Shown in pieces: positions 1 to 64,000 of a stretch of 64,000 bases of DNA. Within the stretch, counting starts at the first letter, position 1. Each line of letters begins with the position of its first letter. A program made the translations under genes and the position numbers. This stretch comes from a virus (lineage: Duplodnaviria > Caudoviricetes), in the IMG/VR virus record IMGVR_UViG_3300028048_000001, positions 64,001-128,000 of that record; one strand, given 5' to 3'. The notes under the pieces were generated by a model that was not told the DNA's origin, made no database searches, and saw nothing but the letters and a program-made list of their open reading frames with translations.

Positions 1-2
1 TT

Positions 3-3000
3 GAACGTAATGTTATAACCCATGCTATAATGGCAAATATTGAAGATATAAATGCTATTCCTGCTAAGATGACAACTTATCTGATTCTTAAAGAATCAGA
101 TGTTGATTATTATCTTGATAGATCTAATAGTACATTTACTATTGACAGAGAATGTCCTATTTATATTGGAGATTATGAATTTCATTTAGAATATGATATT
201 ATTTTAAAACAAATTTATATTCCAGATAAAGATGTAAATACATATGCAGCTTGGTATAATATTCCCGAAAAAAGAGAAGTTCCTACAAGTTCTGTAGATC
301 TTTCTACTGGAAATCCATATATATCTCCTCCTGCTATTGTGAATATAGGAAATCAAAATTATATTTATATTACTACAACTTTATCTCAAGTTTCTCATTT
401 TACAGAATATAAAAAATTAGTTACTTCAAATATAATTGATAATAAAACTTTAAATTTTGAATTTGAAGATCAGTTAGCATATTTTGAAGTAGAAATAGAT
501 GAATCAAATGATGTAAAATATTTACAACCAGTTTTTGAAGGATCTAATGTACCAGATAATGCTTATTTATATTATTGCTGGTACCAGTATATGGATAGTA
601 ATCTTATACGAATTAGATTTGATAGAAAATCTTATATGCCAGGACTTAATGCGAATGTTAGTGTCCTTATAAAAACCACAAAAGGAGCAGAAGGAAACTT
701 TGATCATAGAGGACAAATTGCCGTATCTTTATCTTCTGATAGATATGGATATAAAAATATTCCTATGATTCTTGATCCTGTTACTTCATCGGTTAATGGT
801 AGAGATAGAAAAACTAAAGAAGAATTACAATCTTTAATTCCTAAAGAATTACTTTCCAGAGGTTCTCTTACTACTATTACAGATTTAAATAACTATTTTT
901 CTACACTTGATACAGAAGAAGGTAGAGTAGTTATTCAAAAGAAAATAGATAATCAGATAGAAAGAGTATATTATGCATATTTAGTTGCTAAAGATAGTAA
1001 TAATAATATTATTCCTTCTAATACTATTGATCTTAAAGTAGGTTTAGAAGATTTGGTTGCTACAAGAATACCAGGATCTTTATCCGATAGATATACTCTT
1101 AAATCTGGTATGTGTATAAAACTTGATGAAGACGGGATAGGATATATAAATCATAACCCTTTACAAGCTACTCAAGAAACATTAATTGCTGGAGTTGTAA
1201 AAAGAGGACAATTAGTAAAAGGAAAATTTAAAGCTAAAATAACAGATGCTACAGTAGATTCTGTATCTGCTGAAGTTTTAGTAGATGGAAATTCTGCTGG
1301 ATGTGTTGTTATACCTGATAATTATGTTTTATATTCTAATTCTAAAAATCCTATTGAGGTTGAAGATTATATGCTTATGTCGGTAGGAAAAAGATATCTT
1401 TATAAATTTGAATATGTAACAAAACAAAATGATCCTGTAATTAGATTAACAGATTCAAATTTAGATTGTTTAGATTTTATTAAAGGATATTACTATATTC
1501 CGGGATATGAAGAAGATAAAACATATTTTGATTCTATTCCAATTTCTTTTAGAGGATATGAGAAGAATACAAGAATAGTTATTGCACTTGAATATAGATT
1601 AAATAATAATCCTAATAAAGTTACAACGTTTAGAAATGGATCTCTTTATAAAAGTCTTAATTCAAATAAGACTACAGGAGATTTTGATGATATTGCTGCA
1701 ATATGTGGTGTATATTCTAGAATACAATCTGTAACAAATTATGATACAGATATTTTTGAAATTTTTAAAGATGATAACAATGAATGGACAATAAATATTC
1801 TTCAGCCATTTGAAGATGAAAAAACCATTGATGTTTGGGCAGAACAAGGTTTAGTTACATTAACTGTTTCACAGACAGATAATATCATCGAAAATGTTTT
1901 TGGTATTTCTGAATTAGATATCACTGGAGAAGATTTTTCTCGTATTATAAAAATTGATGGATATGTAGAAGAAACTAAGCTTTATGTTAGAGATCCAGAA
2001 GCTTATGTAAGATATCAAACATTAGTATTGACATCTACTGATGTAGAATATAGATATACTTGTTATATTCCTTCTATTAATGTATCAAATATGCCAACTG
2101 TATTAAAAGAAGGAGATATTATTGAATTCGAATATTCTTATAGATCTCCTAATAGTAATACTCAACCTAGAATAGATATAATTCTTTCTGAAGGATTAGA
2201 ATATGTACCATTTTCTCATTCAATAGATACTGAGGAATATGAATATTCTGTAGAACCTGTAGAAAGAAATATTAGAAATGAAGGATTTATTTATACTAAT
2301 CCTTATGCAATTAGTATAAATGGATACCATTTATATTCAGCATTTTATATGATGTCTATGGATGAAAATCCATATTTACATTATGATTATGTATATGAAA
2401 AATCTGATATACAATTTATTGCAAATAATATTAGATGGACTAGAGATTTCTTAGGTGAAAATAAAGAAGTATATCATTTTAGTTTTGATGCCATACAATC
2501 TGTACAAGAAGATTTAGGCTTATTCCCAGAAGATGAAGAAGGTAATAAATATCCACCTTTAGTAAAAGCTATTGCTATATTTTATAAGAATGATATTCCT
2601 TATAGATATAGAACTTTAAATTTATCAGACTGGGATGAAAATGAATATACTTTTACATTTGAACAAGATTTTTATGCTACAGATGTATTTGATAATGATA
2701 ATTCTATTAAAGTAGAAAATATGACTCCTATCAATGTAAGAGAGGATAGAGTATTCCAATGTAAATTTACTTGTGATTTTAGAGAATATAATTTGATGTC
2801 TGATGGTACATTTACAGAAAAATTGTCAGACTTTATAGCTAGATTTGGTATATCTGGAGAAATAGAAGACTATTATTCTACTAATGAAAATATATTTAGT
2901 TTTATTATAGAAAATCAAAATACTTCTTCTGAAGAAGTTTATATTTGTATGAACGAAGCTTTTGTAAAAGAAGAAAGTATTTTGGTTACAGTTGATGGTA

Positions 3001-3881
3001 CAGAATATCAAATAAGAGCTGAAAAAACTTATATTGAATCTGGATTTATGAGTCCTACTACTAAAGTAAGAATTTATATGCTTTGTGGTTTAGGAGATTA
3101 TTCTAAATATGATTTAATGAATTATGTTCCATTAATTGATAGAAACTGGACAGTTACAAATGTATATGATGTTGTAAATGGAGTTACAATGTATCATAAC
3201 TATTCTGGAGTTATGGGTTCACAGATAGTTCCATATGGAACAAGTAATACCGATGAAGAAGGTAATACTACCATGACTTTAGAAGGATATTATATTTATA
3301 GTGTACCAGTTTTAGGTTATGATTATTGTACTAATGAATATTTAGTACAAGAAGCAATAAATGGATTAAATTATAGAAAATCATATATAGATGCAGTTAT
3401 TGATAAATTAGAAAATTCGTTTGGTATTGATTTTAAATTATTTAATACATATGGACCATCACATACTTATTATATTATTAGGGATACTAATTCTAATATG
3501 ATCCTTGACGAAGAAAAAGAATATATTGATAAAGTACATCTTACTCTTAATTTCAGAATTAAACTTCAATCTAGTAAAGATTCATATACTAAAGATAATA
3601 TCGTTAGAGATATTAAAGAATATATGGAAGATCTTGATAAGCTTGGAGAACTTCATATTCCTAATTTAGTTACGTTAATTACTAATAATTATAAAGAACA
3701 AATTGTATATTTTGAATATCTTGGATTTAACTCTTATGGAGCAGATATTCAGCATATCTATAGAGATGATGATAGTAAAATAGATATCCATATCGCACCT
3801 GAGTTCCTTAATGTTGCTAATATAATAGATGCTGATGGAACTCTTAGTCCAGATATAAATATCTATGTATCTGATATGTAA
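3..3881 (+). CDS. Large virion baseplate wedge-like protein (5' end lies outside the window)
   Basis: The frame is open from nt 3 into the ATG at 30. TTKGAEGNF and NGRDRKTKEELQ...LTTITDLNNYF resemble baseplate wedge/J-like motifs of large myophages; structural-gene context. Confidence 0.6.
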   Translation, partial: ERNVITHAIMANIEDINAIPAKMTTYLILKESDVDYYLDRSNSTFTIDRECPIYIGDYEFHLEYDIILKQIYIPDKDVNTYAAWYNIPEKREVPTSSVDLSTGNPYISPPAIVNIGNQNYIYITTTLSQVSHFTEYKKLVTSNIIDNKTLNFEFEDQLAYFEVEIDESNDVKYLQPVFEGSNVPDNAYLYYCWYQYMDSNLIRIRFDRKSYMPGLNANVSVLIKTTKGAEGNFDHRGQIAVSLSSDRYGYKNIPMILDPVTSSVNGRDRKTKEELQSLIPKELLSRGSLTTITDLNNYFSTLDTEEGRVVIQKKIDNQIERVYYAYLVAKDSNNNIIPSNTIDLKVGLEDLVATRIPGSLSDRYTLKSGMCIKLDEDGIGYINHNPLQATQETLIAGVVKRGQLVKGKFKAKITDATVDSVSAEVLVDGNSAGCVVIPDNYVLYSNSKNPIEVEDYMLMSVGKRYLYKFEYVTKQNDPVIRLTDSNLDCLDFIKGYYYIPGYEEDKTYFDSIPISFRGYEKNTRIVIALEYRLNNNPNKVTTFRNGSLYKSLNSNKTTGDFDDIAAICGVYSRIQSVTNYDTDIFEIFKDDNNEWTINILQPFEDEKTIDVWAEQGLVTLTVSQTDNIIENVFGISELDITGEDFSRIIKIDGYVEETKLYVRDPEAYVRYQTLVLTSTDVEYRYTCYIPSINVSNMPTVLKEGDIIEFEYSYRSPNSNTQPRIDIILSEGLEYVPFSHSIDTEEYEYSVEPVERNIRNEGFIYTNPYAISINGYHLYSAFYMMSMDENPYLHYDYVYEKSDIQFIANNIRWTRDFLGENKEVYHFSFDAIQSVQEDLGLFPEDEEGNKYPPLVKAIAIFYKNDIPYRYRTLNLSDWDENEYTFTFEQDFYATDVFDNDNSIKVENMTPINVREDRVFQCKFTCDFREYNLMSDGTFTEKLSDFIARFGISGEIEDYYSTNENIFSFIIENQNTSSEEVYICMNEAFVKEESILVTVDGTEYQIRAEKTYIESGFMSPTTKVRIYMLCGLGDYSKYDLMNYVPLIDRNWTVTNVYDVVNGVTMYHNYSGVMGSQIVPYGTSNTDEEGNTTMTLEGYYIYSVPVLGYDYCTNEYLVQEAINGLNYRKSYIDAVIDKLENSFGIDFKLFNTYGPSHTYYIIRDTNSNMILDEEKEYIDKVHLTLNFRIKLQSSKDSYTKDNIVRDIKEYMEDLDKLGELHIPNLVTLITNNYKEQIVYFEYLGFNSYGADIQHIYRDDDSKIDIHIAPEFLNVANIIDADGTLSPDINIYVSDM

Positions 3882-3919
3882 AAACTTACATATAAATATG
3901 ATTCCAAAGGAGAATTATT

Positions 3920-4849
3920 ATGGGACTCAGAGAAGATAGGAATTATCTTAAAGAAAGAAAAGAATTAAGAAAATCTCTTGCTGAAAATGCTAAAAAACAA
4001 GAGATTGAAAATATTAATAGACTTCATGAAGAATATGATAATATTAAACTTATGCATGAAGCAAAAGTAGATAAATTTTTCCAATATAAAGATGATGTAA
4101 AGAAAACTCTTATTACTGAAGCTCTTGGAAAAATTTATAAAAATTCTATTTATCATATCACTGATAGAGAAGCTAGTCTTTGTGATGCTTTACTCGGCAG
4201 TTATATAGAATCTACTGGTGTTGATACTATTCTTAGAAATATGAAATTCTCTAAATCTGGCATTCTTGTTAGTATTTATGAAGCAGAACAAGATGCTTTT
4301 GATAAGATTACAGATGGAGCAAATGCTGAAGATATAAATTCTCAAACTATTGATCCTAAGGCTATTGACGATTTTTGGGATGAAATTGATAAGAATAATG
4401 ATATTGAAGATATAACTAATACTATTAGACTTAGAGTATCTAATGCTGAAGAAGATTTTGTTAATAGGAATCAAGCAGATAAAGAAGATATTAAAACTAT
4501 CTTAAAAGATACAGCAGAAAGAGTTCAGAATGCTAAATCTACTAATGATAATGATTACTCTGATGCTGTAGAAGAATCTGAAATGAGAATTGCTAAAGAT
4601 AAGATTTATCAGATTCAGCATGAAGGATATCATAATATATTTGATAGAATGGTTAGAAATATTTCTGAATCTGTTATTAAAAATGAAGAGATTAAGAAAG
4701 AATTTACTCTTGAAAATGGTAGACTCGATATGAATAAGATCGTTGAATCTGCTAGATGTATGTATACACTTTTAGAAATGGTTTCTACACTTAAAATTGA
4801 AAATGTAGATTCTCAATATATTGAAGATGCTCTTAAATCTATTAAATAA
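3920..4849 (+). CDS. Hypothetical acidic helical protein, probably virion-associated
   Basis: 309-aa ORF with AAGGAG RBS, a late-type promoter motif at 3883-3896 and a terminator downstream. Confidence 0.55.
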   Translation: MGLREDRNYLKERKELRKSLAENAKKQEIENINRLHEEYDNIKLMHEAKVDKFFQYKDDVKKTLITEALGKIYKNSIYHITDREASLCDALLGSYIESTGVDTILRNMKFSKSGILVSIYEAEQDAFDKITDGANAEDINSQTIDPKAIDDFWDEIDKNNDIEDITNTIRLRVSNAEEDFVNRNQADKEDIKTILKDTAERVQNAKSTNDNDYSDAVEESEMRIAKDKIYQIQHEGYHNIFDRMVRNISESVIKNEEIKKEFTLENGRLDMNKIVESARCMYTLLEMVSTLKIENVDSQYIEDALKSIK

Positions 4850-4866
4850 ATTTTAAATAATATAAA

Positions 4867-4895
4867 AAGGAGTAGACTTATAAAGTCTACTCCTT
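4867..4895. terminator. Bidirectional intrinsic terminator
   Basis: AAGGAGTAGACTT-ATA-AAGTCTACTCCTT hairpin between convergent genes. Confidence 0.8.
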
Positions 4896-4926
4896 GTATT
4901 TTATTTTGTAATTATTATTTTATCAA

Positions 4927-5496
4927 TTAAATTTTTACATCTCTTATCTTGCATTTTTTATAATGATTCTTTCGTTTTCTATATTCTTTTCTTTCTTTTT
5001 TAGTATTTTTTGAAAGTTTAGTATAATTTTTACTGTTATCTGATTTCCATTTATCATGCTCTACAATATATGTAAGCATAGATAATATATCTTTTTGTCC
5101 TTTATAATTTTGCTTATGATAATGATATTGTATATGTTTATTCTTTACTTTTAATTTTGATATTCTTTCTGAATTTGCATGATATAGTTCTAATCCATAC
5201 CTTGTAGATTCTGTAGTAATCTTCCAAGCAGATGTTATATTATCGATAAACATTGAATCATCTTCAATATACATCTTCATATAATTATGAAGAATAAATC
5301 TATCTATTTCTTCCTTATCTTTATTATAATATGATACTAATCTGGAACATTTGTAACAATGAGTATAACCATGATTTCTAGCATCATTTTTTGAATTAAA
5401 ATTTATTCTATATTTTTCTGGAATAGAATCTATACATATGCAATCTTTATAATGAAATATTTTTCTTTTAGAATCTCCTATTAGTGCAAGACTCAT
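4927..5496 (-). CDS. Protein with N-terminal Ada-like metal-binding domain
   Basis: IGDSKRKIFHYKDC...FNSKNDARNHGYTHCYKC matches the FHxxxC...AxxxGYxxCxxC pattern; basic C-terminus. Confidence 0.55.
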   Translation of the reverse strand: MSLALIGDSKRKIFHYKDCICIDSIPEKYRINFNSKNDARNHGYTHCYKCSRLVSYYNKDKEEIDRFILHNYMKMYIEDDSMFIDNITSAWKITTESTRYGLELYHANSERISKLKVKNKHIQYHYHKQNYKGQKDILSMLTYIVEHDKWKSDNSKNYTKLSKNTKKERKEYRKRKNHYKKCKIRDVKI

Positions 5497-5514
5497 GTAT
5501 ATTATCCTTCTTCC

Positions 5515-5874
5515 TCAAATTCTAATAATAATATTATTAGTTCCTACTATTGTAATATTAATTAAATTTGGAGTAATCGTAACATACTCTCCTAATTTAT
5601 TAATAATTTTTTGTAAAGCTTTAGAAGCTTTATTTAGATAGAAACTATATTGATCAGAGAAAGATTTAGATATTTCATTATCAAATTTTGATGGCTCAAA
5701 TCCAATATCTATATTTAACCCACCATATTGATCACATTGAAATTTAAAATCATAAGCATTAAATATTTCAGAAAAAGACCCAATAAATTCTGCTTTAAAT
5801 TGAGGTTTAGAATAAACATTTGTTCTAAGATAAGAGATGGTAGAGGTAATATTATCAGAATCTAATACTGTCAT
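5515..5874 (-). CDS. Hypothetical protein
   Basis: 119-aa ORF with an AGGTGG RBS, within a minus-strand operon. Confidence 0.6.
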   Translation of the reverse strand: MTVLDSDNITSTISYLRTNVYSKPQFKAEFIGSFSEIFNAYDFKFQCDQYGGLNIDIGFEPSKFDNEISKSFSDQYSFYLNKASKALQKIINKLGEYVTITPNLINITIVGTNNIIIRI

Positions 5875-5903
5875 TATCTTTTACCACCTAATATTATTTA
5901 TTC

Positions 5904-6356
5904 TTATTCTTCATCTTTTTCATTAATATCACATTCTTCAAAAAGTTCATCTGTATCACTAATAACATATCCTGTTTTTTCAGCCAATTCAACAATAATT
6001 GAATCTCCAAGATCAATAGATACGTGATCATAAACCCAATCAAGAAGAGTAAAAGCTAATCTAAAGCAGTCAATTGTAATATCTTTAACCTTTTTATCAA
6101 ATGCTTTATAATACTTATCAAGTACTTTATATTTAACTTCTTTTTTACCAATTTCTTCATTAAATTCATCTTCATCAGAGCATTTTACTTTTGCACTATA
6201 TTTATTTTTAATAAGAAGAGAATCATAATCCCTTATCTTAAAAAACTTAGAATTATTATTAACCTTTTTATCAATAAAAGTAAGAAAATCTTTTTCAGCA
6301 TTATCAAGAGTACCAACAGTGACTTTAGTTTCAGTATTTACAACTTTAGTAATCAT
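5904..6356 (-). CDS. Hypothetical phage protein
   Basis: 150-aa ORF with AAGGAG RBS; contains AKVKCSDEDEFNEEIGK. Confidence 0.6.
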   Translation of the reverse strand: MITKVVNTETKVTVGTLDNAEKDFLTFIDKKVNNNSKFFKIRDYDSLLIKNKYSAKVKCSDEDEFNEEIGKKEVKYKVLDKYYKAFDKKVKDITIDCFRLAFTLLDWVYDHVSIDLGDSIIVELAEKTGYVISDTDELFEECDINEKDEE

Positions 6357-6375
6357 TTTATAATCTCCTTTTAAT

Positions 6376-6972
6376 TTAATCTTTTTTAGATTCTATATCA
6401 GAAAATCCTCTAATAATTTCTTCTTTTCTTTCTGGCCAATTATCTTTTTCCATTTCACAAAGAAATGCCATATTACAACAAGCATGCCATAAATGAGGTA
6501 ATCCAGATTCTTTATCAACTGATTTATTATCATCAAGATAGCCAAGAATATGTCTCATTAAAGCATCAATATATCTTCTTTTTTCTACACTTGTCCAATT
6601 AGATGGAGAATGATATTTTTCATTACCATACATTCTAATTTTAGCAATTGCTCTTATAATTTCTGTAGGAACTAAAGAAATCTGAAGTTTACCATTATCT
6701 GCTTTTGCTGTGTTATTGTAATTATTAAAAATTTGATTATCACTCACATGTATTGATTCAAAATGTTTTTCTCCAGCTATATTAACATCGTGCCAAAATC
6801 CATTATAATATACCTGTTTATATCTATTATCATTCGGGTTATCTCTAATATCACCATTTTTATAAGCATAAAAATCTGATGCTGTAATATTCTCTACAGT
6901 AAGAGGTTTACTATTATTTTCATTATTTTCATAATCATTACAATCTGTAGATTCATTTGGTAATTCTATCAT
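6376..6972 (-). CDS. DUF5664-family (dATP/dGTP diphosphohydrolase N-terminal domain) protein
   Basis: KADNGK..ISLVP...MYGNEKY..SNW...YIDALMRH...DKESGLPHLWHACCNMAFL is the characteristic DUF5664 signature. Confidence 0.8.
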   Translation of the reverse strand: MIELPNESTDCNDYENNENNSKPLTVENITASDFYAYKNGDIRDNPNDNRYKQVYYNGFWHDVNIAGEKHFESIHVSDNQIFNNYNNTAKADNGKLQISLVPTEIIRAIAKIRMYGNEKYHSPSNWTSVEKRRYIDALMRHILGYLDDNKSVDKESGLPHLWHACCNMAFLCEMEKDNWPERKEEIIRGFSDIESKKD

Positions 6973-6980
6973 ATTTAATT

Positions 6981-7724
6981 TTATCCTCCTTCATAATGTA
7001 TATAACCTGTATTATCCAAGTATTGTATTGGATAATTTGGATTATAATCTTTTCTATTTATTATTTGATTATAATGTTGATAAGATGTAACACAATTTAA
7101 ATATCTAATATATATTTCTACTCTTGGTAAAATAGAATAATATTTATGGACTTCACCATCTGTAACAAGATTATCATCTAACCAAATATTAGCATTGAAC
7201 ATGTCTGTATATTTCTTTCCAACATTATCCCAGTCTGGCTTGTTTATATGTCTATGTAATCCTATTTCTGCTAATAATATATCTTCTTTATTAAAATATG
7301 ATGGTGTTTTAAAAAATACATTTATACATACTTGGCACGGAGTTTGAATAAAATTGTTTAATTGAATTAATTCTGAATCTATAAGTTTATGCATAAATCT
7401 ATGATCTTCTGCTGCATTTGGAGAAAATACATGAACAAAACTTCCTCCACCTAAAGCAGTATTCATATAATTTTTTCTATTCACCATTCTAAAACGTGGT
7501 CGTTTAGCTCCTTCTGGATCTTCATAAAGAATTATTTTATAATCATAATAAAATAATTGTGATTCCATTACACGTTTTCTTTCAATTATATCATCCATTT
7601 TTTGTGGATTTAATCTCATAGAATTTATTAAAAAATAAATACGTTCACTATTGTCTTTTGGAATATGAGAATATTTAATCTCATATTCTTCCATTTTTAA
7701 TATTCTAGATTTTTGTTTTGACAA
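6981..7724 (-). CDS. RusA-like Holliday junction resolvase
   Basis: KRPRF near the N-terminus plus KPDWDNVGK..TD...WLDDNLV...KYYS..PRVEI, the RusA catalytic motif; TTG start with GAGGTG RBS. Confidence 0.8.
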   Translation of the reverse strand: MSKQKSRILKMEEYEIKYSHIPKDNSERIYFLINSMRLNPQKMDDIIERKRVMESQLFYYDYKIILYEDPEGAKRPRFRMVNRKNYMNTALGGGSFVHVFSPNAAEDHRFMHKLIDSELIQLNNFIQTPCQVCINVFFKTPSYFNKEDILLAEIGLHRHINKPDWDNVGKKYTDMFNANIWLDDNLVTDGEVHKYYSILPRVEIYIRYLNCVTSYQHYNQIINRKDYNPNYPIQYLDNTGYIHYEGG

Positions 7725-7776
7725 AAAATCACCTCATTTATAATTATACACAGGTTATATATAAAATAAAAAATAA

Positions 7777-7806
7777 ATAGAGGTAGAATTTTTTTTCTAC
7801 CTCTAT
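7777..7806 (-). terminator. Intrinsic terminator
   Basis: ATAGAGGTAGAA/TTCTACCTCTAT stem followed by a T-rich tract on the minus strand. Confidence 0.75.
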
Positions 7807-7809
7807 ATT

Positions 7810-9474
7810 TTACCATCCTAAACTTCTTACATCAGAGAAATTACTTAATATATTAGCTGCCTGATGAGCTAATCCTCTTTTAACACCACCCCAAAAATCA
7901 TTTACATAATCTCTAGGAGCATCTTTTAATATCATAGCAGCCATTTTCATTAATCTAGTAAATTCATAATCATTAAGATTAACTCCAGCCATTGTAGCAA
8001 GATAATCCATTTCTGCTGTATTGGCAATAATACCCATCATTTTAGATATAAACATACTAGAATATAAATCTTTTAAAGTAAGAGTAACATCTGCTGTATA
8101 AGGTTGTCCCATAACATTCCATCTATCTGAACCACCTTTTGTTATTGATAATGATTGTACTATTCCAAGATCACAATTAAATATAGATTTATAAGTAGCT
8201 CTAACTAAGAATGGAGCTTGATATGAATTTGATTTATTTCCTATTTGTCTTGGAGCAGCTAAAGATACTAATAATACTATCGGTAAATACACATTTAAAA
8301 ATATACTAACAGGATCAGGATCTGGAGATCTTAATTTAAGACTTATATTATATGATTTAGAATAAGAAGATCCAGACCAAATTTCTGGAAATATAATTTT
8401 TCCACCAGATACTATAGTTGTTAATTCTCCGGTAATTCTAGATAATAAATTTTTTCCAGCTAAAGCATCTGATAATTGTCCTGCAGCTTCAGCTAAATTA
8501 GTACCTATTTCTGTTACAGCAGATCCCATGGCTTTCATTAACCCACCACCATCTCTACTACCGAGAATGAATTGAATTTCCCTTGCAGTCTGTGAAAACC
8601 CATTAGCAGTTTGAGAGATCATAGATTCTGTTGTGTCATTACCAAAATCTTCACTTATAGAAGTTTCTGCGTCTAAATAAAAAGGTAATACACAGTTTGT
8701 ACCAAATATTTTTGTAAAATCTGTAGATACAAAATCTTCTATATCTATTTTAGATAATTTTTTATCTTTCATAGTACCTGGAATAGGTATAACCATATCA
8801 GATATTCCCATGTAAAAAGCTAATGATCTTAATGCTGTATTAGCATATTTTTTATATTCTGGAAAATTTTGTGCAAATGTATAATATCTTCCATCTTCAT
8901 CAATATCGTCATCATCAATACTACTATCACTATTAAGAGCACCATATAAATTTTGTGCTAGACTTAAAGCAGCATGACCTTTAGCACTACCTTTTCCCAT
9001 AAATAATGGTTCACCAGGAGTAAGGAAAAGTACTGGCATTACTGATAAAATTTTTTGAGTATATTTTCTTCCAACATGTATTGTATTATCATTATTTTTA
9101 TTATTTTTACTTACACTATCTTCTATTTTAAAATCACCTTTTTCATCCATTATAGGATCAACTTCTGGAGAAAACTGATATGGTAATCCAAATATTCCTG
9201 TTATACTATTTGTAATTTTTTTAGCATAAGTAGAATTATTCTTTTTTCCGTTAACTTGATACACATTTTCATCATTTTCTAATGAATCTAAAAGATCGTC
9301 ATAAGATTCAAATGTAGTTTGTTTTCCATATAATTCTTCAAACTCTTCATTTTCTTCATCAGCGGTTTCTTCTATAGAAGTATCCACGTATTGATATCCA
9401 GGATCAGAAGGTTTGCTACCACTACTATCAGGAACTGGAGTGGGATTGGTTATTGTATTATCATTATCAGGCAT
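7810..9474 (-). CDS. Virion structural protein (tail tube/baseplate hub-associated, jumbo phage type)
   Basis: 554 aa, directly downstream of the giant tail protein; IIFPEIWSGSSYSKSYNISLKLRSP and beta-rich GIVQSLSITKG..ADVTLTLKDL segments suggest a tube-like fold. Confidence 0.5.
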   Translation of the reverse strand: MPDNDNTITNPTPVPDSSGSKPSDPGYQYVDTSIEETADEENEEFEELYGKQTTFESYDDLLDSLENDENVYQVNGKKNNSTYAKKITNSITGIFGLPYQFSPEVDPIMDEKGDFKIEDSVSKNNKNNDNTIHVGRKYTQKILSVMPVLFLTPGEPLFMGKGSAKGHAALSLAQNLYGALNSDSSIDDDDIDEDGRYYTFAQNFPEYKKYANTALRSLAFYMGISDMVIPIPGTMKDKKLSKIDIEDFVSTDFTKIFGTNCVLPFYLDAETSISEDFGNDTTESMISQTANGFSQTAREIQFILGSRDGGGLMKAMGSAVTEIGTNLAEAAGQLSDALAGKNLLSRITGELTTIVSGGKIIFPEIWSGSSYSKSYNISLKLRSPDPDPVSIFLNVYLPIVLLVSLAAPRQIGNKSNSYQAPFLVRATYKSIFNCDLGIVQSLSITKGGSDRWNVMGQPYTADVTLTLKDLYSSMFISKMMGIIANTAEMDYLATMAGVNLNDYEFTRLMKMAAMILKDAPRDYVNDFWGGVKRGLAHQAANILSNFSDVRSLGW

Positions 9475-9500
9475 TATAATACCTCCATTACTAATTAATA

Positions 9501-9528
9501 TGGAGTTGGGCTATTAAACCCAACTCCA
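9501..9528. terminator. GC-rich hairpin between tail genes (weak terminator or processing/stability stem)
   Basis: TGGAGTTGGG-CTATTAAA-CCCAACTCCA; no strong U-tract on the coding (minus) strand. Confidence 0.5.
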
Positions 9529-9535
9529 AAATTAT

Positions 9536-12500
9536 TTAAAGTGTACTAGAAATAGATTCTAATTTTTGTATAATAGAAGAAATATCAGCATTAATATTAT
9601 TTACTTGATCTTGATTAGTAATAGTAGTTGAATTAGAATTTACTGTAGCAGTAATTCCAGCTAATTTAGAAATAAGATCAACAATAGTAGGTAATGCGGC
9701 TTCATATTTACTATTATCAGCAATAGTCTTTAAATATTCAAGAATACTATTAAGGGATGCAGTATCTATTCCTCCAGCAACATATCCTCCAGAATTAGAA
9801 TTGTAAGTTCCTCCAGATGAATAAGAAGAACCAGAATTAGTTGTTCCAGAAGAAGATTTATTTGCTTTGGCATAATTATTATTCTGCATCTTCCTGATAG
9901 CTTCGTTATCAGCTTCCCAAGAAGCAGCAGCTTTATTTCTATTAATAGTTTCATTAATAGCTCTTTGTTCATCATCCCAAATCTTAGCAGCATTCTTTAT
10001 ATAATAATTATTATTCTGCATCTTCCTGATAGCTTCGTTATCAGCTTCCCAAGAAGCAGCAGCTTTATTTCTATTAATAGTTTCATTAATAGCTCTTTGT
10101 TCATCATCCCAAGAATCTAAATAATGCTTGCCGTATTTAGAACTACTAGTACCAGCTTTACCACCAGTAAAATTATATAATTGTAATCCAGATCCTGAAG
10201 CAATTGTTGCACTCCAATCTGGTCTTCCAAATCCAGTAAGTTTTTTATCCATAGAACTTCCATCACCTAAAGTCCACTGATGTCTAGCAACAACACCACC
10301 ATTACGGTTAAACTTATTACTGGATCCAGTATTACCTTCAAGAGTAGAAATCTGTTTTCCATTAACAGTTTCAACTAATCCAGTATGCGATGATCCGTTC
10401 TTAAATATAACAATATCACCTGGTTGAGGATCATTAGTCATAGCTCCAGCACGTTTAAAATTATCCCATAATCCAGATACAGCTGCAGATGGTGAACCTC
10501 TAAGAGCTTTATTTCTGGCTGTTTTATCTCCATTAAATGTTTTGTCCATAACCCATGATACAAAAGAAGCACACCATGGTTGACCGTCCATTCCCATAAA
10601 TTTACCATAATCGGTAATATTACCATTATTGGAACCTTCAGGTCCTTCAACAACACCTAACTGAGATTGTGCTATCTGAACCATAGACTGAGGAGTTCCT
10701 TTACCTTGAGGAGCAGGTTTTGCCTTTCCACCATATTGAGGTGTATTATCTCCACTCATAGATGTTTGAATAGTACTATTAGCACTTTCTCCACTTGTTA
10801 CAGTAGAACCATCAGATGATGTAGAATTGCTAGATGTTCCTCCAAGATTAAGTCCACCAGTAAAAAGTTTAAATATAGAACCAGCTTTACCTGTTAATTT
10901 ACTTCCAATAGCACCAAATACACTACTAAATGCACTTGAAAGTATTCCAGCTAAATTAGTAGGTTTAGAAGAATTTCCAAATGCATCTCCATTAGAAGCA
11001 CCACTAGAACTTGATGTTCCAGTAGAATAGCCAGCAGGAGCTGTTACAGTACCATCAGCACTAATATTATAATGAGCATCACCATGCTTCGATCTCATTT
11101 CTTCAGATGTATATCCAAAAGGATCAGATCTATCATCTGGGAAACTATAGAATGTCCACTTAGATCCATATTTATTTGTAATTTGAGTTTGATTAGGAAC
11201 ATAAGCAGATCTATTCTTTTTATCAATCGAAGGATTGGTAGAAGATATATCAGAGAAGCAATCATGCTCATTAATATATCTAGGCATAGTACGTTTACCG
11301 TTATTAAATATATCAGTAGCTGCAGCTAAAGCAGTATCTTCAATTTTAACTGATCCTGCAGCACCTTGTTCATAACGATTTTTACCATCAGCAAACCAGT
11401 TTTGTCCTTTTGGTTTAGTAAGATATGCAACAAGATTTTGAGCAGTAGCTCTAGAATCATCTTTCATATCAATGAGGTTTGCCATAAGTGAAGCTTCAGC
11501 ATATCTAGCTTGTACTTTACCTTGTTCATGCTGAATAATATTAGCAACACCTTTAAGTTGAGAATCTGTAAGATTATAAGTTGGGAAGCTTATAGTTTGT
11601 CCTCCACCAGATTCTCCTAATGTTGTAGGAGCACCAAAACTAGTATCTTTTGGTGGTTCTTTAGTAAATTTATCATAATAAGTTTGACCATAAGAAGCTC
11701 TAGTGGAACTATGTGACATAGCATCTTCAGGAGATTCAAAATCAGTTAAAACTTTATTAGAAGCTTCAGCTAAACTAGTAGTAGTTTTAAGTGTATTATA
11801 TACTCCAGGATACTTATTCTGTAACTCATAGAGTAAATACTCTAATTGTGTTTGTTTATCAGAAATAGATACACCTTTTTGCTTAACAAGATCATATAAT
11901 CCTTGTTTTCTTCCAAAACTTGTCCATTGGACTAAGCCATATCCATTCTGACCAAAATAAGTACCATCAGACTTTTGTCTAGAAGTCTTCCATGGCATTC
12001 TAACAAATTCATATTCAGGAATAACTCCAAAAGTAGGCTTAAGATTTTGTTCAGCACTACCTTTAAGTCCTTGTTTTAATCCTTTATCAACAGCAGCAGT
12101 ATAAGAATCACTATCATATGTAAATCCATAATCTCTATTATAATCATGAGATTGAATATTACTCTTTTTAATAGAAGAAGCTTCTACTTTATTAGATTTT
12201 AATCCAGATTCTGCATAGAGATTACCCATTAAACCTGCTACACCAGCATCTGTAAATCCAGCAGATTTAAGATAATTCCATATTGCTCCGTCATCAGCTT
12301 GAATTGCATTACTTCCACCACCAGTAAGTACTCCAAGCTTAGCTTTATTAATTATATTCTTATTATATATTGCAGGTGCTCTTAATTCAGGATCATCAAT
12401 TAATACATGACCTTTAGAATCTGATCCTCTAGCTACAACATAATGAGGATTAGGTCCAAAAGGAGAATTAATTTTAGATCTATTAGATCTATCTTGTCCT

Positions 12501-15500
12501 AATAATATGGTAGGATTACCTGATCCAATAGCACCTCTAATAGAATTTTTAGAATTAGTATAAGAAGTTCTAATACCATTAGCTCCTAATATATCAGAGA
12601 AATAAGAAGCTCTAGTACCAACAGCATCAGATCTTCCTGCTACATATCCACCAAGTTCAGCATATCTGGCAGCATCTTCAAGATTACCACCTTTACCATA
12701 AGCTCTAAGTACAGTAGCAGCAGTTGCAGGTCCACAACCATTATCGTCTATAGTAGAAGAGCCAAATCTTCTGCTAGATCCCTTTTGTGATACATGAATT
12801 CCTGATCCACTACCTGTTTCTGCATTATGTTGTGTATTAGATGTATTATCATTAAGTGCCCAATTTTTAATACTTGTAAAAATATTATCTGCACCTTCAA
12901 CAAATCCACCTACTACACCACCAACTTTATCTCCAACAATTTTAAGAGGTCTAATAATAGTAAGAAGCAATCTCATAATACCGCCTGTTGCAGATACCAT
13001 CGCACTATTAAGAGAACCAAATACATTATCTCCAGTAGTTTTAAAACTATCAACTGTAGAAGAATATGTATCCATACTATTATTAGTGTCAGAATATTGT
13101 TTCCAAAGTTTATCAATAATATCACCCATATTGGGTATAGAATTTTTAGTTTTAGTAAAGATATTATTAATAGATTTTCCTATAGCATTAATTCCTGTTG
13201 GAATTGAATAAGCGAATTTAAATCCAGTGTCAGCAAGTTTAGATATAAATCCTTCTCCTTCTCCTCCAGCATCTTTATTATCAGAAGCCCAAAGACCACC
13301 AAAATCTCCATTTTGCATGTATATCTTTTTAGCTTCACCAATAGAAGCGATATTATTAGCTTCTTTACTAACAAATTCTCCAATGGATTTAATTCCTTCT
13401 ACAGTTTTATGACCTACAAAGGATACAAGTGTAGGAACAGTAAGTCCATATGATGTAGCCATATTAGTAATAGTAGAAATAAATCCAAAAGGATTATCTT
13501 CACTAACAGTAGATTTATTTGTCCAAAGACCCACTATATCTCCAGATTTAAAAGAATCAATATTTGAACCTACTGTTGTGGTTGTATCTGATATTATTGT
13601 CCTACCCATCTCAATATATGGGGTAACTGCATTTTTAATTTTTATACCAAATTCTTCTACTTTATTTTTTATATTATTAAATATTTCTTCTGCTTTATTC
13701 TTTACTTTAATACCAATATATTTAGCAAAAAGTCCTGGAATAATAGCAGCTTTAGTACCATTAGCTATAGTATTTGTAATTCCATAAAGAGGATTATCTT
13801 CTTTGATATTAGGCTTAACAGCTATAACATCAGACATTTTAGCATCTTTATTTACAAATACTTTTTCCATTTTTCCAGCAAGAGTAGTAATTCCAGTAAC
13901 GGCTTCTTTTACATAATCTTTACCTTTACTTAATTTTTCTCCAGCTGTTTTAACAAGATTTTTAGCACCAGAAGCTATATTGGTTCCAAAATTCTTAATC
14001 CTAGTACTAGCTTTAGATCCAAAGTTTTTAATACCAGTAATACCTTTTACTGCAGTAGTTTTTACTGTATTAAACCCATTACTAGCAGTTTCTTTAACTT
14101 TAGAAATTGCTCCTCCTATTGATTTTTTCACTTTTTCTTGAGTTGTATATTCACCTAATACATTATGAACATATTCTTCAAGAGTAGCACCAGGATTATT
14201 GGTAGCTTTTTTATATTCTTCAAGAGTAACTTTAGCTGCTTCTCTTTGTTCCTGTAACCCTCCAAGATTAATACCAAATTTCTCAAATATCCAATATAGA
14301 ATATTAAATAATACTTCTGTAGGAATTAATCCTCCTATTCCAGGAATAGCATAATTTATACCATTTAAAGCTGCAGCTAATAATCTTTGAGTAATTGTAG
14401 GATCTGCAGTTATACCTAATATAACTTTTGCTTTTGCTTTTTCAAAACCATCTTCAAGAGCAAGTATTATTCTACCAATATAAATTACAGATCCGATACT
14501 ACTTAAAAGTTTTCCAAGATTAGCAGATCCACCTTTTGATACAATTGCTTGAGCAGTAGCTTCGGCAGCTTCGTCTGCAGCGGATCCAGCTTGTTTAACA
14601 CCAAGCTTATTAAATACCCAATTAAAAATATTTTTAACTTTATCAGATATAGTAGATATAAGACCGTCATCTGCTACTTGACCAATAGTATCATATAACT
14701 TTTCACCAAGTTTTCCACTATCGGCAAGTTTAGACATAACTTTTTCATTATTCCAAATTTTTGATGCTGCATTTTTAAATATATTAGTACCTTCTGGTAA
14801 TTTAGATCCGATTTTAGAAGCTAATCCTATCGGAGAAGATAATGCTTTACCTATAACAGGAACTTTACCAATTGTATTAGATACAATTTTAGCTCCGGCT
14901 TTACCAATAGATCCTCCGAATGCCATTCCACTTAAAAGATTTATACCAGTAGTTTTAATACCTCTATCTATAGCATAATCTGATACGAAATCTTTACTGC
15001 TATATGCATTCATATTTTTTCTGGTAATAATATTTTGAGTGTCTTTAGCTCCGTAATATGCTCTTTCGAAAAAGCTCATATCTTTACTTTTCTTAAGAGT
15101 ATTAGGATCTATATCACTTCTTACTCTTGAATCTTTATCCGAACCTTCTACTTTATCATGAATTTTAGAAAGTCCCCAAGTAATTCCAGCACCTGCAAGA
15201 ATTGTACTAAGTGCACCACTACTTACAAGTCCTTCAAATCCAGCTTTAATAAGTCCAGTAATCCCAGAACCAGTAAGCATTCCTATTAAACTAGAAATAC
15301 CATTAGTAATAGGAGATAACAAATTACCAATAAAATTACCAGCAGTAGAAAGAAATCCAAGAGCTCCTTTTTTTAATTTATCAAATATAGTTTCTTTTTT
15401 TTCTTCTTTATTAATTCCAAATATTTTACCAAGCCCAGTAAGAAGACCACCACCAAGGAAGAAATTATAAAATCTTGTTTTAAGATTCTTCTCCTCTTTT

Positions 15501-18500
15501 TCTTCCTTTTCCTTATCGTTAGTTTCTTTATCAGATAAATCAGGAACCCATTTACCACCTCTATATTCTTCATTTTTTTCGGTGATAGGATTCTGTCTTT
15601 TATCTCCCTCTTTAGGTCCGGCATTTTCATTTGATTTATTTTCATTACTTGGAATATTAGTATTCTCTTTAGCTTTATCAAAAGAATTCTTTTCTGGTAA
15701 TTCAATACCATTGTGCTGAGCTATTGATTTTACTGTATCAAGAATAGTATTAAGTATACTATTTCTTTTAGCTCCCAAAGGATCAGTTTTTTCTGCGTCT
15801 TTAATAGTTTCAGCAATATTTTTATTTTCTTCTTTTAACCAATTTTTTCTATCATTAATATTTATTCTTCTATAATCATTATCGGTTTGATGCATTAATT
15901 TAAGTAATTTTTTATCACTTAATTTACCATTCAAACCTCTAATATCATAACCTTTATATTCATCTTTAGAAAATTCAGATTCTCTAACAGCATCCCAATT
16001 ATCTAATTGAACAGATCTTTCATTAAATTCAGCTTGTTTTTCTTTTAAAAGATTAATAGCTGATGTTGCTCTTTCACCTGTTATACCATATTCACCATTT
16101 TCAATAGCTTTTATTAATTTACTATAGTCTGTATGCTCTTTTTTGGGTCCAAAAGGCTTATTATTATTTCTAGTATAAGTAGTAGAATCTTTTATAGCTT
16201 TTCTAAGAGCATTTACTACTTTAGGATCGCTAGCTCCACCATTATCTAGTGTAGCAACCATAGTATCTGCTAAATCTTCTCTTTGAGATCTAAGAGCTTT
16301 TCTTGCACCATTTTCATTATTAGAATAGAAACGTATTTTTTGAATAAAATCATTTCTTTTTCTAATTCCTTCTTCACTATTATCTTTTTCCAATTCAGCA
16401 AGAGATTTATCATAAGATGTAGCATCAGATCCCATAGCTTTTACTCTCTCTGCTGCAGAAGCAGTAGAGTAACCCATTCTTATATTATGTTTATTAAGAG
16501 CTTCTCCAGCTCTACCCATTATATTGAATGGAACAGATATTAATCCCTTGCCAAATTTTAAAAGTTTATCTCCAGAGAATCCTAAAAGTGATAATAATCT
16601 ACCAAAAGTTTTATTAAATAATTCTCCAATATTTCTTCCAATACGAACTATTATATTTTTAGCCCCTTCAGTAACCCCTTCAAGTAGCCTAGTTCCTTTT
16701 CCTTTGACCCAATCAGTAAGAGGAACAAATAATTTTTTAACATTTTCACCAACAGTATTTTTTAAGAATTCACCAACTTTACCGATTCCGTTTTTAACAT
16801 AATCGGCCAATGGATCTACTACTCTAACTTTAAGAGAACCGATAATTCCGCCTCTTCTTTTACCATCGGCACCTTTATTACCAAATAAAGCTCCAGATAT
16901 ATATTCTTTTACAGTTTCATTATGGGCAAGCATATCAACACCTGCACCAAGCATAAATCCACCAAGAATTCCACCAGGAGCTAATCCCATAAGTCCAAGA
17001 GCTGTTCCTAAAGCTCCAGATTTAGCTATTGAAGGAACTCTCTTTTTAATAAATGTAGCAGCCTTAGCAGGAATTAACCCGCCAGACATGGTTTTTGTTC
17101 CATCAGAATTTGTACGTTCTTCGCCAAAAAGTTTTTTAGAAATATCATCAGAATTTTTTAATACATGAACTCCAGCACCAATAGCAAATCCACCAAGAAG
17201 TCCTAATCCAGAACCTGTCATGGCACCTGCAACAATAGCACCGATAGTACCAGATGATATAGTTTGAGGTAAAGACTTTTTGATTACATTCATTGCTGAT
17301 TTAGCAACGTCTTTAGTTCCTGTATATTTATCTCCGAAATAGTCAGACATAGCTTGATCAGCTTTAGACATCATATCTTTCATTTTCTGACCATAATCGG
17401 TTTCCATAATTTTTCCAGCAAAGCTTTTGGCACCATCTATAACTTTAGAACCTGTAGTTTTTACATTATCTACAGTTTCTCCTACAATATCTTGAACGTT
17501 TTTTGATTCTACATACCTTTTAACTGCATTATAGTTCTTTTTAATTCTTTTAGCAATAGTATTAGGATCTAATCCTTGTTCTAAAAGTTTATCAATATTA
17601 CTTTTATCTTTTTTAGATAATTTAGGTCTTTTAGATTTACCACCTTTACTAAAATTTCCCCAATAATCATCTGTATTTCCACCTCTAGCAACCCAATTTC
17701 TATAATTCATTGCTTCTTGGGCTCTTTGAGATGATTTATTGGTTCTTCCTTTGTAAAAAGGATTTTTCTCAGAAGGAATAATCATTTCACCTTCTGATAC
17801 AGAAATCATACCAGATTTGGTGACCATACCACCATTGGCAGCAGATCCACTGTAATTACCAGTAACCCAATCTACAACACTACCAGCAGATTTTTTAGCA
17901 TGTCCCCAAATAGATTTTCCAATTCCACTAACTTGATCTTTCATAGATCCAAAATAGGATCTACCAAAATCAGAAGATTTAAATTTTTCCCATTTATCTA
18001 AAGCCCAATTTTTAGCTTTATCTTTAATACTTTCTATTGCTTGAGCTATAGTACCAGGAAGATCTTTAAATAATTTTACTAATCCACCATTTGCAAAAAA
18101 TTCTTTAGCTTGACTTATCCCATTACCAAAGAATACCTTAGAAAGAAAATCATTTATTTTATCTACGCCTTTTGTAAATATAGACGATTTTTCATTTTCT
18201 TCTCGTCTTTCATCAAGTTTATTTGTTGATTTATATGGCGATTCTCTATATGTTCCATCTTTTTCTAATACATAAGTATCATCTTTAGCAGTATTTTCAT
18301 TATATATTTTATTTTTTATTGCTTGGTTTTCTCTTCTTCTTAATTCTTTAAGTTCTTTACTTAATGGAACATTATATTTTCTTCTAGCTTTATATCCTCT
18401 ATCTCCAGAGAAATTTTGACTAGATATACTGTCTTCTAAATACTTAAAAGAACTATAAAAGCTTTGTAAATACCAATAAATATCATGGCCTTTATCATCT

Positions 18501-20293
18501 TGAAGTGCTAATATACTATTACTATAAGCACCCTTTTTATTTTTATTATTTTCAACTTTAAGTAATCCTGATCCATTAAATATAGCACTATATTGAGTTC
18601 CAGCATCAGCCATAAATTTATTATGTGCTATTTTACTACCATAAACAGAAGAATTTAATTGACCAGCATGTTTCTTAAAAGCTTTTCTTAATTCTTCACC
18701 AGATTTTTTGGTGATCATTTTTTTACGAACTAAAAGAAGTAATTCACGGTCAATATCAGTATTACTAGAATCTATATTATTGACGGTAAAATATTCCATT
18801 ACTTTATCAAAATCTCTTGAAAGATCAAGTGTTCCTTTTGATCTGTAAGACATTTCTGCTTGACCAGCAGAAAGTTTGGAATTATAATTATCAATAAATT
18901 CTCTAGTAATAGTATCTCTAAAACTAGAATTCTCATTAGCAATAGACTTACTTCTACCTTCTCTAAAATTCTTAGTCATATTCTTAGGAGTTTCCCATCG
19001 ACCAGTTTTATAATTAAAAACTTTAGGTATTCCTCCTAATTGAGAAATAATCATTGCTAATTGCTGAGGAATAACTTCTGTTAAAGCTTTTTTACTCTCT
19101 CCATCCCAATCAAGAGGACCTCTATAATACTTAGAAATATCTATCTTCTTATTGGCTTTAGGAGCTATATCAAAAGCAGATAATATAGAATTTAATAAAG
19201 TTCCACCACGAGCTTTTCCATACTTATCATACTTTATATTATTTTTATTAAATCTATTTCTAGCAGCAATATTTCCTACTAATTTTGCAAATCCACCTTT
19301 AAAAATATTCTCAGTTCTATTTAAACTCTTTCCAAATTTAGAATTTTGTAATCTATCTGTAATAGCCATTGATGCTATTAATGCAATAGGAGAACTTAAC
19401 CCTCCAGACTCAGATATCATAGCCAGCATATCTGGAGATAATAAATCTGTCATAAATCCTAAAGAACTAGAATTCATAAAATTAGTTTTTGCATATTGTC
19501 CCCATTTTTTAAGATTTGGTAAACCACCAGAAAAAATATCTTCCCATGCTGTAGCTTTATAACTACTTTTATTTCCAAATCCAGCTTTTCTGGTTTCATA
19601 TCTTTCTGTAAGTATCTTATTTATGTTTTCAAGATACTTAGTTTGCATAGCTAATTCAGAAGTAGCAGCTTGATAAAAATTTCCAGAATTAATAATATGA
19701 GTATTTAATGGAGTAGCTATATCTTGATGAAGATTTAAGATACTTGTATTAATAACAGATAAAGATGTATTAACTAATCCAAGCATCCTATTACTAGATT
19801 TGATACTTAATCTTGTATTAGCCTTATATGATCTAACTATTTCATCAGTAGAAGCAGCAGTAAGTTTCTGTTGCGTTATACTAAGAGAATTAATAGCTTT
19901 AGATTCTGCGGATGAAGACTCAGTGTCTTCACCAAAATCTTCATCAATATCAAAATCTAAATCATCAAAAGAAAAACCTTCTTTTTTCATATACTCATCA
20001 AGAGCAGCTTTTTCTCTTTCTGGGTTATAAAATTTTCCTGTTCTAATATCATCAAGGATATTTTTCTTTTGTGTATTAAATTCTTTTAAAAATACATTAC
20101 CATTTTCATCTATTTTTTCTTTAGATCTTCTTCTAAAATCTTTAGCGAAATCATACATTTCTCTAGCAGAAGAAGCAGTTTCGGTAATGTATGATGTAAT
20201 GGTTGGATTAACACCCTTAATTGATTGAGCTGTAATATATCCAGCAGATCTAAGTACATTTTTAGCATAAGACTTTGGATCAAACCTAGCCAT
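9536..20293 (-). CDS. Tape-measure-like tail protein with C-terminal peptidase C39-like, phage tail lysozyme, putative wall hydrolase and CHAP domains
   Basis: 3585 aa with a long G/A/K/L-rich helical body. Domain motifs: GCGPATAATV..HYVVARG..VLIDDP; IWNYLKSAGFTDAGVAGLMGNLYAESG..GYGLVQWT; ANIIQHEQG..EASLMAN; QPWCASFVSW..GDIVIF..HTGLV..LEGNT. Confidence 0.85.
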   Translation of the reverse strand: MARFDPKSYAKNVLRSAGYITAQSIKGVNPTITSYITETASSAREMYDFAKDFRRRSKEKIDENGNVFLKEFNTQKKNILDDIRTGKFYNPEREKAALDEYMKKEGFSFDDLDFDIDEDFGEDTESSSAESKAINSLSITQQKLTAASTDEIVRSYKANTRLSIKSSNRMLGLVNTSLSVINTSILNLHQDIATPLNTHIINSGNFYQAATSELAMQTKYLENINKILTERYETRKAGFGNKSSYKATAWEDIFSGGLPNLKKWGQYAKTNFMNSSSLGFMTDLLSPDMLAMISESGGLSSPIALIASMAITDRLQNSKFGKSLNRTENIFKGGFAKLVGNIAARNRFNKNNIKYDKYGKARGGTLLNSILSAFDIAPKANKKIDISKYYRGPLDWDGESKKALTEVIPQQLAMIISQLGGIPKVFNYKTGRWETPKNMTKNFREGRSKSIANENSSFRDTITREFIDNYNSKLSAGQAEMSYRSKGTLDLSRDFDKVMEYFTVNNIDSSNTDIDRELLLLVRKKMITKKSGEELRKAFKKHAGQLNSSVYGSKIAHNKFMADAGTQYSAIFNGSGLLKVENNKNKKGAYSNSILALQDDKGHDIYWYLQSFYSSFKYLEDSISSQNFSGDRGYKARRKYNVPLSKELKELRRRENQAIKNKIYNENTAKDDTYVLEKDGTYRESPYKSTNKLDERREENEKSSIFTKGVDKINDFLSKVFFGNGISQAKEFFANGGLVKLFKDLPGTIAQAIESIKDKAKNWALDKWEKFKSSDFGRSYFGSMKDQVSGIGKSIWGHAKKSAGSVVDWVTGNYSGSAANGGMVTKSGMISVSEGEMIIPSEKNPFYKGRTNKSSQRAQEAMNYRNWVARGGNTDDYWGNFSKGGKSKRPKLSKKDKSNIDKLLEQGLDPNTIAKRIKKNYNAVKRYVESKNVQDIVGETVDNVKTTGSKVIDGAKSFAGKIMETDYGQKMKDMMSKADQAMSDYFGDKYTGTKDVAKSAMNVIKKSLPQTISSGTIGAIVAGAMTGSGLGLLGGFAIGAGVHVLKNSDDISKKLFGEERTNSDGTKTMSGGLIPAKAATFIKKRVPSIAKSGALGTALGLMGLAPGGILGGFMLGAGVDMLAHNETVKEYISGALFGNKGADGKRRGGIIGSLKVRVVDPLADYVKNGIGKVGEFLKNTVGENVKKLFVPLTDWVKGKGTRLLEGVTEGAKNIIVRIGRNIGELFNKTFGRLLSLLGFSGDKLLKFGKGLISVPFNIMGRAGEALNKHNIRMGYSTASAAERVKAMGSDATSYDKSLAELEKDNSEEGIRKRNDFIQKIRFYSNNENGARKALRSQREDLADTMVATLDNGGASDPKVVNALRKAIKDSTTYTRNNNKPFGPKKEHTDYSKLIKAIENGEYGITGERATSAINLLKEKQAEFNERSVQLDNWDAVRESEFSKDEYKGYDIRGLNGKLSDKKLLKLMHQTDNDYRRININDRKNWLKEENKNIAETIKDAEKTDPLGAKRNSILNTILDTVKSIAQHNGIELPEKNSFDKAKENTNIPSNENKSNENAGPKEGDKRQNPITEKNEEYRGGKWVPDLSDKETNDKEKEEKEEKNLKTRFYNFFLGGGLLTGLGKIFGINKEEKKETIFDKLKKGALGFLSTAGNFIGNLLSPITNGISSLIGMLTGSGITGLIKAGFEGLVSSGALSTILAGAGITWGLSKIHDKVEGSDKDSRVRSDIDPNTLKKSKDMSFFERAYYGAKDTQNIITRKNMNAYSSKDFVSDYAIDRGIKTTGINLLSGMAFGGSIGKAGAKIVSNTIGKVPVIGKALSSPIGLASKIGSKLPEGTNIFKNAASKIWNNEKVMSKLADSGKLGEKLYDTIGQVADDGLISTISDKVKNIFNWVFNKLGVKQAGSAADEAAEATAQAIVSKGGSANLGKLLSSIGSVIYIGRIILALEDGFEKAKAKVILGITADPTITQRLLAAALNGINYAIPGIGGLIPTEVLFNILYWIFEKFGINLGGLQEQREAAKVTLEEYKKATNNPGATLEEYVHNVLGEYTTQEKVKKSIGGAISKVKETASNGFNTVKTTAVKGITGIKNFGSKASTRIKNFGTNIASGAKNLVKTAGEKLSKGKDYVKEAVTGITTLAGKMEKVFVNKDAKMSDVIAVKPNIKEDNPLYGITNTIANGTKAAIIPGLFAKYIGIKVKNKAEEIFNNIKNKVEEFGIKIKNAVTPYIEMGRTIISDTTTTVGSNIDSFKSGDIVGLWTNKSTVSEDNPFGFISTITNMATSYGLTVPTLVSFVGHKTVEGIKSIGEFVSKEANNIASIGEAKKIYMQNGDFGGLWASDNKDAGGEGEGFISKLADTGFKFAYSIPTGINAIGKSINNIFTKTKNSIPNMGDIIDKLWKQYSDTNNSMDTYSSTVDSFKTTGDNVFGSLNSAMVSATGGIMRLLLTIIRPLKIVGDKVGGVVGGFVEGADNIFTSIKNWALNDNTSNTQHNAETGSGSGIHVSQKGSSRRFGSSTIDDNGCGPATAATVLRAYGKGGNLEDAARYAELGGYVAGRSDAVGTRASYFSDILGANGIRTSYTNSKNSIRGAIGSGNPTILLGQDRSNRSKINSPFGPNPHYVVARGSDSKGHVLIDDPELRAPAIYNKNIINKAKLGVLTGGGSNAIQADDGAIWNYLKSAGFTDAGVAGLMGNLYAESGLKSNKVEASSIKKSNIQSHDYNRDYGFTYDSDSYTAAVDKGLKQGLKGSAEQNLKPTFGVIPEYEFVRMPWKTSRQKSDGTYFGQNGYGLVQWTSFGRKQGLYDLVKQKGVSISDKQTQLEYLLYELQNKYPGVYNTLKTTTSLAEASNKVLTDFESPEDAMSHSSTRASYGQTYYDKFTKEPPKDTSFGAPTTLGESGGGQTISFPTYNLTDSQLKGVANIIQHEQGKVQARYAEASLMANLIDMKDDSRATAQNLVAYLTKPKGQNWFADGKNRYEQGAAGSVKIEDTALAAATDIFNNGKRTMPRYINEHDCFSDISSTNPSIDKKNRSAYVPNQTQITNKYGSKWTFYSFPDDRSDPFGYTSEEMRSKHGDAHYNISADGTVTAPAGYSTGTSSSSGASNGDAFGNSSKPTNLAGILSSAFSSVFGAIGSKLTGKAGSIFKLFTGGLNLGGTSSNSTSSDGSTVTSGESANSTIQTSMSGDNTPQYGGKAKPAPQGKGTPQSMVQIAQSQLGVVEGPEGSNNGNITDYGKFMGMDGQPWCASFVSWVMDKTFNGDKTARNKALRGSPSAAVSGLWDNFKRAGAMTNDPQPGDIVIFKNGSSHTGLVETVNGKQISTLEGNTGSSNKFNRNGGVVARHQWTLGDGSSMDKKLTGFGRPDWSATIASGSGLQLYNFTGGKAGTSSSKYGKHYLDSWDDEQRAINETINRNKAAASWEADNEAIRKMQNNNYYIKNAAKIWDDEQRAINETINRNKAAASWEADNEAIRKMQNNNYAKANKSSSGTTNSGSSYSSGGTYNSNSGGYVAGGIDTASLNSILEYLKTIADNSKYEAALPTIVDLISKLAGITATVNSNSTTITNQDQVNNINADISSIIQKLESISSTL
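9872..10112. repeat. Perfect 109-bp direct repeat (period 132 bp) inside the tail protein gene
   Basis: 9872-9980 is identical to 10004-10112; it encodes WDDEQRAINETINRNKAAASWEADNEAIRKMQNNNY twice. Confidence 0.95.
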
Positions 20294-20323
20294 ATTACTT
20301 TCCTTTCATTTAATAAATAATCT

Positions 20324-20337
20324 ATTATGTTGATGTT
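20324..20337 (-). promoter_or_regulatory. Late-type phage promoter motif
   Basis: AACATCAACATAAT upstream of the giant tail gene. Confidence 0.6.
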
Positions 20338-20363
20338 AAATTTGACTATATACCAAAAAAAAA

Positions 20364-20397
20364 ATAAAAGGGTAGGTTATTAAACCTACCCTTTTAT
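20364..20397 (-). terminator. Intrinsic terminator
   Basis: ATAAAAGGGTAGGTT-ATTA-AACCTACCCTTTTAT with a long T-tract on the minus strand. Confidence 0.8.
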
Positions 20398-20401
20398 ATT
20401 A

Positions 20402-21283
20402 TCAAAAATTATTATCAGAATAATAGAAAAGAGCTTTTAGAATAATATATTTAAATTCTTCTTTTTGTTGAATAGGAATATTTTCATATTCTCCAGATTT
20501 AATTAGTTCGATTGCAACATTGATATCAAGTTCTGATAATTCATCCATATTTTTTATATATTCTTCTATTTCTTCATCTATTTTTCTTTCCTCTTCTTCG
20601 TCATCATTTAAATTATCAGATTTTGATTCTGTTTCGCTTTCATCATCCTCATCATCTTCATCATCAATATCTATATCAACATATGATCTAATTATATTTT
20701 CATTTTTCATATCATATGTTTCTGATAAATCTGTAAGATCTACATTATTAATTACTAATTTTTCATACGGACCTCCCCAAAAACATCCTTCTACTGTAAG
20801 TGTATTTTCAAAATTATTATCAGAATCTTGAAAATATGATATTTCTGTAGGACAGAACCCATTATAAGAAGGTCTATTATCACCTTCATTTATTACATAG
20901 CCATACATATAAGATTTAATTTCCCCATCAGTAAGATTTAATACTGTTAAACTCATATATTGAGATGAAGTAATAATAAATTCTTTTTTATTTTGTATAG
21001 TATATATAATTTGCGTGCTGCTAAGAGAATGATAATTTCTTCCAAATGTCATATATGGAAGAAAATCATTTGAACTTTCATCAAATTTTAATATATCATA
21101 AGAAGATACGTCCCAATAATGAGAATCTGGGTCTTTAAATTTATAAATATGCTCTATAATTTTCCATTTATTTAAATCCATAGAAAAATCAGAATTATCT
21201 TCACTAGGATTTTTTTCTGTTTGTTCTACTTCTTCATATCCTTTATCTATAAAATTCTGAATATCAATCACACTTGTTATCAT
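20402..21283 (-). CDS. Hypothetical protein with a strongly acidic segment
   Basis: 293-aa ORF overlapping the upstream gene; D/E-rich tract near the C-terminus. Confidence 0.6.
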   Translation of the reverse strand: MITSVIDIQNFIDKGYEEVEQTEKNPSEDNSDFSMDLNKWKIIEHIYKFKDPDSHYWDVSSYDILKFDESSNDFLPYMTFGRNYHSLSSTQIIYTIQNKKEFIITSSQYMSLTVLNLTDGEIKSYMYGYVINEGDNRPSYNGFCPTEISYFQDSDNNFENTLTVEGCFWGGPYEKLVINNVDLTDLSETYDMKNENIIRSYVDIDIDDEDDEDDESETESKSDNLNDDEEEERKIDEEIEEYIKNMDELSELDINVAIELIKSGEYENIPIQQKEEFKYIILKALFYYSDNNF

Positions 21284-21803
21284 ATGTAGTACCTATCACC
21301 TTTCCATTTTCATCCGAAATAATCCAATCTGGTGTTTTATTTATAGATTTTATTCCACCATGTTCAGGAATAAGTACTTTACTATTATTAGAAGGTACTC
21401 TTGCTTCTCTTGCTGAAATATTTTTCCAAGCAAGCTGAATATCTGAATCTATTCTTCCTCCCAAAGGAAGTTTTCTTCCAGTTTTAAGATAAGTATAAGT
21501 AAATTCTTTTGATAAATTTACCATACCCTGTGCATCAGTTTTAGTAAATTCATATTTATCTGCAAGTTCTGTAGCTTCTTTAATAGGAATTTTAGTAATA
21601 CTTGATACAGCATTGGCTACAATTTTTCTTAACTCTCTTGAAGGATAATAAGTCTCTACTCCATTTAATGTACCATAAATTTTAGTAGAATATTCTGTAT
21701 CATTCATAAGAGCTTTCATTACAGTAACTTCATCTTTTTTTGAAGAAGATTTTTGTTTTACATTATCTGTTACAATTTTGATTACTTCTCTTGCATTCTC
21801 CAT
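21264..21803 (-). CDS. Putative divergent HU/IHF-like DNA-binding protein
   Basis: Start reassigned to the ATG at 21803 (GAAGGAG RBS). SSITKIPIKEATEL...LKTGRKLPLGG...AREARVP...KVLIP parallels the HU helix and arm pattern. Confidence 0.4.
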   Translation of the reverse strand: MENAREVIKIVTDNVKQKSSSKKDEVTVMKALMNDTEYSTKIYGTLNGVETYYPSRELRKIVANAVSSITKIPIKEATELADKYEFTKTDAQGMVNLSKEFTYTYLKTGRKLPLGGRIDSDIQLAWKNISAREARVPSNNSKVLIPEHGGIKSINKTPDWIISDENGKVIGTTYDNKCD

Positions 21804-21939
21804 TATTTTCTCCTTCATCATTATTATCTATAAATGTAATAGCATTTGCCATTTTTTTCTTTCCATGTTGTGATATAAATTTATTTAATTCTTCTGGTGT
21901 AGTAGAACATAATATTTTATAAAAATTTTCTTTTTCCAT
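21763..21939 (-). CDS. Small 58-aa protein absent from the ORF track (MEKENFYKILCSTTPEELNKFISQHGKKK...)
   Basis: AGGAG RBS upstream of the ATG at 21939; frame open to TAA at 21763; overlaps the start of the next gene. Confidence 0.6.
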   Translation of the reverse strand: MEKENFYKILCSTTPEELNKFISQHGKKKMANAITFIDNNDEGENNGECKRSNQNCNR

Positions 21940-22018
21940 ACATCTCTCCTAAACAATCTATATTTGATAGTTTGAGAATAGTTAAAAATTAAAATTAACA
22001 TATATTTTTCAATATATG

Positions 22019-22366
22019 TTAATTTTTCTTTAATCTTCCATCTTTCAATGCTTCTTCTAATTCAGATGGATGTATGTCCATAAGTTTCATAGGATCAATG
22101 TTATCATCTTGAAAAAGTACTTTTCTATATTTACATCCATCAATATTACAAAAGAAACACATTGTTCCTCTTGTCATTACATAACATCTGTTTGATAAAC
22201 CATGAATAATATTATCATATTTATTATCAATATCTTTAATTTTAGATTTTAGATCTTCATTTTCTTTAATCAAATTATTAAAATGCGTAATAGTTGCTTT
22301 TTGAAGTTTAGGATCAAGTTTTCCAAAATTATTGCTTAAATTTCTCATAGCCATCTCATTAGTCAT
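22019..22366 (-). CDS. Hypothetical protein with Cys cluster
   Basis: 115 aa, AGGAGG RBS, C..CFFC...C motif, early-type promoter upstream. Confidence 0.6.
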   Translation of the reverse strand: MTNEMAMRNLSNNFGKLDPKLQKATITHFNNLIKENEDLKSKIKDIDNKYDNIIHGLSNRCYVMTRGTMCFFCNIDGCKYRKVLFQDDNIDPMKLMDIHPSELEEALKDGRLKKN

Positions 22367-22407
22367 TTTATTCCTCCTAAAAATCCTAAAAATAGTAGAA
22401 TATTAGT

Positions 22408-22423
22408 TTCATTATTATAATAT
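22408..22423 (-). promoter_or_regulatory. Early-type phage promoter motif
   Basis: ATATTATAATAATGAA upstream of 22366. Confidence 0.65.
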
Positions 22424-22467
22424 CTATATGAAAATTAACTTTAATTAATGATAAAATCCCCCAGAAG

Positions 22468-22481
22468 AACTTTTCTATAAT
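22468..22481 (+). promoter_or_regulatory. Late-type phage promoter motif
   Basis: AACTTTTCTATAAT upstream of the RNAP beta-like gene. Confidence 0.55.
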
Positions 22482-22505
22482 CTATATATAGGAGGAAGCT
22501 TAATA

Positions 22506-25500
22506 ATGGTATCATTAGATGATCTTAAAGAATTGGTTATGTATAAAAAGCCATTCTTTTTGCCAATAGATCCTAAAGATAAGAAAAAAGGATCTGCCAT
22601 TATGCTTTTAACCCCAAATTATAAATCTTCAATGATTGCAATGACAGCACCTTATACTATTAATAGAAGATATTTTGAATCTTATTATTTCGAAAGAACT
22701 GTTACAAGATATATTAAAAATGAATCAGTAATATATCCAGAAGATCCTGGAGAATATATTTTTGAATCTGCTCTTTCGAGTAAAGATAGAAATGATTTAC
22801 CAGATTCAGAATTTGGATTACCTTCTCAAAGAAGATATCCAATGCCAGATAAATCTCATGTATTATCTGCTATTAGATTCTTCAATCATGTAGAAGAAGA
22901 ATATGAAGCCGAACTTGCTAAAAATATTATTAAAAAAATTAAAAAATTTGATATGGCAAGTGAAGTTCATGTTGGGAAAAATAATAGATTTCTTCCATAT
23001 TGGGAAAAATCTGGACTTGCTTCTTCTATAAATGAAAATGCAGAAGAATATTTAGATGAGTTTGTTGTATCAAAAGGAATTGAAATTCTTAATAAAAAAA
23101 TTTATTCATCTAGTAATCTTTTATTTTCTGGATATAAAAGAGATATAGATATAGTAAAGAAATATATTACAAAAGATGATGGTGTAATTCCTTTTAAAAA
23201 ATTAGAGATAGATGTTCCTAAATCTATAAATGTAGTAGTAACAAGTAATCCTAAAATAGAAGAAGAGATTACTTATAATTCTCTTTTAATATATACACCA
23301 AATGCTTTTAAGAAAAGAGGATATGAGTTTGATTATGAATCTTATATTAAATTCATATTTCAATTATATGCAATATATACAATAAAGCCAATTACTGGTG
23401 TTCATGTATTAGATAATTTAGCGGAACCTTTAGCAATTTTGTTATCTGGAATTGTTGATGATAAACTTGATATCGAAGAAAATCAAGATAAATTTTATGT
23501 AGAAAGAGTATTTAGATATATAAAATATACAAAAGGAATGACAGAAATTAAGAATATTCTTATATCAAATAATCTTATAGCATTTTATAGATATGCTAAA
23601 GAATATTCTAATAAATATGAACAATTTAGAAAAAATATAAAAGAATCCGATCTTTATATAGAACAAGATTGTTATGATTATTTAAATGAATGTAAAAAAT
23701 ACGAATCTCTTACAGAAGAAGAATTAGCTGTTCCTGAATCTATTAAAAAAATTCAAAATTTGGCTACAAATCTTAAAAGAAGAATAAGAAAGCAATCTGT
23801 ATATAAATTAAATAAAATTAGAAGAGATCTTCTTAGAGGTAATTTAGGTAAAGAAGAAAAAGGTGCTGGATTATCTACATTACAACAACTTCAAACTGGT
23901 AATATTAGTGGTGAATCTAAACCAGAAAATGTAGAAGAAGGAACATTTGAAAAATTTAAAAAATGGTCTCAAGGAGATTATATCCTTGAAGGAAATTTAA
24001 TGTATCTTTTTGAGGATAATATTAATTATGATATGTTCCTTAGAAAAGCATTATATAAAGATAGATTAAGAAATGTTAAACAAGCAATAGCTATATATAA
24101 AAATGTAAAAGCAACTATGCCTTTTATTAAGTATGCATTTCCTGATCTTTATAGATATAATAGAAAAAATTTATTTTATGATCTTTCTTTTTATAATGAA
24201 ACATTCTTTAAGAATTTTGATGAAATAAATATAGATGATAAAATTAATTCATTAAGAAAATTTAAAGTTTATGCAGAATTGATGAATAGACTTATCTCTT
24301 CTAATGAATTAACAAATTATTCAAAGAAAACTATATTTATTCCTATTCTTGACTGGAGACATAATAATTCTCTCAAAATGTGGATGTACAAAGAAGATGT
24401 TAATCCAATTTCTGTAATATATTATTATATGAAATTTGATCAAATGTCTCTTAAGAAGTTATTTAGTAATTATGACGTTGTATTTATGGGTGCTAAAAAC
24501 TATTTTAAAATAAATTTCTCAAAAACAGATTTTAGTAAACCTGCAAATATTACTAAATTTATGATCCTTTTAAGAAGAATTATTGCTCTTGGATATAATT
24601 CTCCAGCAGATCCAGATCCAGAAGGAGAATTCGAAGATTCACCTACTGGTATTGCTATGGATATTGTTGATAAAATTGAAAAATCTCAAAATATATCTAT
24701 CGATAATGTATCAAAATTTAATGATTTAAATAAATCTGCTGATTTATTTAATAATGATTTTAATAAAGTAACAAATACTGATAATACAGTTACTGCAGTA
24801 AAAAAAGAAATAGTAAACGATGATAAAGATTCTAATCTTACAAAAATATCTATTACTGGTAAAGTAAATGTTAAAGATAGATCTAAATCGTTTAGAGGTA
24901 AATCAATATCTGCTCCTGTAGAAGTTGAAAAAATTACTGTTACTAAAGATCAATCTGATGCTGACACTAAATTTTCTTCAGAAGATAAAGCTGTTAATAC
25001 AACTTCTGAAGAAGATAGAAAAGATGTTATTATTGATAAAATTGCTGATGTGGCTAACAGTGCAACGTCTGTAGATGATGCATTAGATAAATTAGATAAT
25101 GATGAATTTAAAGCTCTTATAATATCTTTACAAACAGATTCTGAAGAAAATGTTAGAGTTGATAAAACTAGAGCATCAAAAATCGTACAGATTGAAGATG
25201 AATTCCATAAAAAAGAAGTTGCAGGAAAATCTGTTAAAGAGATGCTTGAATCTGATCCTGCAAAAACTAAATTAGAAAGTACAAAACTTAAAGTATCTTC
25301 AATTAATAATGACTGGAATAATATGTCTTTCATGAATTTTGATAAGAATTATGATCCAGATACAGATATTGTTAAGATGCTTGATTCGATGCAACATTGG
25401 ACTTTTCCAATAGCTGTAAAAAATATAAATATTAAAGATAATTCAACATCAGAAGATTATGTTGATCTTTGGACAATAGAATGTATAGATTATAAAGGAA

Positions 25501-28292
25501 CCAAATTTACTTTAAAAGTAGATATTCCTAAATTTATTAAAGGATCAAATCTTCTTAAATTAAGAGGAAATGAAAAGAATATATTTATTCAATCTGTAAT
25601 GATTCCTATCACTAAAAGTGATATAGATGAATGCCAGATTATTGGTACTGGTGGATATAATAAAATATTTGTAAGAAGATTTGGATCTAGAAAAGGTCAA
25701 TCTATGCCATCTACCAATAAACTTATTAGAACTTTAAATAGATTGATTAAAAATAATTCTTCAGAAGTTAAAATTATTCCTGGAGATAATACTAATGTTT
25801 GTAATAAATATGAATTACCTATGGATTATACAGATATTGCATCTGTAATAGATTATATTGAAACCAATCAATATAAATTCTATTTTAATCAGGATATATT
25901 TAGAACAGAATATGTTGTAGACGATACTAAAGGTATCCCGATTGCTATAAAGAAAGTATATGATTCTAAAACCAAGAAAGCAACAGAATGTATTGTATAT
26001 TATAATGAATCTATTAAACGAGATTTTCCAACTATTAATGGATATATTGGACTTTTACTTTGTGATGAATCTGAAGAATTTAGAAAAATTTATCTCAATT
26101 TAATGACAGCTGGTTCTAGATATTCTTATTCTCAAGCAAGTATTTTAAATTCAAAAATTCCTGTAGTTATTCTTTGTAGTTATTTAGAAGGATTAATGTC
26201 TGTACTTAAGAAAGCTAATATTGCTTATCAATTTGTAAAAGAATTAGATAAAGGGTACAGATATTCTGATAGATATGATTATATTAAATTTAAAGATGGA
26301 TATTTGTTATATGAAGTAAATTATTCTTCTTCTCTTCTTATGAATGGATTTAAAGAATGCGATACAGAATCTTATTCTATTAAAGATATTAATAATAGAA
26401 TAATGTATATGGAATTCTTAGAAAACTATGGTGGCACTTTAAAGGCTGATGGTATCGAGAATTCTTATGATTGTATGCTTGATCCTATTACTAAAGAAAT
26501 ATTAAGTATTTATAAACTTCCTACAGATTATGTATCTGTATTGATTCATGCCAATAATCTTCTTTCAGATAATAAATATATTAGACACACAGATCAAGCT
26601 GGAAGAAGATGGAGAAGAAAAGAATTAATTGCTGGATATTTTTATAAAGCATTAACTACTGCTTATCAAGAATATGCTAACTCATCTAGACGTAATAGAA
26701 AAACTACAAAAATGTCTATGAAACAATCTGCTGTTATTGATCTTATAGTTTCAATAGATCCTACGACATCAAATTATTCTGCAAATAATGTAATTAATGA
26801 TGTAGAATGTACTAATACTATAACAAGTAAAGGTCTTGTAGGTATGAACCAAGCTAGAGCATATTCTGTTGGGACTCGTACTTATGATAAATCAATGCTT
26901 AATGTTATGGGTATGGATACAGCTTTCTCTGGTAATGTTGGTATCAATAGACAAGCCACTATTGATGCTAATATAGAAAATGAAAGAGGATTAATAAAAA
27001 CGATAGATGGAGATACAGATAAATTATCTGTTGCTAAAACTCTTACTATTACAGAAGCTATGACTCCACTTGGATCTACTCATGATGATCCACAAAGAAC
27101 ATTAATGACATATGCTCAGACATCTAAGCATATGGTTAGATGTTTAAATAATGATCCAATGCTGGTTACAAATGGTGCAGATGAAGCTTTGCCATATCTT
27201 GCATCTAATATATTTTCATATAAAGCTAAACAAGATGGTGTTGTAATAGAATTAGTTGAGCATGGTTATCTTAAAGATAATTACATGATTATACAATATA
27301 AAGATGGCACCAAAGAATATATTGATCTTAAAGAAGAAATTAAACAGAACTCTGATGGTGGATATTTTGTACCAATAAAATTATCTACTGATTTAAAATT
27401 AGGTTCTAAATTTAAAGCTAATGATATTCTTGCTTATGATAAATTATCTTTCTCAAAATCTTTAGGAGAATCTGGAAATCTTGCTGGTGCTATTGGAACT
27501 TTAGCTAAAGTTGCGATAATTAATACAGATGAAGGATTCGAAGATTCAGCTGCTGTAACAGAATCTTTTGCTGCTAAATTAGGTACAGAAGTTATAATGC
27601 CTATTGAAGCTGTTATAGATAAAGGTTCTAATATACAAGTTTATAAAACTCTTGGTGATAATGTAATGGAAGGAGATACATTATTTACATATCAGGCAGA
27701 TTTTGATGAAGATGTTGCTAATACTCTGCTTAAAAATCTTGCTATGGATAGTAGTGGAATCTCTGATCTTGGTAAAAATCCAATAAAAACTAAATATACA
27801 GGAATTGTAGCAGATATAAAAATATATAGAACAGTTGAATTAGATGAACTTTCAGATTCTTTAAGAAGAATTGTTGAAAATTATGAGAAAGAAATTAAAA
27901 GAACTAAAAAAATATATAGTAAATATGATTTAGATACATCTACATTACCTATAACTGATAAATTAGATAATGTTGGAAAAGCTAAAAATGTATATGATGG
28001 CGTAAAAATCATATACTACATTAAATATGTAGATAATATAGGAATAGGAGATAAAATTGTATTTTATTCTGCTAATAAAGGAATAATTAAATATCTTATT
28101 CCTAAAGATAAAGAACCATATACAGACTTTAGACCCAATGAACATGTTGATTCATTTATGAGTTTAAGTTCAATTAGTGGTCGTATGACAATGTCTATAC
28201 CAATTTTTGCTTCTGTATCTAAACTTATGGTAGAACTTGATAGATCTGTTAAAGATATAGCTGGAATTCCTTATGATGATTCTAAAATTTAA
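22506..28292 (+). CDS. Phage multisubunit RNA polymerase beta-like subunit with long N-terminal extension (likely virion RNAP)
   Basis: VDIPKF..LKLRGNEKNIFIQ, HDDPQRTLM..QTSKH, GFEDSA, IGDKIVFYSANKGII and ISGRMT correspond to RNAP beta motifs. A late-type promoter upstream suggests the packaged enzyme. Confidence 0.85.
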   Translation: MVSLDDLKELVMYKKPFFLPIDPKDKKKGSAIMLLTPNYKSSMIAMTAPYTINRRYFESYYFERTVTRYIKNESVIYPEDPGEYIFESALSSKDRNDLPDSEFGLPSQRRYPMPDKSHVLSAIRFFNHVEEEYEAELAKNIIKKIKKFDMASEVHVGKNNRFLPYWEKSGLASSINENAEEYLDEFVVSKGIEILNKKIYSSSNLLFSGYKRDIDIVKKYITKDDGVIPFKKLEIDVPKSINVVVTSNPKIEEEITYNSLLIYTPNAFKKRGYEFDYESYIKFIFQLYAIYTIKPITGVHVLDNLAEPLAILLSGIVDDKLDIEENQDKFYVERVFRYIKYTKGMTEIKNILISNNLIAFYRYAKEYSNKYEQFRKNIKESDLYIEQDCYDYLNECKKYESLTEEELAVPESIKKIQNLATNLKRRIRKQSVYKLNKIRRDLLRGNLGKEEKGAGLSTLQQLQTGNISGESKPENVEEGTFEKFKKWSQGDYILEGNLMYLFEDNINYDMFLRKALYKDRLRNVKQAIAIYKNVKATMPFIKYAFPDLYRYNRKNLFYDLSFYNETFFKNFDEINIDDKINSLRKFKVYAELMNRLISSNELTNYSKKTIFIPILDWRHNNSLKMWMYKEDVNPISVIYYYMKFDQMSLKKLFSNYDVVFMGAKNYFKINFSKTDFSKPANITKFMILLRRIIALGYNSPADPDPEGEFEDSPTGIAMDIVDKIEKSQNISIDNVSKFNDLNKSADLFNNDFNKVTNTDNTVTAVKKEIVNDDKDSNLTKISITGKVNVKDRSKSFRGKSISAPVEVEKITVTKDQSDADTKFSSEDKAVNTTSEEDRKDVIIDKIADVANSATSVDDALDKLDNDEFKALIISLQTDSEENVRVDKTRASKIVQIEDEFHKKEVAGKSVKEMLESDPAKTKLESTKLKVSSINNDWNNMSFMNFDKNYDPDTDIVKMLDSMQHWTFPIAVKNINIKDNSTSEDYVDLWTIECIDYKGTKFTLKVDIPKFIKGSNLLKLRGNEKNIFIQSVMIPITKSDIDECQIIGTGGYNKIFVRRFGSRKGQSMPSTNKLIRTLNRLIKNNSSEVKIIPGDNTNVCNKYELPMDYTDIASVIDYIETNQYKFYFNQDIFRTEYVVDDTKGIPIAIKKVYDSKTKKATECIVYYNESIKRDFPTINGYIGLLLCDESEEFRKIYLNLMTAGSRYSYSQASILNSKIPVVILCSYLEGLMSVLKKANIAYQFVKELDKGYRYSDRYDYIKFKDGYLLYEVNYSSSLLMNGFKECDTESYSIKDINNRIMYMEFLENYGGTLKADGIENSYDCMLDPITKEILSIYKLPTDYVSVLIHANNLLSDNKYIRHTDQAGRRWRRKELIAGYFYKALTTAYQEYANSSRRNRKTTKMSMKQSAVIDLIVSIDPTTSNYSANNVINDVECTNTITSKGLVGMNQARAYSVGTRTYDKSMLNVMGMDTAFSGNVGINRQATIDANIENERGLIKTIDGDTDKLSVAKTLTITEAMTPLGSTHDDPQRTLMTYAQTSKHMVRCLNNDPMLVTNGADEALPYLASNIFSYKAKQDGVVIELVEHGYLKDNYMIIQYKDGTKEYIDLKEEIKQNSDGGYFVPIKLSTDLKLGSKFKANDILAYDKLSFSKSLGESGNLAGAIGTLAKVAIINTDEGFEDSAAVTESFAAKLGTEVIMPIEAVIDKGSNIQVYKTLGDNVMEGDTLFTYQADFDEDVANTLLKNLAMDSSGISDLGKNPIKTKYTGIVADIKIYRTVELDELSDSLRRIVENYEKEIKRTKKIYSKYDLDTSTLPITDKLDNVGKAKNVYDGVKIIYYIKYVDNIGIGDKIVFYSANKGIIKYLIPKDKEPYTDFRPNEHVDSFMSLSSISGRMTMSIPIFASVSKLMVELDRSVKDIAGIPYDDSKI

Positions 28293-28295
28293 AAT

Positions 28296-28335
28296 ATTAA
28301 AGAGAGAGTAGGAAATTTCCTACTCTCTCTTTAAT
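28296..28335. terminator. Bidirectional terminator (perfect 40-bp palindrome)
   Basis: ATTAAAGAGAGAGTAGGAAA/TTTCCTACTCTCTCTTTAAT between convergent genes. Confidence 0.85.
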
Positions 28336-28349
28336 TATTATTTAGATTA

Positions 28350-28916
28350 TTAATTTTCTTCATCAGCTGTACTATCTTTAATATCATTCATATTATTATC
28401 ATTATCAACATTTTCTATATCATTAATTAATTTATCTGTTGGATCTACAAAAGACATATTATCTTGAGTTTTAAAATTTTCTTCTACTACCATTAAATTA
28501 TAATATAAATCTGGAACAATATTAACATTACCAATATTTTGAACCATTTCTACTATATCATAAAGCCTTACATCATCATAAGATTGTAATGCTTGTAATT
28601 GATAAGGATTTCTCAAAATAGCAGCAAAATAAACCCCATTAATAAAATTAGGATTATTTTCATTTCCTACATTTACAGTAAAAATAGAAATTGGAATAGC
28701 TCTTCTAATTTCTCCACCATTTTGTACTATGATCTCAATATCAGCATTAAATTGTTCAAGATAAAATTTTCTAATAGAATCTTCAATCATTTGGTTTGAT
28801 TCAGATTCGAAAATTCCACAAGACCAAAGATTTGGTATAATTGATTTTTCGCTTCCTTTAGCAACTAAAAATTTTCCAGATGATGTCATGCATACAGTAC
28901 TGATAAACATACCCAT
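28350..28916 (-). CDS. Degenerate Nudix-fold-like protein
   Basis: GKFLVAKGSEK..PNLWSCG..E..NQMIEDSIRKFYLEQF follows the Nudix layout but lacks the canonical REUXEE box. Confidence 0.4.
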   Translation of the reverse strand: MGMFISTVCMTSSGKFLVAKGSEKSIIPNLWSCGIFESESNQMIEDSIRKFYLEQFNADIEIIVQNGGEIRRAIPISIFTVNVGNENNPNFINGVYFAAILRNPYQLQALQSYDDVRLYDIVEMVQNIGNVNIVPDLYYNLMVVEENFKTQDNMSFVDPTDKLINDIENVDNDNNMNDIKDSTADEEN

Positions 28917-28965
28917 ATACTCTCCTTATTAAATTATTTTTATATTCTATGTAAATTACTAAATA

Positions 28966-29008
28966 AAAAATAAATCCAGAGAATTATATTTTCTCTGGAT
29001 TTATTTTT
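28966..29008 (-). terminator. Intrinsic terminator
   Basis: AAAAATAAATCCAGAGAA/TTCTCTGGATTTATTTTT stem, closely related to the stem at 61144-61179. Confidence 0.75.
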
Positions 29009-29013
29009 ATAAA

Positions 29014-31563
29014 TTAATATTTATTATTATCTAAATTATATTTACAATATTTTAATACATTTAATAAATCTTCTTCAAATTTTTTATTATCTTTAATATT
29101 TTGAATAAGAATTAAATTTCTATAAAAATCAGAAAGTTTATTATAATTTGATCTTAATACTTTTAAACTAAATTCATTAAAATAATTATTATTAGAATCA
29201 AAATCATGTTTAAGAGTTTTTATTTCAGGTTTAAGTCTAAAATAATATTTTTCAGCAGAATCGGTATAAAATCTATATCCATCTGGTAGTTTTATTTCAG
29301 TTTGATATCTAGATTCTTTATCTTCATCAGATGTATGATTTATATCAATAATTTTATCTGTATTATCGTTTATAATCGTATTTATCATATCTAAGATAAG
29401 ATATATATCATTTTTCTTCAAATATCCATCTTTTATCAATTCATCAAAAATGTCCATTAATTGACCAACAGAATATCCATCTGAATATTCTAAATATTTG
29501 TTTTCTCTAAGTTGATTTTCTCCTCTATAATTATTGTCTTTAATATATTCTTCATGAAAAACATTAGATATTACAGACCATATATAAGAAGAAATCTCAA
29601 ATATGTTTCTATTAGTAAATCTATCATCAGAAATTCTTGTAGCATCTAAAAATATCTGTTTATTGTCTTTACCAAATATATAATTATATAATCCAGTAAG
29701 ATCTATATTTATACAGCCTATACATGAGCATATATTAAGATTCAATTTACTATATGTATCATACATTGTTCCATTTTTATACCAATTTTTTACTTTTGGC
29801 ATAGAACAATTTATTTTATCAAATATTCTTCCTAATCGTACAGTATTTCCATCATATAAAGTACACATAGAATCTAATAAAATATCTTTATAATTAATAT
29901 TTATTAAAAGTGAATCATATTTAAATAGTTCATTATAAATAAAATCACTAAATATATTATTATAGTCATAATATTCTACAGCAGACATATCAGCAAATTC
30001 TTTATACAACATAGAAGTCAATTTTAAATCTTCTTTATTTAAACAAAATTGTACTTTTATACACTTTAAATATTGCAATAATTGCTCTTTTATATATTCT
30101 TCATATTGTAATGGATTTTGAAATTTTACATAAACTTTATTATTTTTTCTTCCTGATATTGTTTTATTTTTATTTAAAATTTTATTATTGACATTACTGT
30201 TGATATTATTCATAATATCATCTATTAAATCATTAATTTCAGAAAAATTAGAAGTAGTGTTTTTATCTAATACAATTACATTACATTTATTAGAATTATT
30301 AATGATATCTGAAATAGAATCACTGGTAGAGATTATTCCATTCACAAGCATAGAAACAGGAATACCGAAATTCTCTAATTCTTCTTGAAGCCAATTTATT
30401 ATTTCTGAATAACATTTTGCTACATTATTATCATTAATTTTATTCTCTTTTATTATATTATAATTTTCATCTAATAACATTATAACAGGAAAATGCATAG
30501 ATATATTTCTGTCTTTATCTAATACATCTGTACAACCTATATTTATTTTATAATATTTTCCTGCTTCATATTGATAGCTTACAATAGTTTTAAAATAATT
30601 CTTTATTTTTTGAGGAACCATAAGTGTTGTTGTTTTATTACCACAAAAGCATTGTATTTCTTCTAAAGAACTAATAATATTATCTACAGATTTTTCTAAT
30701 TGAAAATTATTATTAGATGGGATTTCAATATTATCTTCTTCATTTTCTTTTATAACATAATTTACAACACTTGATTTTAAATCTTGTACTAATTTTTTAT
30801 ACTTACTATCAGCAATATTTTTGTCTAAAATCCATTTATATTTTTTATTATTCTCATCCAAATATTCACTTAATATTTCGTAAAAATAATCGTCATTACA
30901 AACAAATTTATAGTCATTAAAATTTTTTCTTATATCTAGTATTGTAAACTCAAATGTTTTTAATGCTAATACAATATTATATATTATATCTTTAAGCATT
31001 TTAAAAATTTGTTCTTTTCTATTTTCTTTTTGGTCTATAATAGCTGTAGATATATAATTTGATTCGTCTTTATATACCATACAAAAATTAAATTTACCAA
31101 TATTATTTTTTGATTCTTCTATTATAATTTTAACATTAGTATTATTGTCTCTATTAAAATATACAGTATTAGAAATTTCTCCATAAAATCCAAAATTCAA
31201 TTCTTCTATATTGTTATAATCTTTATATACTGTATGTATTACATCACCGTAAGTATAATCTTCCCAATTATTATCAAATATATCAATTTTTCTTGGATAA
31301 TCGTTGATATAAGGCATCTCATCGTCTAATAAGTCATCAAAGATATAAAGATTCGAATCACATTTTGAATTTGCAAAATTTAAAAGTTCATTATTTGGTT
31401 CATCTAATCCAATATATGGATTATTATACATAGACCCTAAATCTATTATTAATCTGATAAGATTAGATCCTAATTCATCTAATATATATATAAATAAATT
31501 ATTATCTTTATCTTCATAATTTTTTAATATATGATAGATAACTTTTGATATTTCTTTAAACAT
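29014..31563 (-). CDS. Large hypothetical N/I/K/D-rich protein
   Basis: 849-aa ORF coupled by a TAATG overlap to the upstream gene; no recognisable motif. Confidence 0.6.
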   Translation of the reverse strand: MFKEISKVIYHILKNYEDKDNNLFIYILDELGSNLIRLIIDLGSMYNNPYIGLDEPNNELLNFANSKCDSNLYIFDDLLDDEMPYINDYPRKIDIFDNNWEDYTYGDVIHTVYKDYNNIEELNFGFYGEISNTVYFNRDNNTNVKIIIEESKNNIGKFNFCMVYKDESNYISTAIIDQKENRKEQIFKMLKDIIYNIVLALKTFEFTILDIRKNFNDYKFVCNDDYFYEILSEYLDENNKKYKWILDKNIADSKYKKLVQDLKSSVVNYVIKENEEDNIEIPSNNNFQLEKSVDNIISSLEEIQCFCGNKTTTLMVPQKIKNYFKTIVSYQYEAGKYYKINIGCTDVLDKDRNISMHFPVIMLLDENYNIIKENKINDNNVAKCYSEIINWLQEELENFGIPVSMLVNGIISTSDSISDIINNSNKCNVIVLDKNTTSNFSEINDLIDDIMNNINSNVNNKILNKNKTISGRKNNKVYVKFQNPLQYEEYIKEQLLQYLKCIKVQFCLNKEDLKLTSMLYKEFADMSAVEYYDYNNIFSDFIYNELFKYDSLLININYKDILLDSMCTLYDGNTVRLGRIFDKINCSMPKVKNWYKNGTMYDTYSKLNLNICSCIGCINIDLTGLYNYIFGKDNKQIFLDATRISDDRFTNRNIFEISSYIWSVISNVFHEEYIKDNNYRGENQLRENKYLEYSDGYSVGQLMDIFDELIKDGYLKKNDIYLILDMINTIINDNTDKIIDINHTSDEDKESRYQTEIKLPDGYRFYTDSAEKYYFRLKPEIKTLKHDFDSNNNYFNEFSLKVLRSNYNKLSDFYRNLILIQNIKDNKKFEEDLLNVLKYCKYNLDNNKY

Positions 31564-31952
31564 TATTTTCTCCTATTATATATTTGAATATTTTTTATCT
31601 GTTCATCTATCCAATCTTTTCTATCTATAGAAACCATACCAGAATTATGATCTACCCAAATAGCATAATCCGATTCACCACAATTAAGAAATTCATAATT
31701 TCTTGGAAAAGTAGAAAGAATATCAATAACTTCTCCTACTGTATAATTATCAAATTCTCTTTTTTCAATTCCATTATTGATATCTTTTTCGTTAATTTCT
31801 TTAATTTTTGCATTACTAATAGATTTTATCTCTGGCCATTCATCTGTATTAATAAATGTTTCAATATGATGATCTACACATTTTGCTAACTCTTCAAATG
31901 CATTATTTTCAATTTCTACAATCATAGATATATTTACTTTTTTAGTTTTCAT
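31563..31952 (-). CDS. Hypothetical protein
   Basis: 129 aa, GGAGG RBS, early-type promoter at 31994-32009. Confidence 0.6.
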   Translation of the reverse strand: MKTKKVNISMIVEIENNAFEELAKCVDHHIETFINTDEWPEIKSISNAKIKEINEKDINNGIEKREFDNYTVGEVIDILSTFPRNYEFLNCGESDYAIWVDHNSGMVSIDRKDWIDEQIKNIQIYNRRK

Positions 31953-31993
31953 AATAAACCTCCATTAATATAAAATTAGTTATTAAGTTATTT

Positions 31994-32009
31994 TTCATTA
32001 TTATAATAT
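31994..32009 (-). promoter_or_regulatory. Early-type phage promoter motif
   Basis: ATATTATAATAATGAA upstream of 31952. Confidence 0.65.
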
Positions 32010-32085
32010 CTTATTAAAAAGACTTTAAGTACTTTAAATAATAATAAAAGTTAACTAAATTATAATAGGAGGAATTATATATATT

Positions 32086-32919
32086 ATGATGAATCCTAAT
32101 GTATCACTTATTAAACTTGATGATATTAGAAATAGTGATGGTAAAACTTTTCATATAGGAGAACTTCCAGAAATTGAAGATACTCAAAACTATGATTTAA
32201 ATTCTCAAAAGGATCTACAAAGATTTATTAAGGACGTTAAATCTGAAGTTAGAACCTCTTTTGAATATAGAGAATTAGTTAGATATCTAAAAGAATATGG
32301 TGGTTTTGATAGATCTGGAATATCACAAAATATTTCAAATTCAGATGATTCTAAAGTTAAGATTGAAATTCATCATACACCATTAACTATTGAAGATATT
32401 GTCAGAATTGTCTACGAAAAAAGAAGATTTTATCATGAAGATTTATCTCTTGAATCTGTTGCTAAAGAAGTAATGGAATGTCATTATAAAGGAATAGTTG
32501 GATTATATCCATTAACAGCTACAGAGCATGAATTAGTTCACAATGGATATTTATTTATTCCGCCAAAAGATGTATTTGGTAGATATGATTTATTTGTATC
32601 AGCTTATGGACAATTTATGGAGCCAGAGGATAAAGAAACTTTAGAAGAAATAGAAGAATTTGGAAAAAATTATGATACAAAATCTCAAAATAAAATTCTT
32701 AATCAATCTAATATCTATATAGATTCTGCTGGTGCTTATGATACTCCTAAATTAGATGTAATTAAAGATGTATTTATTAATAGAATAGAAACTATTAAAA
32801 ATAATATGTATTCCTTACCGATATTAAGTGAACAATTACAAGAGAAAGAACCTAAAATGAGAGAAGCTATCTGTTTTGTAGATAAAAATGGTAATCGTAT
32901 TAATGAACCAGAATCTTAA
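32086..32919 (+). CDS. His-rich HNH-like conserved phage protein; paralog of 53511-54302
   Basis: IEIHHTPLTIEDI...ECHYK...PLTATEHELVH..LFIP..VFG aligns with IEMHHNFLTIYDI...QEHRE...MLSETAHQIYH..MYIP..CFG. Confidence 0.55.
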   Translation: MMNPNVSLIKLDDIRNSDGKTFHIGELPEIEDTQNYDLNSQKDLQRFIKDVKSEVRTSFEYRELVRYLKEYGGFDRSGISQNISNSDDSKVKIEIHHTPLTIEDIVRIVYEKRRFYHEDLSLESVAKEVMECHYKGIVGLYPLTATEHELVHNGYLFIPPKDVFGRYDLFVSAYGQFMEPEDKETLEEIEEFGKNYDTKSQNKILNQSNIYIDSAGAYDTPKLDVIKDVFINRIETIKNNMYSLPILSEQLQEKEPKMREAICFVDKNGNRINEPES

Positions 32920-32968
32920 TATTAATATTATTTAGTATTAAGATTTGATAACGGGTGCACGGTTATCA

Positions 32969-32982
32969 AACTTTTACATAAT
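32969..32982 (+). promoter_or_regulatory. Late-type phage promoter motif
   Basis: AACTTTTACATAAT, immediately after a 9-bp stem TTTGATAAC/GTTATCAAA (32944-32970). Confidence 0.55.
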
Positions 32983-32997
32983 ATATTAAATTCAAAA

Positions 32998-33567
32998 ATG
33001 GGAGTTAATACGATGTCTAATAATAACATTATGTATACACTTGAAGAAGATTTTACACCCTCTAGTGCTGTAAATGTTCATTATATGTCTCCTGAAGAGT
33101 TAGAGGGAAAAGAAAAAATTCCTACAGAGATTCCAAAATCTGATGGAAGAGAAATATTTCATGACAATGATGAAGAGAAGAATAGTCAAACAATTTCTAA
33201 ATCTTTAGTTTCTGAGAAAATTGCAAAGCCAGAAACTGATACTATGAATTATAGTTTATCATATCAGAACGATTATACTCCTATTGATGTTATTAATATG
33301 ATGAGAGCTGATCCTTCTAATGTTATGATAACTAGATATAATGATAATAATTATGTCCATTATAATGATATTAAAAATTATATGAATGCATCTGATATTA
33401 GAGATTATGATGTAGCTGCAAAAAATATCATAAATTCAAATGATGATGAATCACTTCATAATAATGGCTTAAAGATTGTTTTAACTAAATCTGAGTTTGA
33501 TGAATGTTCAGAAGAAGATAAAGCTAATCTTGAAGCTGCTAATATAGAATTAGAAATCTACAAATAA
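32998..33567 (+). CDS. Acidic putative internal head protein
   Basis: Late-type promoter; the C-terminal part resembles the repeated domain of the next gene. The start may be the ATG at 33013 (GGGAG RBS). Confidence 0.45.
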   Translation: MGVNTMSNNNIMYTLEEDFTPSSAVNVHYMSPEELEGKEKIPTEIPKSDGREIFHDNDEEKNSQTISKSLVSEKIAKPETDTMNYSLSYQNDYTPIDVINMMRADPSNVMITRYNDNNYVHYNDIKNYMNASDIRDYDVAAKNIINSNDDESLHNNGLKIVLTKSEFDECSEEDKANLEAANIELEIYK

Positions 33568-33581
33568 TGAGGTAAACAAAT

Positions 33582-34520
33582 ATGATTAAATATCTTAATG
33601 AAGAAGATATAGAGATGGATGTTCAAGTTGGTCCTAACGATGAGATAGATGTTAGTGCTGATCCTGAAGATGCTGCTCCTACTCAGTCTATTAATCCAGT
33701 TGATATTGCTAAATCTGCTCCAGAAAATATTCCTGTTGCTGTTGTCAAGAGTGATGACGAAAATGATACTGGTAATGAAGAGAAGCTTGAGTTTTATGTT
33801 GATTCTAGAGATGTAGAAAAGTATGCTGATCTTAATGAGTTTACTATGATTGAAGCTCTTAATAGTATTATTCATTGTTATGAAGAGTCTGGAATGAGAG
33901 CTGATAATACTACTGTTATTATTACTGAGTCTACTGCTAAGTATGCTAGAAATATTGAAAAGCATGGCGGAGCATATATGTTCATCAGAGAAGCTGATGA
34001 AGATATTAGTGTTGATGTTCAGGTTGGTCCTAATGGTGAGGACATGCAGGTTGATGCAGATCCTCAGGAAGCCAATCCTGTTGACGCTGTTAAGAGAGAC
34101 TATGGTAATGTAGTAGTTGCTAAACAGGGTGATGAATTCTTTACCGATGTCGAAGATGTTCAGAAATGTGCTGAACTGAATTGTGAATCTGTTATTTCTA
34201 CTCTCAATAACATTATTAAAGTTAACGAGGCAGATTGCGATATCTGTGCACAAAATCTGAATGTTGTTATTACGGAAAATGCATATTTTGATACGTTAGT
34301 TAATTTATATGAATCTAATGTAAATATGGTTTTTATTGATGAAGATAATGCTGTTTCAAGTAAAAAAGAATTAGTTCCTGGAACTAGAACTGCAGCTAGA
34401 GTTACTAAAAAAGGACAAGATCTTAGTAATGCTGGATTAATTAAGCATATTAAGAAAACTTATAATACAGATGATCCAAAAGTTAAAGAATTTCTTGAAA
34501 AACTTAAGAAAGAAAAATAA
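33582..34520 (+). CDS. Acidic putative internal head protein with two internal repeats
   Basis: EDIEMDVQVGPN..ADP..NPVD...YVDSRDVEKYADLNE and EDISVDVQVGPN..ADP..NPVD...FTDVEDVQKCAELNC; noticeably more G/C-ending codons than its neighbours. Confidence 0.55.
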   Translation: MIKYLNEEDIEMDVQVGPNDEIDVSADPEDAAPTQSINPVDIAKSAPENIPVAVVKSDDENDTGNEEKLEFYVDSRDVEKYADLNEFTMIEALNSIIHCYEESGMRADNTTVIITESTAKYARNIEKHGGAYMFIREADEDISVDVQVGPNGEDMQVDADPQEANPVDAVKRDYGNVVVAKQGDEFFTDVEDVQKCAELNCESVISTLNNIIKVNEADCDICAQNLNVVITENAYFDTLVNLYESNVNMVFIDEDNAVSSKKELVPGTRTAARVTKKGQDLSNAGLIKHIKKTYNTDDPKVKEFLEKLKKEK

Positions 34521-34537
34521 TATTATTATATAAATAA

Positions 34538-34571
34538 AAAACAAGTAAGTGATTATTCACTTACTTGTTTT
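34538..34571 (+). terminator. Intrinsic terminator
   Basis: AAAACAAGTAAGTGA-TTAT-TCACTTACTTGTTTT. Confidence 0.8.
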
Positions 34572-34584
34572 ATTTTTTAATTAA

Positions 34585-34600
34585 ATATTATAATACTGAA
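34585..34600 (+). promoter_or_regulatory. Early-type phage promoter motif
   Basis: ATATTATAATACTGAA upstream of 34630. Confidence 0.65.
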
Positions 34601-34629
34601 TAAAAATAAAAGAAAGGATGTGATATAAT

Positions 34630-35319
34630 ATGGCTTTAAATACAAAAGATTTTAGAGAATTGATTAAATTTATTGAGAAAAAAGATGATTATGATATTAT
34701 GAAATTTGAAGATTATACTAATCTTGAGTTTTACTCTGACATTTTTTCCAAAATAGGAAAATTTTGGTATATTTCAAGTAACAATGATGATATTATTGTA
34801 GTTGAACCAACATTATTGTCGGAGGAGTATGATATATGGAATAAAAGAAATCATTCTTTAAAATGTCCATATAGAATCACAAGACAATGGTTAAAAAGTA
34901 TCATTTATATATCTGATAGTGTAAAGCGTAGATATCCAAAACTTAACGAGAAATTAATAGCAAATCAATTATATAAATATTGCAATAGATTCGATTTTAT
35001 ACCATTGAAAGGAATTAATATTTATGATAATAAAGATTGGGTAGATATTTATAATAAATTTTCTAGTATTAATACAGAAATAGAAAAAGATAAAAATTGT
35101 ATGGGATTTTCTAATATTAAAAATGGTAATGCTTATGTAAACATAGATTCTGACTATAGTTTATGGGGTTTATTATGCCATGAAATAAGACATATTGGTC
35201 TTGAATGTAATCCTATATATTATAATATTACAGAAAAAGAAAGAGAAGAAGATTCTGTATTAGAATATGGTAAATTATGTGGATTATCATTCGATTGGGA
35301 TGATAGCTGGATGGACTGA
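34630..35319 (+). CDS. Putative zincin-like (HExxH) protein
   Basis: CMGFS..NGNAYVN...LLCHEIRHI...EREE; has its own early-type promoter and terminator. Confidence 0.5.
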   Translation: MALNTKDFRELIKFIEKKDDYDIMKFEDYTNLEFYSDIFSKIGKFWYISSNNDDIIVVEPTLLSEEYDIWNKRNHSLKCPYRITRQWLKSIIYISDSVKRRYPKLNEKLIANQLYKYCNRFDFIPLKGINIYDNKDWVDIYNKFSSINTEIEKDKNCMGFSNIKNGNAYVNIDSDYSLWGLLCHEIRHIGLECNPIYYNITEKEREEDSVLEYGKLCGLSFDWDDSWMD

Positions 35320-35320
35320 T

Positions 35321-35355
35321 AAAATGAAGAAGAGATTTGATCTCTTCTTCATTTT
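35321..35355 (+). terminator. Intrinsic terminator
   Basis: AAAATGAAGAAGAGAT-TTG-ATCTCTTCTTCATTTT. Confidence 0.8.
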
Positions 35356-35390
35356 TTATTAAAATTTAAAATCATGTTTTTTTGTTTACT

Positions 35391-35404
35391 TACTTATTTA
35401 TAAT
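35391..35404 (+). promoter_or_regulatory. Late-type phage promoter motif
   Basis: TACTTATTTATAAT upstream of 35431. Confidence 0.5.
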
Positions 35405-35430
35405 ATAATATTATTAAAGGAATTTTAATT

Positions 35431-36186
35431 ATGAGTATTTATTCATATGAAAATACTATTAATTCAATTTTAATTAATGAAAACTGTTATGATATTGATT
35501 ATTATATTACAGAATCTGGAACTAATATTGGTCAAATCTCTGGATTTAGCCAGCTTGCCACATTTATGATTGCTACTGCTAAAAAAGTTGGTGGTAAATT
35601 AACTGGAAAAAAGAATTATACGTCTAAAAGTATAGAATATCAAATTGAGAAACTTAAAAAATTAAGTAATAATATTGATGAAGAACTTGAAGATTTAAAA
35701 AATAATAATTATAAAATTAAACCAAGTTATGTAGCTAAAAACTTTTTTGGATGTTTTATTAGTTTAACAGTAGCAACTTCTATAGAATCTGCTATTTTGG
35801 TTGGATTTAATAAACAAAATGCAAAACTTATAGTTAGACAAAATCTGAATAATAAATATAATATAGCAAAAGAAGCCATTGATAAAGTTTCTAACGGTAA
35901 TACTAATTTTGCTTCTGCTGCAAAACAAGGATTAGATCATGCATATATTGATGCTTTTGACAACAGTATGAAATCAATAGATGCTAGATATAAAGCAGCT
36001 GGAATCACTGCTCAAAAAATAGCATTAGTAATATCTGCTATTATAGCAGCTGGTACCACTATTGCTATTCTTAAAGATTATAAAAAATCTTTAATTGATT
36101 GGAAAAAGAGTGTTGATGAAAATATTAAATTATTAGAAAAAGCACATAAAAAAGCTTTAGAAAAAGAATCTCAAAAATCAAAATAA
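35431..36186 (+). CDS. Hypothetical late protein with two hydrophobic segments
   Basis: 251 aa, late-type promoter; N-terminal LINE/ITES motifs followed by basic helical and hydrophobic stretches. Confidence 0.5.
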   Translation: MSIYSYENTINSILINENCYDIDYYITESGTNIGQISGFSQLATFMIATAKKVGGKLTGKKNYTSKSIEYQIEKLKKLSNNIDEELEDLKNNNYKIKPSYVAKNFFGCFISLTVATSIESAILVGFNKQNAKLIVRQNLNNKYNIAKEAIDKVSNGNTNFASAAKQGLDHAYIDAFDNSMKSIDARYKAAGITAQKIALVISAIIAAGTTIAILKDYKKSLIDWKKSVDENIKLLEKAHKKALEKESQKSK

Positions 36187-36206
36187 CTTATAATTTGAGG
36201 TAATAT

Positions 36207-37598
36207 ATGTCTATATTTAGTCCTACTAATTCATGTCAAATAGATTGTTCTAATAATAAATATTTTCAAGAATCTATTGTTGATGATGCTAAAACATATG
36301 TTGGTAATTTAAAGGATTTGTTTGATCAATATAAAAAAATTGCTAATACTTTTACTACACATAAATGGATACAAAGATATATTGATAAAAAAACATTAGA
36401 TCAGATAAAAAAACATTATGATACTATTTGTGATGATAAAGTAAATTATTCTACTTATAAGAGATCTTTCGAATTTATTAGAAAATTTATGGGAATATCA
36501 GGAAATGTTATTATAGAGAATATTGTATTTTCTAATGTTAAAGAAGATAAAGAACTTTTTAAAATTGCTATTAAATATTCCAAAGGATTAGCAAAAATAA
36601 AAATTCCAAAAGGTATAAGATTAGTTCATGTTTCTCCTGTTGGAGGTATTAATGAACTTATTCCTTCTTTTAAATCTAAAACCAAAGGTAAATATTTTTA
36701 CCCTTCTAAAAGATGTTTCTTTACTATTATGAAAGATATTAAAGTTAATCAAGCAGGTCTTGAAAATAAAAAACTTTATAGATATTGTACTGTAAACGAA
36801 TATACAGATGCTTATATAGATCCAACATATAATACATTTGGTGAAAGAGCTATTTATATAGAAACAGATTCACCAATTAAAGTTATGCCTTTTGAAAAGA
36901 AAATGCTTAATTTATTTAAAGAAAATAATATAGAAAATTTATATAATGGAAAATATTTTATAGAAAGAAAAAATATTAATGAATTTTTTTTAGATGATAG
37001 AGAGACAAAAGAAACTATTAAAAGACTTATCCCAAGAGAATCTGTTAGTCAGTCTAAAAACAGTTTTTCTAGTTCTTTAGATAATGAAGAATATAAAGAA
37101 ATAAAAGAAATATTTAATATATTACATAACACAGAAGACTATAAAGAATACAAAAAAGCATTCGAGAAATTGTGCAAATTCTGTCATATTGCTCCAAATG
37201 GAACGATCATTACTAAACATACTATCACTGGAAATGAAGATAGTGGGTATAAATTAGATGTAGAATATTCATATAATAATAAAAAAATCACTTTACCAGA
37301 TGAAGTTGCATTATATCATATGAGTAAAGTGGATCATATTACAGAATTAGAACCTAAATTTAGAGGAAAATCTGAAAGAGGCTATTTATATTATAAACCA
37401 AGAATATATTTTACAATAAAAAGAAATATGAGTAAGATAAGTGCTGATATTAATCCATTTAGTAATTCTAAAACTCATGTTTATATTTCTACTAAAAATA
37501 TTAAAGATGTTTATGTAGATCCATTATTAAATGCTTCTCTTAATGGAGCTGTATATGTTGAAACTTTTTCAAAAATACCAGTAAAGAAATTAAATTAA
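36207..37598 (+). CDS. Protein with two tandem ADP-ribosyltransferase-like domains (putative)
   Basis: Internal duplication: LVHVS..INELIPSF..RCFFT..YIDP..AIYIET and LYHMS..ITELEPKF..RIYFT..YVDP..AVYVET. Confidence 0.45.
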   Translation: MSIFSPTNSCQIDCSNNKYFQESIVDDAKTYVGNLKDLFDQYKKIANTFTTHKWIQRYIDKKTLDQIKKHYDTICDDKVNYSTYKRSFEFIRKFMGISGNVIIENIVFSNVKEDKELFKIAIKYSKGLAKIKIPKGIRLVHVSPVGGINELIPSFKSKTKGKYFYPSKRCFFTIMKDIKVNQAGLENKKLYRYCTVNEYTDAYIDPTYNTFGERAIYIETDSPIKVMPFEKKMLNLFKENNIENLYNGKYFIERKNINEFFLDDRETKETIKRLIPRESVSQSKNSFSSSLDNEEYKEIKEIFNILHNTEDYKEYKKAFEKLCKFCHIAPNGTIITKHTITGNEDSGYKLDVEYSYNNKKITLPDEVALYHMSKVDHITELEPKFRGKSERGYLYYKPRIYFTIKRNMSKISADINPFSNSKTHVYISTKNIKDVYVDPLLNASLNGAVYVETFSKIPVKKLN

Positions 37599-37600
37599 TA

Positions 37601-37630
37601 AAAAGAGAGGAACCTTTGTTCCTCTCTTTT
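37601..37630 (+). terminator. Intrinsic terminator
   Basis: AAAAGAGAGGAAC-CTTT-GTTCCTCTCTTTT. Confidence 0.8.
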
Positions 37631-37636
37631 TTCTTC

Positions 37637-37650
37637 AACATTTCTATAAT
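37637..37650 (+). promoter_or_regulatory. Late-type phage promoter motif
   Basis: AACATTTCTATAAT upstream of the holin-like gene. Confidence 0.6.
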
Positions 37651-37678
37651 TCGCAAAGAAAAGAAAGGATTGTATTAA

Positions 37679-38215
37679 ATGAATGATCTCATAAAATTAT
37701 TCACAGAATATTCTTTTGGATCTATTCTGGTTTTTATTTTTCTTATCCTTTCATCTGTAGCTGGAGTTTATAGTGTTTTTACTAAGATTACATCTTTATT
37801 AGAAGTCTATAGGGTAAGACGAAATTCTATTGAAGATAGAGATAAGAAAATAGATGATGCAATCAAACAAGTTGAAGCTATTATAGAAGTTCAAACAGAA
37901 CGGATAAAAAAAGATGAAGACAGAATAGAAGAACTAGAAAAAAACACTAAAACTATTAATGAAAATCTTAATAAATTTAACAAAGCAACATCTAGAAATG
38001 CAGTTTACAAACTTGCTAATGAACTTATTGCTAAACAATGGATGTCTCAATCTGATTATGAATCATTACAAGAATTGTCAGATGTATATATGAAATCTGG
38101 AGATTCTCATTATGTGATTCCTAATATTATTCAAAGAGCTTTAAATCTTCCTGTATTAACAGATGAAGAGATTGAAGCTAAAATGTCAAGACATAGAGCT
38201 GACTTTAAATTATGA
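37679..38215 (+). CDS. Single-TM coiled-coil protein, holin-like
   Basis: N-terminal hydrophobic helix, coiled coil and a C-terminal KQWMSQSDYESL..VYMKSGDSH segment reminiscent of Firmicutes phage lysis-module membrane proteins; late-type promoter. Confidence 0.45.
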   Translation: MNDLIKLFTEYSFGSILVFIFLILSSVAGVYSVFTKITSLLEVYRVRRNSIEDRDKKIDDAIKQVEAIIEVQTERIKKDEDRIEELEKNTKTINENLNKFNKATSRNAVYKLANELIAKQWMSQSDYESLQELSDVYMKSGDSHYVIPNIIQRALNLPVLTDEEIEAKMSRHRADFKL

Positions 38216-38220
38216 TTTAC

Positions 38221-38250
38221 AAAAGGGAGAGATAAGAATCTCTCCCTTTT
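38221..38250 (+). terminator. Intrinsic terminator
   Basis: AAAAGGGAGAGAT-AAGA-ATCTCTCCCTTTT. Confidence 0.8.
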
Positions 38251-38283
38251 ATTTTGTACTTATTAATAAAATATTTAAGGTAG

Positions 38284-38673
38284 GTGATTTTTATTAGAAT
38301 TTTACTTATTCAAGATGTTCATATTATGCCTACAAATATTAAACAAATATTATCTACCTTTGGAGAACTTATAGTTCTTAATGATGGTATGGAATCTTTA
38401 AATAAAATAACAAATTTTAGTATAAAAAATATTGATATAATATTTATAGATATTATACTTCCTAAATTGTCTGGATTAGATGTTATTAAAAAAATAAGAA
38501 CTTTTGAAAAGAATCAAAATTTGCATAGATCTTATATTGCATTAATGATTCCACCATATTTTTTTAATCTTAATAAAAACGAACTTTTATCTAATGGAAT
38601 TGATAAAATATTTGTTAAACCTATTAAACCTAATTCAATTAAAGATTATCTTAAAGAAATTAATCTAATATAA
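38284..38673 (+). CDS. Stand-alone CheY-like response regulator receiver domain
   Basis: IRILLIQD...NDGMESL...IDIIFIDIILPKLSGLDVIKKIR...GIDKIFVKPI; the phospho-acceptor Asp and the KP motif are retained. Confidence 0.8.
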   Translation: MIFIRILLIQDVHIMPTNIKQILSTFGELIVLNDGMESLNKITNFSIKNIDIIFIDIILPKLSGLDVIKKIRTFEKNQNLHRSYIALMIPPYFFNLNKNELLSNGIDKIFVKPIKPNSIKDYLKEINLI

Positions 38674-38678
38674 TTTGT

Positions 38679-38720
38679 AATTAATATAAGAGAAGATTAA
38701 ATTCTTCCCTTATATTAATT
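38679..38720 (+). terminator. Imperfect hairpin terminator
   Basis: AATTAATATAAG-AGAAG...CTTCC-CTTATATTAATT followed by Ts. Confidence 0.55.
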
Positions 38721-38763
38721 TTTATATTGTATATAACGTAAAACTAAAAACTACTATTATTAG

Positions 38764-38779
38764 ATATTATAATATTGAA
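38764..38779 (+). promoter_or_regulatory. Early-type phage promoter motif
   Basis: ATATTATAATATTGAA upstream of the RNase H gene. Confidence 0.65.
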
Positions 38780-38789
38780 AGGTGATAAA

Positions 38790-39491
38790 ATGAAATTAAC
38801 AGATATTTTTAACGATAATTCAGTTTGTATTTTTACAGATTCTAGTTTTAAGAATATGTCAAATGATAAAAATATTGCTGTAGGTATTACAGCACCATCT
38901 ATATGTATTTACATTGGTACAGATATTGTGTATCAAGATTTTTATATATTACATAATTCAACAACTCAACAAGGTGAGTTGTATGCTATATTAATGGGTG
39001 TGATGAAATCTTATTTATATAAAGATTATAAAAATATTAGATTATTTTCAGATTCTCAAGTATCTATATTTGGTATTAGAGATAGAATATTTAAATGGGT
39101 TAGATCTACTAAAGAAGGAAAAAATATTTTAGGAGAAAATGGTTCTATTAAAAACCAAGATTATATAATGGATATAGTATACTATATTTTATATAACAAT
39201 ATTCCTATAGAATTTTATCATGTAAAAGGACATGTAAAAAAATCTTATGATAGTATATTGAAAGCTAAAAATACATTTAAAAATTCAAATAATATTATAG
39301 AAGCTGTAGATGATGCATTAATATATATGATATCAAGTGCTAATAATTATGTAGATAATTATTCTACAGATATGCTTTATAGTAATTTAAATAATTTTAT
39401 TACAAATTTAAAACCAGGAGTTAGTATTGGATATACTGATTTTAATATTAATCAGTATTATAAACTTATTAAAGGAGATTATTGTGAATAA
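38790..39491 (+). CDS. Ribonuclease HI-like protein
   Basis: IFTDSS, QQGELYAI, LFSDSQ, HVKGH and NNYVD catalytic motifs; the ATG at 38790 has an AAGGTG RBS. Confidence 0.85.
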   Translation: MKLTDIFNDNSVCIFTDSSFKNMSNDKNIAVGITAPSICIYIGTDIVYQDFYILHNSTTQQGELYAILMGVMKSYLYKDYKNIRLFSDSQVSIFGIRDRIFKWVRSTKEGKNILGENGSIKNQDYIMDIVYYILYNNIPIEFYHVKGHVKKSYDSILKAKNTFKNSNNIIEAVDDALIYMISSANNYVDNYSTDMLYSNLNNFITNLKPGVSIGYTDFNINQYYKLIKGDYCE

Positions 39492-39927
39492 CAATTATAC
39501 GTTAAATTTGATAAACTATAATTTATTATATGAAATAAATCTTCCATCAAAAATAACAGACTATGATTATGATACAAATAACTCTTCAAGAAGATTTATC
39601 AGTACACTTTTACACAAATTATCTTTTTATGATAAAATTACTAATATTAAAATATTAGATTTAAATTTTTCTACAGAAACTTGTTATAATTTAAAGCATG
39701 GATTAATTAAATTAATAGATGATAATTCAAAATCTCCAAAACCATTTTTATTAACAATTCGGGATATATATCTAGATGAGATGTATATACCAAGTGTATT
39801 ATCAATGTTTAAATTGCCAAATAATTATATCCAAATTTCTATATTAAATAATATAAATCAAAAAATATTAATATTTAATAATTATGAAATAAAAGAATTA
39901 ATTAATTTATTAAATATTGAATTTTAA
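39484..39927 (+). CDS. Hypothetical protein
   Basis: GTG at 39484 with AAGGAG RBS, in frame with the listed 39427 ORF. Confidence 0.5.
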   Translation: MNNNYTLNLINYNLLYEINLPSKITDYDYDTNNSSRRFISTLLHKLSFYDKITNIKILDLNFSTETCYNLKHGLIKLIDDNSKSPKPFLLTIRDIYLDEMYIPSVLSMFKLPNNYIQISILNNINQKILIFNNYEIKELINLLNIEF

Positions 39928-39976
39928 ATTCACTTTGAAATAATAAGAATTTTAAATTTTAGAAAGGGAATTAAGT

Positions 39977-40258
39977 ATGGATATAAAAATTGTTGTAGAA
40001 TTTGCTGTTGCAGCTTTAATTGCTATAGGCATATTAGTTGGAATTCTTATTGGTATTCAAGCAGATATGAGCAGAACATTGTATATTATTTTAGACGAAA
40101 ATATTAATATTCGTAAAATTATGATGAAACAATATATTGCTACTAAAATTCTTTTTAAAAATAAATATGAAATTGATATTGATGAATATGAAGAATTATA
40201 TAATTCTTCTATAGATGCTAATTATAAGAATAAAATTTCTAACAATAATGAAATTTAA
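39977..40258 (+). CDS. Small membrane protein
   Basis: N-terminal TM helix IVVEFAVAALIAIGILVGILIGI. Confidence 0.6.
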   Translation: MDIKIVVEFAVAALIAIGILVGILIGIQADMSRTLYIILDENINIRKIMMKQYIATKILFKNKYEIDIDEYEELYNSSIDANYKNKISNNNEI

Positions 40259-40288
40259 TTTCTTAAAATAATAAGGAGGAAAATAAAA

Positions 40289-41206
40289 ATGATTAATAAA
40301 ATTAAACCTATTCATGCACAAGATTGTAACTGTGAAAATTGTAAAAATAATATAGTAATGGTACCTATTGATGTTAATTCTCTTTCTGATTCTGATAGAG
40401 AGATAATAGATAATTACATGACTAAAAATAATAATAATATAGTTTCAAATACAAATATTGATATACCTAGACCAGCTATTAGATATGATGGTTTTAATGT
40501 TTATACAAATAATGGTATCGTAAATATTCCATCGAATGTTTACAATGTTTTTTCATCATTGGGTGTTAGTATTACAGATTTAATTTCTCATGATGTTAAT
40601 AGTGATACGTTTAATTTTGATATGAATACATTAGAACTTGTTGTATCTACAAATATGTGTATATGTATTGATAATTTTATTTTAACCTTAGATAATTTGT
40701 ATTCTGTTGCTATTGAGAATATTAATAATAAATTTAAAACATATTTTATTGATAAAATATTATCAGAAATGACAGCAGAAGAAGATTATTATAATATGGA
40801 TAGCAGTATAAAGAATTTCGAATTTCGTCCATACTACCATTTCATTAATAGAACAGATCTGTCTAAAGCTATTAGTACATATATTTCAATAGGGCCTAAG
40901 GCTAGAGAAAATATGTATGATAATATAATGTCTTTTTCTATCGCTTATATAAATAAATCTGGTTTATCGATTTATAATAATCTTAGAAACGAACTTACTT
41001 CATTTTGTGAAATTAAAGAAGTTACTAAAAATGGAAATGATATTGTAAAAGATATGTTTTCGTTTATAGAAAAAGAGTTTTCTAATATAATGATATCATT
41101 TACAAGTGAAGCTGCAATATTTTCTAATAATATTGTAGAAAATTTTGATATTTTATTTAATCCTGAAAAATATATTGCTAAATATTTACAAATTGAAAAT
41201 TCTTAA
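40289..41206 (+). CDS. Hypothetical protein
   Basis: 305 aa, AAGGAGG RBS, N-terminal H..CxCxxC motif. Confidence 0.6.
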   Translation: MINKIKPIHAQDCNCENCKNNIVMVPIDVNSLSDSDREIIDNYMTKNNNNIVSNTNIDIPRPAIRYDGFNVYTNNGIVNIPSNVYNVFSSLGVSITDLISHDVNSDTFNFDMNTLELVVSTNMCICIDNFILTLDNLYSVAIENINNKFKTYFIDKILSEMTAEEDYYNMDSSIKNFEFRPYYHFINRTDLSKAISTYISIGPKARENMYDNIMSFSIAYINKSGLSIYNNLRNELTSFCEIKEVTKNGNDIVKDMFSFIEKEFSNIMISFTSEAAIFSNNIVENFDILFNPEKYIAKYLQIENS

Positions 41207-41239
41207 TTTGAATGTAAAAGTAAATTCGTAATTAAATAA

Positions 41240-41255
41240 ATATTATAATTATGAA
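41240..41255 (+). promoter_or_regulatory. Early-type phage promoter motif
   Basis: ATATTATAATTATGAA upstream of 41350. Confidence 0.6.
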
Positions 41256-41349
41256 TTATATAGAATGGAGGTTAATATTTAAAATTTATATTCAAATTAA
41301 CTCTCTTCTAAAGAGAGAAATGAAGATTTTATAAAAGGAGAAAATAATA

Positions 41350-42996
41350 ATGTTTGCACCCAATTATATGAATATGCAGCCTATGAATGGCTATGGGTTT
41401 AATAATATAACTAATAATTATGGTGGATATCCATTTGGATATCCACCTCAAATTGTAAATTCTGGATACAATATGTATCAGCAAAGAAATCCATACAATA
41501 ATTATGGAATTCCAAATACTATGAATGGAACATATTATCCAACAATGCAAATGCAAGAACAACAAATGTTGTTGCAAAATGGTGGATATTATGATAATAA
41601 TACAAATCAATTTATAACAAATGACAAACCTTTAAAATCCGGTCCCGATAATCCCCTTGAACAATATAGATATATTCCTGGTCAAAACACTGGATATGTA
41701 GAATTAGAAAAATCTGATGGTTCTAAAGATAAAGTGTATATTCCTGGTGGAACAATTACAAGACCAGGAGGATATAATCCAGCCACTGGAATGATTACTC
41801 AACCAATGGTTAGATATCCTGGATTAGAAAATATGACAAATGTTCCAAATTATGGTATGTTTAATGGTTCACAATATCCTATTCACATGTTACCAAATGG
41901 ATTTGGACAGAATTATTTTGGTAATTGTGTACAAGGATATTCTATGAATGAATTTGATAATTTTCTTAAAGAAATATTATATAGTGATGAGCCATATAAA
42001 TATTCAGCATTTGATGGAATTGAGATGTTAGAGAATATAATTTTAACAGATGCTGAAAGGGAGAAAATTAATCATAATAATAATGTATCTATAATTGGAA
42101 CAGATTATTATGGAAATCCTATTTATAATAATTATTATTTAGCAAATCAACAAAAGCAAGAAATTATAGAAAAAATTAGAAATAATGAAATAGAACATTA
42201 TACACGAATTTCTAAAGCTGTTCATGCATATGATGGAAAAGAATTTGATGAAGAAAAAGCTAGAGAAAGATTTGATCCAATGAGAAGATATAATCAATAT
42301 CAGCAAACTATTAATCAGCAAATGAAACCATTTAATATGTATACAGCTACAGAAAAAGAAAAGAAAGAATATTTTGAAAATATAAGAATTATAAATACAA
42401 ATAATCTTGTAAATCAAATTGAAAATTTTGATAGACAAATGGAGCAATTTAATAGATTTAGAGATATGATGAGATGTAAAATCAAAGAATCTCATGATAT
42501 TGCTCTTGGTATAAAACCAGGAGAACATTATAACCTTTCTACATTTTTAACGAATGCATATAAAATTGGAATTAATAATAAAATGCAAGAACTTAAATCG
42601 TTAAAAAGAAATGGTAAATTAAAATATAATTCTAATGATTATAAAAATGCTATATCTAGAAAGGTTAATAGAAATAATTTTATTAATAATACTCCAGATA
42701 TTGTAAGTACAAAAGATACAGAAGAATTAACTATAGAAAGTGCTTTAAGATCTGCTTATGACCATAATAGATCAGGAATGCCTATTCCTTTACCAGATCA
42801 TGGGCAATCATTAATGATCAGTTTTGGTGATGATAATTCAAAAAATAATGGAATTATGTATGAAGCTGGTAAAACTCAATTAAATGTATCAGCATATAAT
42901 GATAATCAGCTTGCTAGTAGATTAGAAGAAGTAAAACAAGAATTTTTAAAAAGAATGAATGAAAATAAAGTTAAAGCGATGGGGTATGCACAATGA
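41350..42996 (+). CDS. Protein with N/Q/Y/G/P/M-rich low-complexity N-terminus
   Basis: The first ~200 aa are prion-like in composition (the first ~70 almost uncharged); helical C-terminal part; early-type promoter at 41240. Confidence 0.65.
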   Translation: MFAPNYMNMQPMNGYGFNNITNNYGGYPFGYPPQIVNSGYNMYQQRNPYNNYGIPNTMNGTYYPTMQMQEQQMLLQNGGYYDNNTNQFITNDKPLKSGPDNPLEQYRYIPGQNTGYVELEKSDGSKDKVYIPGGTITRPGGYNPATGMITQPMVRYPGLENMTNVPNYGMFNGSQYPIHMLPNGFGQNYFGNCVQGYSMNEFDNFLKEILYSDEPYKYSAFDGIEMLENIILTDAEREKINHNNNVSIIGTDYYGNPIYNNYYLANQQKQEIIEKIRNNEIEHYTRISKAVHAYDGKEFDEEKARERFDPMRRYNQYQQTINQQMKPFNMYTATEKEKKEYFENIRIINTNNLVNQIENFDRQMEQFNRFRDMMRCKIKESHDIALGIKPGEHYNLSTFLTNAYKIGINNKMQELKSLKRNGKLKYNSNDYKNAISRKVNRNNFINNTPDIVSTKDTEELTIESALRSAYDHNRSGMPIPLPDHGQSLMISFGDDNSKNNGIMYEAGKTQLNVSAYNDNQLASRLEEVKQEFLKRMNENKVKAMGYAQ

Positions 42997-44969
42997 AAGA
43001 ATCAGAAAGAGTGAATATCCTTGAAAAAATATTATTTTCTGGAACTATAACTCCTATTGAATTTGAATGGGAGCAATTATCTCCAGATGTTAATATATAT
43101 CAATTATTAACACAAGAAGATATAGATTATATGAAAAATATAATTACTTCTCCGAGATATGCTGGAAATTCTAGACTTAGACTTTCTAAACTAGATGAAG
43201 TAATGAAATTTAGAAATTTTATAAAATTCGCTGGTGGGACTAATAGAATAGTATATACTCATCCCTCAGCACCAAATATGGTATTTAAAGTAGCAGTAGA
43301 TGCTGTAGGAATTAGAGATAATCCATCGGAATATTATAATCAAAAATTATTAAAACCGTTTTGTACTAAAGTATTCCAATGTTCTTCTTGTGGAACTATA
43401 GCTTCATTTCAAAAAGTTGATAGAATTACAAGTGAAGAAGAATTTTTTAGTATTATAGACGATTATCTTTCTCTATTAGAAGTTTTAATAGATGGAAAGC
43501 ATATATATGATGATATTGGAACTAAATATTTCATGAATTATGGTATATGGAAAGGAAAAGGATTAGTTATTCTAGATTTTCCATATATGTATGAAATAGA
43601 TGGTAAAAAATTAATATGTAAAAACATACTAGATGATGGATCTATATGTAACGGTGATATAGATTATGATAAAGGTTTTAATACAATAATTTGTACAAAA
43701 TGTGGAAGAATATATAGAGCAGGAGACCTTGCAAAAACACCAGAAAGTGGAAGTTCAATAACAAAAATGAAAGGAGCAGCAAGAATGAAATTTAGTCTTA
43801 AAAGAGGAGATAAAGTAATTAAAACTTTCGAGACAGGTAATGAGGTTGAATATATTGTAAGAAGAGAAAATAATATTGCTAAAAAGAATGAAAAAAATAG
43901 AATATACAACAATGAACTTATCAAAGTTAAGAAAGTTATTAAAACAAACAATGAAACCATTAATTCTGTAGAAATTCCTAAAAATAAAACCAATACTGAA
44001 TCTTCTACAAATGATAAAGATAGTAAAGAAGAATCAGTGAAAAAAGTAGTTAAAACAATAGGTGTTAATCTTAAAAAAGAAAAAGAAAATAAAAAATCTA
44101 TTAATGGAATTAATACAGAACTTATTAAAGTTAAAAAGAAAATTAAAACAGATTCTTTTAAGAAATATAAAGTAAAAACAATTAATAATAAAAAGAAAAA
44201 TATTCTTGAAGAAAAAACAGAAAAACCTAAAGAAAAAGATACAGTGATTGAAAGGATTATTAAAGTATCTTTAGATGGTAATATAGATAATACAACAAAA
44301 ATTAATACAGAAAAAGATAACACTGTTAAAAGTGGTGTAATCAAAGTTAATAAAACAATAGCAATTCCTGAATCTGAAATCAAAAGATTTAGTAATAAAC
44401 CTTCTTTAATTTCATCAGAGAATAAAGATAATTCTGTAGTTATTGAAGAAGAAAAACAGGAAATTATTAATAATTCTAAACCTACAGAAGAAATTAAAGA
44501 AGAACAAATAGAAAATTATAATGAATCTATACCAATTTCTACTAAATCAGAAGATCAGATCAATACTGAATCTACAGATATAGAAGATAAAGATATTAAT
44601 AATGATAATGATAATAAAGATTCCTCTAATAATTTTTATTATGTAAAGTTTTTAAATCATATTCCTGATAAATCTGAGATTGAAAATGATTATATATATG
44701 CTATATATAAAGGATCAGAAAATTTTAAAGATCATATAGAATATATAGAAGATATTATGACTATTGATAGAAATCTTTATGATATTTATGGATCATTTGA
44801 TAATAAACTGTATTTGATTGATAATAAATATGATGAAGATGGTAATCTTATTTTCTTAGTAGATGAAGATTATGAAGAAAATAATATTGATGATGAAAAA
44901 GATATTGATAATGATATCATAGAAAATATTAAAAAGTCTGGAAAACCTAGCATTAATGATATATTATAA
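42993..44969 (+). CDS. Ser/Thr kinase-like protein with Zn-ribbon and long disordered K-rich then acidic tail
   Basis: AGGTNRIVY (Gly loop), VFKVA, DNPSE, DDIG..MNYG (catalytic loop), LVILDF; then C..C..CTKCG. Confidence 0.7.
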   Translation: MKESERVNILEKILFSGTITPIEFEWEQLSPDVNIYQLLTQEDIDYMKNIITSPRYAGNSRLRLSKLDEVMKFRNFIKFAGGTNRIVYTHPSAPNMVFKVAVDAVGIRDNPSEYYNQKLLKPFCTKVFQCSSCGTIASFQKVDRITSEEEFFSIIDDYLSLLEVLIDGKHIYDDIGTKYFMNYGIWKGKGLVILDFPYMYEIDGKKLICKNILDDGSICNGDIDYDKGFNTIICTKCGRIYRAGDLAKTPESGSSITKMKGAARMKFSLKRGDKVIKTFETGNEVEYIVRRENNIAKKNEKNRIYNNELIKVKKVIKTNNETINSVEIPKNKTNTESSTNDKDSKEESVKKVVKTIGVNLKKEKENKKSINGINTELIKVKKKIKTDSFKKYKVKTINNKKKNILEEKTEKPKEKDTVIERIIKVSLDGNIDNTTKINTEKDNTVKSGVIKVNKTIAIPESEIKRFSNKPSLISSENKDNSVVIEEEKQEIINNSKPTEEIKEEQIENYNESIPISTKSEDQINTESTDIEDKDINNDNDNKDSSNNFYYVKFLNHIPDKSEIENDYIYAIYKGSENFKDHIEYIEDIMTIDRNLYDIYGSFDNKLYLIDNKYDEDGNLIFLVDEDYEENNIDDEKDIDNDIIENIKKSGKPSINDIL

Positions 44970-44975
44970 TAATGA
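44961..44975 (+). promoter_or_regulatory. Early-type phage promoter motif
   Basis: ATATTATAATAATGA overlapping the kinase stop codon, upstream of 44999. Confidence 0.5.
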
Positions 44976-44998
44976 TATTATAAATAAGGAGGCTTATT

Positions 44999-45253
44999 AT
45001 GGCTTCAATAGAAATTAAAGATGACAAAATTGCTAATAATATTGATAAATATCCTAATGGAGAGAAAGTAGTTGGTGCTCAAACATTTGTAGTAAAAACT
45101 ACATTCTTAGGAGATGTATATATTAATGGTAGACATTATAGACAATTATGCTTTACTCCAAATCAAGTAGCTTTAGCTATTGAGGATTTTTTGAATGGTG
45201 AAGATTATGATGATGGAGAAGAAGAGCATAATATGAAGAATAAGGAAGAATAA
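44999..45253 (+). CDS. Hypothetical protein
   Basis: 84 aa, AAGGAGG RBS. Confidence 0.6.
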   Translation: MASIEIKDDKIANNIDKYPNGEKVVGAQTFVVKTTFLGDVYINGRHYRQLCFTPNQVALAIEDFLNGEDYDDGEEEHNMKNKEE

Positions 45254-45257
45254 TATT

Positions 45258-45968
45258 ATGACTATTTTAGGTACAGTTTATATTATAGATCCTACACAAA
45301 TAGATCTTCTAATATATAATTTATCTACTAATTTATCACCAGCTACTGGAATTGGTCCTAATAGACTTTTATGTATGGATATGGATGAAACTTCAGATGA
45401 TCTGGAAAAAGATTTTCCAGATCATTGTATAAAAGCTACATTATTATGTCCACCACCAATAGCGATGTATAAAGAAATAGACGGAGATCAAGAAGGATTT
45501 ATTAGAACTTATAATGAATATCTTGAATATGATTCTTCTGTACAAGAATTTATTACATCTATGCTGTATTTCTTACATACTGGTGGAAATATAATTTTAA
45601 GAATTCCTGCATATTTGGAAGACGATCCAATATGGGTTCATACATTAATTATATTCTTTTATACCAGATTTGGAATTACTATAGGAACTTCTCCACAGAA
45701 TCCTTTTAATTATGATACAAATTATGATAATGCAATAATTACATTGCTTTATCAAAGAAAAATGGTTGATGTATTTGATTTTATTAATTCTAATACGAAC
45801 ATTTTTCCAAACGGATTTCCTGCAGAATTATATAATCAAATAGTAGATGATTTAATGATCTTTTCAGGTCCGAATAATGATCCTATGGAATTATATGAAT
45901 TTATAAAAAGAAGTTATTTAGAAACAGGAATTCCTATAATTAAACCAGCAATTTATTTTGATAATTAA
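45258..45968 (+). CDS. Hypothetical protein (weak DUF488-like pattern)
   Basis: LLCPPP..MY..DGDQEGFIRTYNEYL...GGNIILR. Confidence 0.5.
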   Translation: MTILGTVYIIDPTQIDLLIYNLSTNLSPATGIGPNRLLCMDMDETSDDLEKDFPDHCIKATLLCPPPIAMYKEIDGDQEGFIRTYNEYLEYDSSVQEFITSMLYFLHTGGNIILRIPAYLEDDPIWVHTLIIFFYTRFGITIGTSPQNPFNYDTNYDNAIITLLYQRKMVDVFDFINSNTNIFPNGFPAELYNQIVDDLMIFSGPNNDPMELYEFIKRSYLETGIPIIKPAIYFDN

Positions 45969-45980
45969 GGAGAATATTAT

Positions 45981-46481
45981 ATGTTAATATTTGGTCCTTA
46001 TAGAGCAATACCAGATGATACTTTTGTAATATTTAATTTATCATCACAAAACCAGGCAATTGAAAGATTGCCTGGTTTGATAAATATGCCAAATACAGCT
46101 ATTGGTAATCCATATACACCAGCAGAATATGAATATGCTTTTGATTTATGGTATTATGATTATGTATTAAATGATCCGATAGCTTGTTCATCTTTAATGA
46201 TGATATTAGATAAAATATATGAAGGATATAAAGTATATATATGCATATCTGATTATTCTTATGATAATGGAATATCAATGATAAATGAATCATTTATGAA
46301 ATTAATTCAAACAAGATATGATATAAAATATTCTGTTATAAATGAAAAAGAAGATTATTTATATATTCCTCAAGATGGTTGTGATTTTATGTCAGTACAA
46401 GGTATAATAACTTTTGATGAAGATAGAAAAAGATTTATGCAGATTTGTGAAGAGAATAGAATATTATCTGGGGGAAATTAA
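45981..46481 (+). CDS. Hypothetical protein, possible distant paralog of the upstream gene
   Basis: FDLWYYDYVL...EGYKVYICI...IQTRYDI parallels FIRTYNEYL...GGNIILRI...FYTRFGI. Confidence 0.5.
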   Translation: MLIFGPYRAIPDDTFVIFNLSSQNQAIERLPGLINMPNTAIGNPYTPAEYEYAFDLWYYDYVLNDPIACSSLMMILDKIYEGYKVYICISDYSYDNGISMINESFMKLIQTRYDIKYSVINEKEDYLYIPQDGCDFMSVQGIITFDEDRKRFMQICEENRILSGGN

Positions 46482-46483
46482 AA

Positions 46484-46732
46484 ATGTCAGCAGAAATTGT
46501 AGAGCATGGCAAATTATCAAAAGAAAGAAATAAATTTATTTATTTTGAGTGTCAAAATCCAAAATGTGAATGTAAATTTAAAATAAGGGATAATGATGAA
46601 GATTTAAATATTATTACAACAAGATATGGTTTTTTTCTTAAAAAAAGAAGAATCGAATATTGCTATCGTTGCCCTGAGTGTATGGAATTAGCTAAAGTTA
46701 TAGAATTACCAGACGAATATGATGATATATAA
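46484..46732 (+). CDS. Small Zn-ribbon protein
   Basis: FECQNPKCECKF...RCPEC. Confidence 0.6.
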   Translation: MSAEIVEHGKLSKERNKFIYFECQNPKCECKFKIRDNDEDLNIITTRYGFFLKKRRIEYCYRCPECMELAKVIELPDEYDDI

Positions 46733-46744
46733 AAGGAGGATAAT

Positions 46745-47206
46745 ATGAATATCACATTAAATGTAGACGAAAAATTATTTGATGAAGGTGGTATTGGTGA
46801 AGCCATTAAAGATGCTTTTATAAACATGCCTATGGAAGAAAAATCATCCGTAATGAAAGAAATTTTAAAACAATATCTTCTTGATAGTGGTTTTATTAAA
46901 AGATATTTTGTAGAAAATAAAAGTTTTAGTTCTTGGGGAACATATAAAACAGAAGAAGCTCCAACAGCAGAATTTAGAAAATTAATTTCTACTATTGATT
47001 TCTCTGAAGAGATGGATGATGTTAAAAAAATATTTGAAGAAGTTATTAAAAATGATTTAAAAGAACAAGTTATCAAACTTATGGTAGATAGCTATGTAAA
47101 TACTATAGCGAATACTCTATTTGATAGTAGTTCAGAATTTAGAGTTAGATTATCACAAAATATTTTTTCTATAGTTATTAACCAAATGAATAAAAGCAAA
47201 ACTTAA
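46745..47206 (+). CDS. Hypothetical helical protein
   Basis: 153 aa, AAGGAGG RBS. Confidence 0.6.
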   Translation: MNITLNVDEKLFDEGGIGEAIKDAFINMPMEEKSSVMKEILKQYLLDSGFIKRYFVENKSFSSWGTYKTEEAPTAEFRKLISTIDFSEEMDDVKKIFEEVIKNDLKEQVIKLMVDSYVNTIANTLFDSSSEFRVRLSQNIFSIVINQMNKSKT

Positions 47207-47227
47207 GAAAACTTAAGGTATATAAAA

Positions 47228-48040
47228 ATGACTTCTAGTCTATGGAGAAATATAAATTATAAGACACCGATAAAATATTATATAAATACTTATATTAGAG
47301 AATATGATTTATCTAAAGCAAATATAAATGCTTTGTTATATCAAAAAAGAATATCTAAATCTGAATATGATAATTTCTATTCTATGGATAAAAAAGAAAG
47401 AGAAGTTATTATAGGAAAAATGATATCTAAAGATAGAACAATATATCAAGATATTCAATCTGGTATAAAAGAAGCAAAAAGAAAATTATTTTTAACAAAT
47501 AATATAGAAGATATAGATATTGTATCTATTAAAAATGATGCAGTATTTATAGTAGGAAAATATTTACAAAATACAGAATTTCCACCTTTTAATTTTGTAA
47601 TAAAAAATGAATATAATATATTTTTACAATTACAGGAATTAGAAATATATTATTCTGATTCTATAGATAATAGCGGATATAATATAAATATAGATGTAAA
47701 AGGGATTGGAGATAATAATTTATTATTACATCAAAATGGAATGTTAGATTTAATTTGTGAAGTTTGCAGAAAATTACAAAGAGAACCTGTAGAAGAAACA
47801 ATGAATTATGTTTCTGTTATGTATAATAAATTTATAAATAGAGAATTAAATAAAGAATATTATAGAAATTTTGATTCATTCTCTATGTATATAATTCCTA
47901 CTTTTATGCAGTTTATACAAGTTCCAGATATATCTGAAGATATGAAATATGCTGTAGATATAAATAGAAATTTAAGTATAATGAGAAATTTAGTAGGTAT
48001 AATATCAGATATTTATAGACAAAAAAGGAGAAGAGGATAA
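47228..48040 (+). CDS. Small family-B DNA polymerase palm-like protein (putative)
   Basis: IREYDLSKANINAL (motif A-like), IVSIKNDAVFIV (motif C-like) and IDVKGI. Confidence 0.45.
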   Translation: MTSSLWRNINYKTPIKYYINTYIREYDLSKANINALLYQKRISKSEYDNFYSMDKKEREVIIGKMISKDRTIYQDIQSGIKEAKRKLFLTNNIEDIDIVSIKNDAVFIVGKYLQNTEFPPFNFVIKNEYNIFLQLQELEIYYSDSIDNSGYNINIDVKGIGDNNLLLHQNGMLDLICEVCRKLQREPVEETMNYVSVMYNKFINRELNKEYYRNFDSFSMYIIPTFMQFIQVPDISEDMKYAVDINRNLSIMRNLVGIISDIYRQKRRRG

Positions 48041-48055
48041 TCCTCTTCTCTTTTT
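48021..48055 (+). terminator. Intrinsic terminator
   Basis: GAGAAGAGGA-TA-ATCCTCTTCTC-TTTTT region overlapping the stop codon. Confidence 0.75.
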
Positions 48056-48089
48056 AATTTTATTTTTAAAAAATAATATTCTTGAATAA

Positions 48090-48105
48090 ATATTATAATA
48101 ATGAA
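48090..48105 (+). promoter_or_regulatory. Early-type phage promoter motif
   Basis: ATATTATAATAATGAA upstream of repeat gene 1. Confidence 0.65.
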
Positions 48106-48142
48106 ATAAAGGATAATATTTATTATTTTAAGGAGGATAAAT

Positions 48143-49279
48143 ATGAATAATTTAAATCTTGATGTTGATATTAAAAGTTTTGATATTTCTCAAATTTCAC
48201 AAATTTATGTTGGAATTTCAAAAAAAATAGATGTATCTATATATGCTGATCCTAAGTTTGATAGTGATCAAATGCATCAAATTCGTCTTGGTTTAGAAGA
48301 TAAATTAGATATATCTATTTATGCTGATCCTAAGTTTAGATGTGATCAAATGCATCAAATTCGTCTTGGCTTGAAAAATGGATTAAATGTTTCTATTTAT
48401 GCTGATCCTAAATTTGATGCTTATCAAATGAGTCAAATTTATATTGGTTTGAAAGATAGATTAGATGCATCTATATATGCTGATTCTGAATTTAAATACT
48501 TTCAAATGGATGAAATCCGTCTTGGTTTAAAAGATGGATTGGACGTTTCTATTTATGCTGATCCTAAATTTGACTGTTCTCAAATGCATCAAATATATCT
48601 TGGTTTAAAAGATGAATTGAATGTATCTATTTATGCTGATCCTAAATTTGACTTCTTTCAAATGAATGAAATCCGTCTTGGTTTAAAAGATGGATTAGAC
48701 GTTTCTATTTATGCTGATCCTAAATTTGACTGTTCTCAAATGCATCAAATATATCTTGGTTTAAAAGATGAATTGAATGTATCTATTTATGCTGATCCTA
48801 AATTTGACTTCTTTCAAATGAATGAAATCCGTCTTGGTTTAAAAGATGGATTAGATATATCTACCTATGCTGATCCTAAGTTTGATTGGGAACAGATGGA
48901 TGAAATTCGTATTGGATTAGAGGATAGATTAGATGCATCTATTTATGCTGATCCTAAATTTAATAATTATCAAATGAGTCAAATTCGTCTTGGTTTAAAA
49001 CATGGATTAGATGTATCTATTTATGCTGATCCTAAATTTAGTGACGATCAAATGAATGAAATCCGTCTTGGTTTAAAAGATGGATTAGATATATCTACCT
49101 ATGCTGATCCTAAGTTTGATTGGGAACAGATGGATGAAATTCGTCTTGGTTTGAAAGATGGATTAGATGTATCTATTTATGCTGATCCTGAATTTAGCAG
49201 TCTTAAAATGAATCAAATCCGTCTTGATTTGAAAGAAGGATTGTATATATCTATATATACTGATCCTAAATTTAATTAA
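48143..49279 (+). CDS. 26-aa tandem repeat protein 1 (14 repeats)
   Basis: Repeat xxxQMxxIxxGLKDGLDVSIYADPKF; AAGGAGG RBS; early-type promoter. Confidence 0.9.
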   Translation: MNNLNLDVDIKSFDISQISQIYVGISKKIDVSIYADPKFDSDQMHQIRLGLEDKLDISIYADPKFRCDQMHQIRLGLKNGLNVSIYADPKFDAYQMSQIYIGLKDRLDASIYADSEFKYFQMDEIRLGLKDGLDVSIYADPKFDCSQMHQIYLGLKDELNVSIYADPKFDFFQMNEIRLGLKDGLDVSIYADPKFDCSQMHQIYLGLKDELNVSIYADPKFDFFQMNEIRLGLKDGLDISTYADPKFDWEQMDEIRIGLEDRLDASIYADPKFNNYQMSQIRLGLKHGLDVSIYADPKFSDDQMNEIRLGLKDGLDISTYADPKFDWEQMDEIRLGLKDGLDVSIYADPEFSSLKMNQIRLDLKEGLYISIYTDPKFN

Positions 49280-49311
49280 AAAATAAAGATATTTAAATTA
49301 AAATTATAGAT

Positions 49312-49343
49312 AAAGAAAATAGGGATTAATCCCTATTTTCTTT
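49312..49343 (+). terminator. Intrinsic terminator (identical copy at 50500-50531)
   Basis: AAAGAAAATAGGGATTAATCCCTATTTTCTTT palindrome plus T-tract. Confidence 0.85.
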
Positions 49344-49359
49344 TTTATTTTTTAATTAA

Positions 49360-49376
49360 TAATTATAATAATAGAA
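49360..49376 (+). promoter_or_regulatory. Variant early-type promoter motif
   Basis: TAATTATAATAATAGAA upstream of repeat gene 2. Confidence 0.45.
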
Positions 49377-49426
49377 TAGAAGATAGATAATAATTTTATT
49401 TACAATTTTATAAAATGGAGGAAAAT

Positions 49427-50458
49427 ATGAATAATTTAAATCTTAATATTGGACTTTTTAGTTTGAGTCAGATAGAAGTGATTTATCGTGGTCTTGAAGA
49501 AGGATTAGATGTATCTATATATGCTGATCCTAAGTTTGATAATGATCAGATGGAAATAATTCGTTATGGACTTAAAGATGGATTAGATGTATCTATATAT
49601 GCTGATCCTAAATTTAACTGGGAACAGATGGATGAAATCCGTCTTGGTTTAAAAGATGGATTAGATACATCTATTTATACAAATCCTAAGTTTGATTGGG
49701 ATCAGATGGAAACAATTTATCGTGGACTTAAAGATGGATTAGATGTATCGATCTATGCTGATCCTAAATTTGACTGCTCTCAAATGTATCAAATTCGTCT
49801 TGGATTAGAAGATAAATTAGATGTATCTATTTATGCTGATCCTAAGTTTGATAGTTATCAAATGAGTCAAATTCGTTTTGGTTTGAAAGATAAATTAGAT
49901 GTATCTATCTATGCTGATCCTGAATTTAAATACTTTCAAATGGATGAAATTCGTCTTGGTTTAAAAGATGGATTAGATGTATCTATTTATGCTGATCCTA
50001 AATTTAGTGGTATTAAAATGTATCAAATCCGTCTTGGGTTAGAAGATGGATTAGACGTATCTATTTATGCTGATCCCAAGTTTGATTGGGAACAGATGGA
50101 TGAAATTCATCTTGGTTTGAAAGATGGGGTAGATGTATCTATCTATGCTGATCCTGAATTTAATTGGGAACAGATGGATGAAATCCGTCTTGGATTAGAG
50201 GATGGATTAGATGTATCTGTTTATGCTAATCCTAAGTTTAATAATGATCAAATGGAAATAATTCGTTATGGTCTTAAAGATAGATTGGACGTATCTATAT
50301 ATATTGATACTAAGTTTAATTATAGTCAGATGAGAGAAATTTATCGTGGCCTTAGAGATGGATTAGACGTATCTATTTATGCTAATCCTAAGTTTGATAG
50401 TAATCAAATGGAAATAATTCGTTATGGTCTTGAAAGTAGATATTTATGGTGTTTCTAA
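49427..50458 (+). CDS. 26-aa tandem repeat protein 2 (13 repeats, last partial)
   Basis: Same repeat; start reassigned to the ATG at 49427 behind GGAGG. Confidence 0.9.
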   Translation: MNNLNLNIGLFSLSQIEVIYRGLEEGLDVSIYADPKFDNDQMEIIRYGLKDGLDVSIYADPKFNWEQMDEIRLGLKDGLDTSIYTNPKFDWDQMETIYRGLKDGLDVSIYADPKFDCSQMYQIRLGLEDKLDVSIYADPKFDSYQMSQIRFGLKDKLDVSIYADPEFKYFQMDEIRLGLKDGLDVSIYADPKFSGIKMYQIRLGLEDGLDVSIYADPKFDWEQMDEIHLGLKDGVDVSIYADPEFNWEQMDEIRLGLEDGLDVSVYANPKFNNDQMEIIRYGLKDRLDVSIYIDTKFNYSQMREIYRGLRDGLDVSIYANPKFDSNQMEIIRYGLESRYLWCF

Positions 50459-50499
50459 GTTTAATTGAAAAACAAATACATTTAAATTGAAATGTAGAT

Positions 50500-50531
50500 A
50501 AAGAAAATAGGGATTAATCCCTATTTTCTTT
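50500..50531 (+). terminator. Intrinsic terminator (duplicate of 49312-49343)
   Basis: Identical 32-bp palindrome plus T-tract. Confidence 0.85.
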
Positions 50532-50546
50532 TTTATTTTTAATTAT

Positions 50547-50562
50547 ATATTATAATATTGAA
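50547..50562 (+). promoter_or_regulatory. Early-type phage promoter motif
   Basis: ATATTATAATATTGAA upstream of repeat gene 3. Confidence 0.65.
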
Positions 50563-50602
50563 ATAAAAGATAAATAATAATTTTATAAAATGGAGGAAAA
50601 AT

Positions 50603-51316
50603 ATGAATGATTTAAATCTTAATATTGGACTTTTTAGTTTGAGTCAGATAGAAGTAATTTATCGTGGTCTTGAAGAAGGATTAGATGTATCTATATACGC
50701 TAATCCTAAGTTTGATGTTTTTCAAATGGGAGCAATTTATCGTGGACTTAAAGATGGATTAGATGTATCGATCTATGCTGATCCTAAATTTGACTGCTCT
50801 CAAATGTATCAAATTCGTCTTGGATTAGAAGATAAATTAGATGTATCGATCTATGCTGATCCTAAGTTTGATAGTTATCAAATGAGTCAAATTCGTTATG
50901 GTCTTAAAGATGGATTAGATGTATCTATATACGCTGATCCTAAGTTTGATAGTGATCAAATGGAAATAATTCGTTATGGTCTTAAAGATAAATTGGATGT
51001 ATCTATCTATGCCGATCCTAAGTTTGATTGGGAACAGATGGATGAAATTCGTCTTGGATTAAAGGATGGATTGGATACATCTATTTATACTGATCCTAAG
51101 TTTGATTGGGATCAGATGGAAATAATTCGTTATGGTCTTAAAGATGAATTAGATGTATCTGCTTATGCTAATCCCAAATTTAACTGGGAACAGATGGATG
51201 AAATCCGTCTTGGTCTAAAAGATGGATTAGATGTATCTGTTTATGCTAATCCTAAGTTTGATAATGATCAGATGAAAATAATTCGCTATGGCATTAAAGG
51301 TAAATATTTACGGTGA
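50603..51316 (+). CDS. 26-aa tandem repeat protein 3 (9 repeats, last partial)
   Basis: Same repeat; N-terminus nearly identical to protein 2. Confidence 0.9.
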   Translation: MNDLNLNIGLFSLSQIEVIYRGLEEGLDVSIYANPKFDVFQMGAIYRGLKDGLDVSIYADPKFDCSQMYQIRLGLEDKLDVSIYADPKFDSYQMSQIRYGLKDGLDVSIYADPKFDSDQMEIIRYGLKDKLDVSIYADPKFDWEQMDEIRLGLKDGLDTSIYTDPKFDWDQMEIIRYGLKDELDVSAYANPKFNWEQMDEIRLGLKDGLDVSVYANPKFDNDQMKIIRYGIKGKYLR

Positions 51317-51472
51317 TTCTAAGTTTGATAGTGATCAAATGAATATAATCCGTAGTAGTTTTGATAGATGATTAAATGCATATGTGTATCTTAAGTTTGA
51401 TTAATTGAAAAACAAATACATTTAAATTCTATTTTTAATTAGATAATTTAAAATTAAAGGAGGATATAAATT

Positions 51473-52285
51473 ATGAATAATATGTATAATGGATATACTT
51501 TTAATTCTATTAAAATGAACGAAATTCGTTTTGGCTTAAAAGATGGATTAGACGTATCTATATATGCTGATCCTAAGTTTGATTGGGAGCAGATGCGTGA
51601 AATTCGTATTGGCCTTAGAGATAGATTAGATGTATCTATTTATGCTGATCCTAAATTTAATTGGAAACAGATGCGTGAAATTCGTATTGGCCTTAGAGAT
51701 AGATTAGATGTATCTATTTATGCTGATCCTAAATTTAGTGGTATTAAAATGTATCAAATTCGTCTTGGTTTGAAAGATGGATTAGATGTATTTATTTATG
51801 CTAATCCTAAGTTTGATTGGGAACAGATGGATGAAATCCGTCTTGGTTTGAAAGATGGATTGGACGTTTCTATCTATGCTTATCCTGAATTTAATGATTA
51901 TCAAATGGGTCAAATTCGTCTTGATTTAAAAGATGGATTAGATGTATCTATTTATGCTAATCCTAAGTTTGACTTCTTTCAAATACGTGAAATTCGTCTT
52001 GGTTTGAAAGAAGGATTAGACGTATCTATCTATGCCAATCCTGAATTTAGTATTTATCAAATGTATCAAATCCGTCTTGGATTAGAGGATGGATTGGATG
52101 TATCTGTTTATGCTGATCCTAAATTTAATGATTGTCAAATGCATCAAATCCGTCTTGGTTTAAAAGATGGATTGGATGTATCTATCTATGCTGATCCTAA
52201 GTTTAGCAGTGATAAAATGCATCAAATTCGTCTTGGCTTAAAAGATGGAGTGGATGTATCTATTTATAAGGAGGATAAATTATGA
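51473..52285 (+). CDS. 26-aa tandem repeat protein 4 (10 repeats)
   Basis: Same repeat; AAGGAGG RBS. Confidence 0.9.
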   Translation: MNNMYNGYTFNSIKMNEIRFGLKDGLDVSIYADPKFDWEQMREIRIGLRDRLDVSIYADPKFNWKQMREIRIGLRDRLDVSIYADPKFSGIKMYQIRLGLKDGLDVFIYANPKFDWEQMDEIRLGLKDGLDVSIYAYPEFNDYQMGQIRLDLKDGLDVSIYANPKFDFFQIREIRLGLKEGLDVSIYANPEFSIYQMYQIRLGLEDGLDVSVYADPKFNDCQMHQIRLGLKDGLDVSIYADPKFSSDKMHQIRLGLKDGVDVSIYKEDKL

Positions 52286-52842
52286 ATAATATGTATAATG
52301 GATATGCTTTTAATTCTGATGAAATGGATGAAATTCATATTGGGTTAGAAAAAGGATTAGACGTATCTATATATGCTAATCCTGAATTTAATGATTATCA
52401 AATGCATCAAATTCGTCTTGGGTTAGAGGATAGATTGGATGTATCTGTTTATGCTGATCCTAAGTTTGACTTCTTTCAAATGGATGAAATTCGTCTTGGT
52501 TTAAAAGATGGATTAGACGTATCTATTTATGCTAATCCTAAATTTAACGATTATCAGATGTATGAAATCCGTCTTGGTTTGAAAGATAAATTGGATATAT
52601 CTATCTATGCTGATCCTAAATTTAGTGATTATCAAATGGATGAAATTCGTATTGGTTTAAAAGATGGATTAGATGCATCTATTTATGCTGATCCTAAATT
52701 TAACTGGTCTCAAATGCGTCAAATTCGTTTTGGCTTAAAAGATGGATTAGACGTATCTATTTATGCTGATCCTAAGTTTAGATGTGATAAAATGTATCAA
52801 ATTCGTCTTAGTTTAAAAGATGGATTAGATGTATCTATCTAA
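52282..52842 (+). CDS. 26-aa tandem repeat protein 5 (7 repeats)
   Basis: Same repeat; ATGA overlap with protein 4 and a shared MNNMYNGYxFNS start. Confidence 0.9.
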   Translation: MNNMYNGYAFNSDEMDEIHIGLEKGLDVSIYANPEFNDYQMHQIRLGLEDRLDVSVYADPKFDFFQMDEIRLGLKDGLDVSIYANPKFNDYQMYEIRLGLKDKLDISIYADPKFSDYQMDEIRIGLKDGLDASIYADPKFNWSQMRQIRFGLKDGLDVSIYADPKFRCDKMYQIRLSLKDGLDVSI

Positions 52843-52923
52843 ATAAATTCATCTTAAACTCAAAAACTTTAAATAGTAACTGATATTATTAACAGTATTG
52901 CAACTGAGATAAAATATAATATA

Positions 52924-52955
52924 AAAAGCTGTGAGAATTAATTCTCACAGCTTTT
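52924..52955. terminator. Bidirectional terminator
   Basis: AAAAGCTGTGAGAAT-TA-ATTCTCACAGCTTTT between convergent genes. Confidence 0.85.
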
Positions 52956-52960
52956 ATTTT

Positions 52961-53440
52961 TTAAAATGTATTAATATTTCTTAATCCAAAATTAGCGTTA
53001 TCAATATCTCCATTTTGCTTAATAGAATAATTTAATACTTCTAATTTAGCTCTATTTTTTATACTTTCTAACATCTCTTCTTCTGTTTCGAATGGATATC
53101 CAACTGATAATCGTAATTTAATACTATCAGTCATTTCTAACATTATTTTTTTCATAATATATTGAATAGAATTTTCTATATTTTGTTCATTCATATAATT
53201 TTCGCTATTTGGATCTATATTATAAATTTGCCATTCTAATAATGCTTGATTTACTAAATAGTCCATTAAATCTCTAGAATCTTTTATTGAATAATTACTT
53301 TTCTGAATAAAAACGTCTCTATCTCTGATAATTTCTGAGATGCTTTTTATAGTTTTTTGGTAATAAGTTAATTTTATAAAAACAATTATTGATATAAATA
53401 TAAAAAACAATAATAAAATTAATATAATAATTAAATTCAT
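52961..53440 (-). CDS. Membrane-anchored hypothetical protein
   Basis: N-terminal TM helix; AGGAG RBS. Confidence 0.6.
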   Translation of the reverse strand: MNLIIILILLLFFIFISIIVFIKLTYYQKTIKSISEIIRDRDVFIQKSNYSIKDSRDLMDYLVNQALLEWQIYNIDPNSENYMNEQNIENSIQYIMKKIMLEMTDSIKLRLSVGYPFETEEEMLESIKNRAKLEVLNYSIKQNGDIDNANFGLRNINTF

Positions 53441-53510
53441 ATTAAATCTCCTGTTGTAAAAGTTTTAAAGGATGTAATGAATAGGGGTGTATGATGCACC
53501 CCTTATTTTT

Positions 53511-54302
53511 TTATACCATTCCATTTATATATCCAAACGAATAATCAATTAAATTATTAGAATTGATATAATTGCTGTTATAATAATTAAATTCATTATA
53601 ATCTCCCCATGATTTTATAGTATCGGAAAGTTGATAATATTGTAAATCTGTAAGTTCATTATTTTTTTGGCAATTATTTATATATTTTATTACTTTATTA
53701 GCTATATCCATTGTAATACCATAACTATATTTTCTTAATAATTCTACCCAATTTCCAAAACACATACTGATAGGAATATACATATCAGGATTAGCATGAT
53801 ATATTTGATGTGCTGTTTCTGATAGCATTACAATAGGAATATGATTTTCTCTATGTTCTTGTATCAATAGATTTATAATATCAAAAGTTGTACATCTTCC
53901 TACTGTATTTAATATGTGTTGAGATATTAATATTGTGATATCATATATCGTTAAAAAATTATGATGCATTTCGATATCCGCCATTCCGTCTTGAATATTT
54001 CCTAGTATTTGACATCTATCTAATCCCATACTCATTAAATAAGCTTTATATCCTTTATATGCTCTAGATTTTCTAAATCTATGTATACAATTATCTATAA
54101 ACCTTTTATAGGTATCAACATCTGCTAATGTTTCTCTTGTTTGATAAAATTGTAATGGATATGGAGATATATTAAAATATATACTAGCTATTGGAGTATT
54201 TGGATTTATAAATTCTCTTGCCAAATAAATATCTATATCATTTTTATCAGCAATTTTTGTATTAGATAATTCTGTAAATTGATTTTCTATTAAATTATTC
54301 AT
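53511..54302 (-). CDS. His-rich HNH-like conserved phage protein; paralog of 32086-32919
   Basis: Shared motifs described for 32086-32919; late-type promoter at 54323-54336. Confidence 0.55.
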   Translation of the reverse strand: MNNLIENQFTELSNTKIADKNDIDIYLAREFINPNTPIASIYFNISPYPLQFYQTRETLADVDTYKRFIDNCIHRFRKSRAYKGYKAYLMSMGLDRCQILGNIQDGMADIEMHHNFLTIYDITILISQHILNTVGRCTTFDIINLLIQEHRENHIPIVMLSETAHQIYHANPDMYIPISMCFGNWVELLRKYSYGITMDIANKVIKYINNCQKNNELTDLQYYQLSDTIKSWGDYNEFNYYNSNYINSNNLIDYSFGYINGMV

Positions 54303-54397
54303 AATTATTCACCTTTATTTCAATTATTAAAAAGTAAATATTTTCTACTTTTACCACTTCAAATTAAAGTGATTTTTAATAATAGGAGAAAATAAAA

Positions 54398-55120
54398 ATG
54401 CCAAAATATAGATCAAAAAATTTTACAGATGCTGATATTAATAATATTATTAATTTATATGAATTAGGATATTCTATTCAGCAAATTAGAGATATTACAA
54501 AAATTGCTAAAGATGTAATAAAAAAATATCTTGTTATTAAATTTGATAATGAAATTCCTATAACTCTTGATGAAAAATCATATTTTAGAAAAACTTATAA
54601 AGCTGGAAAATCTATTACAGAGATTTCTCATATAACAGGAAGAAATTGTTCTGTTATTAGAAGATATATTAAAGATCTTATAACTGATAAAGAAAAAGAA
54701 GAAAAATGCAAAGAAAATGAATCAATATTAAAAAAGAAAGCAAATAAAAATTCTGAAGATATTATTAATATATATTTAAATTCTTCATATGAAATATCAG
54801 ATATCGCTAAATATTATAATACGTCTAATGATTCAATTAGAAAAGTTATTAAATCTTGGGTCGATAAATATACTACATATGATAAAATATTTGAAAAACC
54901 GATTAATATTATAAAAGAAAAAATATTTAAAGATTTTTATTGTAATATAGGAGATAAATATGAAGTAATAGTACATACTTTTGAAGACGGAAACAAATTA
55001 TCTGTTGCTACAATAAAAGAATTATATCCAAAAATTGTTATGACAGATAAAGGAAGTTTTTCTTATAGAGATATAATATTAAATTCTAAATTAATATCTA
55101 GAAATATTAAAAATAATTGA
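54398..55120 (+). CDS. Triple helix-turn-helix protein with small C-terminal domain
   Basis: GYSIQQIRDITKIAKDVIKKYL, GKSITEISHITGRNCSVIRRYI and YEISDIAKYYNTSNDSIRKVI. Confidence 0.7.
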   Translation: MPKYRSKNFTDADINNIINLYELGYSIQQIRDITKIAKDVIKKYLVIKFDNEIPITLDEKSYFRKTYKAGKSITEISHITGRNCSVIRRYIKDLITDKEKEEKCKENESILKKKANKNSEDIINIYLNSSYEISDIAKYYNTSNDSIRKVIKSWVDKYTTYDKIFEKPINIIKEKIFKDFYCNIGDKYEVIVHTFEDGNKLSVATIKELYPKIVMTDKGSFSYRDIILNSKLISRNIKNN

Positions 55121-55132
55121 CATCTATGTAAT
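55119..55132 (+). promoter_or_regulatory. Late-type phage promoter motif
   Basis: GACATCTATGTAAT upstream of 55154. Confidence 0.5.
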
Positions 55133-55153
55133 ACCCTATTAATGGAGGAATAA

Positions 55154-58100
55154 ATGGAAAAAGTAACTTTATCCAGTAAAGTATTTACTGAAAATCCATT
55201 ACTAGATGAAATAATATACAATATTAGACAATTAGCTATTGGAACAATATTAAAAGATCAAGATAAAGCTGATAATAATGAAACATTAGAATCTATTAAA
55301 GCTGGAGATGTTCTTATTAGTCTTAATAGAGGTCATTATAATTTTAATTTCTTTTATTATGATGAAACTTTATTAAGACAGATATCTGGATTAACAGAAG
55401 AAGAAATTATAGAATATTCTGCTGATAATAGTAAAATTCCTGAAAGTATAAGAAAACCGTTATTTAATATGGCATCAGAAACATTTTTAAATAATTATGT
55501 TGAATATAATAATTATTATAGAATGCTTCATGGTGAACCGGATTATGATGAAACTGGTGTATGGCAAGGACTTTGGATAGACGATAATTATATAGATGAA
55601 GAAATTCCAACATCATTAGATCATATATCTATTGCTTATAAAGAGGAATACGATAATAATGGTAATCTTATATCAAATTATAAATTAATTCATGAATTAT
55701 CTTTAGCTAAACAGATTATTCTTGATTCTAATGGTACATTGGATAATATAATAGAAAATGAAACATGGCTAACAGCTAATAATTTAGAAAGAGATAATGT
55801 ATTATATCTCTTTCATATGGGTGATAAACAAATAGAATATTATGATGCAAGAACAGCAGAAAAATTTGCTATGTTATATTGCCCATCTTGTGATTCTGAA
55901 GAAGTAAGAATAAGATATAAAGATTTATTAGAAGCTAATAGATTGTATTTATTATATACAGTATATTCTACAGCTTATAAATATAGATCTGATTATTATG
56001 ATAATTTTATGATGGTGTTTTTAATCATACAAACGATTATAGATATGATCGTAGAATTACCAGAATATTTAATAAGAAGAGATATATTTGATACAAGAAC
56101 AGCTAGATATATTTTTGAATCAAATGGTGTTAAATATTTTAAGGATATACCATTAAGATATCAAATAGCTCTTGTAAAAAATCTTAATAAATTGATTAAA
56201 TTTAAATCTACAGATAAATGTATTGTTGATATAATATCATTGTTTGGATTTAGAAATATTAATGCTTTTAAATATTATATTTTGAAAGATAGAAATGTAA
56301 ATAATCCAGACAATTTGGATTATTATGATAATACAAAAATTGTAACAGATGAAGAAGGAAATAGAGATATTGTTCCTGATAATGATACAAACTATGATGT
56401 TAAATTTATTAAAGTTCCATTATTAGATCCGATATATGATAATTATGCAAAAAAAGATCAAAATATATTAGAATATGATGAAATAACATTACCAGATGCA
56501 TATTGGACTGGAGACAAGCAATATGAAACAGTAAAATCTGGAGTTAAAGATCTTGATTTTACTGTACTTAGGTCTAAATATTATACAATAGAGGCTGTTA
56601 TAGATTTAGCAGAAAGAAATTTTTCTCTTGTATATTTTATGAATATTCTGATGTATAATAAAATAGATAAATCTTCTCTTAGAATAAATTTACCTAATAT
56701 TTCTACTACCAAAAAAGTAGAATTAGTAAATGCTATTTTAGCATTATATTCTCTTGGGTATATTTATTATGGGATAGAAGATACTATAATGGATAGTAGA
56801 TCTAAAATAGCAGAAATATTAGGATTTAATATGGAAGCAGATTTTGCAGCTATTGCTCAATATTTGCATGATAATCATAGAGGATTAACTTTAGAAGAAT
56901 TGTGTTATGGACATGATGCTGTAGAAAGACCAGGATTTACAGTACCTAGTGATGATAAAATTTATAGTTTTGAAGAGCTTAGAGCTATTTTCTTAAATAA
57001 TAGAGATATATATAAACATGTAATAGAAGTAATGCAAAATCCACCTAGCAAAGAAATATACAATGCTTATAGATATTTATATAAGACATTATTCATCATG
57101 GATATGAATCTTGAATATTTCCTTGTAGGGGATAATGATATTGTAGATGAATACAAATCTAATGGATATACAACCAGATTTATCAATATTCCAAAACCAG
57201 AAAATTATCAAAATCCAGATGTTTATGAATATGATATGAAATGTCTTACAAGTACTTGTAATGAAAATACTCTTTATTTTGAAATGAGTGATAATTTTAA
57301 TGATACTCATGAATTTAATCTGTATACTTATAATCCAGAAAATGAAGAGTTTATCTCATTAAATGCTACTGCTAAAATGGCTAGCACATATACAGAATAT
57401 ATGAGATATAATGATGGTAATGTATATAAATTTCTTGTACAAGTTGCTTCTATAGATGATGAAGAAAAAAGGCAAGAAACTTGTGTCAATGCTATTCAAC
57501 AGATTATTGGATATATTAAAGATTATGTAGATGAAGATAAAACTGAAGTTTATATGGATGATGTATTTTCTGGTTTACCATCTGTTTCGTTAGAATTTGT
57601 TAAATCTTATATAGAAGAGGTAATAGATTTCTTCAAATCCTTTAAGATATTTACTCATGAATCTTCTATTATGTATGTAATAGATGATAAGTTTGATCAA
57701 TATGTTCAATTAATAGATCATATTTTACTTAAATATTTATTTGATAAAGCTGAAATTATTAAAATTGAAGATTTTATTTCAAATTCTAAAGTAAATATTA
57801 CAGAAAAAGAACGAGCCGATCTTATAGATAAAGTATGGTTTAGTATGGATTGGTGGATAAGAAAAAATTATTCTGAATATTATGAGAATAATAGAAATGC
57901 TTTAGAGGAAAATACAAGGCATGAATTTGTATATTATTGTCCTCAGTGTGGAACTAAATTAAATTCTAATGATACAGTATGTCCTCAATGTGGGACAGAA
58001 AATAAAGTTCCTATTATATTTGATAATTATGCTTCATTTAATAAAGCAATAAGAGAGTGGATAGATAGAAGGACAACTTTTGAATTATATGATGAAATGT

Positions 58101-58615
58101 TTAATCCAGAAAATCATTATATCAAAGAACTTGAAATTTATGCAGTAGATGCTATTTTACATATGCTAGTAGATATGTATGAGTATAATCAGATTAATAT
58201 TAACGATACTATAGGAAAAATGAGTGTTACAAAATATCTTACTGAATATATTAATGAATGGATAACAGATATTGCATATGTATTTCTTAAATTAGAACTT
58301 CATGATGGAGAAATACATTGCTCTAAATATTTCTGTCCTCATTGTGGAAAAGAGATAGAATATAATACTATAACTTGTCCATATTGTGGAAAAACAATAT
58401 TAGAACCAGATTCTAAGTATCACTATATAAGTCATATTAAAGATACGTTAAGCAAATCTGCTAGACTTAATTTAAATTATGCAATTAATTTTAGAGAAAG
58501 TATTAATAATTTCAATCAAACTATGAGTTTATATGAACAACCATATAGACTTTTTGATAATTATTATGCAATTATAACTCAAGAATTTCCACCACATGAA
58601 TTTATAGATGCTTAA
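55154..58615 (+). CDS. Large virion structural (baseplate-associated) protein with two double-zinc-ribbon inserts
   Basis: 1153 aa; YVEYNNYYRMLHG; LIKFKSTDKCIVDIISLFG (baseplate wedge-like); CPQCG..CPQCG and CPHCG..CPYCG; late-type promoter. Confidence 0.6.
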   Translation: MEKVTLSSKVFTENPLLDEIIYNIRQLAIGTILKDQDKADNNETLESIKAGDVLISLNRGHYNFNFFYYDETLLRQISGLTEEEIIEYSADNSKIPESIRKPLFNMASETFLNNYVEYNNYYRMLHGEPDYDETGVWQGLWIDDNYIDEEIPTSLDHISIAYKEEYDNNGNLISNYKLIHELSLAKQIILDSNGTLDNIIENETWLTANNLERDNVLYLFHMGDKQIEYYDARTAEKFAMLYCPSCDSEEVRIRYKDLLEANRLYLLYTVYSTAYKYRSDYYDNFMMVFLIIQTIIDMIVELPEYLIRRDIFDTRTARYIFESNGVKYFKDIPLRYQIALVKNLNKLIKFKSTDKCIVDIISLFGFRNINAFKYYILKDRNVNNPDNLDYYDNTKIVTDEEGNRDIVPDNDTNYDVKFIKVPLLDPIYDNYAKKDQNILEYDEITLPDAYWTGDKQYETVKSGVKDLDFTVLRSKYYTIEAVIDLAERNFSLVYFMNILMYNKIDKSSLRINLPNISTTKKVELVNAILALYSLGYIYYGIEDTIMDSRSKIAEILGFNMEADFAAIAQYLHDNHRGLTLEELCYGHDAVERPGFTVPSDDKIYSFEELRAIFLNNRDIYKHVIEVMQNPPSKEIYNAYRYLYKTLFIMDMNLEYFLVGDNDIVDEYKSNGYTTRFINIPKPENYQNPDVYEYDMKCLTSTCNENTLYFEMSDNFNDTHEFNLYTYNPENEEFISLNATAKMASTYTEYMRYNDGNVYKFLVQVASIDDEEKRQETCVNAIQQIIGYIKDYVDEDKTEVYMDDVFSGLPSVSLEFVKSYIEEVIDFFKSFKIFTHESSIMYVIDDKFDQYVQLIDHILLKYLFDKAEIIKIEDFISNSKVNITEKERADLIDKVWFSMDWWIRKNYSEYYENNRNALEENTRHEFVYYCPQCGTKLNSNDTVCPQCGTENKVPIIFDNYASFNKAIREWIDRRTTFELYDEMFNPENHYIKELEIYAVDAILHMLVDMYEYNQININDTIGKMSVTKYLTEYINEWITDIAYVFLKLELHDGEIHCSKYFCPHCGKEIEYNTITCPYCGKTILEPDSKYHYISHIKDTLSKSARLNLNYAINFRESINNFNQTMSLYEQPYRLFDNYYAIITQEFPPHEFIDA

Positions 58616-58629
58616 TACTATATAAGCAG

Positions 58630-58643
58630 AACATTCAATTAAT
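58630..58643 (+). promoter_or_regulatory. Late-type phage promoter motif
   Basis: AACATTCAATTAAT upstream of 58675. Confidence 0.6.
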
Positions 58644-58674
58644 TACGTTAACACATTATAGGAGGTTAATTATA

Positions 58675-59490
58675 ATGCCTAATAAAAATATCACATTATT
58701 CGATTTTCAAAAAGCGAATGATGATGTTAATCTTAAAAAGACATGGCTTAAAGGCGAAGTTATTTTCAAAAATATTGATACTGGAGAGCCTATTCTTACT
58801 GTTCATAATAAAGTAGTTATTGCTGGTTCTCAATTTGTGGCTCAAAAGGTATTTGATCTTGATGAACTTGTTCATCTTCCTACCTATAATGAGTCTCTTT
58901 CTCTTGATAATAGTAGTGATCCAGGAGCTATTCCAGAAAATACTCCTAAAGCATGCCTTTTCTGTTGTGGTACACAAGGTTGTGGACCAGAAAGCTCTGC
59001 AGTTTATCCGGTTCAATATACCAATAGAATTAAGCCTGCTGGAGATCTTGTTCCATTTAGATATCAACTTATTCAAAATGATCTTCCTGATGATTTAAGA
59101 GAAGTTTATTTTGGAAGAAAAGCAACTTCTGATAGAATTGCATATTATTTTAAAGCTTTCGAATCTGAGCCTAAATTATATATGCAATATGTAGATTCAA
59201 CTCCTATTGATTCTACTCTTTATGATTCTCAGAATACGTCTGATGCTGAAACTTATGTTGAATTTACTCTGAGAATTACTAAAGATGATTTTAGAGATTA
59301 TTTTAGAGCAACTTCTTCTATCAATGATGCTAAAATTAATTCTATTTCTATCCTTACTGCATGGTATACTACGAGTCAGGGATATAAATGGTATCAAAAT
59401 ATTATTCCTCTTACTCAATTAAATATTCCTAATGAACCTCTTATTGATCTTACAAAAGGAATTGATATTACATACCATATCTACTTCTAA
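58675..59490 (+). CDS. Virion structural protein (baseplate/tail-associated)
   Basis: GEVIF...VHNKVVIAGSQFVA N-terminus, beta-rich C-terminus, late-type promoter, AGGAGG RBS. Confidence 0.55.
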   Translation: MPNKNITLFDFQKANDDVNLKKTWLKGEVIFKNIDTGEPILTVHNKVVIAGSQFVAQKVFDLDELVHLPTYNESLSLDNSSDPGAIPENTPKACLFCCGTQGCGPESSAVYPVQYTNRIKPAGDLVPFRYQLIQNDLPDDLREVYFGRKATSDRIAYYFKAFESEPKLYMQYVDSTPIDSTLYDSQNTSDAETYVEFTLRITKDDFRDYFRATSSINDAKINSISILTAWYTTSQGYKWYQNIIPLTQLNIPNEPLIDLTKGIDITYHIYF

Positions 59491-59508
59491 TATTAGGAGG
59501 TGGATATA

Positions 59509-60738
59509 ATGGCTAAAAGAGTATCGAAAAAAATTACTAATAGTGAATTAAGAGATACTTTAATTAATATAGAAGAGAAAAATATAACTGCTTCATTTAT
59601 ATATGATTTATTTGGTGAATTTGATGGGGTTGCAAAATGCAACCCCTATGACACTATAGACATTCCACCAAATAAATATGGACCAGATAAAAAGAAAAAT
59701 AAAAATAGCTTTACCACTACAGTAGGTTTGTGGATTTTTAATAAATGGATAATAGAACCAGATTTATTTAATATATTTGGATATATAAATAAAACTATTG
59801 ATGGAAAACAACTTGATCATATGAATCAAGAATTATCATATGCTTTAATGGAAGACAGAATTGAAGTTGAAGCTTTAAAAAGATATTTAATGAAAACTCA
59901 ATTAGCTATGCAATTTGTTACTATATTAGCTCCTAATTATAATGAATCTATTTTAACAATAACAAAAACCATAGATAAAAGAAAAGAAGAATTAATTAAA
60001 AAATATAAAAAAGAATTAGATTCTGGTGACACTGTAATAGCTAAACAAATCGAAGATGAATTAATTGATTATGCTTTGAAAGTTCTTGAAGATGATCCAT
60101 CATTAGATACTTTCTTATCTGGAGCTAGAAGCAATATAAATAATAATTTTAAAAATTTATTTATTTGGAAAGGGGCTACTAGAGATCCTAATCCAGATTC
60201 TAAACAAGAATTTAGAATAGCTACATCGAATTATACGGATGGTATTAAAAGAGAAGAATATGGATTATATTCTAACTCTGGTATTGAAGGAGCATATTCT
60301 CGTGGTAAGAAAACAGAACATGGAGGATATCTGGAAAATCTAGCTACTTCAGCTTATCAAGATATTATTCTTGACGAACCAGGTACTGATTGTGGTACTA
60401 ATAGATATATTGAAGATGTAATTACTGAAAAGAATTTAAATAGATATATTTATAATAATATTATAGGTCCTAATGGTAAATTAATAGAATTAAATTCACA
60501 AAATGCTAAAAAATATTTTGGGAAAAAAGTAAAAATGAGAATGGCATTTCTTTGCCCTCATGAAAAGCCATGCAATGCTTGTGCTGGTAATTTCTATTAT
60601 AAATTAGGAATAAAGAATGTAGGACTTACTCTAATGCAAGTATTCTCTATATATAAAAATAAAACGATGAAAGCTTTCCATGATAGTACTGTTCAATTAA
60701 TTGAAATAGACACTATGAAAGCTTTCGGATTAAAGTAA
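59509..60738 (+). CDS. Phage RNA polymerase beta'-like fragment (funnel, bridge helix, Zn site, first trigger helix)
   Basis: TTVG, SGARS, NYTDGI..EY, GAYSR..TEHGGYL, DCGT, CPHEKPCNACAG, NVG and TMKAFH; ATG at 59509 behind AGGAGGTG. Confidence 0.85.
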   Translation: MAKRVSKKITNSELRDTLINIEEKNITASFIYDLFGEFDGVAKCNPYDTIDIPPNKYGPDKKKNKNSFTTTVGLWIFNKWIIEPDLFNIFGYINKTIDGKQLDHMNQELSYALMEDRIEVEALKRYLMKTQLAMQFVTILAPNYNESILTITKTIDKRKEELIKKYKKELDSGDTVIAKQIEDELIDYALKVLEDDPSLDTFLSGARSNINNNFKNLFIWKGATRDPNPDSKQEFRIATSNYTDGIKREEYGLYSNSGIEGAYSRGKKTEHGGYLENLATSAYQDIILDEPGTDCGTNRYIEDVITEKNLNRYIYNNIIGPNGKLIELNSQNAKKYFGKKVKMRMAFLCPHEKPCNACAGNFYYKLGIKNVGLTLMQVFSIYKNKTMKAFHDSTVQLIEIDTMKAFGLK

Positions 60739-60739
60739 T

Positions 60740-61138
60740 ATGAAAGATGATTATTATGATCTTCTTACAAATAAAACTTTTATTAGAGGGTATGAAAGTA
60801 AAAAAGTAGAAGAATCTAAACATTTAAAATATCCAGATATTTTTCCAAATATTTATATAATAACAAGAACAGGTCAAATTTATAGCACTGTAGATGACTT
60901 ATATATTAGATGGGATTATATAAATAAATTCCCTTCTGTAAATCTATTATGTAGAAAAATAGAAGGAGAACCATTTATAAAAAAGAGATATCTTATTAAA
61001 GATCTTATGGCTTATAATTATATAGCAAATGCTAATAATTATTTAGAGAGAGGTTGTAAGATCGTTAATATAGATGGAGATCCAAATAATTGTAATTATA
61101 ATAATATAATATTTTTAGATCCAGAAAAAGTATATTAA
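60740..61138 (+). CDS. Degenerate NUMOD4/HNH homing-endonuclease-like protein
   Basis: YIITRTGQIYS..PSVNL..RYLIKDLMAYNYI..IVNIDGDPNNCNYNNI follows the HNH_3 layout but lacks the usual His residues. Confidence 0.55.
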   Translation: MKDDYYDLLTNKTFIRGYESKKVEESKHLKYPDIFPNIYIITRTGQIYSTVDDLYIRWDYINKFPSVNLLCRKIEGEPFIKKRYLIKDLMAYNYIANANNYLERGCKIVNIDGDPNNCNYNNIIFLDPEKVY

Positions 61139-61143
61139 ATAAA

Positions 61144-61179
61144 AATAAATCCAGAGGAATTTATCCCTCTGGATTTATT
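61144..61179. terminator. Bidirectional terminator
   Basis: AATAAATCCAGAGG/CCTCTGGATTTATT stem between convergent genes. Confidence 0.8.
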
Positions 61180-61183
61180 ATTT

Positions 61184-61989
61184 TCATAATCTATTAAATA
61201 AATCTGATAAATTTCCAACTAGTTTAGGATCTTTATTTTTATCTATATTATCTTCTCCATAAAATTCTTTATTTATATCATCTAAAATATCTGTATAACC
61301 AAGTTTAGATTCTTTTTCTAGGTAATCCATCGGTATATGATAAGCTTTACTTATAGCTTCTCTTCCATATGGTGTTCTCTTTATTTTATCTAAAGCTTTT
61401 TGGTCTTCCAACATTTGTTGTTTATATAAATCTTCAAAAGTAATATTTTTTCTAGAATTTAATATTTTTAATTGCTCTTCAGCTATTTGTACAGCAGGAT
61501 CTTCTGTCTTAAATACAGATGGATCAATATTTTCTCCTTCCATATACTCTTCTTCAAGAGAATAAGAAGTTTCATCATAATGATCATCTGTATAAATTTC
61601 AGTTTTCATCAAATGGAATCTTGTAGCAAGTTCTTCGCCATGATAAAATACATAAAGAGCCCAAAGATAAGAAAATACTAAATCGTCATGTGCATCGTCA
61701 GCATGTTCAGTTTTACCATTAGGTTTAACTACCATTGTACAAAGCTCATCATATATTTCTTTAGAATTGAACTTATCTCTATGATGTTGTACTCTTTGAT
61801 GAAGAAGTTCAATTAAAAGATTACGAGTTTGCTTTGTAGATGTACCACCATATACTTTTACTTTTCGTGTTTTTCTACGTACAGCTGTACCATCAAATAC
61901 TTCTTCTGTCATTCTATCTTTAATTTCATAATATAGATTTTTCTTGATAGAAGTTTTTAAAAGCATTTGAAGAACAGAAGAACCAAAAC
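61184..61989 (-). CDS. terL: Terminase large subunit, exon 2
   Basis: FGSSVLQML...ELCTMV..NGKTEH..AHDDLVFS nuclease motifs; the spliced product would be about 745 aa. Confidence 0.85.
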
Positions 61990-62458
61990 CATTTATGTTT
62001 AGAATCGATCGCAACTCAATTCCTCTAGTTAATTCTAGACACTCTCATTACAAGTAGTGATCAGATCATTTGTTCACCCATAAAATGGGGCAGTATTTTT
62101 CTTCCTCCATTAGCTTGAGGTTCTACTCTTCCGTAAGAAGATGATCGTTGAGCCTTAATCTTATTTAAAAATAATACCTGGAATTAAATTCAAAAACATA
62201 TATATTTTTATCTTCCTTTATAATAAAATTAATTCCAAATATTATTTTTTAAATTTAGATTATTGGTTGCTATACTTTGGCTTCTAACAAAGACTTAGGA
62301 TTTAACCATATCTTTATCCAAACTTTTCTTTCTGATTTCTCAACATTCACGCTTGTCTTTTCAGGCTACGTTGTAGTAAGTTTGGCTCTTAACCAGTGAG
62401 TCATAGCAATTAACACTGAAACATTGACAGATTACTCTATCAAGTGAGACTTTAGTTG
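61990..62458 (-). ncRNA. Group I self-splicing intron (subgroup IA-like, ~469 nt, no homing endonuclease ORF)
   Basis: Minus-strand pairings: P2 TTGATAGA-GTAA-TCTGTCAA; P3 CAGTGTT/AATACTG; P4 TTGCTAT/ATAGCAA; P7 GATCAT/ATGATC after TCAAC; P7.1 and P7.2 hairpins; P8 CCCAT/ATGGG; P9 series; terminal G. Removal restores the terminase frame. Confidence 0.85.
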
Positions 62459-63890
62459 CTCCGTTGTTCTCAATTATACAGATAGCATTTTTAGCATATC
62501 CTGTTACAAATTGATATATTAAATCTGCCAATTCTGGCATAGTAATAAAATTATTTCTAAATGTAGCAATAACTTTAGTAGTCTCAGAATCTATAACTGT
62601 TATAGCTGAAGCATCTCTATGAACTCCAGAAGCTGTATCAACACCAATGATTAGTGGGTATGTAGACCCTACTGGTATTGTATCCCAAAATTTCATTTGG
62701 AATTGTCCAGACTTGCCAAAGAATAAAGTATATCTAGGTTCTTCTTTAACCATGGAAGCTATAACTTCTAAATCTTCTCTATTGAATGGATTGTTATCTG
62801 CCATTTTAGCCCATTCAATTAATACTTCTCTTCGTATTTTAGACCAATCATTCTGTAAAAGTTTTACCATATTATCAAAATACTTAGCACCTTTACCAAG
62901 CATTTGATATGTATATCTTATATGCATGAAATTGGATTGTGTATTTGAATTGATCAAAGACATCAATTTATCATAAGGATAATCATAAAACGATTCATTC
63001 CACTGAGTAGCATTCTCAGTGATCTTATATGCAAATTGTCCTTCTCTAGTAGTAAGGTCTCCTGGAGTTGATGTAATAAGCATTCCATATGGAGATCCAT
63101 TTTTCTTTGCATTTTCTGATGCTGTAGAAAATGCAGGAGCAGCAGCTGTATATACTATATCATTATATGGTAAGAATGCAAACTCATCAAAATATAGTAA
63201 TGGAACAGTAGCACCACGACCAGCACCATCAGCTAAAGCAGGAGTACGAGCACCTGGTAAAGTTGAAATCAAATTTCTATTTATTGGATTTTGTAGAGTT
63301 TCAGCAGTATTTGGTACTCTAACTTGTTTACCATCTCTACCTATAAGAGAATCCATTCTAAGATAATCTGGTAAAGCTGATCTTAAATTCTTTAATGATC
63401 TAAGATTAGATTTAGAGTCATCATGTTTCTTATTTGCAAATAATATTTTACTGTTTGTAGTACCAAAATTAAAAGCCCACAAATAAAAACATAAAGCACT
63501 TATTGATTTACCTTGCTGTCTTGGAATACAAACCACTTGATTTATATTATATACAAACATATAACTCATTGCCAAATTAGCTCTTGTTAATTCATACAAT
63601 TTACCAGAACCAGCTTGACCACCTTCTTCAGGTATTCTTATAACTTCTCTTATATAATACCAATAATTTACACAACATTCTTTAAGAATACGTAACTTCA
63701 TTTCTCTTGATAGCATAGGATTATATGGATTTACTCCAGCTAATCCAGTATCGTATAATAATAAGAAAAATGAATTATTTTTTATTCCTTTTGCTTTAAG
63801 AAAATAATGCATTTTTAAAAAACTCTGATTATTTGTATTATAATCATAATATACTTTAATTGGAGTTTGTACCACATTTAGTACAGCCAT
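62459..63890 (-). CDS. terL: Terminase large subunit, exon 1 (ATPase and start of nuclease domain)
   Basis: Walker A CIPRQQGKS, Walker B LLYFDEFAF, ITSTPG, nuclease IIGVDTASG; terminase-like sequence stops at IIENNG. Confidence 0.9.
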
Positions 63891-63911
63891 ATATTATTCT
63901 CCCATTAATAA

Positions 63912-63925
63912 ATTATTATGAAGTA
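63912..63925 (-). promoter_or_regulatory. Late-type phage promoter motif
   Basis: TACTTCATAATAAT upstream of the terminase gene. Confidence 0.5.
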
Positions 63926-63964
63926 AACATGATATGTAATAATAAAAATTATAGAGGTATAATT

Positions 63965-64000
63965 ATGAAATCTGTAAATTATCATATTATATTTTTTGGA
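63965..64000 (+). CDS. Probable start of a gene running off the window
   Basis: AGAGGT RBS followed by ATG; frame open to the window end. Confidence 0.35.
   Translation, partial: MKSVNYHIIFFG

Follow-up and report, generated by a model that had tools for sequence, protein, structure and literature searches.

ArdA and Ocr are DNA mimics that titrate restriction enzymes. The polyvalent proteins of conjugative elements and phages, described by Iyer, Burroughs, Anand, de Souza and Aravind in 2017 (PMC5512222), carry from two to fifteen different conflict-related domains per polypeptide and are thought to travel along with DNA. Anti-defence islands have been described in the leading regions of plasmids (Samuel et al. 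2024; PMC11541004). Set beside these systems is an array of five neighbouring genes in a giant phage of cattle gut, an AR9/PBS1-like jumbo phage with a complete genome of 274 kb. The products of these genes are built from a 26-residue repeat which, judged from its homologues, is a large, widespread and so far unnamed family. Homologous arrays of the repeat, with up to 59% identity to the protein of gene 3, are contained within the polypeptides of polyvalent proteins.

The five repeat genes span positions 48143-52842 on the plus strand of the window, that is, the whole stretch of 64,000 nucleotides of phage DNA that was analysed. The array, its signals and its borders comprise the following features:

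47228..48040, + strand: upstream flank gene, 270 aa, with a PHROG match (phrog_21037); left border of the variable slot.
48023..48055, + strand: terminator-like hairpin 5′ of gene 1.
48090..48103, + strand: early-promoter-like motif ATATTATAATAATG, exact, ending 40 nt 5′ of the start of gene 1.
48143..49279, + strand: repeat gene 1, 378 aa, 14 units, pI 4.5, from ORF and motif scan.
49312..49343, + strand: terminator-like hairpin 3′ of gene 1; an identical hairpin lies 3′ of gene 2.
49415..50458, + strand: repeat gene 2, 347 aa, 13 units, pI 4.3; last unit broken by a frameshift.
50500..50531, + strand: terminator-like hairpin 3′ of gene 2.
50547..50560, + strand: early-promoter-like motif with 1 mismatch, ending 43 nt 5′ of the start of gene 3.
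50603..51316, + strand: repeat gene 3, 237 aa, 9 units; last unit broken by a frameshift.
51291..51401, + strand: decayed, out-of-frame repeat remnant, covering the final 26 nt of gene 3 and reaching into the downstream spacer.
51473..52285, + strand: repeat gene 4, 270 aa, 10 units.
52282..52842, + strand: repeat gene 5, 186 aa, 7 units; its start overlaps the stop of gene 4 (ATGA).
52924..52955, no strand assigned: bidirectional terminator-like hairpin closing the array.
52961..54302, − strand: downstream flank genes, 159 aa and 263 aa, phrog_12252; right border of the variable slot.

Analysis of the ORFs together with a motif scan confirmed the layout reported in a first-pass annotation of this DNA, with 14, 13, 9, 10 and 7 repeats in five adjacent genes. 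The motif scan also revealed that the spacing of the units is always exactly 26 residues, with no indels, and that 50 units are complete, the 3 truncated ones all lying at gene ends. At the DNA level, Tandem Repeats Finder identified a 78-nt period in the array, with 51 copies and 69% matches. The array is arranged in three transcription units with terminators between them. The early-promoter-like motif heads two of these (genes 1 and 3), and the promoter-like box 5′ of gene 2 is degenerate; genes 3 and 4 probably form one transcript, since there is no terminator between them. Identity between array copies, compared over 300 nt, is only 60-91%, which makes an assembly artefact unlikely. Genes 2 and 3 have one frameshift in common, located in the final repeat, gene 5 terminates at a stop within its final repeat, and the remnant at 51291..51401 gives a profile match (E 9.5e-5) with a stop inside. 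Some array copies may thus be decaying, given the two frameshifted ends and the premature stop.

The slot holding the array is accessory. The upstream flank gene shows 80-92% identity in three related viral contigs, and the downstream flank genes have orthologues in L009 and L011; in the relative L011, the hairpin found at 48023..48055 also stands before a single repeat gene. The PHROG matched by the upstream flank gene has no assigned function. The content of the slot ranges from five repeat genes in this phage to one in its closest relative and none in a complete relative of 288 kb, so the arrays vary among related phages, as the first-pass proposal had implied. Repeat modules are common to different genes of the array, which would have arisen as whole expression cassettes were duplicated and repeat modules exchanged.

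The motif upstream of genes 1 and 3 resembles the early promoter consensus of phage AR9, AAATATATATTAT-N6-G (PMC5312081), with 11/13 and 12/13 matches, respectively, plus the G. Sites with at most one mismatch to ATATTATAATAATG number 45 in the genome vs 5.6 in shuffles (8-fold enriched), and matches to the AR9 consensus are concentrated in intergenic DNA. By analogy with AR9 (PMC5312081), the motif suggests that early transcription of the repeat genes is most likely.

Across the 50 complete units, column-wise entropy showed I8 and Y21 to be invariant and Q4, M5, G11, L12, L16, D17, S19, P24 and F26 to be nearly so, the family pattern being QM..IR.GL..G.DVS.YA.P.F. The variable positions are 2, 3, 6, 10 and 13, with 2.8-3.2 bits at positions 2, 3 and 6, and 29 distinct triplets occupy positions 1-3, in agreement with the nearly invariant scaffold and the more than 25 states noted before. 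Positions 3, 6 and 10 of the set first called hypervariable do vary; R9 had been included in that set and is largely conserved (78% in phage units, 74% family-wide), and position 2 is semi-conserved, being W in a quarter of the units across the family. Exact 26-residue tandem units with Q4, M5, I8, G11, L12, D17, Y21 and F/Y26 place the five proteins in one repeat family. The proteins are acidic (pI 4.3-5.0, net charge −8 to −31), each phage unit having a net charge of −0.8 to −2.4 with acids dominating positions 1, 14, 17 and 23, and W, F, Y and C are abundant at the positions of the units that are predicted to be exposed. Neither a hydrophobic N-terminus nor a membrane segment was found in the translations of the five genes, so that the acidic character and the lack of signal peptide and transmembrane segment described earlier both stand.

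The protein of gene 3 was the sequence used for structure prediction. AlphaFold2 confidently predicted an alpha-solenoid (pLDDT 96.4, pTM 0.88), the fold that had been proposed, in which each unit consists of a 12-residue alpha helix followed by a loop, then a 3-residue helical turn and another loop, with the units stacked continuously. In helical-wheel analysis the variable positions cluster on one face of the helix (entropy moment 0.66-0.72), as the first-pass annotation had anticipated, and I8 lies at 180 degrees from the variable pole, with an invariant hydrophobic face opposite the variable one. Residues 2, 3, 6, 10 and 13 would thus form a stripe along the rod that helical periodicity suggests is exposed, and the core would comprise the conserved M5, I8, L12, L16, V18, Y21 and F26.

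Searches for a characterised family returned no true match at the level of profile or sequence and only weak resemblances in structure, in line with the original statement, and no true relative of the repeat was found in Pfam, NCBIfam, annotated PHROG families or the PDB. Foldseek gave no PDB match to the gene 3 model at E <= 0.001 (best E 0.07, TM at most 0.34) and only two matches in BFVD, both to uncharacterised phage proteins; sequence searches of the PDB, run with the protein and also with a profile of three units, returned only matches at E >= 0.1. Matches to the Pfam models Poly_export, Asp_DH_C, Organ_specific and FtsX_ECD, as well as those in NCBIfam and PHROG, were rejected as artefacts of summed repeats: in such matches zero or at most one stretch passes individually, and each aligned piece covers 15-60 residues. 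Pfam LPD models did not match the repeat. Literature searches found no paper describing it, and word searches returned no passage on such a repeat in PMC5512222 and no mention of repeats in PMC11541004. Among cultured phages, there was no megablast match to a 20-kb query.

Outside this phage, the repeat is carried by 2,918 protein clusters at E<=1e-3 and by 1,473 at E<=1e-10 (clusters at 50% identity), with similarity reaching E 1e-231 and 35-65% identity. A contig scan with a single repeat protein gave only 6 loci, its patterns being over-specific. Repeat arrays are fused to ArdC-N plus MPTase, LPD25, LPD1, primase, Toprim, RadC, YodL, PBECR4 and DUF3846/LPD18. The polyvalent proteins bearing them, including those of the ArdC-N/zincin type, belong to Firmicutes conjugative elements, and one such protein with 19 units is encoded within a Gram-positive type IV secretion operon. 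In addition, an Erysipelotrichaceae genome (25.8% GC) has four tandem stand-alone repeat genes, flanked by an orphan C5 methylase plus PBECR4 and by VirB4/VirD4. Plasmid pFMC of Finegoldia magna has at least 8 stand-alone repeat genes in a co-directional block that also holds SSB, DpnD/PcfM and an ArdC-like zincin. The repeat also occurs in other viral contigs, one of which has three tandem genes. In mobile DNA the family takes three forms, namely a long arm within polyvalent proteins of conjugative elements, tandem small genes beside conjugation and anti-restriction genes, and accessory genes of phages, and most of its use is by DNA that invades Firmicutes-type bacteria. Chromosomal DUF342/FapA proteins of Lachnospiraceae, in which the repeat forms an N-terminal arm, account for 73 of the 120 best longer matches and are the largest single group; one of their genes adjoins a chemotaxis receptor. 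This dominance indicates that the repeat module is of general purpose and not a counter-defence device as such. The notion of a phage-specific repeat had to be given up, since the same module is present in conjugative elements' polyvalent proteins, in genes of plasmids and in DUF342/FapA proteins of chromosomes.

Selection on the repeat was estimated from 17 independent close pairs of units, in which pN/pS was 1.05 at the variable positions (bootstrap interval 0.57-2.43) vs 0.16 in the scaffold. The latter value denotes purifying selection and indicates that the five genes encode real proteins. The excess of non-synonymous change that had been predicted for the variable positions was not established: these positions change at an approximately neutral rate, so positive selection is not demonstrated, and the rate fits a plain lack of constraint equally with diversifying selection. 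All-against-all comparisons, which gave pN/pS values of 1.7-2.1 at the variable positions, were set aside as non-independent and partly saturated. Furthermore, the same scaffold and variable pattern extends across the whole family (1,380 units from 233 relatives). The variation in the phage is therefore ordinary solenoid surface variation, and the special hypervariability first attributed to the locus was not upheld.

The best reading of these data, to which we give an even chance of being correct, is that the five genes are expressed early and encode acidic cytoplasmic proteins that serve as binders or decoys in taking over the host or countering its defences. Shortly after infection these rod-shaped proteins would be at work in the cytoplasm of the host; each paralogue would present a different surface, and host proteins would be held by the variable faces, the leading candidates being proteins of defence or DNA handling. 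A role in establishment or counter-defence is suggested by association (PMC5512222, PMC11541004). More tentatively, we propose as a possibility that the repeat serves invading DNA in Firmicutes-type bacteria as a natural, programmable scaffold for protein recognition. The helix stripe would set its specificity, sets of paralogues in phages and conjugative elements, or arms of polyvalent proteins, would neutralise different host defence or housekeeping proteins on entry, and the phage array would be one of these sets, its members having diverged as modules were shuffled.

We regard as unlikely that the repeat is a rigid spacer or scaffold of a generic kind, lacking any specific partner, its face being unconstrained and the array a recent, partly decaying amplification of little consequence. 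A pN/pS of about 1 at variable positions would agree with this, as would the frameshifted or truncated gene ends with a decayed remnant, the modules common to several genes, as unequal recombination would give, the absence of repeat genes in the complete relative and the very different domain contexts of the repeat. However, a stand-alone protein makes little sense as a spacer, yet stand-alone tandem genes recur in unrelated elements; the transcription units each retain a promoter-like box, a ribosome-binding site and a terminator, and the richness in exposed W, F, Y and C is unusual for an unconstrained surface.

The charge of the proteins bears on another explanation, in which an acidic solenoid imitates the phosphates of dsDNA and soaks up restriction enzymes or DNA-binding defence proteins, the variable face being incidental. 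The low pI, the negative charge of each phage unit with acids at positions 1, 14, 17 and 23 and the predicted elongated rod are consistent with such mimicry, and relatives are fused to or adjoin ArdC-type anti-restriction modules and an orphan methylase. Across the family, however, the net charge is only −1.4 per unit (sd 2.1), many units are neutral or basic and D17 is the sole conserved acid; in addition, neither ArdA nor Ocr is related in sequence, and an anti-restriction role does not fit the DUF342 fusions. DNA mimicry is thus distinctly doubtful.

It is improbable that the proteins are packaged in the virion and ejected with the DNA. A solenoid with one helix per unit could unfold easily for tail passage, relatives are parts of polyvalent proteins, thought to travel with DNA (PMC5512222), and homologues of virion structural proteins are found among nearby genes, but the promoter-like motif is early-type and not late-type, the slot is accessory and empty in the complete relative, and known structural families gave no match. 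A dedicated hypermutation system rewriting the variable codons is hardly credible, even though variation is concentrated in few codons per unit: no reverse transcriptase (RVT_1) was found in the complete 274-kb genome by a search positive in control genomes, hence no diversity-generating retroelement, and the changes lie between paralogous units, are common family-wide and are not limited to one base type.

Altogether, this is a common repeat (~2,900 clusters) with a very confidently predicted solenoid and no solved relative, and it recurs in proteins that mobile DNA deploys on cell entry. A name for the repeat would fill a blank that recurs in the annotation of polyvalent proteins, of establishment regions in plasmids and of early regions in phages. 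Should the variable face determine binding specificity, the repeat would add a new binder scaffold of natural origin and would help to trace which host proteins counter-defence targets in gut anaerobes, which are poorly studied; if it serves only as a spacer, the array would still illustrate cleanly how cassettes are duplicated and modules shuffled in an accessory slot of a jumbo phage.

Regarding known solenoids, ankyrin/DARPin, TALE/BurrH and PPR proteins share with the phage repeat the principle of a constant scaffold in which each unit has a few positions that set specificity. Their structural resemblance is weak (Foldseek E 0.07-0.6, VIA Z 6.3-7.5), with TM-scores below 0.35 and rmsd above 10 Å; for the wider set of ankyrin, TPR, PPR, HEAT and TALE repeats, VIA gave Z 6-7.5 with rmsd above 12 Å. 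The units of ankyrin/DARPin, TALE/BurrH and PPR proteins have 33-35 residues and two helices, whereas the phage repeat has 26 residues and one long helix. No Pfam or PDB sequence match links the repeat to ankyrin, TPR, PPR, HEAT or TALE, and the acidity of the phage proteins argues against nucleic-acid binding of the TALE or PPR type. Among the better structural rows was 1LRV, the leucine-rich repeat variant (LRV) protein of Azotobacter vinelandii (Z 6.7 over 179 aligned residues, a value that helical repeats of no relation commonly reach). This protein is a superhelical stack of ~24-residue repeats, with one alpha helix and a short 3-10 helix per unit, and the model is alike in stacking one long and one short helix per unit. 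On the other hand, its rmsd to the repeat model is 10.4 Å, which indicates another curvature, and the LRV model PF01816 did not match the five proteins in Pfam even at E<=1.

As to systems of mobile DNA, the five phage proteins consist of the repeat only and lack the several domains that characterise polyvalent proteins, in contrast to the homologues with ArdC, LPD, primase or RadC, which are polyvalent proteins and whose genomic setting is that of conjugation and establishment genes. The repeat-gene block of pFMC, a long run of small co-directional genes with SSB and an ArdC-like zincin, matches the make-up of plasmid leading regions and is probably one by analogy. ArdA and Ocr are likewise small, acidic, elongated, early-made proteins of invading DNA; they have no homology to the phage repeat proteins, in which the acidity is moderate and not conserved family-wide, and anti-restriction modules accompany relatives of the repeat.

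The viral record to which the window belongs (as bases 64001-128000) is complete (274,241 bp, with direct terminal repeats), and the GC content of the window is 26.6%. ORF and motif scans of the window identified five genes built of 26-residue units:

48143-49279, + strand, repeat gene 1, 14 units
49415-50458, + strand, repeat gene 2, 13 units
50603-51316, + strand, repeat gene 3, 9 units
51473-52285, + strand, repeat gene 4, 10 units
52282-52842, + strand, repeat gene 5, 7 units

The spacing of units was exactly 26 residues throughout the five genes, and Tandem Repeats Finder revealed a 78-nt period over the array. Comparison of the 50 complete units showed that I8 and Y21 (numbered within the unit) were invariant and that Q4, M5, G11, L12, L16, D17, S19, P24 and F26 were near-invariant. 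Entropy reached 2.8-3.2 bits at positions 2, 3 and 6, and 29 distinct triplets occupied positions 1-3. The encoded proteins are acidic (pI 4.3-5.0), and no hydrophobic segment was found in the translations of repeat genes 1-5. These data indicate that the first-pass annotation was correct in describing five genes of near-pure 26-residue units, with a near-invariant scaffold, more than 25 states at positions 1-3 and acidic products devoid of transmembrane segments. Its list of variable positions stood in part: positions 2, 3 and 6 show high entropy, R9 is mostly conserved, and position 2, which is tryptophan in about one quarter of the units family-wide, is therefore better termed semi-conserved.

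The gene 3 protein was modeled with AlphaFold2 on a 103-sequence alignment (pLDDT 96.4, pTM 0.88). In this model a helix of 12 residues spans positions 2-13 of each unit and a helical turn of 3 residues spans positions 18-20, with loops between them. In a helical-wheel analysis the entropy vector was strong (0.66 for the phage units, 0.72 family-wide); positions 2, 3, 6, 10 and 13 deviated by no more than 60 degrees from the variable pole, I8 lay exactly opposite, and Q4, M5, G11 and L12 were at least 120 degrees away. This arrangement places the variable residues on one predicted helix face, opposite a conserved hydrophobic face, and the structural proposal of the first-pass annotation, that the variable positions share a single helix face, was largely borne out. 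We consider it about an even chance that the repeat proteins are early, acidic solenoids that would act in the host cytoplasm, presenting an aromatic-rich variable stripe for the binding of host proteins.

Selection was gauged on closely related units compared in 17 independent pairs. The pN/pS ratio was 0.16 for scaffold codons, which are under clear purifying selection, and 1.05 for variable codons (bootstrap interval 0.57-2.43), which puts change on the variable face close to neutrality. Such a rate would fit relaxed constraint as well as a mixture of diversifying and purifying selection, and an excess of non-synonymous change at the variable positions, as expected under the first-pass annotation, is so far unproven. 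The values of 1.7-2.1 obtained from all-against-all comparison were set aside because the pairs are not independent. Several array genes have units in common, in differing order, with nearest-neighbor DNA identities of 77-100%. In addition, the last units of genes 2 and 3 carry an identical frameshift, the stop codon of gene 5 falls within a unit, and a decayed, out-of-frame unit lies 3′ of gene 3. The array might accordingly be viewed as a spacer with no binding partner, or as a drifting amplification; we regard this account as unlikely, though it is the strongest competitor to host-protein binding.

A second alternative is that the acidic proteins mimic DNA. Across 233 relatives, 1,380 units showed the same pattern of scaffold and variable positions, with a mean charge per unit of −1.4 (sd 2.1). 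DNA mimicry appears slightly less probable still, and it overlaps with the preferred reading of a host-protein binder, since decoys of this acidic kind, directed at DNA-binding proteins, themselves count as binders.

Analysis of the non-coding regions revealed a near-identical cassette (hairpin, promoter-like box and GGAGG) ahead of each of genes 1-3, and terminator-like hairpins set off three units (gene 1; gene 2; genes 3-5). The boxes ahead of genes 1 and 3 matched the early-promoter consensus of jumbo phage AR9, AAATATATATTAT-N6-G (PMC5312081), at 11 and 12 of 13 positions, respectively. A whole-genome scan with the motif of the phage itself, ATATTATAATAATG, which is similar to the AR9 early promoter, yielded 45 sites at no more than one mismatch vs 5.6 in shuffled sequences. 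With the AR9 consensus, 41 of 81 matches fell in the non-coding 9% of the genome, the intergenic ones typically some 40-50 nt ahead of a start codon; outside the window, minus-strand matches predominated. Examples of promoter-like sites from the motif scan, in window coordinates, are:

41234-41253, promoter-like motif
44955-44974, promoter-like motif
34579-34598, promoter-like motif

The matches, their enrichment and their position upstream of starts make early expression of the repeat genes likely, as judged from promoter-like sequence. That the repeat proteins are instead virion components ejected into the cell is improbable. Targeted hypermutation of the variable codons is hardly credible, since no reverse transcriptase was found in the phage genome, which also excludes a diversity-generating retroelement.

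The phage is distantly AR9/PBS1-like: its genome encodes a homolog of the virion structural protein of these phages, together with an RNA polymerase beta subunit of jumbo-phage type. Part of the stretch was present in bovine-gut metagenome runs from 14 studies. Other genes of the window include:

9536-20293, − strand, single 3,585-residue ORF with C39-like peptidase, phage tail lysozyme and CHAP domains in its C-terminal third, a probable tail or ejection protein of giant size that carries cell-wall hydrolases
54398-55120, + strand, 240-residue protein with resolvase-type HTH_7 and further HTH-like matches, kept in related phages just outside the slot occupied by the array
55154-58615, + strand, 1,153-residue protein with zinc ribbons, kin to the AR9/PBS1 virion structural protein and also related to Fusobacterium phages JD-Fnp
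59500-60738, + strand, jumbo-phage multisubunit RNA polymerase beta-like subunit (phrog_2962, E 1.3e-59)

The slot is bounded on one side by a conserved gene of 270 residues and on the other by two genes of the minus strand, likewise conserved, and a search of the complete genome found repeat genes nowhere else. In the closest relative (92% flank identity) the slot holds one 382-residue repeat gene with different variable residues and two unrelated genes. Beside this repeat gene lies a 190-residue protein (L011, 1792-2364) with weak matches to sigma-70 region 4 and helix-hairpin-helix. In two relatives whose flanks are 80% identical, three unrelated small genes occupy the slot; one of these two, a complete genome of 287,868 bp, has no repeat gene anywhere. 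Identical arrays across related phages, which would have spoken against the first-pass annotation, were thus not what was found; slot content varies among relatives, which marks the array as accessory and recent.

The repeat was also observed elsewhere. A 1,415-residue protein (ArdC-N, MPTase, LPD25 and 19 repeat units) is encoded between PrgI-like and VirB4-like genes in a Gram-positive conjugation operon. An Erysipelotrichaceae genome (25.8% GC) has four tandem stand-alone repeat genes flanked by an orphan C5 cytosine methylase and a PBECR4 nuclease on the one hand and VirB4 and VirD4 ATPases on the other; several tandem stand-alone loci of this genome (L015 4644-6431, L017 and L020) lie inside conjugative-element DNA. 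Because of the GC content and the 53-65% identity of these genes to the phage proteins, this lineage is a candidate host group. Plasmid pFMC of Finegoldia magna ATCC 29328 showed matches at 37 places, with at least eight stand-alone repeat genes, all annotated as hypothetical, in one 30-kb co-directional block (L023, 14837-45517) whose small genes also include SSB, DpnD/PcfM proteins, an ArdC-like zincin and two TnpB genes. The motif occurred in twelve further viral contigs, one with three tandem genes, and a chromosomal Butyrivibrio DUF342 fusion adjoins a chemotaxis receptor gene. This range of contexts indicates that the module is general and that, in stand-alone or polyvalent form, it is linked to the entry and establishment of DNA, a stage at which invading DNA may use the family. 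The notion of a phage-encoded library was therefore too narrow, the repeat being also present in plasmid, conjugative and DUF342 proteins.

At 50% identity, 2,918 clusters carried the repeat at E<=1e-3 and 1,473 at E<=1e-10. Of the longer relatives, the best 120 included 73 DUF342/FapA proteins of Lachnospiraceae, in which the repeat forms an N-terminal arm, and about two dozen proteins of polyvalent type, with ArdC-N and MPTase zincin, LPD25, LPD1, LPD18, DUF3846/3849, CHC2 primase, Toprim, RadC, YodL or PBECR4 domains; an LPD1 protein of Enterococcus cecorum is one example of the fused form. Of 299 genomes sampled within the phylum to which one carrier belongs, 9 had the repeat, some of these 9 reading TGA as sense; the distribution is patchy, as expected of mobile DNA. 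In-frame TGA codons within repeat matches of four genomes of 0.6-1.3 Mb (G071, G122, G175 and G208) suggest that the family also occurs in Mollicutes-type bacteria reading TGA as tryptophan. The best matches also included a protein of Mycoplasmopsis caviae, 780 residues long.

No family matching the repeat was found in Pfam, NCBIfam or annotated PHROG; the matches listed there were rejected as sums of short chance matches across many units. Sequence searches of the PDB with the protein or a three-unit profile gave nothing, and no description of the repeat was found in the polyvalent-protein paper (PMC5512222), the leading-region paper (PMC11541004) or full-text searches. Foldseek gave no clear relative of solved structure (best E-value 0.07, TM <=0.34); in the ESM Atlas, unnamed clusters from phages and bacteria have predicted structures that matched at TM 0.85-0.94. 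With an exhaustive structural aligner, designed helical repeats scored highest (Z <=8.5). PPR, TALE/BurrH and the leucine-rich repeat variant 1LRV aligned to the gene 3 model with Z 6.3-7.5 and rmsd >10 Å, the range expected for unrelated helical repeats. The repeat is a new type among the alpha-solenoid binding modules, a class already known from mobile elements.
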